A DNA stretch of 64,000 nt from contig NC_087436.1 of the NCBI RefSeq assembly GCF_036321535.1, forward strand, positions 77,812,001-77,876,000. The letters run 5' to 3'. The translations under genes were made by a program, and so were the position numbers. Source of the DNA: Camelus dromedarius (taxonomy: Eukaryota). The notes under the pieces are model-generated. The model did no database searches and was not told the DNA's origin. It saw only the letters and a program-made list of their open reading frames with translations. Every line of letters begins with the position of its first letter. Position 1 is the first letter of the stretch. Shown in pieces: positions 1 to 64,000 of this stretch.

Positions 1-17
1 GTCTTGTATTTCCATAG

Positions 18-69
18 CCTTCAAAAACAAATGGTGACAACTTACCAATTCCTTGCTGAAGATACATAT
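18..69 (+). CDS. Candidate internal coding exon, chain 1 (LQKQMVTTYQFLAEDTY); gene continues upstream of the window
   Basis: Acceptor tcttgtatttccatAG (16-17) and donor TAT|GTAAGC. 52 nt, only one frame open, ends in phase 0. Confidence 0.45.
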
Positions 70-1462
70 GTAAGCACATGTGATTTTCTCACCTACATTA
101 ATCATCAAATCTAGTTAGTAAGAGGAGATTCTTCTGGGCTTGTGAGAGAGGGAAGTGAAGTTCTGTAATTTCAAGAAAGGAATGTAAAGCAAAACAGTTG
201 TGATGGAGGAATGGAAAGAGTAAATAAAAACTTAAAACACTGAGGAAAATTCTTTAAGCCTCCTCCCAAATTATAACTTTTTAATAAACTGTAAGTTTAT
301 AAGAAAAAACTGAACATAGCAATTTCCAGACATCATGCCCATGCAGTTCTTCAGGAGTCAAGGAAAGGCAGATTCTCAGACCCTTTTAAGAGTACTTCTG
401 GATTTCAAACCCTTTCCTCAGGAAATATTTCAAGTGTTGTTGGTGGAGGAATGTTTTATTGGGTAGAGAAAGAACATGGAGGCATATTTAGGAAATAATC
501 TAAATCTAGAATGGGGTGATATTGGTGAGAAGCTTGAGACAAACTTGATAAGACCTAGCCCTTAATTCTAGCCCAGCTTCTGCTGGGTGTGGGCTCTTTC
601 TTACCTTCTTACCTTCCCTCTGCAGTCGCTGGTTCAGCCACCAAAAAGAAGTGGAGCTGGAAGATCTCTTAAGCTCCTTTTTCTCAGACTTGTTTCAAAA
701 GAATCTGAGTTTGGTAGCCCATATCCCAAAACTGCCTTTGAAAAAAATCACAATTTATATGTTTGACTCAAGCAGGATGCTAAACAGTACATGCCTGTAT
801 GTATTTGATCCAAAAAACCAATTTGACTGATTTCCTCTCTGATCACATATTGGCCAGATATTTCCCCAAACTGACTAAAACCTGTCTGTTGTTTAGTAAG
901 TCACGTGGACACAGATTAGGGGAAGTCATCTTTGAGGGGAAGATGGCTTTAGTAAATTAGCACCTAAACAGGGATCAACAATATTCTTTTTCCTCCTAAT
1001 ATTACTGGTTTAATGACATTATTTAATTTTGACTAAACTATAAAGTAAAGGGTGTGGTGGTTTTTAATAATATGGATATTCAAAGCCAGCTTGGAATGTT
1101 ATTATTACATGATCTGTGCTCAATGAAGGAAATCGGTGTACCTGAATAGGATGGTCTATATCCTAGAGCTAATAGTAGAATTGATTTAGGGAGCTTCTGA
1201 ATTGTTAATGAGATTTTCTGACACGACAATAACAGTAGCAGTCGGGCCCCCCAGGCTGGTTTTAAACATCTGCTGTCACTGCTAAATTTATTGTTCATTT
1301 CATCTTAAAATAGGAATTATGTAGCACTCAGCTATTCCAGATATAGATCTACCACTCCTAAATGATCAGTACTGAGAGGACTATTCCATAGATTAAAAAC
1401 ATTTATATTTAACTATTCAATAAATAGATTTCAGGCTTAAGATAAATCTCAAAGATAGACCC

Positions 1463-1832
1463 TACTATGGACTGAATTCTGTCCCTCAAAAATTTGTATG
1501 TTGAAACTAACCCTCAATGATACTGCATTTGGAGACAGGACTTTTACTGAAAAAAATTAAGCTTAAGTAAGGTCATAAGGGTTGGGCCCTGATTTCATAG
1601 GATTAGTGTCCTTAGAAGAAGAGGAAGAGAGACAAGACCTCTCTTTCTCTGCTATGTGAAGACATAGCGAGAAGGCAGTTATCTGTTAGCCAGGGAGAGG
1701 AATCACCCAGAGCTGAATCAGCCTGCACCTTGATCTTGGACTTCTAGCCTCCAAAACAGTGAGAAATAGATTTCTATTGTTTTAAGCCCCCTAGTCTCTG
1801 GTATTTTGTGATGGCAGCCTGTGCTGACTAAC
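1463..1832 (+). mobile_element. MaLR solo LTR (MLT1A/B-like)
   Basis: Typical motifs tatggactgaat...gtccc..aaaatt..tatgttgaa; ttgatcttggacttctagcctcc; ggtattttgtgatggcagcc...gactaa. Confidence 0.85.
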
Positions 1833-1962
1833 GTGGACACTATCATGGGTGAAGGAAATCACTGTTTTTAAGTTAGGGTAAGGGCAGAAACTTCATTAAA
1901 TAAGAGATAAACGTGTTTTTTGGTGTCTTCTCGCCATTACTGCTCACTTGTTTGTTTTTCAG

Positions 1963-2020
1963 AAGTGGGGTTCCCCAACATGGTCCCAGAATAGATTATT
2001 CAGTGAAGGGCAAGAAGCTA
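1963..2020 (+). CDS. Candidate coding exon, chain 1 (KWGSPTWSQNRLFSEGQEA, or SGVPQHGPRIDYSVK if a GC donor at 2010 is used)
   Basis: Good acceptor cttgtttgtttttcAG (1961-62). Donor ambiguous (CTA|GTGTGT at 2021 or AGG|GCAAGA at 2010); both models end in phase 1, as the next exon requires. Confidence 0.35.
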
Positions 2021-2198
2021 GTGTGTACCTGATATATAAGCCTTTACAAAATCTCCTATATTTTCAGAAGCCCAACCAGAGCCTCTGACCCCTAGATTAG
2101 CAGATGAATTTATGTCTCTTCTTTACATCGTCCAGTGGCTCCTGTCCTTGCTTCCTTGACTTGGCTGGAATTACTATCTCTTTCTGATTTTCCTGCAG

Positions 2199-2264
2199 GA
2201 CCTGTTGAAGAGCTAAGTGTATTAGAAATTTACAGATCTCATGAGATTGGTAAAGATAGGAAAA
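2199..2264 (+). CDS. Candidate coding exon, chain 1 (xPVEELSVLEIYRSHEIGKDRK)
   Basis: Acceptor tttctgattttcctgcAG and donor AAA|GTAAGT (an alternative donor at 2250 has the same phase). Only one frame open, phase 1 to phase 1. Confidence 0.5.
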
Positions 2265-2299
2265 GTAAGTCCATGTGAACACTGCTGCTGTTTGAGCCG

Positions 2300-2307
2300 T
2301 GACGTCA
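2300..2307. promoter_or_regulatory. Full palindromic CRE (TGACGTCA)
   Basis: Exact motif with an intact CpG; function untested. Confidence 0.3.
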
Positions 2308-2506
2308 AATTCATTTTTATCTGCCCAAGTGGGAGTACAATAAAAATGTTCTAGAAAAAAAATCGTGTTTGTTTCTTCTCGTAGGAGTCATAGCAGACAA
2401 AATAGCAGGGTGAGAGCTGAAAGAGTCATGGCAGGATGGCAGAGAGAAATAGATTAGGTAACAAGCATATGCTGTGAATAAGCTTTCTGCAGCCCACGCT
2501 ACGCAA

Positions 2507-2525
2507 CGCGCCCTCTGGGGCACAG
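2507..2525 (-). promoter_or_regulatory. CTCF-like motif in a local CpG cluster
   Basis: Minus strand reads TGTGCCCCAGAGGGCGCGT, similar to the CTCF core CCACCAGGGGGCGC. Confidence 0.35.
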
Positions 2526-2849
2526 AGCAGTAGAATCTGACGCTGCACGTGGTTGGTGTAAGATGATGTCATGAAACAACACAGCACAGAATCAGTCAAC
2601 TTGTATTTATATAACCCTAACTATGCTCAAGGCATCATGCTTGATGCTATGGTATGTACCCAATTTTTCTACATGCAAGGAAAGAATAGGCTAGTTGTGG
2701 AGAGAATCTACACGTAGACATACATATCAGCCATAAAAAATAACAGTAAACTGACTGGAAATTTGACAAAATTACATGGGGACAATAATTCTTACCTCAT
2801 GGACTTTGGGGGACTGGGGAGTGAGGATTAAATGGAAAGCAAAATACTT

Positions 2850-3070
2850 AAGAGCTCCAGACAATCTTGGGTTTGATTCCTTGCTCTGCTGCTTATGAGA
2901 TACTCTGAGGCAGGGAATCTACATTTTATTAAGCTTTGATTTCCCCATCTTGTAAGAAGGGATAATAATAGTAGCTTCCCATGATTGTTGTCAGATGACC
3001 TGTACAAAAGTGTTTAACACAGCACCTGACAGTTAGTCAGCACTCAATAAATGTTAGTTAAGTCATTATA
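2850..3070 (+). mobile_element. MIR SINE remnant
   Basis: gggtttgattccttgctctgc...tttccccatcttgtaagaagggataataatagta...acagcacctgac...ctcaataaatgttag. Confidence 0.7.
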
Positions 3071-3389
3071 GGCATTTGAAGTGCCCAGCACAAGGCCTTA
3101 TTTATGTAGCTGTTTAACAAATATTATGTCCTATTCTTTTTTTCTTAAGTGTCAAAAGAAGATTAACAGGGAATGACATGCACGACAAATGTGTAACTAG
3201 AAGTAAGCGAACAAGAGGAGAACAAAGGAATGGGGCTATAGTCTTATCTAATCTGAGCTACAGACAGGCTTACCCAAAGCCGAATAGCACTAGAGGAGTG
3301 GTCCCCAAAGAACACCACTCAGGAGCCCTGAGGGGTCTGATGTAATCAAACCCACAAGGAACTCCTGCAGGCAGGAACTTCAGAAGCGA

Positions 3390-4096
3390 TCTCACCATCG
3401 TCACGGCCACCACCAGGTCCAGGCCACCTCATCTTGCTCTGGATCACTGGAGCAGCCTCCTGACTGCTTTCTCAGCCTCAATCCTTGCCCTCTTAAACTC
3501 TATCCCCATGGAGCCAGAGCCATTCTTTCAAAATGTAGATCAGATCATGACATTGATATGGTGGCTTCCAATTTCACTCACAGTAAGAGCTCAAATCCTT
3601 GTAACGTCCTATGGGGCACTCAAGATCAGCTTCCCCTCTCCGCACCCCTTGTCTTCTGGCTCTTGACCTCATCTTCTCCCCAGGCTTCTCTGGGCCAGCT
3701 GCAGTAGCCTCCACTGAACACACCAACTAACTCTTTGCCTTCTGGCCTTTGCACTGGCTGTTCCCGCTACCTGGATCTATTGTCCCCCAAATACTCCCTC
3801 TTGCTCAAACTCCACTTTGCAGTGATGCTTATCTTTCTTAAAATTGCACCCTAGCTCCCATTCCCCCCAGCACTATTGGCTTCCCTCATCCTGCTCTACT
3901 TTCTACTTTTCCATAGCAGTTATCAACTATTTAATTTACTAATTTATTGTGGTTATTGTTCATTTTGTTTTCCCCCAGTAGAATGGAACCTTCTGCATTC
4001 ACAAGGATGTGTGTCTGTTTTGTTAACTGTTTGTTCATAAATCTAAAAGCATGTCTGGCAAGTGAGTGTCCAAAATTTATTTACTGAATGAATGAC
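3390..4096 (+). mobile_element. L2 LINE 3' end
   Basis: cagcctcctgactg...aaaatgtagatcagatcatg...ggcctttgcactggctgttccc...tttactgaatgaatga L2 tail. Confidence 0.8.
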
Positions 4097-4100
4097 TAGT

Positions 4101-4180
4101 TAATATATTACTAATATAAATATATGAATATATATTATAAATATATAAAATATTCATATATTTATATTAGCAATGTATTA
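4101..4180. repeat. AT-rich inverted repeat (31-bp arms, 18-nt spacer)
   Basis: 4101-4131 is the reverse complement of 4150-4180 with 2 mismatches. Confidence 0.85.
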
Positions 4181-4253
4181 CTAATAAGTCTACCATGCCT
4201 GCTACCTCTAATTCTAACGTAGTATTTCAAGTTACTAATAATATTAATAATTA

Positions 4254-4281
4254 GTGCTCACTTCAGCAACACAGGTACTAA
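4254..4281 (+). pseudogene. RNU6 (fragment): 3'-truncated (tailless) U6 snRNA retrocopy
   Basis: GTGCTCACTTCAGCAACACAGGTACTAA versus U6 5' end GTGCTCGCTTCGGCAGCACATATACTAA (23/28), flanked by a 21-bp direct repeat at 4233-4253 and 4276-4296. Confidence 0.7.
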
Positions 4282-4956
4282 TAATATTAGTAATTACTAA
4301 AATTACTAATAACATAGAATTACTAGTAATTCTGATATGTTACTAATGTAACACATACAGGTAAGGATTTGAGGTATCATAGCCCCTTTGTATCATGGCA
4401 AGAGAGAATCAATCCTTGGAAGGACTGGCTAGCGCACTTAGAGGTATCAGTAAATGGAAGCAAAGAAAGGGAAAAGGATCTTCCTGGTCTTCTCTATGGA
4501 GACACCAATGAAGCCCTTTTGTGGTGTAGTGTTATATCTTAATTGTCAGACTGAGGCTTTGAATAGGATTTTTAGGTAGAGGACTTAAATCAGGATCATC
4601 TAGCAAGTCTTTAAAAAATAAATCCATTGATCTGACAGATTATGTGATGGATCATTAATGTCTGGATGTAAACTTTCCAGAAATTTAGCAGCACATGCAC
4701 ACAGAAATGTAGCATTTACTGAGCTTACCAAGAAGCATAGCTCACAGAGTCCAGATATCCATCATCGTCATATGTGTCAATAAGATCCAAGGACTGCCTC
4801 TGACCCCATGTGCCTGTCTTGTCCCTCCTACTAAGATAATTTCTTTCCTTTTGTACTTCCCCCACCTTCACCCCCACCCCCACCCCCAATCTGGATGGTG
4901 GGGACATGCATCCCCTTCATACTGAAGCAGCAAAGTCTTCCTCACTTCTTCCCCAG

Positions 4957-5020
4957 ACACATTGCTTACTGTGTTCAACTTCTACCAAGAGTTTGGAATA
5001 TATATATTCTTTGTACAAAG
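4957..5020 (+). CDS. Candidate coding exon, chain 1 (xTLLTVFNFYQEFGIYIFFVQ), with GC donor
   Basis: Acceptor cttcctcacttcttccccAG and donor AAG|GCAAGG. 64 nt, phase 1 to phase 2, bridging the flanking exons in frame. Confidence 0.5.
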
Positions 5021-5177
5021 GCAAGGTTCTGTTCTCAACAATTTGTTTCAATGGGCCACAGGGGAAAATGGGTGTTTTTTCACATAATTAGATGTGAAAT
5101 ATGGATTTTTCTTTTGCCAGGTTACTGAGTAACATTTTTTGCTCTCTTTCTCTCTTCTTTGTGTTTTCTTTTTTTAG

Positions 5178-5250
5178 ACCTCTTGTGGTCACCCAAAATC
5201 TCAGGGGCAAAACAAAACGTCTAAAACTTGGCAATGGAATCTACTTGTAG
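5178..5250 (+). CDS. Candidate terminal coding exon, chain 1 (RPLVVTQNLRGKTKRLKLGNGIYL*)
   Basis: Long polypyrimidine tract ending tttttAG (5176-77), TAG at 5248-5250, AATAAA at 5287-5292. Confidence 0.5.
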
Positions 5251-5286
5251 GAAAACTTTTCTAAATTCTAATATATACATATATCA

Positions 5287-5292
5287 AATAAA
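5287..5292 (+). terminator. Poly(A) signal of chain 1
   Basis: AATAAA 36 nt after the predicted stop, followed by T-rich sequence. Confidence 0.4.
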
Positions 5293-6429
5293 ACACTAAA
5301 TCCCATTCCATTTTCTTCATCTCTTTATTTAAACATAGGAAATGAATGCATTTTCTTTACTACACTCTGAACTAAGTGCTACATGAATGCAAATTGGAGA
5401 GGCTTGTTTTCTAATAGTAGAAATCATGTCTGAAAAAAGAAAAGCTTGAAAGAAAGTTCTGAATGGAAAACAACCACAAAGCACTTCAAACTCTCTTAAG
5501 GGGGTAGTGACTTCTCTGCTTAAAAGTCTTACGTTAACATAGAGGATAGCTTATTGAGAAGGACTTTCCATTAGTTTCAGTAGCTATTTAGTGGCTATGA
5601 GCATTAGGACCTTGTTTTGTTATTCCAGAATGACGTTGCAGCATTGTCCAGAATCGAGGTGAAGGCGAGCAACATTAGGTTGGGCAATAAGGGTTATTGC
5701 CCATTCCTTTTAGCAGAAACCATCTATAAGGATCAAGAGAGTCGCAAAATCATCTTAAAAGATGTTTTTAATTAGATAGGGTATAAATAATAAATAATTT
5801 CTGCTATCAAAAACACCAGGCAAGATGGCTAGCCATGGAGTGAAACACCAGGCTACGGGCAGAACTAGTGAGAAGGAAGTCAGGAAGGGGTTAGATAGAA
5901 ATGCTGCCTCTTTCGATCACTGAGAATGGGCTGTGGGGCACGCTCACATCTTCTCTATGAAATGGCCATCAACCACTGTGTGAAATGGCTAAATCACCTG
6001 GTAAAGGCTTGCAGTCCCACGTGGTATCAGGGGGTCCCATATATAACCACGTGACTCCAGCTGATGAAGAGTTTTGGGCCCCCTGATTCTCTGGCTGTGT
6101 CCCGAGGTGCAGATAGGGGTCCCCAAAAGGAATGAACTTTCAACAGGTGAAAGAACAGATCATCCCCTACTGAGGGGCACACACAGCAGCAGTCTTCTAA
6201 GGCCCACTGGTGTTTGAAACACAGAATCTTAAGTTTGTTCCTATGAGCTTTATGGATTTTTCAAACTCTAATAGTGGACTGGATCTAATTGCAGATCTTT
6301 TTTTATTGGCTCTAGAGTGGAAGGAAATGATGCATTTCTTCCAGGCTTGGTCTGAGAAAACTTCTTTGAATAAGAGAGGAGGTAAGGTTTTCATTTTACC
6401 TTGAGAGTAATCTCGGCTAATTTGTTTAC

Positions 6430-6527
6430 TTTTTTTTAATTGAAGTACAGTCAGTTTAAAATGCTCTGTCAGTTTCTAGTGTACAGCATAATGTTTTAGC
6501 CTTACATACACAGATACGCGTTCTCAT
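6430..6527 (-). mobile_element. L1 3' tip fragment
   Basis: Poly-T followed by aattgaagtacagtcagttt...gtttctagtgtacagc, shared with other L1 ends in this window. Confidence 0.75.
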
Positions 6528-9500
6528 AACTTGCTTATTTTTAAAGGGCTCTGTCAGAGCATGGCTCTGCCTCGTTCACATCGCACTGCCCTGTATGGTT
6601 TCTCATACTTGCTTTCAGGCCTGGGGTGGGAGGAAATGAGAATCAACCCCGTTGTTTCACTCTCACGTCCCCCCAAATGCTGGAAGATATTGACATGTGG
6701 CCCCAGCACTAACAAATAATAGCTAAAATATGCCTCTGCTACCAAGAATAGTATTGCCACATGGCGGGCATAGGAGGAACACGCCAAGGATTCATTCTTA
6801 TATTTTGTAATTAAACCTTCTTTTTGAGAAAGAAATCTTAAAGGTGAAGGGGGCCTTGGTGGAGAGGGTTGAGATTGAAGGTTTTGTTTGCCCTGCTTGC
6901 TCTAAAAATCTTCATTAACTTAAGCCGTCTTTAGATCTAACCCTATAGCTACCTCAAACACTATGACATTTTGTTATAATGCGGGCCAGAAACAAGTCTC
7001 TGGTATGTGCTTTGGTTCCAGTAATAAACATTATCTCTGGAAAGAGGAGATATGAATGGCAGGCAGGCTGTCATCATCACTGGCAGAGTCTACATTACAT
7101 CCAAAATCCTCACTGGGATAGTGAGCAAAGTCTATTCTGATATAGCTTGCCTTCATGCTTGGACTCAGAGTTCTTAATTTCACCCTTAGTATGAGGCAGA
7201 TAAGCAGTCACTGGACTATTCAGTTCATCACTGATGCCAACTGGACTTTAGTTAAAGAAAAAAAGATTCCCATCCAGGTAGATGGAGGCACTGTATCAGG
7301 CATCTGGGAGACTCAGGAGTGTTAAGCATAGCTTAAAAAATGGTATTTTGGATCTACAAACCCTAGAGTTGTTGCTGTGCCAAGTTCAAGTCTACAAAAC
7401 TCACACTACTTTTCACCTGCTTCAGTCCATCCTTCTTTGCTTTTAAGTAATGTCTAAATAAAGGCTCAGGGAGAGTAATGTAAACTCTGCTCACACCATG
7501 AACCTGATCTTGCTGGCTGGACTTCCATTCCTAGAACCCTTTCTGCCTGTACAATTCATCGACACAGAATCCTGCAGTGCTGTCTCGCTTTATCATTTCA
7601 TTGTATCCTGTTTACCCATCACCTTCCTCAGTAAACCTGAGAACCTGTCAAATACGGAGCCAGACCTTGGACAATGTTAGTACTTTCCCCTCTCCTCACC
7701 ATCACCCCTCACACAGTGCCTTATCCTGTGTACATTTTCAGTGAATCACTTTGGAATAAATCACTTGGCTGGATAGGACTATATACCTTTATAGAGCAAA
7801 ATGCCTCAAGACAAATTGGTTCTGTGACACTAGAAGTTTATATTCTAGCCCCACAGGTAAATTTTTCATAAAAGAGTCCAACTCTAACAATCATTTCTCC
7901 TGAGAAGCAATTAGAAACCAAATCTAAATGGACAATACTGCCTTACTAATGAGCTAAAGAAAATAGTGATGTCTAAAAAATCATTTGATTTGGGAGTATT
8001 ACTGTTTTAGAATTGAGCTATTTCATTTTCTGCTTCTAACATTTTAAAGTTTATATCCTCACATTGAAAAGGGTTGATGAAATGTTTAATAAGTAAAGAC
8101 TAATTTTAAAAGAGTTTCGCTGGCTCAATTCTTTGTAAAAACAGGACTTTAAAAAATAATTGTTTTATGAAAGACTCTCTGAGACTATCCTTTGTACAAG
8201 GAAGCAATTTGCAAACTGACCTCAGACTACAACTCTCTGTATTCTTAGTCTAACGTGTGGTGCCAGGCTTAGGGACCAGTTGCCTGGAAAGGCTCGCATC
8301 ACTGCTGGAAAGTCATAGCAACACCTAGGTTCTGTTGGTCTAGAAGGCAAGCATCGCATTTTTCTTTCTTGCCCCACAAGTAAGTGAGTGTTCTGCCAAG
8401 GGATCAAGGATATTTCCTGAATAATGAGGAGAAGCAAGAGAGCATGTCTATTCCATGTTCTCTAGACATCCTGGCTACAGCTGTAAAGGCTCGCCTTCGC
8501 CAGAATGGCAGACTTCATTGCTGCTGTCATGTATACTCTGGCAGCCAGAAACTAAAACGATCTAATGACAGTAATTCTGCTGGTCTCTAGGGCAGGGCCC
8601 CAAGTTGCTAACAGCCTTCCAGACTTGAAGCGGTGAGTTAGCACAGAGCCACTACATTCTCATGATCAGCATTGTGAACTTGCTATAGTTCTCCCCACAT
8701 TTATAAACCTTGAAACCCGGAGTCCTGATCAGTACTCCACTCCCTCCACACACACACACCAGCCTCTTTCACTACCTACTCACACACCATGACCAGCATT
8801 TTCTTTTCTCTTTGGAACCAACAGAATCAAGCACACAGAGACTTGGGGTTGTCTTTTGAAGCAGATCTTCACTTTATGAAGAACATTATTAAAATGCATG
8901 GGTGCTATTTTGTGGCAGGTTGCCCCAGAGATCTTGGTTTTTGGTTGGTATGATTACGTCCAGCAAACACAACATTCAAACATTCCCAGTAAGTGTAAAA
9001 TTTCTACTAAAATCACTGATAGTAAACTCTCTGTCATTTCCCATATGAAAATCCTTCTGTTATAGAAAGCTTCACCAATTGACTGATACGCATTGATTAT
9101 TGGATGAAACGTCTTGTTGTGTCATATCACGTGATGTGAACTAGCGTCATTTGGGTTTATTCTATGTACTGGGTACTGTGCCAGCTGCCTTTGCATGTTA
9201 TTTCATTTAACCTTTCCAATAGTCCTGGGATTCACACATTACCCCAACTTTTGCCAATGAAAAATGAAGGCTACCAAGGTAATTCATAGTAATATGAATT
9301 CAAACTCAGGTTTTCTGAACTTAATCTCCAGAATTTTTTTAACTATGTCAGTGTGCCTCTCACTTATTTATTTAGCTTCCCAAGCTCTATAACAAAATAC
9401 CAGCTATTTCAAAGTTAAGAATCATTCAATAAAGGACCAGGGTCTCTAGACAGAAAAGAGAATGTATTTACTTCATCAGTTTAAATCCCAGTATGACCTC

Positions 9501-9679
9501 TTTGCTTGGAACCAAATTTAAATTGGAGTGTATTCAAGTCATATGCTTAAAATATAAAAATAATACAAGTGTTCATAATTTTTTCAAAATAAAAGAGTTA
9601 AACTGATAACTATTCTCACTATAAAACTAATGGGAAATGTCCTACTCGTTTCCTGTACTCACTTCATCATATTTCCCAG

Positions 9680-9740
9680 GGCTTTGATACCTGTCAGGAG
9701 AAAAGCACTTCCTTGTGTCCTGCACGAGCATCCAGCTCCT
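9680..9740 (+). CDS. Candidate coding exon, chain 2 (GFDTCQEKSTSLCPARASSS)
   Basis: Acceptor atatttcccAG and donor CCT|GTGAGT. 61 nt; a phase 0 to phase 1 reading fits the next exon, but another frame is also open. Confidence 0.35.
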
Positions 9741-10209
9741 GTGAGTACTCTCGGATCCACTATGACAGAGACCTGAGGTTGCTAAGAGAAACTGAAAGGA
9801 AGAAATTGCTTCCACTCCTTTTCCCTACAGCAAGCCCTAATCCCACTGACTCTGAAGAGCAGAGGTTACTTATTAAATCATTTGCTCTACCTGTCAGTTT
9901 TTAATCTCTCACTAATAAGAACAATGGACAAAGTTCATCAAGATTTATTGCCCTGCCCAAATGTTTAGTGAACAGGTCATGTGATGTTAGAGCCATCCAG
10001 AGTAGTCTGTTTCCATAGATAAAGATAATAAAAATTTACAAGCATGCACGTTTTTAGCAAAAGAAAATTGAGTTGCATCCTCGAGTCCAAACAAAAGCAC
10101 TTCTACGTAATTGAATAAAGTAATATCACAGTTAATTTTTTTGTTATAACTCATTGTTGTCTAAGTATCATCTTCTCTGAGTGATTTTATTGAAACCAAT
10201 CAGTGCATC

Positions 10210-10380
10210 TTTTTTTTTCAAATTGAAGTATAGTCGGTTTACAATGTTCTGTTAGTTTCTGGTGTACAGCAGAGTGATTCTGTTATATATATGTATATAT
10301 ATTCCTTTTCAAATTCTTTTCCATTATAGACTATTACAAGGTGTTGAATATAGTTCCCTGTGCTATAGGGACCTTGTTGT
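10210..10380 (-). mobile_element. L1 3' end fragment
   Basis: ttgaagtatagtcggtttacaatg...gaatatagttccctgtgctata. Confidence 0.85.
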
Positions 10381-11777
10381 TCAATCAGTGTATCTTACTT
10401 ACAGCCTGAGATTTCTGATAGTCTTGCCTTCACCATCTTCTCTAAAAGCCAACCTTCAGACAGCAGGGTGAGAGCTACAGAAAAGAGCATGAGGATGCTA
10501 AAAAGATTTCCATCATATGTTCAGAGGAAAAGCAAATGGAGAAAGACAGTCTCAATAAACAACAAAGTCTACGAAACTTTTGAAGAATGTATTTGTTCTT
10601 TACCTATACTATTTAGTACAACACAAGGAATTTTATCTAGGTCAGTGATTCTTATACTTTAAAACACAATTGAGCCCACAGGGAGCTTGTTCATAATTCA
10701 GATACCTGCTCCTCACACCCTTGGCTAGTCTGATTCACTAGGTGTGGAGAGAGTCTGTAGTCTGGCTCCCAGTGTTCAGTGCTCCCTGTCACCTTCCCTG
10801 CTTGACTTTTCTTCCCAGCGCTTAATCACCTTCAATGATCCTAGATAAGTAAATTACCTCGTGTGTGTATTGGTTCTTTGTCAGTTTCCTCCCATGTGCT
10901 TTGTTCACCAGGATGGTGTCTGGCAGAGGGGTGCTCCAAGGGAAGGAAAGAAGGCAGCCTGGGCAATCAGCCATGTGTCTTCTCAAAGCTCTATCCGTTT
11001 ATTGTTAGAACCAGACGGCAATCTCTAAACTGAGACGTCCACTTAAATAATAAACTGGATGCCAGGCCCAGCACAGGCTATTGATGACTCTTCTGAGGAC
11101 CAGCACACATGAATCCCACCCTCTTCACTCTTACCTCCCAGCTGACTTCCCTGCCTCTCATTACTACTCACCAGACTGTGTCCAATGTCAAGGAGAACCA
11201 GGAAACTCTGAGGTTGTCAAAGACTAAGACAAGGGTGAACTTGCCCTTTCTCATCTAAACATGAAGGAAAGAAATGTGAAAGAAGAAAATTAAAGATAAA
11301 AAAGAGAATTCTCTAGACTGAGCCTGGAGGCAGCTGAGTGGGACTTTGCCCAGAAGCTGCCTAGTTAACAAGTGCTGCTCAACTTTCACAAAAGAAGCTT
11401 TAATAAACTCTACAGAGCATTTCATTTTGGGTCCACGAAAACCCAAATCTGAATCATTTTACATCTCTCCTTTCTAAAGAGTTTGGTATGTCTTACTTTG
11501 AAGGAGGAAATTGTGAGAAACTTGGGTAAACTCAGACATTAATGAGCTGAGAACTTGGCTCAGGCTCACATAAGACTTAAGATCTCGAACTCACTCCATC
11601 AGGCTAATTAAAGGGAGCCAGAAAAAAGTCAAAATGGGACTAAATAGGGAAAAATCTTAGGTTATACTTTAAGCTGTGTCATTTAACTATTTAAATACCT
11701 GTCTTATTTAAAAGAGATCTAATTATGTGGTAAGTATGAAAATCGTATAATGGATATTTTTGTTTTGTTTTTTATAG

Positions 11778-11827
11778 CCATTGTGTTATTTACAAAAAGG
11801 ATAGGCCCAATTGACTTTGATCATAGA
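11778..11827 (+). CDS. Candidate coding exon, chain 2 (xIVLFTKRIGPIDFDHR)
   Basis: Acceptor ttttgttttttatAG and donor AGA|GTAAGT. 50 nt, only one open frame, phase 1 to phase 0. Confidence 0.5.
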
Positions 11828-11984
11828 GTAAGTTTCTATAAAGAAAATTTACCCTATTGACTTTTATGACAAATTGGAGGATATCCAGAGAAAAATAATA
11901 GTATAATAGTAAGTGAGAATAGCAGCTTCTTTCAAAACACTCAACACAAGAAGTGCTCACAGCTGTCTTTCTCCTATCTTGTAG

Positions 11985-12074
11985 ATGATGTTTGTGTTTT
12001 CTGATGTATTTGCACCATATATTGCACAAATAAAAATTAATTTGGAGCAAATACATTTTTTTAATTATCCCTGG
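11985..12074 (+). CDS. Candidate coding exon, chain 2 (MMFVFSDVFAPYIAQIKINLEQIHFFNYPW)
   Basis: Acceptor ctttctcctatcttgtAG and donor TGG|GTAATT. 90 nt; only frame 0 is open, matching the upstream phase. Confidence 0.5.
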
Positions 12075-12174
12075 GTAATTTAATTTTACCACTTCTTCTT
12101 TCAATAAATATTTTTTTATAATGCCTAATAATGCTAAGCACTGGAAGGAATTAAATAAATTATGTTCCTGACAG

Positions 12175-12225
12175 TTTCTATATAGTAAATACACAGTGGA
12201 CTGTCAAATAAACAATATCTATTAA
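12175..12225 (+). CDS. Candidate terminal coding exon, chain 2 (FLYSKYTVDCQINNIY*)
   Basis: Acceptor tatgttcctgacAG and TAA at 12223-25. AATAAA at 12207-12 and ATTAAA at 12221-26, with a GT-rich tract near 12259-12273. Confidence 0.4.
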   Translation, partial: FLYSKYTVDCQINNIY

Positions 12226-12642
12226 ATATATAATATAAACTCAGAATTATTCTGTCACTGTAGTGTTGGTGGGAAAAGTGTGGAGAAAAAAAGATGATTT
12301 AGTCCTAGTGCCTTCAAAATGCCAAGAGAAAATAATTTCAACATCAAATTCTAGAATCAAATGCAGATGGAGATGGTTTGTAGAATTTTAAGTGTTCATG
12401 GTAGTAAATTTTGCTTCGTAGATTTGAAGGGACATACTTTTACAAGTAAGTTTATGAAATCATTAGTTACAAATACGAAGTAAAATAAAGTTAAAATAAA
12501 TTATTATTTTCTGTTTGAAAAAATGTTTAAGTGAAAATTATTGATTCATTTGGGGGCAAACCAAAGACAATATAAAATTGGTATCTTGGTATCTGAAATC
12601 ACTTTACCACATGCATTTTAAGAATATTGCTTCTTTACTGCT

Positions 12643-12931
12643 TGTTGGTCAAAGGATACAAACTTGCAAGTACAAGATGAATGAGTTCTGGAGATCTAGT
12701 GCACAGCATGGTGGTTATAGTTAGTAAGACTGTGTTGTATACTTCGAAGTTGCTAAGAGACTAGATCTCAAAATATCCTCACCAAATAGAAATGATAATT
12801 ATGTGATGATGGAGGTGTTAGCTAACACAACAGTGGTAACCATATTGCAATACATAAATGTATCAAATCAACACCTTGTAGACCTTAAACTTACACAGTA
12901 TTATAGGTCAATTATATCTCAATTCAAAAAA
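12643..12931 (+). mobile_element. Older L1 3' UTR (L1MA-like)
   Basis: ggtcaaaggatacaaact...gttctggagatcta...aaatcaacaccttgtagaccttaaacttacac...tatatctcaat followed by A-tail. Confidence 0.85.
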
Positions 12932-13289
12932 TCATTATGTTGTACATCTTTAACTTTAAAAAAAGGTATTGTTTCTAAATATGAAAATAACTACCAGAAG
13001 AAATAGTTAAGAGTTAAAAGCAGTTACCACACCATGTAGAGTAGGACTATAGTGAACTGGTTTTGTGGGATTTTTTTTTTCCATTATTACAGCCTCCTGG
13101 GATGATTCATTTTTTAAACTATCAAATGTATTTAGTTTATTTTAAATGTTCAGTGAAATAAAAGATCTTCATTACAAAATAAACAAAGAACAAACGTCAT
13201 TTCTTAAAACACTGTCCCCAGCCAGTTTTATAACCATGACATATACCAAGTCACTTTTGCTAGTTCCCAAAGTGTACATATTCCCTCCA

Positions 13290-13623
13290 TGATTGGTTTC
13301 AAGCTACTAAGATTACATCACTGAATGTAGAGTTGGGAAGAAATGCAAAGTAATTTACCATTATATAATATGTCTATCATACAGATATAATAAGTTTAAA
13401 TACACTTAATAGCATAGATAATACTGAAATGCAGTAAAATAATTAAGAAATGATGAGTTTTGATTATTTATTAACTTTACTTTTAATTTACCTTAATTTA
13501 TTTAACTGTAGGTTTGTATCATTTGAGATTTTTTTAAATGGCTGGTTTTAAAGCATGCAAATTCCTGGAAATTTAACAATTGCCACTCACAAGCCTGTGT
13601 GAGCCAGATTCACCACACAGCTG
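13290..13623 (-). mobile_element. MER63-family hAT DNA transposon remnant
   Basis: gtttcaagctact...cactgaatgtagagttgggaagaaatgca...gagccagattcaccacacagctg is the reverse complement of the copy at 20408, with a longer internal part. Confidence 0.7.
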
Positions 13624-14079
13624 ACAGGTGACATTAACATCCATCACACTCTTGTGCAGTTAAATGGATGTTAGATGGATGGGTGGATGGATCAAAACGT
13701 AACTAACTGAAAATACTAACTATCCAGCGGCAAGTCTCAGGGATAGGTTTTCTCTATTGTAATTAACACTTTAAAAGTTGAAGGCAATGCATCCACAGTG
13801 ATAGTCATTCTGCACGGTGCTATTGTCATCTATACAAGCAATGTTGGTTGTTCTTGCATAAAAGCATAATTGGTTATTTTCTGACAGGTTTGGATACATT
13901 CATAAAAAAATGGAATGTTTCACCAAGGAACACTATCTTGAAATCTAAAGAAACTACCAACAATCATCAGAAACCATAAATCAGGATCCAGAGTGGATAT
14001 TTGCCTAGATTATCTGATGAGGCTATGTTAATAGAATTCAGTTCTTCAAAAAAATTACAAGTATTTGAGGACAGATTTA

Positions 14080-14250
14080 TGTATATATATATGTATTTAT
14101 ATATGTATTCTTTTTCATTATAAGTTACTACAAAATACTGAATATAGTTCCCTGTGCTATATAGGAGGAACTTGTTGTTTATTTATTCTATATACAGTAG
14201 TTTGTATCTGCTAATCCCAAACTCCCAATTTATCGTCTCCCTCCCCACCC
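14080..14250 (-). mobile_element. L1 3' UTR fragment
   Basis: gaatatagttccctgtgctata...gtttgtatctgctaatcccaaactcccaattt. Confidence 0.85.
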
Positions 14251-15395
14251 TTTTGTGTCTGGCTCATTTTTCTGGTCTCCATAGCACTTACACAATGTTT
14301 AAAACTAGGTTGAGATTTACCCCTCGGTATGGCAATAGTCTTTTCTCCTAATAAACTGTGCACTGTCCTTGAAGGTGAAGTTTTTATCTTGTCATCTCTA
14401 TGTGTCAGAGCCTGGTTGACATTAACCTCTCACTAAACATTAGTTTAGTTAGACTGAAGAGTTGTCTGATAAATATTTATGGAATTAAATTATCTAGGTT
14501 GAGTCAAAACCTAATTTAGTGTTATGTTGGCATAACCCAAAAAAGGCTATAAAATAGGTAAGGCTTTGTATCATTAGTCAGTATAATATATGTTAGCTGA
14601 ATTCAAATTCCAGCTTTGTATATTACATGCTTCCAGAACCTCATGAAATACATAATTCCCATAAACCTTAGTTTCTCCATCTTAACATGTAGATGATAAT
14701 AATATGGTTAATATTAAATCTGTGTTAAGTGTTTAACATATATTTAGCACACAGTGAGCACTAAATAAATGTTTGCTGCTTTATTATTATGCCTTAATAT
14801 CACAGATAAATCTGATATGTGGTCATAATACATGATTGGCTTAAAGGGTAACTAGGTCTTTAAAACAGTGAAACATACTCCCAACTGCCAGCCACAAGGC
14901 TTCTCAGAAAAGTGAATTTTATAAAGCCCGTCAGATTGTCACCGTTTCCCTTCTAGATGCAACCTGTGATCTGTTAACCTAAATCCAGTCTAAGTATTAA
15001 GGGACCACTGAGTTCTACTCTTTCTCTGCCTTGGGTTTGCTTGGAGAAGTCAATCTAGCAGAATACTGCTCTTCACAATATCTCAGTGGATCTTCATGCC
15101 AACCATGGATGTTAACATGTTTTATTCACACCCCAACAGGAAACCTGTTTCTTGAGGGCAAAATCTCAAGCACAAAATACAGAATTTTGACTCATCAGTC
15201 CCTACCACACAAAGCCCTGTCTAGAACAGAACATCTCCTCACTTAGATTACATAAGATCTCATCTCACTTCCTCACCAAGATTTCTGTCTGGAGATGTGT
15301 GGGTCAGGGAAATCAATTATGTGTATTTATCCCTGATTCTCAGTTCTTAAAGTGAAATTGAATATTGAGGTTTTTTTAAAAAAAAAAAAAAGTTG

Positions 15396-15897
15396 AAAAT
15401 TCCTTGATGCCTTTTCAATTAAGAAGTAGGGTCTATGTTTCCTTTCTTGGAATCTGGGTGGGCTCATAACAACAACTTTTGACCAATAGAGTATGACAGA
15501 AGGGACACTATATTGCTTCTGACGTTCGTTGTTAAAGGCCTTGCATCTTTCACCTTGTTCATTGGCCCTCTCTCTCGAGCAGTCAGGGATGTCTTGTTAA
15601 GATGCAGAGGCCAGAAACAGACTTTCTGGCCAATGGTTCCCAGTGAAGCCAAACTTGAGTCCCTCCAGCCCAGGAGTCAGACATGTGAGTGGAAAAGCTT
15701 CCAGATGATCCCAGCTCTCAACCATTCAGGTCACCACTGTCTGTTCCACTCTCAGGTTTATGGAGTAGAGGAAAGGATCTCTACTGTGCTCACGCAAAAT
15801 CCCTGGCCTCCAGAATCTGTGAGCACAGTAAAATGATCGTTGTTCTGTTCCCCTGAATTAGAGGTGGTTTGTTTTGCAGCAATAGTAACTGAAACAT
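15396..15897 (+). mobile_element. MaLR LTR (MLT1F/G-like)
   Basis: ggtctatgtttcctttcttggaatctgggtgggc...cagacatgtgagtgg...gtggtttgttttgcagcaatagtaactgaaaca. Confidence 0.75.
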
Positions 15898-16944
15898 TTA
15901 ACATGAGCCACAGGGAAGCCAAACAGGTGAATATTTACTGCAAAAAAGAAGCACACTGTTTGAGGGAGGAGCATGGAAGGACGTTGTTGCCAGGAAACCA
16001 GACACAGGTGCTTATTGTACATGTATGAGCATCTCCTACATCCTTTTAGGACCAGCTAATGTTGTCATCTTCGGCCTAATCTGCCTCTGTCTTGTGGTCC
16101 CATTTCTCACGCTACACTAGACACCCCAAAGATGGCTCCAAGACAATTTCCCTGATTAACTGTATGAGAGATACAGCTATAAGTGGGAAGAAATTTTTTA
16201 ATTGAGAGAAGGAGAAATCTCTCCTACTGGGGTAAGGAAGAAAAAGCATAAGTCTGGAAAGCTCTTTTTCTAAAGATTACTTGAACTCTGTTCTTTTGAA
16301 ATGAATAAGAAAAACTGAAAGAATGAGGAAAAACATTTTTTAAAAACCTGGTGAAAAAGAAAGATGCTTTATTAATTCATCTAACCAACTCGTGCACAAA
16401 ATTTTATGATAACTAGAAGATCCTGTATATTTAATAGTGCCTGCTTTTGTCTCTTTGACCTGATATGTCTTCACAACATAAGTGATGTGGCAAAATATTT
16501 AAGACTTTGCTACACGCTGTATTTCTTACTCATATTGCTTAAGCTGAAAAATCAAAACACTATCAATTATAAAACTGAAAGCCAGTATAATACTCATGGC
16601 TGCAAACTAAGTAAATCTTATATAAATGATAGTACAAAAATAATAACTAATGCATTTTAATAAAAAGCAACTCATTAATTTAAAAAAGTCTCTGTAACTC
16701 CCTGTAGTTCTTTAGGGGCATTATTTGGCATGGATCTTGGTAATGAATGACAGCTCCAATTCAAAAATAATAATGGTATTTACCCATTTAATGCTTATAA
16801 CAAACAGCCCTGTGAATTGGGTATATTTTCTCCCATTTTACAGGTCAAGAGATGTGTAGGCCCAAGGATGTGCCACTGGTAAGGTAGAGCCAGAATAAAA
16901 CAGAGGGTGATCTATTCTCAGATAGTGACTATTTTTGTTTATTT

Positions 16945-17790
16945 GTTTATTGAAGTACAGTCAATTATAATGTGTCAATTTCTGGTGTACAGCACAATGT
17001 CCCAGTAATGCACATACATACATATATTCCTTTTCATATTTTTTTGATTAAAGTTTATTACAAGATATTGAACATAGTTCACTGTGCTATACAGAAGAAA
17101 CTTTTTAAAAATCTTTTTATATATAGTGGCTAACATTTGTAAATCTCATACTCCCAAATTTATATGTTCCAACCCCTTTTCCCCAGTAACCATAAGATTA
17201 TTTACTATGTCTGCAAGTCTGTTTCTGTTTTGTAGATGAGTTCATAGCATCCTTTTTTTTAACATTCTGCATATGAGTGATATCACATGGTATTTTTCTT
17301 TCTCTTTCTGGCTTACTTCACTTAGAATGATGATCTCTAGGCCCATCCATGTTGCTGCAAATGGCATTATTTTATTCTTTTTTATGGCTGAGTAGTATTC
17401 CATTATATAAATATACCACAGCTTCTTTATCCAGTCATTTATCGATGGACATTTAGATTGTGTCCATATCTTGGTTATTGTATACAGTGCTGCTATAAAC
17501 ATTGGAATGCATGTATCTTTTCAAATTAGAGTTTCCTCCAGATATATACCCAGGAATGGGATTGCTGGATCATATGGTAAGTCTGTTTTTAGTTTTTTGA
17601 GGAATCTCCATACAGTTTTTTCATAATAGCTGCACCAAACTACATTCCCACCAACAGTGTAGGAGGGTTCTCTTTTCTCTACACCCTCTCCAGCATTTAT
17701 CATTTGTGAACTTTTTAAGGTTGGCCATTCTGACGTGTGTGAAGTGATATCTCATTGCAGATTTGATTTGCATTTCTTTGGTACTTAGTT
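16945..17790 (-). mobile_element. 5'-truncated L1 (ORF2 C-terminus and 3' UTR)
   Basis: ORFs 17242-17703 encode L1 ORF2 C-terminal motifs (LPYDPAIP; MFIAALYTITKIW...EYYSAIKKN). Confidence 0.95.
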
Positions 17791-18084
17791 ATATATATCC
17801 TGCATTACTGAGCATATTCTGGACATGTGAGAACTTCTGTTTTGACTAGGAATCAACAAGAATGAAATCCTTTGCTTAAAATTGTACATATCCAGTGACT
17901 GAAATAATTTTCCACAGATTAGCTCTTGAGTCTATCTATTTCCAGCCTTGTCTCTCTTCTAGGACCCTCCTGTTTCCAGTGCTGAGTCCTAGTGTGTCAC
18001 AATACACCTCCAGTCCTGCACCTTTGTGTCACACACCACACGTGAAAACCACATCACAGAGGAAAAACCATCAATAATGTAACT

Positions 18085-18332
18085 GATTGTAAACCCCACA
18101 GATCATATCAACCTAAATCTGCTCTCATCTTAAGATCCCCAAAATTTTCACAGCCAACCCAAGACCCCCTGACAGGAGACTAAATATGACAGACAGAGGT
18201 GTGAACAGATTACAGTTAAACGTCATACTTTTGTAAAATTTACAAAAACACGTGTCTGTATGAAGACATTGCTTGGGCTACTCCATGGCCCTGAAGTTTA
18301 AGCTCCATCAGTGTCACGGTCAACCACCTCTG
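18085..18332 (-). mobile_element. Arthur1-like hAT DNA transposon fragment
   Basis: Ends in ggccctgaagtttaagctccatcagtgtcacggtcaaccacctctg, matching the reverse complement of the recalled Arthur1 terminus; internal cttttgtaaaatttacaaaaac. Confidence 0.6.
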
Positions 18333-20407
18333 TCTCTGTGAAAAGCGTGGTAGAGAAGAGTCTGCAGAAAGATTGAAAAATTATTAGGATCCCAAAATCT
18401 TCCTTTCATTCTTTGACTTAGACTTTCTTTGGCCAAGGAGAGAATCAAAATCCTAATTATCTAAGGATCTGTCCACAGTGAAATTTCTTTGCCGATAAAC
18501 CTTATCTGCACTGGGCTGTAAAAGGGCAAACCAGGGCACTTAGAATATCCAAATAATTTAAGCTGCAAAATCACATCACCTAATCAATTAAAAAGTGTTC
18601 TTGACTAAATTCATTTGCATATTTATATTAAGTCTCCACTTCACTTGGATTGTATGATCTACAGGGCTGCATTTAATTATAACAACTGTTCTTTCATTTA
18701 TCAACCACAACTGATGCTAATGGTGAGTGTTATCTCACTATTCAGTATAAAGTACCCCATGATCCACAAGAAGAAGTAATCTTCAAGCTGGAAGGGCTTG
18801 AACTAACACGATAGTGAGGAAATGGAAACCCGGGATAAGTGGAAAGCAGTTAGAAATAAAGCTCTTAGTGGCTTTAAATAAACACAGATCTCCAGACAGA
18901 GATGAATCGCTTCTCAAAGTACTAGGAGAATTTGCAAATGTGAATATTGCTCATTTTTGTAACTGTTGCATAATCACAGAAAACAGAGGCGATGCTGAGA
19001 GTCTAGAAGCAGAAAAGTTGCCCCCCTCCAAAAAGAGGAGATAGACATATTTGGTGTCAATTTCTAATAAAAGGCTAAAATAGATGATTATTTTATCAAG
19101 TAGGAATTCCACAATGACCAAGTCAAGAATCAAATGTGATTTCTGGCTACTGGCCACAATTCTGGCTGTTAAAGAAAACAAGCTACTCATCTCTGAGTTT
19201 AACTTGGTTCAACTCAGCCATTTTCTCCTTCAGGTTTACGATTAGAAAGACCCTCTCTCAGGGTTTTTTTCTCATCCTTTCCTCCTTGAGGTTGATTCTA
19301 AGCCCAAGCAGGGCATTTTAGAAATTTCCATGTTGTCTCCCTTCCTAGGAGGGAGGCAGCTGATTATGTTTTGAGTTGGTTCTGTCTGCCCACATCCCGT
19401 GTGAGCCTTCTGCTCCACGAATACATTCTTGCCAGAAGGTCCTCGGGGCAGGCAGTGCATACTACCCCCTCCAAGAGCAACCTGGCTGATCCCCATGGAG
19501 CGGGATAGGCTGCCCCTGGAGTCTAGAAACGCCCCCATCAACCTCAGCCTGAGATGTGACCAAGGCCCAGGGTCTCTCCTCCGAGACATCACAGGAATCG
19601 CTACTTGTTTATTTGGGATAACCTGCTCCATTCCCGTGGGTGTCTGTCAATAGCCTTCAGAGCAAATTGATGCTGCTTCTATGAATTCTGAATGATCCTC
19701 CTTTTTCAGAAGTGAAAATGACAGCTCACAAACCTGGATGTGCCAAGAGGAGGGGGAATGCCCTGAACTGCCTGAGAAATTGCAGAATTCAGTGGAGGTT
19801 TCTTTGATTTTGTAAGATTACATATGCTCCTGGAGAGCAGAATGGGAGTCCAAGTATGAAGTGAAGCTCAGCTTTAGAAAACAAATATCTGATTTTTCAC
19901 AATTGATGCCTGATAAAGATACCACTGTCCTTTAAGCACTTAGAAAAGGAAGAATTTCTCACTCAGAGCCCACATGAGTTTACAAGCAATAACTTCTATT
20001 AAACTAACCACCATTTCTTAAGTTTAAAACAATTTGAGAAATCAAGGGGAAACTATGCATCTTGATTGAAGAAAAGTAATACTTTTTTGTGTAGCATCTC
20101 AGAGCCGATGACACAGGAGTAGAATTACTTTAAATTCCAATCTTTCAAGTGAGGAAAATGAGGCTTAGGTGACATCCTGAAGGCTGAACACTCAAACAGC
20201 AATAGAGGCTGAACTTAAAATCTGAGCTCTTGGCTTTCAGGCCATTCACAGGCATGTTATGTGTCAGATGCTGTGCTAGAAGTTAAGTATGTAAAGATGG
20301 ACAGTCACAGTCCTAGCGTTAGGAAGCACAAAGCTAAGGCAGAAACATAAAATACACCCCAGCTGGCCCCAATCTCTGGGACCAAGGGAGCTCCTGGCAC
20401 TTTTCTC

Positions 20408-20618
20408 CATGGGGTGTGCTGGAGCTGGCTCTCCACCAGCCCACAAAGCCAAGTGTATGCATCTCTTCCCAATTCCATGTTCAGTGACATTGTGTAGATG
20501 TATTGAAATTGGCAGTAGGGAGAAAATTTACACCAGGGGCATCGGCAAACCAGCAAACATCCCAAACTGAGGCACCACCCCCACAGCCAGTTTTAAAGCA
20601 TTTACCAGCACACCACTG
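20408..20618 (+). mobile_element. MER63A-like non-autonomous hAT element, near full length
   Basis: Termini catggggtgtgctgg and ccagcacaccactg; internal catctcttcccaattccatgttcagtgac. Confidence 0.85.
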
Positions 20619-22301
20619 CCTCAGGAACCCTCTTGTTTTTCAACTTCTTTTTGCTGCTACTGTCTTCTCTAACCCTGAACTCTGCTCTCCACAAAGCTTC
20701 CAAAATTTTCTTGTGCTCCTATAAAAAAAAGATCTTATCATTTTAAAGGAATTGAGGCTACCACAAAGGTAACAAGAAATCCAATAAGCACATGAAGAAG
20801 CTATAATAATTCCTAGAGTCTGCACTGTTCTTACCATCCTGGCCTCTGGTTGTTTTCCTAGTTCAGCTCTGAGTTCGTAAATGAGTAAGATAATGTATGT
20901 AAGTTCCTAGCACAGTGCTTGTACGCTAGGTACTCTGGTTCTTGGAGGTGCATTTAAATAATGAGCACAGGGAATATTCTGTCCTTCAAATATGGTCCAG
21001 CTAACATGGGCATCCAAGTGAGCTCTGAGCCTGCCTTGCTCGTACTTTGTCTCTTCCAGTCCTGGGCACATACTTGGGAGATTGTTGGCTCTGTGCTTAC
21101 AGCCTGTGGCTACTCCTTTCCATACAGTTATCTGGCCATTGAAGTCACTGAGCCTAGCTTTGACATTAAATGAACCATGTTTTAATGAAGTGAGCTAACC
21201 AGGGTTTAGTATTTGGATTGAGAGGGAAAATGAATTTTCTGGGCAACTTCTCAGTTCTTTATTTAACATTGCTTGAGTGGTAGCAGATAGATTACCCAGG
21301 GTATTTTATGCCTTCAACTAGTTAATGAACATCTCAATTAATAGCCCAAGATAGGTTTCAAATATAGCCTGTGAGAGATGAATTCTAGAAGTTAAATGGT
21401 TTTTAACTTTGTCTGTACAGGGAGATGACTTCATGACCGATTCTAGTAAATGCTTAAGCAAATGACCTTCATTATATATCTAGTGTCATCTTCTGATGAG
21501 TGCATATTTTAAACAGCCTAAAAATACATTCTTTAGTGGATGCAAAAAAAAAAAATCTCTATGTTTAAGTCCAAATGGCCTTCTCTACTTCCCTTAGAGA
21601 TGTAAATAAGGTTTGTTATCTTGTCAGTGGGATTCTGTCCATTAGGTATATTATTATATTATACACTAAGAATTGGCACAGGATGTAAATCATACTAATT
21701 ATTTTTCTGAAAAGTATCTGATCTAGGCAGTACTAAAAACAGCCATTGCATACGGAAAAGATACTACAAATCAATCCTCAGTTTTTTTTTTTAACATAAT
21801 CTCTATCCAATTACATTTAAAGATTTAAAGATGTTTTAAGGAAATGTATTCACTCAATAGAATAAAGAGAACAGAGTTAATTTGTCAGCATAGGGAAACT
21901 ATTTTTGATAAATCAGGGAGAATATTAGAATAAATACATGCATACTACAAAGTTCCATTCAGTTAGTTCTGAATTTTCAAGCCAAGAAGAATACAATCAA
22001 ATGTTTTAGTCGTAGCGTCCATATGATAAATAATAACTGGTTGAGGAAAAGTATAGTTCTTACCACATACAAATCTTCTTCTCATGTATGCTCAGCTATC
22101 AATAGTAGACCTGTAGTTTAATCAGTTTGGTAGACTTCTCTAGCAATTACAAGAGCATGGTTCAGTCTAGCCTCAGGCCTGGCACCTTCCTTCTGTGGCC
22201 AGTAATAGTGGTCTTAGAATCTGTGCCAAAGAGCAGTGTTGTTAATGGATGGGTCTTGTGATTTATTTCCCCTTGAGTAGTGGAGAATTATTTGCAAGAC
22301 A

Positions 22302-22304
<3 letters not shown>

Positions 22305-22370
<66 letters not shown>

Positions 22371-22432
22371 AATAGACAGATAGATAGATAAAGACAGGGA
22401 CAAAAGAGGAAAACAATGATTTTGAAATATAG

Positions 22433-22490
<58 letters not shown>
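22305..22490. repeat. Compound (TA)n/(TG)n/(GATA)n microsatellites
   Basis: Seen directly. Confidence 0.95.
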
Positions 22491-22491
<1 letters not shown>

Positions 22492-22971
22492 AATACATTT
22501 TATATTTATTTATAGCACTAGAGTTGATCTTCTCATTGAAAAACCCACTCCTCTGGGAGAAGAGAAAAAGCCAAGCTCCTTCTCAAAATATTCTGAAAAG
22601 CAGAACTGATTTCTGAAGAAAAGGCAGTATTTATTTGCATATTGAGCCCAAGGATTTGGAGGCAAGGAGGGAGGAAGACTGAACTCATGGTTACCAAAGA
22701 ATGTAAGTTAGAGAAACCGGTGGGCCAGGTGGGATTTGACTAGGGTTTACTGGCAGCAGAGATCATTGAAGGCTCCATGTTGTTCAAGGGAAGTCAGTTT
22801 TGATGACCTTCATTCAGCACAAGGTCTTGGGAATCGCTTGGGAGGACCAGTTCCAACACAGGGGTAACTGAAGCCAGAAATCACTCTATAGCTTAGCCCA
22901 GTGGCTGTGCTTTGGGTAACAACCACTGGCCATGTGGGTATAAACTGAAAACAGCATTAGCTTAGGATTCT

Positions 22972-23350
22972 TTTTCTTTCTTTCTTTTTTTAAATTGAAG
23001 TATAGTCAGTTACAATGTGTCAATTTCTGGTGTACAGCACAATGTCCCAGTCATGCATATATATACATATATTCATTTTCATATTCTTTTTCATTAAAGA
23101 TTATTATAAGGTATTGAATATGGTTCCCTGCACTATACAGAAGAAATTTGTTTTTTTTGCCTATTTTCATATACAGTGGTTAACATTTGCAAATCTCAGA
23201 CTCTCAAATTTATCCCTTCCCACCCTCTTTCCCCAGTAACCATGATTGTTTTTACTATGTCTACAAGTCTGTTTCTTTTGTAGATAGCAGCACTATATAT
23301 AATAATATATAATAAGCCAAGACATGGAAGCAACCTAAGTGTCCATCAAC
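22972..23350 (-). mobile_element. Truncated L1 with inverted 5' segment
   Basis: Minus-strand 3' UTR to about 23285, then a plus-strand L1 piece (agccaagacatggaagcaacctaagtgtccatcaac). Degenerate TSD at 22959-22971 and 23351-23363. Confidence 0.85.
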
Positions 23351-23842
23351 AGCCTAGAATTCTAAGCAAAGGGCACCAATGAGTTTTGAATAGACGGCAA
23401 GCCATTCCTCAACCACCTGATGCCAGACTGCAGTGGCCAAAAGCAATGGAGCCCATGGACTGATTCACTGTTCCAGTTTTCTTTGTACCTGGCATTTGGA
23501 AGCATATTAATCCCAGCTTCCCTCCCCAATTTAATTAAACCCTCAAGGTTGTTGAGCAATTTAGTGGGGTAGAGAAAGCATTAAGAGAGTGATTCTGGAC
23601 TTCTGTCAATAAGAAAAGGTCTTCTCAAGAGAATGGAAAAATGTGAGAGATATGGCTGTAGTTATTCCCCAGGCTTGTGAAACAAGTAGTAACAATGTCA
23701 TGGGACTCAGATACAGTGAGCTGATCAACCACACATTTAGCCCTAAACTTGCCAGTTGACTTCTGCTAAGCTTCATTTCCCACGTTCAAATGAAGGGGAA
23801 GGAGTCAGAATGCACATTTATCCAGCGTCTATGTCGGGCAAA

Positions 23843-23888
23843 CGAATGAATGAATGAATGAATGAATGAATGAATGAATGAATGAATG
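23843..23888. repeat. (GAAT)n microsatellite
   Basis: Seen directly. Confidence 0.95.
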
Positions 23889-24259
23889 CCATGTCTAAAG
23901 GATGTTCAGTATGAATCCTATCAATTCTGTTTTAATGTCTAAAATAGCTTTCTATAACTGAATGTTTGATGAAGAGGTCATTCAAGCCTGAAGTATCTTG
24001 GAGAAGCCATTTTCTTTAATAACATCTGGTGGTTTATGTCCATCCAAAATGCTTAATTAGTAATTATTAAAACCATAAACATATTGTGCAATTGTCCTTT
24101 ACCTCCTGCACATCTTCTAAAACTAACACCGAAGAGAATACCCACTACGGTATTGAACACTCTTAGGTGAAAAAATTCTCTACCAGTTAGTGCTAAAGGG
24201 AAAAAAATTTATTTTTCCTTGATATTCTGGTTTTTATCCATTCTGTAGATTTTTAATTT

Positions 24260-24580
24260 AAAGTACCAGCTATGTGACAGGCATTTGCTGTGCACTGGGC
24301 AGTCCCAAACCTCTGGAGATGTCCGGGTATAATGGAGGAGGAAGACACACACATACTATGTGACAAGACGCTAAGGGTGGGATGGGCGCATAGCAGAGGA
24401 AATGCTGACCCTGGAAGAGGTTAAGGAGGAGACATATGAGTTGAGTCGTGAAAAGTGAGGGGAGAACCAGGTATCAAGATGAATCCTTGGTTTCAGACTG
24501 GGCAAGCTCTTAATGGTGCCATTAACCAAGATAGGTAAGAAGAACTCATTTCTGGAAGGAGATAGAAAGTACAGTTTCGG
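24260..24580 (-). mobile_element. L2 remnant
   Basis: agctatgtgacaggcatttgctgtgcactgg...atggtgccattaaccaagatagg...gtacagtttcggcat. Confidence 0.55.
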
Positions 24581-25277
24581 CATTTCACCTTGACACTGCC
24601 GCCTTGGTTTTGATCACAGTGTGGCTTAGTTGACTGACACTGGCTTTCACCTCAGCCGATCCAGGTTCATATCCTGGCTCTACCATGTACTAATGATATT
24701 GCTTTGGGAAATGTCTTAAGCCCTCACAGCTCTGACGTTCTCATTTGTAAAATATAATTGATGATACATACTTCTTAAATTGTAAGGATTAAAATGTACA
24801 ATAGTAACTAAATTTGTAATCCTTTTAGTAATCTTTCCACAGACCTCCCTGAGCCTAGTCTGAACCCAGACTGAGTCCATTTTGCTCTTGGTCTTGGTCT
24901 TTGGTAATGAGTGATGTACTTTTTTCTGTTGCCTACAATTCCATCCTTCGTGCCATGGTTTCCTAGAGCTGAATTCCACCTCCCACCTGGAGCTGAATTC
25001 CCTTATTCTCACCATACTCCATAGCCAGTGCTGAGAAGTGTACCATATCTCACTGTGGTCTTTAAGCCTCAGGGGAGGGAATGAATGAAAATAAGGGTGC
25101 ATATTATCTCCCCTGCTCAAATCTGTACCGTCTGTTGGGACTACACCTTGTTGATAGATTGGTGTTTACAACTATGAGCTTTGTCCTAACTTCCTTCATG
25201 CTACAATCCCCCATCCTCTGTGGGGAGTTATGTCCTCCCACAGTCTTGGGGGGAAGCCAGGATCCAGAGTAATATCG

Positions 25278-25630
25278 TTCTGCTGGACTGTTCACATGCA
25301 TTGGAGGGTGACAGCTGGATCCCAGACAGCTGTTGTATGGTAAGCTGAAGTGGGATAATCACAAGCCGGAAAGGAAGAGGAAATGCTTTCCGGATTCACT
25401 GAAGCACAACTTCAAGAAACACAGAAAAACTGGAGACAATTAGGCAACTCAGGCTGACAAGCAGCTATCAGGAACACAGCATCAGGCTAGCCAGGAAACC
25501 GTCACAGACAGCAAAATATCTTTCAGATCGCTGTGGCCAGTGGTAATTAAAGAACATTTCCTGTGTGCTCAGTCTAGCAACGACCTCTGGACCATTGAGG
25601 GTATTTCTGGCTACATGCTCATTGAGATGT
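25278..25630 (+). mobile_element. Ancient RTE-clade LINE fossil (L4/MamRTE-like)
   Basis: 25321-25419 translates to PRQLLYGKLKWDNHKPERKRKCFPDSLKHNFKK, preceded by FCWTVHMH. This resembles the RTE ORF C-terminal motif LRWAGHV..RIPKQLLYGEL..G.R..G..KRFKD.LK. Confidence 0.65.
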
Positions 25631-26466
25631 CAACGCTGCCTCTCCGAGCGGGATGGCCACACGGCTCTCCCCTAATCTCCCTGTCTAAATTTCACAGGCC
25701 ATGCAGAAGGAGGACCTTGCAGCCACTCTTCATTCCAATAAAAGGACTTCAGCAGCTGTAAAAGAAAGGAACATAGAGCATGAGGTTAGTAAGCTTGGCT
25801 GTTGGGCCACACAATAGACAGCCTACCAGGTTGACACCTAGGGATGCAATGTGCTACAGCAAAAAGAGTCAGGGGTAGAGTCACATCCCAACTCTGCAAA
25901 AATGTGAAACTTTGCTTCCTGGTCTGTAAAATGGATAAAAAGTACCTCTAATGGTTTTCTAAAAATTAAATGAAATAATACATAGTGTGTTCAGAATACA
26001 TGGTTTAGAAATAATTAGTTCTCTACTTTTTGATCTACTAGGGAAAACTGGCAGGTACAGAAGTGCGACTTCAGCTGTGCCTTTAGCGATGATAACCATG
26101 TCTCCCCCAGTGCTCAGGTTTTGCTTTTTGGTTGAAGAGATTAGCAAGATGGTCATAACTTAATTCTGTCATTCCACTTACGAGTTCACTGGTAAATAAC
26201 ACCATTACTGTATCAGCTAGCTCCCTCCCTCTGTTAGGAAGTAACTTGTGGGGCACTCACGGTTGTGGTATATATTAGAAAAAGAAAACAGTAACCTCCA
26301 AGTCACATTTCCCAGCTTGATGTGAAAAAGGGGGAAGGAGGATGAGAAAGCAAGGCTGGAAGACCTTCCCCAACTAGAGCATCCTTACTTTGAAATGTTA
26401 TACACACTGGCTTTCCCTTAAGGTCTTTCTATATGCAAAGGGTTCTATGACTGGAAAATTAAGTTT

Positions 26467-26600
26467 GAGGGAAAATATAGCTCAGTGGTAGAGTGCGTGC
26501 TTAGCATACACGAGGTCCTGGGTTCAATCCTCATTACCACCATTAAAATAAATAAACAATAAATAAAAACTTAATTACCTCCCCCACAAAAAATTTTTAA
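26467..26600 (+). mobile_element. tRNA-Ala-derived SINE (camelid vic-1-like)
   Basis: A box tagctcagtggtagag, B box gggttcaatcct, AT-rich tail plus ttaattacctccccc. Confidence 0.85.
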
Positions 26601-27119
26601 AAAAGCAAGTTTAAAAGACTGACTATTTTTAAAAAGTATTTCTTAAAAAGAACAATTTGTTTGCAATGTTCCTGTTCAGATGAAGGCTGCCCTCAGTGCG
26701 TCCGGCCTCCACAAAGGCCGAAGACAGCTGCCTGGTCTTTGGAAGCTCTTGGCCGGCTGCCTCTCAAGGGATCACAGAAACTTTTTCTGAGGGTCTCCAT
26801 ATCAGTGGCTGCTGGTGTCTCTCTCAACACCACTCTAGTTCTATTCTAAGTGTTCTTCTTTTTCTTGCTGGGAAGAATTCAGGTGAGTAATAGGAATGAT
26901 GGAAAGCAAGGTCAGAACTGGCCTTTTTCAGGTCCATCCTTCCTAAAGCTGCTTGAAAACTCACTGTCTTCATGGCTTCATATCACTTTAAAAGAATTGC
27001 CACTACAGAAACTGTGATAATACAAGAAAAATATATAAACTAAGGGAGAAATCAAGGTGCAGCTGATACACCAAGCCAGCTCCTAACGACACCGAGGCCC
27101 GGCTGATACTTTAACACGT

Positions 27120-27390
27120 GAGGAGACACAGCATAACGGTTAAGACCAGGGACTTCAAAGTCACCCTGCCAGGTTCCCTTCTTGGCTCCGCCGGTTCCCA
27201 GCTGTGAGATCTTGGCCACATCACTTAGCCTCTCTGGGCCTCATTTACATCATCTATAAGATGAGGCTGCTAATAGTGGCATCTATCTTAGAGGATTGTT
27301 CTCAGAATTAATGAGGGATGTTCTTGAAACAACACCCAACGTTACAGTAAGTCCTTAATAAACCACGTGCCTGTATATACATGAGGCGCA
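27120..27390 (+). mobile_element. MIR SINE
   Basis: ggttaagaccaggg...agctgtgagatcttggcc...ctctctgggcctc...catctataagatgagg. Confidence 0.75.
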
Positions 27391-27654
27391 ATAAATCTCT
27401 GTTGAATTGGGGAAAAAAAGAAAAATTAAGTTTGAAAACTACTTTTCTGTAACATTCATGCTCATGAGAACACTTGGGTAAAAAGGCAACAGTATTTTTA
27501 CATCCTAGGTCACGTAACACAGCTACCCCACTCTAAATTTAGTCTATACAGGGCTGGAAATCTATATATAACATAGAACTGTTCCTACCAGAAACGTCTC
27601 TGAAATGAACTAGGCCCTGAAAGGATACAGGGAAAAAGGAAACATTTCAAGGAT

Positions 27655-28175
27655 ACAGGGTTGAGGGTTCCCAAGACCATCCATCCTCAGGTTGGATAAT
27701 TCCCTAGGAGCACTCACGGGATCAGCACATAGAAATACCTATGGGTATAATTATTGCAGCTAAAAGATACCAAGCAAAAGCAATGAAGGAAAAAGGCCCA
27801 TGAAGCAGAGCCTGGAGGAAACCAGGAGCAGGCTTTCAAGAGTCCTCTCTCCGGGGAGTCACACAGCAACAAGCTGTGACAGCACGTGTGAGATGCCCTC
27901 TACCAAGAAAGCTCAATAGAGGCTCAGGGTCCAGGAGTTCTACGGGGGGTGGGCACGTAGGCATCCTCTGCCTCTCTCCCACCAAAATCCTAGACTTCCA
28001 GAAGAAAGCAGGTGTTGGGCATAAACCAAACTGTTTGTATAAACAGCTTAGAAACAGTGAGCCACCCTTATCAGTTAGGATAAGATGAACTTTCCCCAAA
28101 TATAAGTGCCCAGATGCCAGCCGAGCCATTCGTAAGACAGGAGTCAGACCTGCTACGTTAACTCTTTTTGTGCAT
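27655..28175 (-). mobile_element. ERVL-class LTR (MER21-like)
   Basis: gggttcccaagacc...ggaggaaaccagg..caggctttcaagagtcctctc...cagacctgctacgttaactcttttt. Confidence 0.65.
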
Positions 28176-29517
28176 AGATATCCGTTAAACAGCTTGGGAG
28201 TCGATGATGTAAGCATAATATAAACATCAGGATGTGAATGACTTTAAATCATCTGTAACCTTATAAATTCGGCAGCAATAATGTAAACACCATAGGCATC
28301 CCTCCAAGGGGAAAGAGGCACTGGAAAGACTGGGCTCTTCTCTGTAATCACTTACAGCCAGCGCCGTAAAACATGAGCTTTGTGAATTCACGTATCAAGG
28401 TATATGTGTAATTAGGAACACAAGGACATAAGCATTGCAATGAAATGACTGTAGTTAAAGAACCATAGGTCATAGTTTAATCCTCTTATTGTGCAAGTAA
28501 GGATACAGAAACCCAGAAAGGTTATTTGACTGATCCAAGATCCCATAGCTGTCTATGGACCAATCAGGGCGTAGAACTCGGCTGACAAAATTCGTAGCAA
28601 CATGCTTTTCACCTTCACTTCACTCCACTGTTCATGTTCTGAGGTCCCTGGGAAAGACAATCTCTAAATGTAAACACATTGCTTAGAAGGTGTTACACCA
28701 GGGAGAACACAATAATGCTGTAAAAATATCACTTCACGGCCACAAAATTAATGAATCCATAAATCAACAAATGCCGTCAAACCCCACTAATGATTTGAGA
28801 AATGAGCTCCAAAAGCTTTTTGAAACATGTGAAATATGAGCATTATTATGCCCAGGTTAATAAAATGAGAACAGGGAAGACCCGGGACAAGTGGCAACTT
28901 CCAGCTGGACGTTAGGTTGAGTTTGCTTTTCCCAGGTGTGTTCTTGGGGGAGTTTCCTCTGTGTTCAAATAAGTTTTGATCTTTATGTGTTTGGTAGTCA
29001 GATAGCTTGTACTTTCACACACTCCACATTGATTTTCACAAATCTCCTTTCCTCAGTGGATTTCAGTCTTTCGTCCGTGACTGAGTCACCACAGGATGTG
29101 TCTAACTGCCGATGGTGGGGAGAAAGCTCGGACACCACAGAGGCAGAGGTGGGTGTGGGGAAGGGGCTGGTGTCAGGACCTGGGCCAAGGGGGTCTCGTC
29201 CTTCAACTCTCCACTTTGTTCCCTCCCTACCTTCTTGTTTCTCAAAAGAAACTTCTTTCAAGATGAGTATGAAGAGATATTGCCCACACTCAGACTTGCA
29301 GAAGCCCTCACTGCCCCTGAGGGTGGGGGTGGGGGTGGGCTGGGGAGTCAGGCAGTGGGGGCATAGCCCTAGACAGTTTCATACAAGATGTTAAGAGGCA
29401 GGAAAATGTTAAACTTCAGAGAAGGAAGAAGAGTAAGGAAAACATAGGTCAAGTCCTTGGGGACAGATAATACAATGAATGACTGCTAAACGCCCTTTCC
29501 ACTTATATTTCTCTATC

Positions 29518-30096
29518 TGATACAGGAAAAAGGAGGCGGTGCGCGAGAGAATGGCCATGTCCCAGGTCTTGGCTGAGTCCCTGGGATGTGCCCCAATAAG
29601 TGAGGGTCCTTGGCTTCATGCAGGAAAGAATTCATGAGTGAGCCATAGTTGAATAAAAGTAGATTTACTTAGAAAGATGTTTGGAGGTGGGGAGTAAAGA
29701 TAGATACACATTCCAGAGACAGAGTGTGGGCTGTCTCAGAAGGCAAGAGACAGAGAGCGACCATGAGATGCAGTGTTGTTAGTTTTATATGCTAACAAGT
29801 GAGAGGATTGTTCCAACTGGTTTGGGGGAGGGACAGGGATTCCCAGGAAATGGGCCACTGCTCTCTCTTTGACCTTTCAAGGTTAGCTTCAGAACTGTCT
29901 CGGCACCTATGGGTGTGTCATTCACCGTGCTAGTACATCACAATGTGTATAATGAAGCTCAAGGTCCACTGGAAGTTGAATCTCCCACCATCTTGGGCCT
30001 CAGGGTCTACTGGGATTTGAATTTTCTGCCATCTTGAAGCTAATTGCTGTGTCATTCCTTTAATGGCTGTGTCCTGCCCACTTCCCTCCTCTCTCA
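29518..30096 (-). mobile_element. ERV1-like solo LTR
   Basis: TG...CA termini; internal ttggcttcatgcaggaaagaattc and ggtgtgtcattc motifs. TSD not recognisable. Confidence 0.6.
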
Positions 30097-32365
30097 ATGA
30101 AAGTGATGATTTTTAGAGCAAAATCCAAAACAGGAGAGGAGATTGTAAATGGCTGGGCAAGTCCACTCGGCCCCCACGCATTATATCCTGCTTAAACAGA
30201 GTGTGGAACAGCTACAGGAAAGCCGGTGGTCTTTTAGGGAAAGACAGAAAAGATATGAAGGGTCTGGAGATTTGAAAATGTTGTCCACAGTTTTAAAAAG
30301 GAGAGAAGGTAGCTACAGCAGAAAAATTCCATTATCTTGAGATTCATCCAGAGCAGGATTCTGTGTTCTGCAGGTGCTGCCTTCCCTGGCCCAGATGACC
30401 TGAAGTCTGTGGGAGAATCAACAAAGGGCCGGATCAAGGTTCCTAAGGTGGGGGACCGTCCCCTTGCTGTCCCTGTCATCTATGGTTCTGGGAAGGCGAG
30501 CCTGGTCTCTCCCTTTCCCAAGAGTCTGAAGCCTTTCTTCCAACCCCAGTCCAGGGGTGGGAATAGTGTCCTTCAAATATCTTTGTTGGGATGCGTAGGC
30601 ACTTGAACCAGGACTGGAGAGCCGTCTCATAAACCTTTGCTTATTCTGATTAGCAGCCAGCCTATTTCCTACTGTTCTTTCAGGTTCCAGCAATTCCAAG
30701 CATTTCTCCTTTCCCATCTTATTCCCGATCTAAACCAAGCTTGACAGAACTCTGTACAACTGTGTCTGCCCTCTTATCTTCATGGGCTCTTGCAAATCTG
30801 AGATCCTGATTCTGTGCCCTTCCCGTTGATGTTGCTTCGCTGAACTCTGAGGACAGCTCTGGCCCCAGACAGCCTTCTCCTCTTGGGCAGTCCTGTCTGC
30901 TTTCTTGTTGATCGGTTTTTATACTATGACAGTGATTCTCATTGTTTCCTTCATCAACTGAAATTTGATAGACACAAGAAACTAGGTTAAGACTTGGATT
31001 TTTTTGTTTGGCTTTGTTTTTGTTTTTAGCAGAACAGGACTTATAAAAGCTATATAAATGGTTGAATTTTAATTTTAGTGTAAATAATCAATTTGGGTGT
31101 TTCTGTTTGTTTGACAGTTCATATGTATAAATATGAAAGATCAAGAGAATAGGAAAAGAGGGGGTGAGAAAGGCATTTCATTGCTTTTGTTTAGTTGAAA
31201 ATGATGCTACTTTGATGGTTGCCATTTATGAGTATTACAAAAACGACTGTCCAGAAAGGCATGATAAAAAAAATCTGAGTAACTCATTTTTTAGCTCCAT
31301 TAAGGACAGAATAAGTTTAGTGGCTTAGAGCATGAACTTCGGAATGAGATGGGGCTGCCTTCAAATGCTGCCTGCTTTACTGACCCGCAATATGACTTAG
31401 TGACTTCAATCTTTCTAACACATTATTTCCTCATTTATGTAATGCATTTATTAAAAGACCTCATTGTGAGGTAGAAATTATGTAATATATAAAATATGCT
31501 TAGTACTTTGCTTGGCACGTAGTAAACACCTCACAATTGGTAGGTAGTGCTTTAGTAAGGACTAGATAAGTGCCTGCATTAACTCGGGGCCAGCCTCACG
31601 AACACAAAGAGCAGGACTTGTGATTTAATATGTTCTGTCCTCATGATCCACTTGTTCATTCTCCTACTGGCCTTAAAGGAATAAGGCTTTTGTGTCTAGT
31701 TTATTAAATAAGCTGGATTCAATAGAGCAAAAAGCACATTTTTTTTCTTTTAGCCACTATCTCTTTGAACCCACTCTCTCAACCTGTTCTCTCTTCACCC
31801 TGGATGAATGCTGTTCAGGTCTCACAGCTCTCCTGGTTACTATTAAGTAATAAGTCACCATTAAGTAAGAAAACAGTTAATCTTATGCAATAACTGCATA
31901 ACTCCAAACTCACATTCAGTGTGAATCTCCACCATCCCAGCTTGGGTCTCCTTTAGGTTTGCAAGATCGGGAGGCGGAGGATGGGCACTGGTTGCTTCTT
32001 TGTTTCTCTTGTTCTTCATTAAACATTGTCCGGGAGAAGGAAAAATTAAGTCAGTGCTAGCTTCCAACATCTGCATTCAAATTAGCTTATTAAATATGCT
32101 CTCAAATCCTGGCTTCCCCATGGCAGCCTCAGCTGGTGTCACTGAGTTGCTCTAGCCATGGGAACAGTCGTGCTCATTTTGGCAAGGAGAGAGCTAGCAG
32201 AAGTCTCAGCCCCACTGGTCTGGCTCCCCTCTGCACGAGGTCTCAGACCACACTAGTGTGTCAGGGAAACCATGGGAGTGGGCCAGGTCGACTCGTGGCC
32301 ATGTGCATAGACAAGACAATGTAATTTACAGGGTACTGTGCAAAATGGAAGCCCAGGATCCTTTT

Positions 32366-33107
32366 TCAAAAGAGGAGCCCTCCTATGCTGCTGGTGGGAA
32401 TGCAAACTGGTGCAGCCACCATGGAGAACAGTATGGGGTTCCTTAAAAAACTAAAAATAGAGTTACCATTTGACCCAGCAATCCCACTCCTGGGCGTATA
32501 TCTGGAGAAAACCCTAATTGGAAAAGATACATGCACCCCAATATTCATAGCAGCACTATTTACAATAGCCAAGACTTGGAAACAACCTAAATCTCCATAG
32601 ACAGATGACTACATAAAGAGTATGTGTGGGGGTGTGTGTATGTATATAATGGAATATTACTCAGCCACAAAAGGGAATGAAATAATGTCATTGGAAGCAA
32701 CATGGATAGACCTAGAGATTGTCTTACTAAGTGAAGTAAATCAGTAAGAGAAAGACAAATATCATATGGTATCACTTATATGTGGAATCCAAAAAAAAAA
32801 AAAAAAAAAGACACAGATGAACTTATTTACAAAACAGAAAGAGACTCACGGACATAGAAAACAAACTTCCCCATGGCAGGGGAAGAAGATGGGGAGGGAT
32901 AAATTGGGAGTTTGGGACTGGCAGATACAAACTACTATGTACAGAATAGATAAACATCAAGGTTCTACTGTATAGCACAAGGAACTATATTCAGTGGCTT
33001 GTAGTAACTTGTCATGAAAAAGAATATATATATATATATATATGAATCACTATGCTATACACCAGAAACTAACACAATATTGTAAACTCACTATACTTCA
33101 ATTAAAG
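32366..33107 (+). mobile_element. 5'-truncated L1
   Basis: ORF 32385-32600 contains LKKLKIELPFDPAIPLLGVY...[16 protein letters not shown]; 3' UTR ends ctatacttcaattaaa. Confidence 0.95.
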
Positions 33108-33943
33108 AGAGAGACATGGAATGCTGGCACCTGATGAGGAAGCTCAGAAGGGAAAGTCCCCGCTCTGCCTACTCCTGATTGCAGTAGGAGGAAGGATCAT
33201 AATGCACAGGACTTCAGACTTTTCTGAGCAATCCTGTATTCACTGTTTCTCAGATGTGGTACCTGTGCCCACAGAATCTCAGGGCCGAGGATCAGTTAAA
33301 ATGCTTCTTGTCGTTGGGCCCATCTGGAGCCCTCTTCCTGAGAGACAAAGCGTGAGAAGACTGGCCACTGGCCGCTATAACTTCACCGAGCCTCACATCC
33401 GCTCTGGGCATCCCCCGCCCTGTGGGCAGCCTCAGTCTCCCCCTGCCGAAGTCTTTCCTTAGCAGGACGGGGAGGACCCGCGAGCAAAGGGATAGACATG
33501 AACCCGCAGGTTTGGCAGTCCCTTTTCCTCAATGGGAGGGTTCATCTGTTTCCTAAATCCTAACATGCTGTGAGGTGCTCGAGTGTACACTATCCTGCGA
33601 TGTCATCGTGGCTCGGATTATTTCCAGAAGGTCACCTGATATGGAAAATACCAGAGGCCTCTCTCTAAAGTAGTTCAACACTTGGCACTTGTAGCTTCAG
33701 ATGTGAAATATGACAACCCAATTTCTTCTTTATTTTCTTCTGGATTGACACCTTTTTATTTAAATCTAATACTGTTTATTTAATTATCCTCATTAGAAAT
33801 ATTTAATACATCAAAAAGATTCTTTAATGCTGAACACTGTACTGTCACTAATTTTTTTATACTTTTATTTATTTTTACTTTTAATCATCCTTTCCCTTCC
33901 AGCTTTATTGAGATATACCTGACATACAGCACTGTATACTTCC

Positions 33944-34062
33944 TTTGGAGGCGGGGGTAATTTGGTTTATGTATTTATTTATTTAATGGAGGGACTGGGG
34001 ATTGAATCCAGGACCTCATGCTTGCTAGGCATGCACTCTACCACTGAGCTGTACCCTCCTCC
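33944..34062 (-). mobile_element. vic-1-like SINE with an L1 3' tip at its tail (about 33865-33940)
   Basis: ggggattgaatccaggacctc...ctctaccactgagctgtaccctcc; flanking cactaat repeats at 33846 and 34063. Confidence 0.85.
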
Positions 34063-35609
34063 CACTAATATGTTTTTAAACCTTACTTTTTCAAAAGTAT
34101 ACTTTATATAGAGTATATGTATATAATATATATTTATGTAATATTAGTGTTAAGTAATATAATACAATAAAAACAATACTTTAGATGTGTGTATTATTTC
34201 TGGCAGAAAAAAAGTTAAATTTTTTTTTTTTAAATCTGATGTTTAGGGAAAAAAAAAACCTAAAGTCACTTAGTTACAAAAATACTGCCAAATCTAGGGA
34301 ACTGGCCCCAAACCTAGGAAGATTTGAATTTCACATTAAACAAACAGAGGCAACCATAAAAGAACTTTCTGGTAAACATTTGTGCATAAGAATGCAATTA
34401 GAATTAGTTCAAAGAAAATTTGAAAATAAAAGGGGAAGGTAAGAAATCATAACCCGGACATGGTATATTTCAAAGTGATCCTCAAACTCAATTCTTAAAT
34501 ACAGTGTTTGCTGACTCTTGCTGACATTTAACTGGCTTAATGAAGAGATTGTTTCTGAAATAACTGTTTAGTTAAAACTGTGATTAAGCACGTAAGCCTT
34601 GTCATTTGAATTCTAGGACCATGGTAATGTTCCTGGAGTTTGCAGCCCATCAGCACTTCAGATTTAATTCAGATGAGCAAATGAGCCTACACTTAGATAC
34701 AAACATAAGTACAGAGCCACCAGAACCATCATGATACATACATGCAAAAGCACAGATAAAGACAATTTCTTCACCCCCTTTTCCTTTCATCGCTGAACTG
34801 AATGTACTTATTTTTTCTTTACTGTTCCCAGAACTTTCCTTGGTGATCTATAATTAAGTTGCATTCTTAGAGAGTGCTTAGAATATATGAAAAAGTGTTT
34901 TGAAAGGCAAATTATTTTCTAATGAAATCAGCACTATTTCTTGCAGCAGATTACTGGCTATTGCAGATGTTACTCATAAAATACCTGTCAACACACCAAG
35001 AGGAAATCTAATTGTGTCATAGGTACAAGCTACATATATCGTGGTTTGTATAAAGAGACTATATTATGTTACAGTCTCAGAGGAAGTTTAAGACTTTCGT
35101 ATAAACCAAGGTGCTCTTTTAGTAATGATATAGACACAAAGTAAATCAGTCTAAAATAAGTAATTAACTCTTATAGAAAAATATATGGACAACTCATTTG
35201 ACTCTTGATAGTTTTGAAAGCAAATGTAAGATACAGTCATGGTTGTTTCCATCTCTAGGAAAACATCCAAAAAATCTAAATGTAAAATGTATTATTTGAG
35301 GGATATACTTTGTTGATATAATATGTTTGCACTACAAAGAAACAGGACAATGAACATTGCTAGAATGAGCTATTGTTGAAATTTCATTTTCAATATTTAT
35401 CCCTTACCAACACTTCTTCTAGCCTTCTTTTATTGTTTTCTGCCTTCTCTCTTTCCTTCATTTTTCTTCTCATCAGCATGCCAACTCCATGAAAGCAAAT
35501 ACTTATCCTCTGAAACTGTTCTTTTTTTTTTTTACATTGTACTTCACAGTAACAGTTAACATTATTTAGACATCTAATCAGGTTTTCTTCCTATTCAAGA
35601 AGTTTCACC

Positions 35610-36600
35610 TGGACACCAAAAGCACAAGCAACAAAAGAAAAAAATAGATAAATTGGATCTCATCAAAATTAAAAACATCAGAAGAGTGAAATGATGACCC
35701 ACAAAACAGGAGACTGTTTTTTTTAATTATGTGTCTGATGAGGAACTCGTATCTAGACTATCTAAAGAACTACTACAACTAGATGGCAAAAAGACAAATA
35801 ACACAATGCAAAAATGGACAAAGGATCTGAATAGACATTTCTCCAAAGAAGATACACAAATGACCAATAAGTACACAAAAAGGTGCTTAACGTCATTAGT
35901 CATCAGAGAACTGTTAAGCAAAGCCACAGTGAGACACCACTTCATATCCATTAGCATGTCTCTAATCAAAAAGTCACATAGTAACAAGTGTAGAGCAAAG
36001 TGTAAATCAACTACACTTCAATCAAAATAAGTACATAAATAAATAAATAAATATTATCAGATAGTAACAAGTGTCAGTGAGGATGGAGAGAAATTGGAAG
36101 CCTCATACATAGCCAGTAAAAATGTGAACTGGTGCAGCTGCTTTGAAAACAGCCTGACAGTTTGTCAAATAGTAAGACATATAGTATTATCATATGATCC
36201 AGCAATTCAATTTCTAGTTATATACTCAAGAGAAATGGAAACCTATGTTTACATAAAAACTTGCACATAGATGTTCATAGCACTGTTTCCAACAGTCAAA
36301 AAGTAGGGGAAAATCCCAAGTGTCCATTAACTGGTAAATGGATAACTGAGATGTAGTATATCCTTACAACGGAATATTATTTGGCAAGAAAAAAGAAGGA
36401 AGTACTGATGCTACAACACAGATGAGCCTTGAAGACATTATGCTAAGTGAAAGAAGCCAGTCACAAAGGACCACAAAATTGTATGATTCCATTTATGTGG
36501 AATGCCAAGAATAGCCAAATCTACAGAGACAGAAAGCAGATTAGTGGTTTCCTATGCCTGGAGGTGATAAGGAGACATGAGGAGACTGGGGTGATGACTA
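35610..36600 (+). mobile_element. Old L1 (L1MB-like) ORF2 end and 3' UTR
   Basis: ORF 35731-36030 contains KWTKDLNRHFSKEDTQM; 3' UTR gacattatgctaagtgaaagaagccagtcacaaaggac. Confidence 0.9.
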
Positions 36601-39126
36601 AATTAAATTTCATCCTCTGTCCATGAGGCTCTGGGGTAGCAGGAGACCAATAAGGCTGCACATTGTTGGAAACTCCATCTTGTGAGTCTCCACACGTTTG
36701 TGTACTCACCTGTCCCGGGAGTGAAGGAGTTCTGCATTTATCATCCAAAGCCCTGGGTTTTGCATTCTATCTGCCTCTAGCTGTATGACCTTGAGAAATT
36801 CACTTAACCTTTCCAAATCTTAATGAAATAGAGATCATGATAAATACCTCACAGACACATCATGAAAGCTAAATGGGACGCCCTGGGTCAACGGCTTTAC
36901 TAACTACAAATTCCTATACGAATGTACGTAGTTGCTATTAGCAGTTCTGCAGACCCAGGGCTTTGGGATTCAGCTAACCTCAGAACTCAGGCCAGCCTCA
37001 CCTCACCCAGCTACATCGCAAGCAGGAGCCAGGGTCTTAATTTACAGTGAGAAATCACACTGCCAAAAAGATTGGATAGTCATGTCAGTCGGTCCACTCA
37101 TTGCCTTCCCAGGAGAGAAATCTATTTGGGAAACTCAATTACCATCGGAGGTTGCTTGGCGAATACAGAATCAAAGCTGGAGGAGTTAGATTATCCCGGG
37201 AACATTCATTATCAGGAAGATAGAGCAAACTGATGCGTTCTCTTCCTTCTCTACAGAAAGAGGCCTGTCGAGCAGACTAGACATCTTCCCTTCTTTAGCT
37301 CAGGAAACTGCTCACAAAGATGCCCTTTCATCCTGTTTTTGAGGGCATCGTCCCCCTACTCAAGGTATTTATAACTACCTCAACTTCATCATTTCATGCA
37401 TTGTTATAATAAACCAATTCTCAGTTTCAAACTTTTGTATTTACTGAATTTTGCAAATAGACTGCTTCCTTGGTGACTACATGTGACCTACAATTCCCTG
37501 CTCTCTCCACAAAAACTTGGATGCAATCAAAGTTTCCCCCAAAGAAAGCTAATCTCATGTACCAGGCACGGCTTCCTTTCTGATCCAGTTAGTTGTCTTG
37601 TCTTCTTCCAGACAAATTATCTTGGACCTAAAAAATAAGAGCTCTCTACAACCGTGAATGATGATGATCACTGTAAGCTCTGCAGATCAATACCTTGATG
37701 GTCCATCATCATGACAGGATTAGAACCTACTGGTAAAGCATAGTCCTCAGTCCCCCTGGCCTTTCTTCCCAGCACACACTTACCACTAAATATATATATA
37801 TTTTTAAATCAGTTTTGCTTTGGAAGAATTTCATTAGTAAGGAAATGAAATAGTATTCAAGTCGCTGGACTACCAATACCCATTTCACTCTCACTGAGAG
37901 TCTTCTGCTCTTCTAGGGTGAGAGATTAACTATTAATAGATTGATCTGGTATTTGCATAAAAGCGAATATCCTGACAGATGTCACACGACATAGCAGAGG
38001 AAAGAATGTGGATTTCAGAGCCATGGAGTTGGAGGGTTCTGACACAGCCTCTCATTAGTAATGCAGCTTGGTCCAGTTACCCAACCACTCTGAATTTCAC
38101 TTTCTTCATCCATTACAAATACCTTCACCACTGATGAACCGCAACAATGAAAAATACTCCAGGATGACAAGGATTGAGACTGGCACGTTATAGGTACCAT
38201 GTAAAGGAACGCTATCATTATTGAGATCTTTGTATCCTTTAAAAATGCCTCTATCATTGTGAGTTTGAACTCAGGATTAGTCATGGCTTGCTATGTGGCC
38301 TTCCAAAACTCGGGGCCTTCCTGTTCCTGTTCATTATTTGAAAAGTAAAAGAAAAATGACACTTCTCATGTTTAAAAGTAATAAAGTGTGGTTAAATAAA
38401 GTTTCCTCAGCACAGTGCATTTTTTTTCTTATACATTTCAAAAAAGTGGCTCAGTGTATTACAGAACCTAAGTAAAGTTTATGGGGCAGACTCTTAAGAA
38501 ATGGTCTTCTTTGTAGAGAAACACAAACAGTATCTGTACAAATTTTCTCATCTGATCTCACCTGCTATTTCAGGAGAGAGACAGAGAAGTAACCCACAGC
38601 ATTACAGCCCTCTGACTTCAAAGCCTCTTAGTTTTTCAACTGCTGTTTGACTTGGAAAAACCATGGTCAGATGCTTAAGCTTAAAAAAAAAAATCAAACA
38701 CCATTTAAAGGTCCTGCTAACTGCTTCCCCAAGGTTTTATAACCTGATTCTTTTCCAAGAAGGAAAGAATAATCTGCAGCAGAAATACTATGTAATGAAA
38801 CATTTTCAGTGAGTCAGATGTTTTGCTTTCTAAAAATGTCCTAAGTGTTGACGACACGAGTGCCGCTCTTCTGCTGAACGGAGCAGGTGCAGAAAACAAA
38901 GAAAGACCTCAGACAAAAGGCCTGGTACGGAACACCAGGTGTAACACAGTCCTAAAGAAACCAAGGTAGGTTTTCTAATTTCTTCTCTTTAAATGAAGCT
39001 GTCTGGGTTGTTCGTTTTCTTGGCAAGGCCTTTCAGTTTTCTTGAGCCGCTCTTACCTCTGCCATCACATCTCTCGGTCAAAGAAGGGTTGCCTCCCTGT
39101 CTTCTAGTGAGCCCGTAGGAAAGGAG

Positions 39127-39515
39127 TATTAATCTGCTCAGGGTGCCATAACCAGATATCATAGACTGGGTGGCTTAAACAACAGAAATTTGTTCTCACA
39201 GCCTGGAGTCTAGAAGTTCACCATCAGGCTACTAGCAACTTTGGGTTCTGGTGAGAGCACTCTTCTGGCTTGCAGATGGTCGTCATCTGCTATACCCTTA
39301 TAAGATCCCTTTTTGTGTGAGGGTGGGGGTGGTGAAAGAGAGAGAGGCAGCTGGCTCTCTGGGGTCTCTTCCTGAAAAAGGCTCTAATTCCGTAATGAGA
39401 GCCCCACCTTCATGACTTCATCTAACTCATTATCTCCAAATGTCCATCTCTAAATACCATGACCTTGGGTATTAGGACCTCAACATGCAAATATTGGGGG
39501 GAACATAATTCAGTC
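39127..39515 (-). mobile_element. MaLR LTR (MLT1A/B-like)
   Basis: gtattaatctgctcagggtgccataac...gggtggcttaaacaacagaaattt...ggggggaacataattcagtcc. Confidence 0.85.
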
Positions 39516-39639
39516 CTCTCTCTGAAATGTAATGGCTTCGTGATTACCGGAGAGAGTATTTTTCAAATCACATGAGCCATCAACGTAAGCGTTACCTGGA
39601 GAACATTTTGTTCTGGTAAGTGTTTCTGTTTTGCAAACA

Positions 39640-40090
39640 ACAACAATCCATCCCTCAGCTTGGGCAGAGCATGGAAGCTCTGGCTTGTCTCTGCTCCACG
39701 AAAGGTCAGCAGGTGCTGCTTGAAGGTGACCCACCTCGGGGACTGGGATTTTCAGAGGACCAGTTTATTCATGCGACTGGGGGTTGTCGCTGGGTGACAG
39801 CCCTCAGCTGAGGGGTCAGCTGGAGCACTTACAAAGGGCCTCACCACACAGCTGCTTGGCTTCCTTACAGCCCAGTGGCTGGGTTCCAACAGGAAACATC
39901 CCAAGAGACAGGAAGTGAAAGCTACTGGTTTCTTAAGTCCCAGGCCAAGAAACCCGCACAGCATCCCGTCTACTGTGCCCCATCCATCAAGCAACGACTG
40001 TGCCCACAGTCAAGGAGAGGGGACGTGGAACTCAGCCCTCAATGCCAGGAGAGTCAAAGAATTTAGTACCATGTTTTAAAACTGCTACAC
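39640..40090 (-). mobile_element. Older MaLR LTR remnant (MLT1H-J-like)
   Basis: ggcttgtctctgctccac...ggcttccttacagc...ggaagtgaaagct...catgttttaaaactgctaca. Confidence 0.6.
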
Positions 40091-40179
40091 CTATTTAAAA
40101 CACAAATAGTTGAATTTTACCCTATGTCCACTGAATCAATATTCCCGTCTTGAAGCTGATATTCTAGCTTTTTAAAAAA

Positions 40180-41240
40180 AAATTTTAATTGAAGTATAGT
40201 TGCTTCACAATGTTGTGCTAGTTTCAGGTATGTAGCAAGTGATTCAGTTATACATGTATATTCTTTTTAAGATTCTTTCCCATTATAGGTTATTACAAGA
40301 TATTGAACAGTTTCCTGTGCTATACAGTAAGTAGGTCCTTGTTGTTTATCTATTTTATGCATAGTAGTGTGTATATGTTAATCCCAACTTCCAATCTATC
40401 CCTCCCCTCGTTTCCCATTTGGTAATAAAAATTTGTTTTCTATGTCTGTGAGTCTATTTTTGTTTTGTAAATAATTTCACTTGTTATCTTTTTTTAGATT
40501 TCATATATAAGTGATACCATATGATATCTGTCTTTCCCTGTCTGACTTACTTCACTTAATATGATAATCTCTAGGTCTATATAGAAATGTAACAGATTTC
40601 TGTGTATTAATTTTGTATCCTGAACTCTACCAAATTCATTGATGAGCTCTCATATTTTTCTGGTAGCATCTTTAGGATTTCCTACATATAGTACCATGTC
40701 ATCTGCCAACAGTGACAATTTTACTTCTTTTTTTCCAATTTAGAATCCTTTTATTTCTTTTTCTTCTTTGATTGCTGTGGCTAGGACTTCCAAAACTATG
40801 TTTATGTTGAATAAAAGTGGTGAGAGTGGGCAACCTTGTCTTGTTCCTGATATTAGAGGAAATGCTTTTAGCTTTTCGCCATTGAGCATGATGTTAGCTG
40901 TGGGTTTGTCATATATGGCCGTTATTATGTTGAGGTATGTTCTGTCTATGCCCACTTTCTGGAGAGTTTTTATCATAAATGGAGGTTGAAGTTTATCAAA
41001 AGCTTTTTCTGCATCTATTGAGATGATTATATGGTTTTCATTCTTCAATTTGTTAACGTGGTGTACCACATTAATTGATTTTCAGATGTTGAAAAACCCC
41101 TGCACCCCTGGGATAAATCCTACTTGATCATGGTGTGTGATCCTTTTAATGTATCATTGGAGTCATTTTGTTGAGAGTTTTTGCACATATGTTCCTCAGT
41201 GATACTGGCCTATAATTTTCTGTTTTTGTGTGATATCCTT
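40180..41240 (-). mobile_element. L1 with internal deletion (3' UTR fused to ORF2 RT region)
   Basis: 3' end to about 40580, directly followed by ORF2 RT sequence (ORF 40740-41069: [12 protein letters not shown]...[14 protein letters not shown]). Confidence 0.9.
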
Positions 41241-42939
41241 GCTGCTGGTAATCTAGTTTTAATAGATATACCCAAACTTTTCTTAAGCTAGCAAAACTTT
41301 GATTGCTATATCATCTTGGAACTTCCTATTTTAAAATTTCCACTGCCCTTAAGTTTCTTTAGCCAAGAGTATTTCATGGTATCAACAACCAGCATCCTTC
41401 ATGCAATGGGAGAGGTCTATTCTAAACTTGGATTCTCCCCATACTATAAGCAGAGCAGAGCACGGAGAAGGTGGAAGGACCTGAGTAAGGGCAGGGCTGG
41501 TAATCCTGAAGTTCTAATGGTGTGCAGCCACTGTGCAGCCGCACAGCTGGCAGGAAACTTCAGCTGATCTTCCTCCCGCAGCAGCCCTCATGTTTAGGAC
41601 ACATGTTTATTTTGGAGATTCGGAGGTAGATGAGACAGAAGAAGTAAGGCAGATCGTAAGGGCCCAGAATGAAGCTAGATACCTCAGGAGGCAACCAGAG
41701 CTCCATCCAACTAAGAGGCTCTGGGAAAAGGCATCAACGCATACACAGCAGAGTCATCCTGCCAAGGGGCAAGGGAGCTGGGATGCTTCTATTCCCAGCC
41801 TCAGGTAACATGTAAGGATGCCCCTAGGGAGTCATTAATCCCTAGGTCTTCCAATAGGCAAGGCGGGGTCCATCAGCCCAAGAGCGGGTACTGGCGGCTG
41901 TCTGTGGAAATGGTGAGGGGCTCAAGATGATGTGGGTAGAACACACTCACGACGTGTCAGAAGCTCTCACCTTGTGCTCAGGCTTTAATTGGAACAAGTC
42001 AGAGTAAGGACTTGGACACATGAGGATTTCCAACTGGTTCTGTGTGATTAGTCTCTGTTCTATTGTTTTAGAGTCTACCTGGGAACTCTTCATTTTCTTT
42101 GGAGGTAAAGAGTGTGCCTAACTGAGAAACCTGCATTATTTTATCTTTTCTCTGAAGAAAGCAACCTCTTATTGATGAAAGAATCAGCTTTTGGAGCACT
42201 TGTGACATCGTTTCCAGATGTGAGCTTTGCAGACATACACTGGCCAGATCCAGAGGAGCCCAGGTCACGGTACAAGAGCAGATGCCTGAAAGCTTTGGGG
42301 ATATCTTTGATTCCATTAAGACCCTGGCTTTGCAGGCTACTTTGATGTCATCTCTCCCAGTTTATTGTGGTGTGTTTCACTCTACAAGCTGGGGAAACAT
42401 CTGGGCTATTTCAGCTGGCTTCACTCTTTTAGGTGGTGTTTGGGAATATTATTTGGAAAGGGCCGTGCTGGAAATTACCGGTGATCACATATGTGCCAGT
42501 TTTGCACTTCCTAGTGTTCTTTTGCATTGCTCTGCCTTATCTCTAAGTCAGTCCCAGAACCACCCAGAAGACCCTTTAAATGCCAGTCTCCATATTCACT
42601 CTCACTAGAAGGCAAGGAAATTGCAAGGCAGCTAATAAGTTCTGATGACAATGTTCTAGACTAGAGTGAAAACAAGGATCTAATTATTCATTTAGGAGGG
42701 GGATTGGGAGGCGATCCCAATTATTTTGGTTATATTTCTTTGATTTGTAAATCCATCTATCGTACTAAATGCATATCATTTTTCTCCCCCACAGGAGCTG
42801 ATTCTCTTCCTAGGCATTTCTACTGAGTAGAAACCCAAATTACAGAACAGATAGAAGAAAACATAAGATACTATCGATGACACTGAAGGAGGGAACATTT
42901 TCTTAAGGCATAAAAATTACTCCTCTTTTGCTTTAGAAG

Positions 42940-43390
42940 CAAATTCAGACTCTAATCTGGCCTACAAAGGCTGACAGGCTGATCCTGGACATCATCTCTC
43001 CCCACACCCCCTTCCCCCCTCACAGACCTTAGCTCTGCCTGCTCAACACAACAAGCCCACTGTGGGGCCTTTGCCCTTGCTGGGAATGCTATGATCTGTG
43101 CCTGGGTGGCTTGTGTTCATCATTCAAGCCTCAGTTTTAATGTCACCTCCTCAGAGAAGCCTTCCTTCCCTGACAGCACCATCTTATGCACCTCAACTTT
43201 CACCTTACTTGCAACTTAACCACTGCCAGAAATTATCTGATTTTTTTGTTTGTTTGTTTGCTTACTTATTGTCAGTTTTCTCCACTAGAGAGTTTCATTA
43301 GAACAGAGCTCTGACCTCGATTCAGGACTGTATTCCCAATATATGGCAACAGTCAGTCCTCAATAAACACTTGTTGGATGGATAAATAAA
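42940..43390 (+). mobile_element. L2 3' end
   Basis: ggcctacaaagg...ggggcctttgcccttgc...aatgtcacctcctcagagaagccttcc...ctcaataaacacttgttggatg. Confidence 0.75.
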
Positions 43391-43495
43391 TTAAAAGAGA
43401 TGCTTATTGGCAGAACAGAGGGTTTGATAAGTTTAGAAGCAAGACTAAAAGAAGCAGGAGATGAAGGAGCTAAGAAAAAGAGTGAGAGGGGTCAG

Positions 43496-43590
43496 GTAAC
43501 GGCTATGTAGCTCAGTAGTAGAGTACCTGCCTAGCGTACACAAGGTCCTGGGTTCAATCCTCAGTACCCTCATTAAAAAAGAAAAAGAAA
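43496..43590 (+). mobile_element. vic-1-like SINE
   Basis: tgtagctcagtagtagagt...ggtcctgggttcaatcctcagtacc followed by A-tail. Confidence 0.85.
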
Positions 43591-44620
43591 ATGAGAAAGA
43601 GTCCCAAGGGTAATAAGAATAGAAACAGAAGGCAGGGGCATCCCCCCTCTGTTGGGCAGGCCTGCTCAACTACCCACTCCTTCCCGTTGTGGCTTCAAGC
43701 TCAGCAGAATAAAATAATAAAAATTTTTAAAAATTTTAAAAAAAAAGGTGCAAGGGGTAAGAATCAGCCACTATCGCCCTCTCCAGCCCACCTCTGTGCT
43801 AAGCTCCCAGCCTTCTCATTCCCTGCAAAAGGCCTGGAGCCGAATAACCAGCGGCTGCAGCATCCTGCCTGCACCAAGGCAGGCAGCTTACTCAAGCCCA
43901 TGGGAGGACCAGGATGTTGGTCACCATGTCCCTTTTTCTCCTTCTGGGCCCATTTATTCCTGGCTCCTGCATCTCCCTTAGGAGCCAGAATCCAGGACCT
44001 AAAAGACTTTGGAAGGGCAAAGTTGATTTCCAACAGTGAGCTGATGGATGACCTTAATCATAGCCAGAGCCTACATTTATATAACTAGCTGAGTTCATCT
44101 CTTCCTGTGCACTACTCCCTTTAAGGTCACAACCTCTCTATGAGGTAATTATTATTATCCCCACTTCTCAGCTGAGCAAACTGAAGCTTAGAGAATTAAA
44201 CCACTTTCTGCATCACACAGCTCGCAAATGATAGAAATGGCATATAAACCCAGGTCTAAATGCTCTTAAGTGTCATTTCTCCCAGATGAGTAAACTTGCA
44301 CTTAAACCGTCCTCCTGACTTTGGTATCTTGTTCTCAGTTTAACTGAGTAATTCATTCCTTCTTCTTCCATTACGGGGATGAGGGATAAATGACCTAAAT
44401 ACAGTCATCTACTTTTCTCTCATTAGCCGCTGTGAATTCCAAAGAAATGCCGAGATGTTGCACATCTCTTTATTCTTTTTCACACAAGGTAATTGTAGGG
44501 ATTTTTTTTATTGTTTGCTTTTTGAGCAACTCCCTCCTTGCCTGCCCTAGACCCCAGAAAGCCTCTTCATTTCCTTTAAATCAGACAAGTGTCTGCTACC
44601 TGCGCCACACTTTCTGTGCC

Positions 44621-44640
44621 GTGCTGCCCTCTAGTGGCCA
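44621..44640 (-). promoter_or_regulatory. Strong CTCF binding motif
   Basis: Minus strand reads TGGCCACTAGAGGGCAGCAC, a near-canonical CTCF motif in non-repeat sequence. Confidence 0.75.
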
Positions 44641-45999
44641 AAGTAAATTCAGCCTCTGCTAAGTAACAGGCATCTTAAGGGCTCATAAGCTTCTTTAGGA
44701 GCCCAGAGATAAACGAAGTAGGGCCAAACCTACACTCGATTACTCTTTAAAATAGTCTGCCTGCACTTATTAAATGGCACAGGGGCAAACAATTTTCTGT
44801 GTATACCCAGTAACCCAGAATTGGGATGTGAGTTCAGAAGGACTGAGAGACACTTCAAAATGAAACGTGCTTTGTTTCATCGACTTCGGATGCGGAAGCA
44901 TTTCTTAGTCTTTCTCTCTCCATTGATCAGAAACTAGGAAAAAGCTGTAAAGTGCTCAGAGAAGACAGCGGTGGTAATTAATGTGTGCTCTACAAGCAAG
45001 GCCTTCCTGGTACATGTCACAGAGGGAGCATAAATCAGAGGGCACTGATGTTTTTTACAGTGAAATATAAATGTGGAAAACATCCCACTTCTTAGAATTT
45101 CTGGCACTTTCTTGTGACTCTGACGGAAGAAGTGGGGGCTTTGCAGGAAGGTGGGGAGGCTGGTAATAATTCTCTAAAAGCCTCATGTTAGAAGAAAGTA
45201 CAGGTGGAAGTTGTGCGTATATTCAAGATATTCGTCTGCGGCCCCTTTTAGAGTTTGGGTATCAGAAAAACGCGAACTCGGAGGTGTGTCTGTGTAAGGT
45301 TACAAGATTGACCAGGTTGACTGAATTAACCCATGATTCAGTCAAACGGGTTTAACAGATTCTTTCCTTCCCTGAACCCAACAGTCTTTTTGATGATAAC
45401 ATAGACCAGCAAAATGAGCCCAGTGCATTAGGCCAGACCACAAAGCATGGTCTCAGATTGCAAGAATTCTGATTTGGACTCAGTTCAAGGTCGCTTTGAC
45501 TTAGGTTTTCTTAGCAAAGCAGCAAGAACAGTGCAAACTTAATCCATGACATCAAGGATGCTAATGGGTAGATGCTACTTGCAAAAGTCTCCCATATTCG
45601 TCTCCTTGGGACATCCAAAGGTCAGTGGTCAGTGTGGCCCATGTGGGGTGATGAGCTTCCCAGCACAATGGAGCCACACACAGATCTGACCGGGACACCT
45701 ACCTGTGCCTGGTCGTCTCGGACTTAAGGAGGAATACAGCAGTAGGGGAGAACTTGGGGCTATTTCTCTAGTAGAGGGTAAATGTTTTCAATATAAAGTA
45801 TATTTATTTGAAGAAGGGTATGGATGGATGGCAGATTGTCCAAGGAGTACAAGGGGTGAAATATATTTTCCCTACTAAAAGATCCCTGAATCTATACACA
45901 GATAAAGCATTCTTTGCAGGTCAAATTGGTCATGTGACATCGCCAAAGAGAGCTAGAAATCTCTGGTAAGGCCAACCTTCCCCAAGTAAAAAGGCAAGG

Positions 46000-46265
46000 T
46001 CTTGTTAGGAAGACAGGATGACCATCAAATTTCTTTTATCCCTTTGCTCACAACCTGGAATACAAACAGGAGGCTGGGTGATACAGCAACCATCTTGTGA
46101 CTATGAGGCAACAAGCATGAAAATGAGGGCTTAAATGTTAAAGGTGGTGGATGGGTCACTAATGGAACTGCTGAGCCACCACACCTGCGTTGGACTGGCT
46201 TCTCTTCCCTGCATTTCTTTGTGAGACCAAAAAAATCCTAATGTTTAAATCACTTGTAATGTCCT
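46000..46265 (+). mobile_element. Old LTR remnant (LTR33/MLT1-like)
   Basis: cctggaat...cagcaaccatcttgtgactatgagg...tgtttaaatcac. Confidence 0.5.
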
Positions 46266-46382
46266 GTTGGTCCCAGCCCACGATGGTAATGCTCTGGGCT
46301 AGGAATGCCTGAGGCACTTGCCTGGGACCCTATCGTTCCTAGCAAGGCCCAGAGACATTTCCAACCCCATCCCTAAGGCCAA

Positions 46383-46858
46383 TGTTGTATCTGGGCCCAT
46401 CCTTGCAGTTCTGATTATGATCATAGGATACACTTCAGGGGAAAAAAAATCAAGGAACTTTAAGAAACAAGTTTTATCACCCAGAGATCCTAGAAAGTAC
46501 AGCTGAGGACGACACAGCAAAGTCATGAGGAGAGAAAGATAAGGAGTGGGGACCTGGGGCTCTGCATTTTTATTAGGGTCCAAGGGAAAGGTGTCTGGGG
46601 TTTTTCAGGGTCACTCATTATGGGCTAATTCAAAGCATGAGAGGGTATTGGGGCTCAGGAGAGTGGAGGAAGGGCCCCTCAAGGGGTCAGTTATCTAGGT
46701 GGTCCAGGGAAGTTCATGCATGTGGGTGGCCTAGTTCCTTATCTGGTTATTTGCCAGGAGCAGAGTCATAGAGCTGCAGATATGTTTAATTGAAATAGAT
46801 GTCTTTTGAAATGGATGCTTCCACAATCAAAAGCTTAATGTCAGGCCCTTACACTACT
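46383..46858 (-). mobile_element. Probable ERV solo LTR
   Basis: Starts TGTTGTA, with a reverse poly(A) signal (tttatt) near 46569 and LTR-like composition; family not recognised. Confidence 0.45.
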
Positions 46859-46916
46859 ATCCCATTCTCCTAGAGTTTTCCGTCTCTTATAACTGAATAA
46901 TACATTCCTGACAGAC

Positions 46917-47290
46917 CGTCTTCCTTTGCTCAGGCTACCATAACCAAATACCACAGACCTGGGGGCTTAAACAAAAAGAAATTTGTTTCTCACAGTTGGG
47001 AAGCCAGAAGTCCAAGATGAAGGTGCCCAGCAGGTTCCGTGTCTGGTGAGGGCCCTCTCCTGGCTAGCCGACGGCCACCTTCTTGCCGGGCCCTCACATG
47101 GCTTCTCCTGAGTGCCTGCTAGTGGAAAGACTATTGCTCTCTCTTCCTCTTTTTATAAGGTCACTCATCCCATCACAAAGGTCCCACCCTCAGTATACAG
47201 TCCAAACCCAATCACTTCTCAAAGGTCCCCACATTCAGATATGATCAACATTTGAATCTTGAAGGGAACATAAACATTCCGCTTACAACA
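46917..47290 (-). mobile_element. MaLR LTR (MLT1A/B-like)
   Basis: ggctaccataaccaaataccacagac...ggcttaaacaa...tctggtgagggccctctcc...ttttataagg. Confidence 0.85.
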
Positions 47291-48504
47291 CAGATACATC
47301 TACAAGGCAATATATAAGTTATAGAGGCTTACCAAGGTTCCTTTAACTGTTCTGTGCTTTCGCTCGGGATGTGCAGACCTGTCCTGTAAGTCACAGTACA
47401 GAGCAAGGACATTGGCAAGGCTATTCTTGGAAACAAAAATCAAAGGTTAGCACTTGACCCATTTGAAAATTAGCACAATTTATCTTATTAGGCTACACCC
47501 ACATAGATAGAGAATACAGTTTGTTTAGAAGTATTCATTCAGTTATTTGATTCATAAAATTTAACTTTATTTGTTGGATTCAGGTTGTAAATAACCAAAA
47601 AATGATTTCTATTTGGCATTCAACTTTAGAGATGCATATCATTTTTTTTAAATGACACACATAGACATAGGGACACTTTTGATCTTTATTTCAGTACCCA
47701 GCCTGTGTCCAGCATCTCTCTTTTTTTATTGACAGAAACTCCTCTGAGAAATCATGAGGAGGAATAACCCATGCTGTGAATAGCCGTAAAATCATCAGAG
47801 TACCATGGATCACTAGGAACTGACCTACACTGTGAATTAATAAAAATTTGTAAAGGAATGGATTGGAGTAGTACATTTGAAAAAGAAATTTGACAGTGAG
47901 ATACAAGATGTCTTTGTGTTGGTTCAGCAGCAAAGTATCTGGGTATCATTGCAAGAGAGCTGTTAGCATCAGAGGGACACATAAATGTATGCCTAATAGT
48001 GACTCACTACTGTAATTTTAGGTCATAATTATGCCTTGCATTTTTATGTGTTCTTGTGTTTTCTGTTGAATGCTTCTATTAAAGAATCAAAGCAAAAAAA
48101 AAGCAATGAGAACATTTTAAGACAGTTCATTGGACTCTTGAAATTTTTTTTGCTCCTAATAGTTGCAAAGAACACTAAAGATAGAGTATATTTTAAAAGT
48201 TCCCTTTCACATCCATAAATCACTCAGCATTATATAAGAACCCCCTAGGTTTGTAAACCACAGCTTTATATACCACAAGAGGTTGGTTTTTTCCTTACTC
48301 AGTAAGCTAACACCTTCTTGCAGTTTCCGCTGGGATCCTGGCAGGGCTTTGAACACAGTGTAAGGTAATGAAGTAGAGGACATTTCGAGGTTCGGTGTTA
48401 GAAACTGTGCCCAGAGAGAAAGTTGGGGTTTATTTGTTTGTTTCTTTGTTTGAGATTGACAACACTTAGGTATGTTGCATTCTTTTTTAAAAGGTAAAAG
48501 ACCG

Positions 48505-48580
48505 ATTTTATTTATTTTTTTAATTGAAGTATAGTCGATTAACAATGTGTTAGTATCTGGTGTACAGCACAGTGATTCAG

Positions 48581-48612
<32 letters not shown>

Positions 48613-48974
48613 CTTTTCATTATAGGCTATAATAAGGTATTGAATTTAGTTCCCTGTGCTGTACAGTAGGACTTGTTACTTATCTATTTTATATATAGTA
48701 GTTTGTATCTGCAAAATCCTGAACTCCCAATTTTTCCCTCCCCCTCCTTTCCCTTCAGTAACCATAAGTTTGTTTTCTATGTCTATGAGTCTGTTTCTAT
48801 TTTATAAATAAGTTCATTTGTGTCATTTTTTTTTAGATTCCACATATGAGTGATCTCATATGGTATTTGTCTTTCTCTTTCTGGCTTACTTTACTTAGTA
48901 TGACAATCTCCAGGCCCATCTGGGTTGCTGCAAATGGCATTATTTTATTCTTTTTTAAGTCTGAGTAGTATTCC

Positions 48975-49008
<34 letters not shown>

Positions 49009-49120
49009 CTCACCACAATTTATCCATTCATCTGTTGATGGACATTTAGTTTGCTTCCATGTCTTGGCTTTTGTGAATAGTGTTGCTATGAACACTGGGA
49101 TGCATGTATCTTTTCTAATT
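48505..49120 (-). mobile_element. 5'-truncated L1
   Basis: ORF 48955-49140 contains FIATLFTKAKTWKQTKCPSTDEWI; degenerate TSD taaaagaccgatttta/taaaaggccagtttta. Confidence 0.95.
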
Positions 49121-49964
49121 AAAAGGCCAGTTTTAATCATAACATATTTGGGAAGCAGTTAGACCAAAATATACCCCATACGTTGTGCCAAATGCTTCCT
49201 GCTACGGCCAATATGTGCTGAACTTTGGACACTGCCTGAGCCATTGTGGTTCACAGTCAGACTTAAGTGACCCAAGAAGCCATGTCTTGCCCTGTGGGGA
49301 TTCCTAGCCTCTCCTTTCCCTAGCCCCTTTTCTGAGACACTAGAGAGATTATCTAGATTTTCTGTTGACTTTTGAAGGTAGTCCTTGAAGTCTTGATCAA
49401 ACTAGGTTTTCTATGACTGCTCTAGAAGTACTTAGAGCTCTATATTGAAAGGAATGAATACTTCAGGAACCCTTTGGGCATGTAAACAAGCCTGCCCTGA
49501 GTACTTGTCTTAGGTTCAAAATGCCTGGTCCCATTTCTTTCCCCAAGTTCTTTCTCTCCCCTCACACACACACCTCCAAGGGGCCAGATATTCATATAGA
49601 CTCAGAAAATACCTCTCTTGTAGGACTTAGGGATAAAGTTGTGGCTCATTTTAACTATCTAGACTATAGTCTCGCCCTTATAAATGATTCAAGTCTGTCC
49701 AAATAGAAATTAACAATCTGAAGTTACCCAAAAAAAAGGAAAGATGGAAAGAAGGAAGTGAGGGGAGGGGAGGAGGGAGGGAGAGACAGGTAAGGGTGGG
49801 AAGATGCAGCAGAATATCCAACTACAAATGACTTATTGCATTTCATAATAGAAGATTTGAGTTTTACTGATTTATTTCTTGGTAAAAAGATGTGTTTTTT
49901 AATTCCACAATTTACATCATGTTATGAATCTTTGAGTCTTTCTTCGTATCTAAGAAAGCTTTGG

Positions 49965-51262
49965 TGAAGCTAGAACACTCCCTTACGCCATACACAAAAA
50001 TAAACTCAAAATGGATCAAAGAATTAAATATAAGACAAGATGCAATAAACCTCCTAGAAGAAAATATAGGCCAAACATTATCTAACATACATCTCAAAAA
50101 TGTTCTCCTAAGACAGTCTATCCAAGCAATAGAAATAAAAGTGAGAATAAACAAATGGGACCTAATTAAACTTACAAGCTTCTGCACAGCAAAGGAAACC
50201 ATAAGTAAAACAAAAAGACAACCTACGGAATGGGAGAAAATTTTTGCAAATGAAACCGACAAAGGCTTGATCTCCAGAATATATAAGCAGCTCCTACGAC
50301 TTAATAAGAGAAAAACAAACAACCCAATCCAAAAATGGGCAAAAGACCTAAACAAGCAATTCTCCAAGGAAGACATACAAATGATCAAAAGGCACATGAA
50401 AAAATGCTCAATATCACTAATTATCAGAGAAATGCAAATCAAAACTACAATGAGGTATCACCTCACACCAGTCAGAATGGCCATCATTCAAAAGTCCACA
50501 AATGACAAATGCTGGAGAGGCTGTGGAGAAAGGGGAACCTCCTACACTGCTGGTGGGAATGCAGTTTGGTGCAGCCACTGTGGAAAACAGTGTGGAGATT
50601 CCTCAAAAGACTAGGAATAGACTTACCATATGACCCAGGAATCCCACTCCTGGGCTTATATCCAGAAGGAACCTTACTTCAGGATGACACCTGCACCCCA
50701 ATGTTCATAGCAGCATTATTTACAATAGCCAAGACATGGAAACATCCTAAATGTCCATCAACAGATGACTGGATAAAGAAGAGGTGGTATATTTACACAA
50801 TGGAATACTATTCAGCCATAAAAACTGACAATATAACGCCATTTGCAGCAACATGGATGTTCCTGGAGAATGTCATTCTAAGTGAAGTAAGCCAGAAAGA
50901 GAAGGAAAACTACCATATGAGATCACTCATATGTCGAAGCTAAAAAAAAAAAAAAAAAGAAACCATAAATACAAAACAGAAACAGACTCATAGACATAGA
51001 ATACAAACTTGTGATTGCCAAGGGGGAGGGGGCTGGGCAGGGACAGACTGGGATTTCAAAATGTAGAATAGATAAACAAGATTATACTGTATAGCACAAG
51101 GAAATACATGCATGATCTTGTGGTAGCTCACAGCGAAAAAAAAATGTGACAATGAATATATGTATGTTCATGTACAACTGAAAAATTGTGCTCTACACTG
51201 GAATTTGACACAACATTGTAAAATGACTATTACTCAAAAAAAAAAAAGTTAAAAAAAAAAGA
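49965..51262 (+). mobile_element. Young 5'-truncated L1 (about 1.3 kb) with perfect TSD
   Basis: ORF2 C-terminus nearly intact (ORFs 49961-50614 and 50509-50943, one frameshift). TSD aagaaagctttgg at 49952-49964 and 51263-51275. Confidence 0.97.
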
Positions 51263-54200
51263 AAGAAAGCTTTGGCATCAATCCCCCTGGATTTCTGTCC
51301 CGTCATCCTAGCTCTCATTCTAAGCAGTATCTTTGAGGCAAAGGGGCTATTGGGGCTACTTCATAACTCAAAAGCTTGAAGACTGGAGGTTTTTCTGACT
51401 TCGGCTTTGAAAAGTTCATCATTCTAAACCCTTGAAATGGTGACCTCCTTCACTTATAACTTGCCTGATTGTTCTCTGAGATGTCAGCTTTATCTGATAA
51501 TAAAATATCATGTAATGTCCTCTAACTTTCTAGAAAACATCTGAAAATAGCGTGACTTACAAAGTAATAATCTAATTTGATGAACTTAACCTCTACAACC
51601 ATGTATTACATGGTTATGATGGAAACTTCATTTCAAATAACAACAAGACTTTAGAATATTTATTCTGTTTATAACAGAATTTTCATTATACAATGTGAAA
51701 ACAAAAGCAAACGTATGAAGTGCATTTTGCTGTACGTATATTTCAATAAAAACATCGTTACAAGAAATACATGAAATAAGACAAATTGTAGCTATTTGTG
51801 TCCATTTCTGTTAAAAATATTATCTTTATCAATTCAAATCTTTCCCAATTAAATCAGATTCTTTGGGGTTCATTTACCCTGGTATACAGTTTAAGCAGAT
51901 TTTCTACATCTATGGTGATAATGACCACTCTTTGGAAGTACTGGGGTTACAATTTCTATTCTGCACTTGTGAAATACATTGTACCGAAAACTCTAGAGAC
52001 TCACATCCAGTATTTACTCTTACAACTGGTACCATCTGCAAATTGGGAGCTCCAGAGCCCCACCCATGGCCCCTTCCAGGGTTTCACCACAGACAAGGAC
52101 CCTGGGAATTAAGGAATCTTTCTTTGCACCATATAAACGTGATTTAATCACAATAAGAGAAGGAACTTCTACCCATACGTAAAAGTCAGAAATGGTTATA
52201 GGGTTTTCCAAGGACATTTTCCATGAGGTTATGTATTCATGAGTCCCAAAGTGTTGTTTTAAACATCACTTCTGTACCTTATTTTCTCTTTCTCTTGCCT
52301 ATGTGTGATGTGTGTGCATTTGTGGCTGTATGTCTGTATATATATTTTTTTCAAATGCAGTCACGAGAGAGTTGCTGAAATCACCATTACAAACATGTGT
52401 TTAAGCAATCATTAACCCATAGGTGAAGAACCATACAAGGTTAATCTGTTTATGGACTAGCCAGTATTTCTCAAAGTGTGTCCCATCAAATCAGACCTAT
52501 TAAGTGAGAATTTCTGCCAGTAAAGCCTGGTCATCTGTACTAAACAAGTTCCCTAAGTGATTATTATCTATTCATTCAACAAACATTTACTGAGTTCCTA
52601 TTATTAAGTACTAAGTACTGGGGGATATAAATGAACAAGGCAATCCTGAGCCCTGTCTTCACAGAACCTAGAATCCAGCATTTACAGAACTTAACAATAG
52701 TTACAAAATGTTGAGCAGACTTTTCTGCTGAACAGGACCCAAAGTCAGGAATAATCCACATTCTAGAGAGTAAAGAGAATTGGAAGCAATTGGAAACCAG
52801 ATTCTTACTATGTCTAGGGCTTCATCAGTGGCAGCTGAGCCACCTCGGAGACCTGCCCTTATCACCCACACCCAACCCCATCTCCTGTGCATGAAGAGTA
52901 GGGAGCGGGGAGGAGGGGAAAGGAGAAGGTACAAGTTCAAGGGTGTGAAGTGCCAAAGCTCTTCCCTCTCTTTCCTGTGAAAAAAGGGGCTGCTTCTTCA
53001 CCCCAAAGACCAAGTAAAGAAAGCACTAGTCAATACTTCCTCAAAATTTGGCAGATCCTTTCGGAAGGAGAGCGAGACATCTAATTCCCTAACCAAATGT
53101 CTACTTACGCAGCGGATCTGCTGGTCTGTGTTTAAGCCACTCAGTCTACTGTATTTTTGTTATGGCAGCCCAAACGCACTAAGGAAGACACACACCAACC
53201 TTGGACCATTTAATAAACCACCTATATGGATATTCTGTGAAAAACAAACCAACCAACAAAGTGTTCTTTGGTAAAATAAGACTAGGAAACCAGGTAAACT
53301 GTAATCCCCACCGTTACAGCCATGGTTGCTGCCATCACCACGTGCTGAAATTGACAGTGACAATCAGCATATTAAAGACTCTGTGAAGACAATCAAATAG
53401 GAAAGACTATTTGTATTCAACCCAACATTATCTACCTTGTTTATCAATAGAAAGAGAGAGAATGGGGGACCTGTTACATCTTATGGGAAGCTAATGTCTA
53501 TGCAGGACAGTTTGGGAAGTGAATGCTGGGATCACCACAGTTTGTATTGTTTAGTGTAGCATTCAGTGCCAGGAGGTGACAGATCAAAGAGATTCCTGAG
53601 ACAGTATTCACATCTTTATGCTTTATCATGTAGTCATCATGGTCAATCAAAGTAACTTTGAATATATTATTCACAAACTAACCTTTCTTGGATGCTGAAT
53701 ACCTTCTAGAGATTTTCCATGCATGATCCTACTGAATCTTCCCCAGAACCCCAGGAAGCAGATACTATACACATCCCCAGGTCACAGTTGAGGAAAACGG
53801 AAGTCAAGCTTACACAGCTAGTAGAAAGCTTTAAATCCAGGTCTGTCCGAGCCAAGCCCTGCTCTGGACCGCTAGGATATATTGCTCTGTGTTCATATGT
53901 TTCTCTGCACTCTTATGGGAAATTACCCAGACTGTGATTCTAATATTACTCACCACCACATTGAATAATAATCAGTCATAGCTGTGAACCTCATGGCAAT
54001 TAAATGATCCTTATTTTTCTGACCAGCTTATTCAGGTTCAACAGCAATGTAAGGGTCTGGGTAATAAGCGTAGTAACGATTTGAAATTGATATGAACTAC
54101 AAGAGAAAGGCCAAAGGGAGGCTGAACAGCTGCACACCTTGGAAACGTTCAGGCTCCTCCGGGTGGCATATTATATGAGTCTCTGCGTGTGCTGAGGGGG

Positions 54201-54981
54201 TGGGGTGGGTATGAGGACAATATTTATCTTCAGTATACCCCGAGTATGAGGAAATTGGTTGCAGATGGCTCACAGCTGTGAGGAATACCTTTGTTTCATT
54301 TGAAACTTGTTATAAATCTGTTCCTTAAACTACCTGCTCTAATGACTTTTAATTTAGAGGATGTCGGGTAAGTCCCTGGATCTGACCCTCATGTATCATC
54401 ATAAAAGTGGTGGGGTGGTTTGGCCGGGAAACCCCTGGGAGAGGCCCTGGATTTATCGAAGGACTGGGTTACCACGGGTACTTTGGGGAGTTTGGCTACA
54501 GGCTTTTATTGATTATCAACATTGCAAAGAAGAAATCAATTTTTAGCAAGAGCGGAATTGAGGGAAAAATCCCTCTTGGCTATAATATTTTTTAAAAAGA
54601 AGTTATGTTAAAATTATTCTTTTTTCTCTGAGAACATTTTGGAAAGTGGAATTATTACTCCATAAGTAAAGACGTTTGGACTGAAATGAAAAAGATAACA
54701 TTTTTTTGTGGGTAAGCGGTTTAACTGGCTTTTCTCTAGAAGGGCAAGTCCGATTGACTCAATGTCCCCCGGTACATTTGTAGGGGGTGGGGGGGTGGGA
54801 CGACGGGGGGAAATAAGCTGATGATAATCAAATGAGTTCTTTGATTTTATAAAATCCAAATTAATGGCTTTCATACCTGGAAAACAAAGCTTTTTTTCCA
54901 ACCATGTTTTTGTATCATACAGCAAATTTTCATTAAATCCTATAAGGTGACTTTATACTTTAAAAAAAGAAAAAAATGTCT

Positions 54982-55106
54982 TTTGAGGGGGTAGTTAGGT
55001 TTATTTTATTTTATTAATTAATTTTTTTAATGGAGGTACTTGGGGTTGAACCCAGAATCTTGTACATGCCAAGCACACACTCTGCCATTTGAGCCATACC
55101 CTCCCC
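54982..55106 (-). mobile_element. vic-1-like SINE with TSD
   Basis: ggggttgaacccag...gagccataccctcccc; TSD aagaaaaaa(a/ca)tgtct on both sides. Confidence 0.85.
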
Positions 55107-56144
55107 AAGAAAAAACATGTCTCAAAAGTTGGGAGTTGCTATAATTTCTGTGTTACAAGTTTTTTTAACTATTGAAATTTCAAGAGTGCTTTTACATCAA
55201 CTCTTTGGACGTCGAAAGCTTTGAACCTAGCATTTTCTTCTGACTCCTTGAAAGTTTCAAGAAGACTGTGCAGTGGGTTTGTGCACTCTGCAGCTGCCTC
55301 CCTTTCTCTCCATCACAGCCAGCAGATCAGGCTTCCTCAGAGAGCTGCCTGAGAAGCCGGTGGGCATCGGACCTCCCCAAGGAGTAACTCAGAATAGAGA
55401 TCTAGATCTATAAAAACCCTCGGAACCGTTTACAAGTTTCCCTAGTACACACGAGCCATCCAAAGGAAAAATGAAACTCGTCTTAAAGAGTGACCCAAGA
55501 GTGGGACGCAGGAGGCCACAAGGTACCAAAGGACCTGAGCTCTCCCCTGGTATTTCTCATTCAAAGATTTTCTCCAACAATCCAATGCATCAAATTAGCA
55601 ACAACTTTTTAAGAGCCATTGTCAAAATTCTGAATAAAATTTAGAAGTCTGGAGCAATGAAGAATACCTCTGTTTGCAATACAACGGTTTGCCAGGGGAG
55701 GAAAAATCTGTATTATGTTCCTAACTTCACTGGATGAGTACTTTAAGATATATCATCAGTTCAGCCCCTAAAATAGCCTCAAAAGACAGCAAAAGATGCT
55801 TGATTTTACCAAATAAATATTTTTCATAATAATCTAAAAGCTTTCATTTCTGTTCTGTATATTTATTTATTTTGTAATCAGCTTTGCAGTTTTTATGGTA
55901 GAAGTTGGTTTCCAGAGACAAAATCCTTCAGTATATCATTGCAGTATAAGAAACAAAGGTTTTGGTTATTATGGCCCAACTGAGAATGACTGTCTGAGAA
56001 CTGTTTAGCCATATTGGGGGGAAAGGTATTATCATCCATCAATTCAATTTAAGGTGTTAATACACGTTTTTATTTCTCTCTATTATGATGATTTTTAAAA
56101 ATTGGCTACCTCGCTGCAGGAGAGATGCCTCAAATGTTTTAGCA

Positions 56145-56265
56145 CAATATTTCTCAAATTGTAATGTGTCTATAAACCCCCCGGGGAACTGGTTAAAATG
56201 CAGATTCGGATTCAGGGTAGGGCCTTGACTTGGATGGGGCCTGAGATTCTGCGTTTCTAACAAGC
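56145..56265 (+). mobile_element. MER5-family hAT-Charlie remnant
   Basis: tttctcaaatt...gttaaaatgcagattc...ggggcctgagattctgcgtttctaacaagct. Confidence 0.75.
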
Positions 56266-58619
56266 TAACAAAATGGTGCTAATGTTACAAGTTTCAAATC
56301 TCTGGTACGTGGATTGGGAGAGTGGGGGAGACAAGTTCCTAAACAAAGGAAAAGGCACAGCAGAAAACACTGAGCACTTGACATCTTAGTGTCCGTCTAA
56401 AAATGTCTTAGAAATGAATAAAAATGTACAGCTAGAGCCATCATGGTAGTAAGCATATTTGGTTGAGGGATGTGTAAAGAATTATAGCAAAAGAGCACCA
56501 GATGGGAAGTCAAGAGAGCCTGGTTCTAACTTTAGCTCTGCCACCAATTATGTGAACTTGGGCGACTCAACCACACCATCTGGATCTTGGTTTCCTTATC
56601 TCTATAATGACGCAGCCACATCCTCAAGTAATTATAGCATCAGAAGCAACATGACTTGCACCTTCATGAAAGCATAACGTGCTGCGGACAAGTAAGATAA
56701 ACAGGCATCTTCGTTTACTACTATTGTGTGCATTTTCTGAAAAGCAGACTACGTCTTTGCCTTTCAACAAGAATTCCACCTCTTTAAATTAATCCTGAAA
56801 TACAATCAGAGGTGCATACAAAGAGAAGTAATCATAGCTTTGTTTATCATAATAAAAGTTCAGAAAAAATCTTAATGTCCAAAAATGTACTGAAACTACT
56901 AAATCAATTATGGTTCGTCCATGTGATGGCATGTCACACAATAATTTTTTTTTAATTTTAAGGATATTGTGATAAGACACTATCTAATAGGTATATGGAA
57001 ATATTCTGGAAGGAAATAGATCAGATTTAAATAAGGCTTTGTTCATCAGATTTTCTTTTGTGTGCATCTAATTGTTTGATAATCATAAATAAGTTTTTAA
57101 AGATTAATTCTCACTGGAGAATGAGAAAGTATCATAGATAATGTGTCATTTGCTCTCGCCCTCAAAAAGTTGAGTGAAATTATTTCTTAGGTCCTTTCCA
57201 GCTCTAAAATACAATTATTCTATGAATGGGCCCCCTTTTCTAACAAAGCACACCAAAAACCTGAAACAAACATCCAGATCCTCAGTTAAGAGTCAGAGTT
57301 TTTCTTTATATTGTTTTCAGTAAATGAAAAATCTCCTTACAAAGCCCATGTGATACTCACTGTCCTCACTGGCTCGACCTTCCATATATTAATCCTTCAG
57401 GAATTAAATTTTACAATCCTATGTGGGTTCCAGAAGTGTCTCCGTTTTTTTCCTTTCTCAGTCTTGTAATCACCTAAGTGTTGTTAGACGAATCAAATTT
57501 AAATATCGATCAAAAAGCAGAGCACGTATCAAGTGTTGAAATTTATAGAGTGCCACAAATTGCCGGCACTGGGGTATAGGACAAAATAATGTTACCAGTC
57601 GAGAGTGGGATGTATTTGAGGCTCTTACTTAGGCAGTAACCTATGAAGGCAAGACTGCAAGTCTTGGTGAAACGTTTTGCTGAAATGTGTGACTGACAAT
57701 GTAAATGAAACTGTGCAATAACAGACTTTGTTAGAAACAAGTGTATATTTTCTCAAAACCCCGTTGAACTTTTTAAATGCCTTATGACTAGAACAAAGTC
57801 CTACTATGCCTTCTGACTTAAAAAACATGTGAATCTATTATAACCTCTCTCTCCCTCTGACCTGCAGTGTGATGTCTGCAGTCACTGTTGCTTTGGGGCT
57901 GAATGGTGCAGTCTTGTTCATTCTCCTCAAGTCAGGTGCGCACTCAGAGTCTGCAATCACCACGCTACGGGGGTGCCGGGAGCCTCTTCAGCAGCTCTGC
58001 AAGACACTGTGGGTGAGTAGGTGGAGAAATCCCAAGTAAACTGATACAGTTAAAAATGTTTTAGTGCGTATGTCATTTAATGTGTGCCTATTAATTTTTC
58101 TATTTTCCCTTGGATAGAAAGAGGCCAAGTGGAAAGTTGGATGTGTGAATCTCAGACTTGTTTTAAAAAGCTTAGAAAATTACTGAGATGATTGATACCA
58201 TTTGACTTGCTGATGTTAAAGAATTAGACTTCAATTTTCACTTTTCGGCCAGTTCAAATCATTTGACTTGGCCTCAGAGGTGAAAAAGTTTAAAAACTCT
58301 CACAAAAAAGTCACTGAAGACTTTCCCACCATCACCTGGAGTCGTTATGTGCAGGGAGGGTGCACAGCCTCCCTGTGACCTGCACATAAGGCTTGGGACA
58401 TCATTTTGCAACTTCCTTGCAAGTAACTTTACATCTATACTTCTTTAAAGTGATGACTTTATCATTTTTATAAAAATGATACACATTCATGATAAAAAAA
58501 TTTTTTAGCAATAAAAGAAAGTACAAAAAAGGAAAACCACAGATGATCCCAAATCTTACCACCTAATAATAAACATTTTTAGTATTTGATGAATATTATT
58601 CTAGTTCTCTATACATAAA

Positions 58620-58859
58620 CAGCTGACCCTTGAACACTGCAGGGGTGGGGTTGGGGTTGGGAGCACCAGCCCTCCACACAAAAATCCGTGTGTAACTTTA
58701 TTCAGCCTCCATGTCTGTGGTTCCCCTGCATCTTGGGTTTTGCCTTCACAGGGTCAGCCAACTGCAAATTGTGTAACATCATGGATTTATACTATTGAAA
58801 AAAATCTGCGTATAAGTGAATTTGCACAGTTCAAATTCATGTTGTTTAAGGGTCAACTG
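58620..58859 (+). mobile_element. MER8-like Tigger (TcMar) MITE, full length
   Basis: TIRs cagctgacccttgaaca and tgtttaagggtcaactg, about 240 bp, TA on the right flank. Confidence 0.85.
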
Positions 58860-59215
58860 TATAAAATAAATGGAAAGAGAGAGAGAGAATAGAGAAAGGG
58901 CAAATGAGAGATCATACTGTACCATATTCATGAATTTAATTTGGGGTTGTCTTAGGATAAATCCCAATTTTTCTTTTTTTAAAGCTCAAGTCCTGTTCCC
59001 AAGTTGTCCCAAATACTACCACAGCTTCCTCTCCCACTCATCTGCCCCAGATCCTTCCTTTTAGAGAAAGTGCCTAGCACATTCTACTGAACAAGGCCCA
59101 TGATTTTCTGCCTTTTGAACATCACTCTTCCCCGGCTCTCCCCTGTGCCCTCCCCAAGCCCCGAAAAGAAGTGCCTTTCTCCTCCTCTGGTCTCTAAAAC
59201 CTGCTAATGACAACA

Positions 59216-59217
<2 letters not shown>

Positions 59218-59262
<45 letters not shown>
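59218..59262. repeat. (CT)n microsatellite
   Basis: Seen directly. Confidence 0.95.
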
Positions 59263-59265
<3 letters not shown>

Positions 59266-60046
59266 CTTGCTGTCTACTGCCTCTTACTGTTAGCTGTCCT
59301 TTTGAGACTTCATATTGTCTCTATGAGATTGTAATCTTCCTCAGAACAAGACCTGTGTGTTCCTTTTTTTTTTCTTTCTCCCCCCTGTTCACCAGAGCTT
59401 TCCACACAGCGCTGAGGGCCACATAAGCAAGTGCTTAATCGGCAGTTGCTGACTGAGAATTCCCAGACCATGCAGATGAAAGTCTGCATTTTGCAATCGT
59501 TGGGTGGCTGTGATTTGCTGCCTACATGCTTTGCAAGGCAGATGAAGGGTCTGGAGGTATCACAGAAGTGGTGAGGTGTCACTGGAGGATTCCCCAAGGT
59601 GAACTTCAGGACAGATGTTTAGAAAGGTCTCCCAGGGAGGCTGGGAGCTCAGGCGGGAATGACAGAAACGTGCCTAACAACCGCATGGGTAAATTACATC
59701 CCTGAATCGCTTTATACAAACTCTAATTTAAAAAGGATAAATAACCAAGTGTAACATTTTAGAAGGAAGCTAATGTATTGTGACACCTTGGATTTAAAAA
59801 GGAATGAAAGAGAGAAAACATTGCAAAGGCAAGAAATAAACAGGAGAAAATTGCCTGTTGAGAGAGCCGAAAATACATAGACGTTCCTCTGGGGGAAATA
59901 CGGGCAAGGAGAGGACAGAGTGAAGGCGGACAAGAAGGTGTAATTTTTGTCTAGTTGAGTGTCACACATCCACTGACAAATCCTGCTTACATGAAAGGGA
60001 GCAAAACCTAGAGTGAGTGAGACCCCTAATTAAGACCATGTGGGTG

Positions 60047-60243
60047 TGGGGAGGGTATAGCTCAGTAGTAGGGTGCAATGTTTAGCATGCATGAGGTCCT
60101 GGGTTCAATTCTCCAATACCTCCATTTAAGAAAGAAAGAAAAAGAAAGAAAGAAAGAGGGAAAGAAAGAGAAAGGAAGGAAGGAAGGAAGGAAGGAAGAG
60201 AGAGAGAGAGAAAGAAAGAAAGAGAGAAAGAAAGAAAGAAACA

Positions 60244-60307
<64 letters not shown>

Positions 60308-60360
60308 GAAAGGAAGGAAGGAAGGAAAGAAAGAGAAAGGAAGGAAGGAAGGAAGGAAGA
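60047..60360 (+). mobile_element. vic-1-like SINE with expanded (GAAA)n/(GGAA)n tail
   Basis: ggggagggtatagctcagtagtagggtgc...gggttcaattctcc, then a roughly 230-nt purine tract. Confidence 0.9.
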
Positions 60361-61089
60361 CTACAAGAAACCCGATTTTCAGGCTTTTCAGGGACCAAAG
60401 AATGACGAATATAAGACACTCTCAGGAGCCCATTTACGCTGCTAAATAATGCAAGGCTGTTCTGCTTTTTTCTGTGTGTGAAGATATATTTTGTTAAACA
60501 TGGACAAGAAGAAAAATCAGGCTGATTTCTGAATCTTGGCTTCCAGATAATATCTTTTAAAATTTATAGCTATGTATGTTTTACATGCTTCTGAATATAT
60601 TCGTGATTCAGCCAGACTCTGAGAGGAGAGGTAGCCTCTGAAATCAGAAGGCACGGTAGACGCCCCTGCATTGCCCAAGCCCAGGCTGTTCTGCACCAGG
60701 GGCTCTGCCGCATCCCTTTAAGATGAGTCCCAGGAAAATGGTCCTTGTGTTCCTCTGGTTCTGCTTCTGGTTGAGAAAGGGGATAAAAGGAGGGGATGGC
60801 TAGCCTACCATCACAATCCCTATGATATCAGACGTGTATTCCGTCTACTTTGCCCAAGTATGTTATGGTCTCCTGTCTGAAGCAAATTGTTTTCTAGCCA
60901 GAACAGGGAGGAAATAGATGACAACAGATTCGGATCAGACATGCTCGATTTGGGATCTTGACTTTGTGACTGGAGGAAGTCCTTCAGTCCCTCTGAACTT
61001 CAGTTTCCTCTTCAGTAAGACGGAAATGATAATAGCTGCCCCGTAGGGCTGCTGTCATACTAAGCGGCACCTGTGTCATAGACAAGCTT

Positions 61090-61555
61090 TGCACTGTCTG
61101 TTCCAACCTACCCAGGAGCCGAGGGGATCACAGCAGCCACACTGGAACTGTGTGACAGTAGCCCCACCCCCATTACTCAAGAGAAAGTAACTCATCCACA
61201 CAAATCTTCCCACAGTCTTGGCGTAGCAGTAAGAAAACCCGGGATATCTAAGTTGGTTACTCGACCTGAGGAGATAAAAGCGGGTGGTGATATTTAGCCT
61301 TTTGCATGCCAAGCAGGAAAGGCTGCCCACAGAGGAAGAGAGAGAGATGAAAGGGATGAAAAACTAAAGTGGAAGGACACCTCCCCTGGGCTCCTGACAG
61401 CTGTCCAGTTCCTAGACCCCGCTCTTCACTGTATTCAGTAACTTCCTGACCTTGTATCCGTGAGTTAACTCACTGGACTCACATTGAATCCCCTTACACA
61501 CGAATAGTTGGAAACAGGTTTCTGTTACTTAGCAGTCAAAAGAGATTTGACTAAA
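61090..61555 (+). mobile_element. ERVL LTR (LTR16-like)
   Basis: gtagccccacccc...ctgcccacagaggaagagagagag...ggtttctgttacttagcagtcaaaagagatttgactaa. Confidence 0.6.
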
Positions 61556-62338
61556 ATTATATCTTAATGCTCTCAGAACAGCACCTAACACACGATAAGT
61601 AGCTCTTTTGGTAACCACTTAATGTGCTTTGAGTGTGAAGTCCTCAGAAATCTTTAAGAAGCTTCTTAGGAAACCCTAAGAAAGAACTAACGCCTCATTT
61701 TTGCTGATTTGATGTGGGCTTGCCAAACCAGTTGGTGGAGCTATATCTTTGGGTGATAAAAATAAACAAGATAATAAAATCAAGTTTACAATGAGAAATG
61801 TTGACTCATCCAATTTGGGATTTATCCCTTCTTTGTTTTCCAAATTCATGTTTAGCCAAATATAATAAGTGAATAATAAAATTAGCCAAAAATATTTTTG
61901 GTCTATGAAATTATATCAGATTCTCAAGATGCAGGCAATTTAGGACTTCCCTTCCAAGAACACATTCACTTTGTATAAAGTATACCATCCATTGTGCCTT
62001 AGGCATGAAAGGCATTACCTCACTCTCTCCAAGAGTTCCAAAAGGAATGTGGCAAGAGAATCCAGCAGACGATGAAGAAAGAAGACTTATCTTTTCTACT
62101 GATCTATTTTACTTATCCACTTTTGAATCTTAAGCAAATGAGAGCAGATGAATGGGGACTTTCCCCAACTCAATTTTATAAAAATTTTTTAAGCTCATAC
62201 AACATACACAGTATTGGTGAGTATGTAAAAAGATCATGAGACGTTGCTTTCAAAGAGATTACAGCACAATAGGAGAGAGAAGACAGGTGTATGCATATAA
62301 TAATTCTAAGAAGTCCATGGGAGTGCACAACAAGGGGA

Positions 62339-62897
62339 GTACGGAAGGGTGGTGGAACATGCTACCCCCAAAAGATGCCGCTTTGGTATGTTGATGACTT
62401 TGAGCTAAAGGCACTTGAAAAACAGCAAATGCAGGGAGAGGCTTTCTCTGAACTTCCCTTGTCTGCCTAAACACAGATCCTCCAAAAGACACTCAGTTGT
62501 CACAGATCCCTGCTGGGGAGTCTCATCGACCAGGGAAGACTGACTCTCACCCCGGGAGCGGAGACCGGAAGTGACACCACAGCCAGACAAATGTCACAGC
62601 CATCACACTCGCATCTGTCCCTCTAGGAGCCCATTCATTTTACCTAAAAATCATGTATTCTCCCCTACGAGGCCTACATTCTCCCTCTGCTTCCCCTACT
62701 AAGATAGTGTTTAATCCTAAATTCTAAGCCACCTTGGGGATTTGCTCATGTTCCTCTGGGCATCCCATCATGTATACATGAGGTGTGTATGTTAGTAAAC
62801 TCCTGCTCATTTTTCTCTTGTTAACCTGTCTTTTATTACAGGGGTCTCAACCAAGAACTCAGAAGGGTAGAGGGAAAATCATTTTCCCTCCCCTACT
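62339..62897 (+). mobile_element. ERV1 LTR (MER34/MER39-like)
   Basis: aacatgctacccccaaaagatgccgctttgg...tttgagctaaaggcacttgaaaaacagca...gttaacctgtctttt...ttttccctcccctac. Confidence 0.8.
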
Positions 62898-63762
62898 GTA
62901 CCGAAGTCTGCAGTAGCACAAAGCCGAGAGCCAGCAGGGTGAGGGCCTGAGGGAGTTTAAAGCCAAACATAGCCTTTAAGCTGGAGGTTTAACACAGGTA
63001 GTTTCTGAGGTAGGAATGGGAGGGGAAAGAGCATGAGAAACAGAACTGAGCTCAGAATACCCTGCTCCTTCTCCCTGGAACACCCTCTCTCGTCCCCTTT
63101 CCCATCCTAACCAGCTCCTACTTTAAGACTTGGCTCACATGTCTCCTTCAGAAAACATTTTATGACCAATTCCATCCACCTAAGTCCAGCTGAGGTACTC
63201 AGCTCTGTGCTTCTAACCAAAACAGCATTTATCCATCACATTACAATGGCTGTTGAATAGTCTGAGACCCCCATCAGACCAACACTTCTTAACATACTGA
63301 TGTGGGTTAATCACTTCTCAGGTGTGATGCCAGTTTGTTACTGACAATCACTAAAATTCCAAACTTTACCCTTTTTTCCAACATTTTAGAGAATACTTCA
63401 TGATCCCCACGATACCTTCCTTGTCACGTACGTTACGCCATGTTTACTTGGCTGGGAGAAATAATGTACCTGCCAGAGAATTTCGGCCATTGTTGTGAAC
63501 TTCCAAGCCCCCATTTAAGCAACGGTCCTGATGTCGTGGAGCTTGGTGTGTCACACAATCTATCTGACTTCAGTGATGCTGTGACATTGACATCATGGCA
63601 GGCAAGACGCTTTTTAGTGGCCTAGAAAATCGACCTATTCATGCTGGAATTTGGATAGTGATGTTCAAAATATTAGCAACCCACAGGGTGAGGGCAGTGG
63701 CCAGTCAACACACACCGGTACTGCAGAGCGTGGTCCTGGGGACTCTTCCCCCTCCTCCCCGA

Positions 63763-63958
63763 CAAATGACGAACTTCATTTATTAGAATGAGTAGAAGTC
63801 TGAACAAACTGACAGTAACCAAAGGGGAAGGAGGTGGGGAGAGAGAAATTAGGAGTTTGGGATTAGCAGATACAAACTATTATATATAAAATAGATAAAC
63901 AACAAGGTCCTATTGTATAGCACAGGGACCTATATTCAATATCCTGCAATAACCATAA

Positions 63959-63995
<37 letters not shown>

Positions 63996-64000
63996 ATATA
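63763..64000 (+). mobile_element. L1 3' UTR fragment with (GT)n, runs off the window
   Basis: ggagtttgggattagcagatacaaacta...aacaaggtcctattgtatagcacaggg. Confidence 0.9.

What the first reader, a model, noticed from the sequence alone, without database searches (positions are those of the whole stretch)
18..5292. Hidden micro-exon gene (chain 1): phase-consistent exons ending in stop plus AATAAA, protein unrecognised
Seen: five 50-75 nt exons bounded by plausible splice sites (18-69, 1963-2020, 2199-2264, 4957-5020, 5178-5250). Two of them (18-69, 2199-2264) have only one open frame, and the phases chain into one ORF: ...LQKQMVTTYQFLAEDTY-KWGSPTWSQNRLFSEGQEA-RPVEELSVLEIYRSHEIGKDRK-NTLLTVFNFYQEFGIYIFFVQ-RPLVVTQNLRGKTKRLKLGNGIYL*, with AATAAA 36 nt after the stop. 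The second exon is ambiguous; an alternative adds exon 422-462 (EIFQVLLVEECFIG) and reads SGVPQHGPRIDYSVK. Inference: the 3' end of a small, possibly fast-evolving or unannotated gene that the ORF track misses. I do not recognise the peptide.
Basis: partly seen in the sequence, partly recalled or inferred. Interest (0 to 1): 0.7.

Follow-up and report, generated by a model that had tools for sequence, protein, structure and literature searches.

The report
Splice-signal cluster, protein claim unsupported
A 5-kb stretch of an apparently camel-family genome holds a cluster of good splice signals ending at a polyadenylation motif, likely the tail of an ordinary non-coding RNA, while the small protein stitched from it has no relative in the databases searched and is no better than chance.

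Summary
The five segments, their AG/GT (one GC) borders, the 103-codon open chain, the stop at 5248-5250 and AATAAA at 5287 are all there. The splice signals as a group beat 42 of 42 control segments and 998 of 1000 block-shuffled ones; that is only about 0.05-0.08 per window after selection. The reading frame adds nothing. With these splice sites kept and the rest scrambled, an equally good open chain appears in 853 of 2000 trials. Codon use looks non-coding. No relative was found among 5.8 billion proteins, Pfam, PDB, the Atlas or metagenomes, although a calibration says an 80-100% identical annotated protein would usually have shown. No RNA reads were laid, so the junctions are untested. 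Best reading: 3' end of a spliced non-coding or lineage-restricted transcript (0.42). Rivals: chance (0.30), fast-evolving coding gene (0.17), pseudogene (0.11).

The parts
18..69 (+). Candidate exon A (52 nt, acceptor 7.7 bits with only 17 nt of intron visible, GT donor 5.6 bits); one open frame; holds the only ATG of the chain at 31-33, which would give a 99-residue ORF
422..462 (+). Optional candidate exon B (41 nt, weak donor 2.6 bits); fits the chain only with the GC donor after 2009
1963..2020 (+). Candidate exon C (strong acceptor 10.8 bits, branch-like CTCAC at -17; weak GT donor after 2020 or weak GC donor after 2009)
2199..2264 (+).
2385..2457 (+).
3979..4061 (+).
4957..5020 (+). Candidate exon E (acceptor 11.1 bits; GC donor AAG|GCAAGG 5.3 bits); three open frames
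5178..5310 (+).
5287..5292 (+). AATAAA followed by a T-rich stretch: putative polyadenylation signal

Best explanation
The stretch holds a cluster of strong splice signals ending at AATAAA and is likely the last few exons of a spliced, polyadenylated non-coding (or lineage-restricted) transcript that would start upstream of the window, the open frame being incidental. Shown: the acceptors, donors, AATAAA, and that the chain can be read open. Inferred mechanism: RNA polymerase II enters from upstream, and the major spliceosome recognises some subset of the short exons (best D, E, F), using a GC donor after E. The RNA is cut and polyadenylated some 15-25 nt after 5292. Exon choice is probably variable (2385-2457 and 3979-4061 score as well), so most products would hold no long frame. 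Low, tissue-restricted expression such as testis is a guess from general knowledge of intergenic lncRNAs.
For: Splice signals alone: best frame-free five-exon chain 85.4 bits, reached by 0 of 42 real control segments (top 77.7) and 2 of 1000 block shuffles. Nine acceptors of 10 bits or more against 2.9 expected. None of the 4 repeat hits of a self-comparison touches any of 9 candidate exons. No protein relative, where a calibrated 90%-identical target was seen in 29-30 of 30 trials and an 80% one in 19-29 of 30. A GC-AG intron is commoner in lncRNAs than in coding genes (3.0% against 0.8% in human; PMC7242645, abstract), a weak pointer.
Against: No RNA junction was observed. After allowing for about 24 segments per window the cluster has P of about 0.05-0.08, with a crude matrix and limits fitted to the case. 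With the frame requirement, real controls come close (74.6 against 74.9 bits), and a six-exon version was beaten by 1 of 42 controls. AT-rich coding genes also have low GC3 (general knowledge). No Rfam family matches here, which is neutral.
Confidence: 0.42

Rival explanations
1. Not a gene: a chance cluster of pyrimidine tracts and GT/GC motifs in intergenic or deep intronic AT-rich DNA, picked as the best of the window and chained by choosing among many options.
For: Per-window chance about 0.08. 6 of 42 real control segments also give a five-exon open chain with stop and AATAAA, the best at 74.6 against 74.9 bits. Two of the four donors are weak or non-canonical. No homologue anywhere. No Pfam-recognised exon in the rest of the window (0 of 61 frames at cut-off).
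Against: The frame-free score clearly exceeds all 42 controls (85.4 against 77.7). The exons avoid the repeats detected. Two pairs are separated by intron-sized gaps of 178 and 157 nt with long pyrimidine tracts.
Confidence: 0.3
2. One reading: 3' exons (or the whole 99-codon frame from ATG 31-33) of a real, fast-evolving protein-coding gene missed by annotation, giving a small soluble protein.
For: With the five exons fixed, an open frame arises in 31 of 20000 shuffles. A frame of 99 codons from the only Met sits just under the usual 100-codon limit (limit as in the abstract start of PMC8435553, listing). Searches lose power below 70% identity (3-15 of 30 as calibrated). Maximum 19-residue hydropathy is 1.27, so no clear membrane helix.
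Against: An exact camelid protein would have scored E=7e-4, 5e-5 and 5e-13, and none appeared. The peptide words are in no paper searched.
Confidence: 0.17
3. Decayed remains of a gene lost in this lineage (unitary pseudogene), possibly the locally mapped VAMP9, with splice sites partly kept and the ancestral frame blurred.
For: Earlier notes report such fossils on this chromosome (not checked). The inferred position is near where VAMP9P lies on the + strand in human (chr4:82,285,053-82,340,013; PMC6886504 Data S3) and VAMP9 in cattle (PMC13491712). Exons A and D show a faint, recalled and untested likeness to longin and R-SNARE segments.
Against: 0 of 99 frames of 1-5600 reach a Pfam cut-off, with no longin or synaptobrevin hit at E<=1. 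PDB searches of the A and D frames give 0 hits at E<=10. The listed VAMP9P coding regions are about 5 kb apart in a 55-kb model, unlike this 5.3-kb cluster. Recalled SNARE and HNRNPD motifs are absent from all six frames of the window.
Confidence: 0.11

Closest known systems
Spliced intergenic long non-coding RNAs of mammals (class; GC-AG figures from PMC7242645, abstract)
   Same: Multi-exon layout, polyadenylation signal, GC-AG intron, no coding bias, no protein relative
   Different: Transcription is not shown here, and the candidate exons (41-83 nt) are short for typical lncRNA exons (general knowledge)
Small genes and unitary pseudogenes found by PhyloCSF (PMC6886504; passages and part of the supplements read)
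   Different: They are defined by a cross-species coding signature, which could not be computed here; single-genome coding tests were negative
VAMP9 / human VAMP9P (PMC6324057, PMC6886504 Data S3, PMC13491712)
   Same: + strand, same broad chromosomal region as inferred for this window, lost in primates and kept in other mammals
   Different: No longin or synaptobrevin hit; exon spacing differs; no sign of the neighbouring HNRNPD in the 59 kb downstream by recalled motifs

Membership tests
Protein-coding gene | Open, phase-consistent frame beyond what the splice sites give by chance | tested here: not met
   853 of 2000 scrambles; 106 open chains; only the fixed-exon test is low, 31 of 20000
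Protein-coding gene | Coding-like codon or amino-acid use | tested here: not met
   Codon score -27.5 bits, 79% of null chains higher; amino-acid score -0.7, 20% of null higher (recalled human codon table; AT-rich genes can score low)
Protein-coding gene | Annotated homologue in related mammals | tested here: not met
   none at E<=10 among 10, 4 and 30 candidates; 3 repeat artefacts; power falls below 70% identity
Protein-coding gene | Cross-species coding signature (PhyloCSF, dN/dS), ribosome or peptide evidence | not testable with these tools
   No mammalian genome collection is held
Spliced lncRNA | Splice signals and polyadenylation signal above background | tested here: inconclusive
   P 0.002-0.003 per segment, about 0.05-0.08 per window
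Spliced lncRNA | Transcribed and spliced RNA over 200 nt | not tested
   Runs were listed but no reads were laid (one search gave no result)
Spliced lncRNA | No coding evidence | tested here: met
VAMP9 (VAMP family) | Longin or synaptobrevin domain match | tested here: not met
   Pfam; PDB; short frames limit the power
VAMP9 (VAMP family) | Synteny between RASGEF1B and HNRNPD | tested here: inconclusive
   Position only inferred from earlier notes and recalled human coordinates; no marker gene found in the window

The most novel reading that the evidence does not exclude
A real micro-exon protein-coding gene, restricted to camelids or evolving too fast to be recognised: a 99-residue (from ATG 31-33) or longer protein built from five 50-75-nt exons with a GC-AG intron, missed by the annotations and with no known relative.
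Probability: 0.15. Interest if true: 0.55.

Novelty: new member of a known kind. Interest (0 to 1): 0.2.

Why it matters
If it is a lncRNA tail or chance, it matters little: mammalian genomes hold thousands of unannotated spliced non-coding transcripts (general knowledge). The useful lesson is about method: once a handful of good splice sites lie within 5 kb, an open phase-consistent micro-exon chain with stop and AATAAA is easy to build, so phase consistency alone is not evidence of a hidden gene. If the novel case held, it would add an orphan or very fast-evolving mammalian protein whose birth or divergence could be dated across camelids and other even-toed ungulates.

Tried and rejected
RNA evidence: one search listed 24 runs, 13 holding the stretch or part of it, with 1 on record as RNA. 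Three RNA or RNA-like runs held 0.06 of the words and four more held 0.20-0.47. None was laid, so they count as no evidence either way. My 5400-base query was also ill-suited: the exons alone hold 4.4% of the 31-mers, under the listing floor of one twentieth, so a purely spliced RNA could be missed. Protein searches: exon D frame (71-2000 aa), exon E frame (94-2000 aa) and a pooled alignment of five exon frames (-2000 aa) found nothing at E<=10; shorter proteins were not searched. The representative search with exon C frame 0 gave 3 hits (E 3e-8 to 5e-5), all unnamed tandem-repeat proteins whose scores are summed over 3-4 weak stretches: rejected; that search had little power (7 of 30 at 90% identity). 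Pfam: 0 of 6 frames; 11 of 99 frames with weak hits, none at cut-off, best E=0.0054 in an intronic frame; 1 of 61 downstream and minus-strand frames, E=0.025, below cut-off. PDB: 7 searches, best E=0.43. ESM Atlas: no usable hit; 0.84 bacterial hypotheticals with low recognition. Metagenomes: 597 and 588 pattern matches, none confirmed. Rfam: nothing in the region. The bacterial promoter scan was irrelevant. Known human genes of the inferred region were compared from memory only; none fitted. Papers: no hit for three peptide words or for camel plus local gene names; PMC10195156 does not mention the local lncRNA names searched. The joined peptide was neither searched whole nor folded, so distant homology of the full chain stays open.
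Full report
Setting. The window is AT-rich, repeat-laden mammalian DNA. Its long ORFs are L1-like fragments or low-complexity (the L1 label is recalled). No whole genome is held. Earlier notes on the same piece call the genome camelid. They place the casein cluster 8.18 Mb, a SLC4A4 intron 7.23 Mb and ARG/Albfm1 5.72 Mb before the window (not checked by me). With recalled human coordinates this extrapolates to the equivalent of human 4q21, roughly 80-82 Mb. That is an inference: no marker gene was found in the window (0 of 61 candidate exon frames outside the cluster or on the minus strand reach a Pfam cut-off; Rfam finds only two tRNA-like matches far away).

Observation. The five segments are as described: 52, 58, 66, 64 and 73 nt, each after AG. 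Joined from phase 2 they give 103 codons and TAG, with AATAAA at 5287. On a simple weight matrix with recalled frequencies the acceptors at 1963, 2199, 4957 and 5178 score 10.5-11.3 bits and the one at 18 scores 7.7. The donors score 5.6 (69), 4.1 (2020), 8.6 (2264) and 5.3 (5020). The alternative with 422-462 has three internal stops with the 2020 donor and is open only with a second, weak GC donor after 2009. The only Met of the chain is at 31-33, so a self-contained 99-codon frame is also possible.

Are the splice signals more than chance? Modestly. Nine acceptors of 10 bits or more lie in 1-5400 against 2.9 expected (P=0.003). Ignoring frame, the best four internal exons plus terminal exon score 85.4 bits; 0 of 42 overlapping real control segments (top 77.7) and 2 of 1000 block-resampled segments reach that. 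None of the 42 real controls does, but six hold such a chain and the best scores 74.6; for six exons 1 of 42 controls scores higher. The size limits were fitted to the observation, so these P values are optimistic. A self-comparison found 4 repeat hits in the segment, none on any of 9 candidate exons; no repeat library was available.

Is the frame more than chance? No. One open frame is the usual result for random pieces of this size (44-45%). All three frames of the last exon stop within 100 nt of the AATAAA. The result on the other side: if the five exons are fixed in advance, only 31 of 20000 shuffles stay open. So if RNA showed exactly this splice path the coding case would become strong. 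Some competing exons look by eye like L2 remnants (recalled, untested). Codon use scores -27.5 bits against -18.7 +/- 10.8 for stop-free non-coding pieces and +23.5 +/- 8.5 expected for average human coding; GC3 is 0.34. AT-rich genes can score low, so this is absence of support, not disproof.

Relatives. None was found. The three searches of the 5.8-billion collection (exon D frame; exon E frame; five pooled exon frames) gave 10, 4 and 30 candidates and none at E<=10. The tool calls such blanks weak evidence, and proteins under 71 (94) residues were not searched. Detection ran at 29-30 of 30 at 90% identity, 19-29 of 30 at 80%, 5-15 of 30 at 70% and 2-10 of 30 at 60%. An annotated camelid or close mammalian protein is therefore unlikely; a distant one is not excluded. 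The three hits are unnamed tandem-repeat proteins. Pfam, PDB, the ESM Atlas and metagenome contigs gave nothing credible.

RNA. One search listed runs with small shares of the words, one on record as reproductive-system RNA, but no reads were laid (one search gave no result), so these are no evidence.

How it most likely works. Shown: signals and an open path. Inferred (0.42): a polymerase II transcript from upstream is spliced over a variable subset of these short exons, with a GC-AG intron before the last exon, and polyadenylated after 5292; it has no conserved protein product. GC-AG introns are commoner in lncRNAs (3.0% against 0.8% in human; PMC7242645, abstract only), a weak pointer. Rivals: chance cluster (0.30), fast-evolving or lineage-restricted coding gene (0.17), decayed lost gene (0.11).

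Comparison with known genes. The one gene of the inferred region that I could document as kept in other mammals and lost in primates is VAMP9: PMC6324057 (passages), PMC13491712 (table passages) and PMC6886504 Data S3 (part 1 of 2: + strand, chr4:82,285,053-82,340,013, listed coding regions about 5 kb apart). Exons A and D have a faint likeness to longin and R-SNARE segments, recalled and untested. No Pfam or PDB match supports it, the spacing differs, and recalled SNARE and HNRNPD motifs are absent from the window. It is not filed as VAMP9. Of PMC6886504 I also saw passages, Data S2 part 1 of 12 (a search of it for chr4 found nothing), Data S4 part 1 of 2 and 60 of 153 chr4 places in Data S1; the unread parts could hold a relevant row. 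PMC10195156 was term-searched only. Papers not named here were seen as listings only. No paper holds three peptide words or camel with the local gene names; subscription journals and bioRxiv supplements were not searched.

Verdict. The sequence features are real, and there is a fair but unproven chance of a spliced transcript end. The hidden-protein claim rests on a phase argument that fails its control. At best this is a new member of a known kind; interest 0.2. The novel case, an orphan micro-exon protein gene, keeps about 0.15.

Noticed in passing
   Followed up: partly
window 29057-29148, 30374-30447, 41582-41643 (+): Further well-bounded small candidate exons with one open frame; no Pfam match.
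   Followed up: partly
window 33987-34058 and 55031-55103 (-): Two Rfam tRNA matches (44.1 and 43.1 bits), most likely heads of tRNA-derived SINEs (inferred).
   Followed up: no
window 49928-50943, 35698-36270, 40740-41081, 17242-17751, 32325-32600: L1 ORF2-like 3' fragments (label recalled; translations).
   Followed up: no
window 39129-39516 and 46928-47189: Two old copies (61-70% identity) of a repeat also present in the first long intron of the cluster; LTR-like by recall.
   Followed up: no
window 60130-60360: Compound GAAA/GGAA purine microsatellite at the tail of a SINE-like element.
   Followed up: no
window 33001-34000 and 54001-55000: Slight CpG enrichment (observed/expected 0.40 and 0.46), below island level; possibly weak regulatory elements.
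   Followed up: no
window 4100-4340: Very AT-rich, TA/ACT-repetitive tract in the intron before exon E.
   Followed up: no
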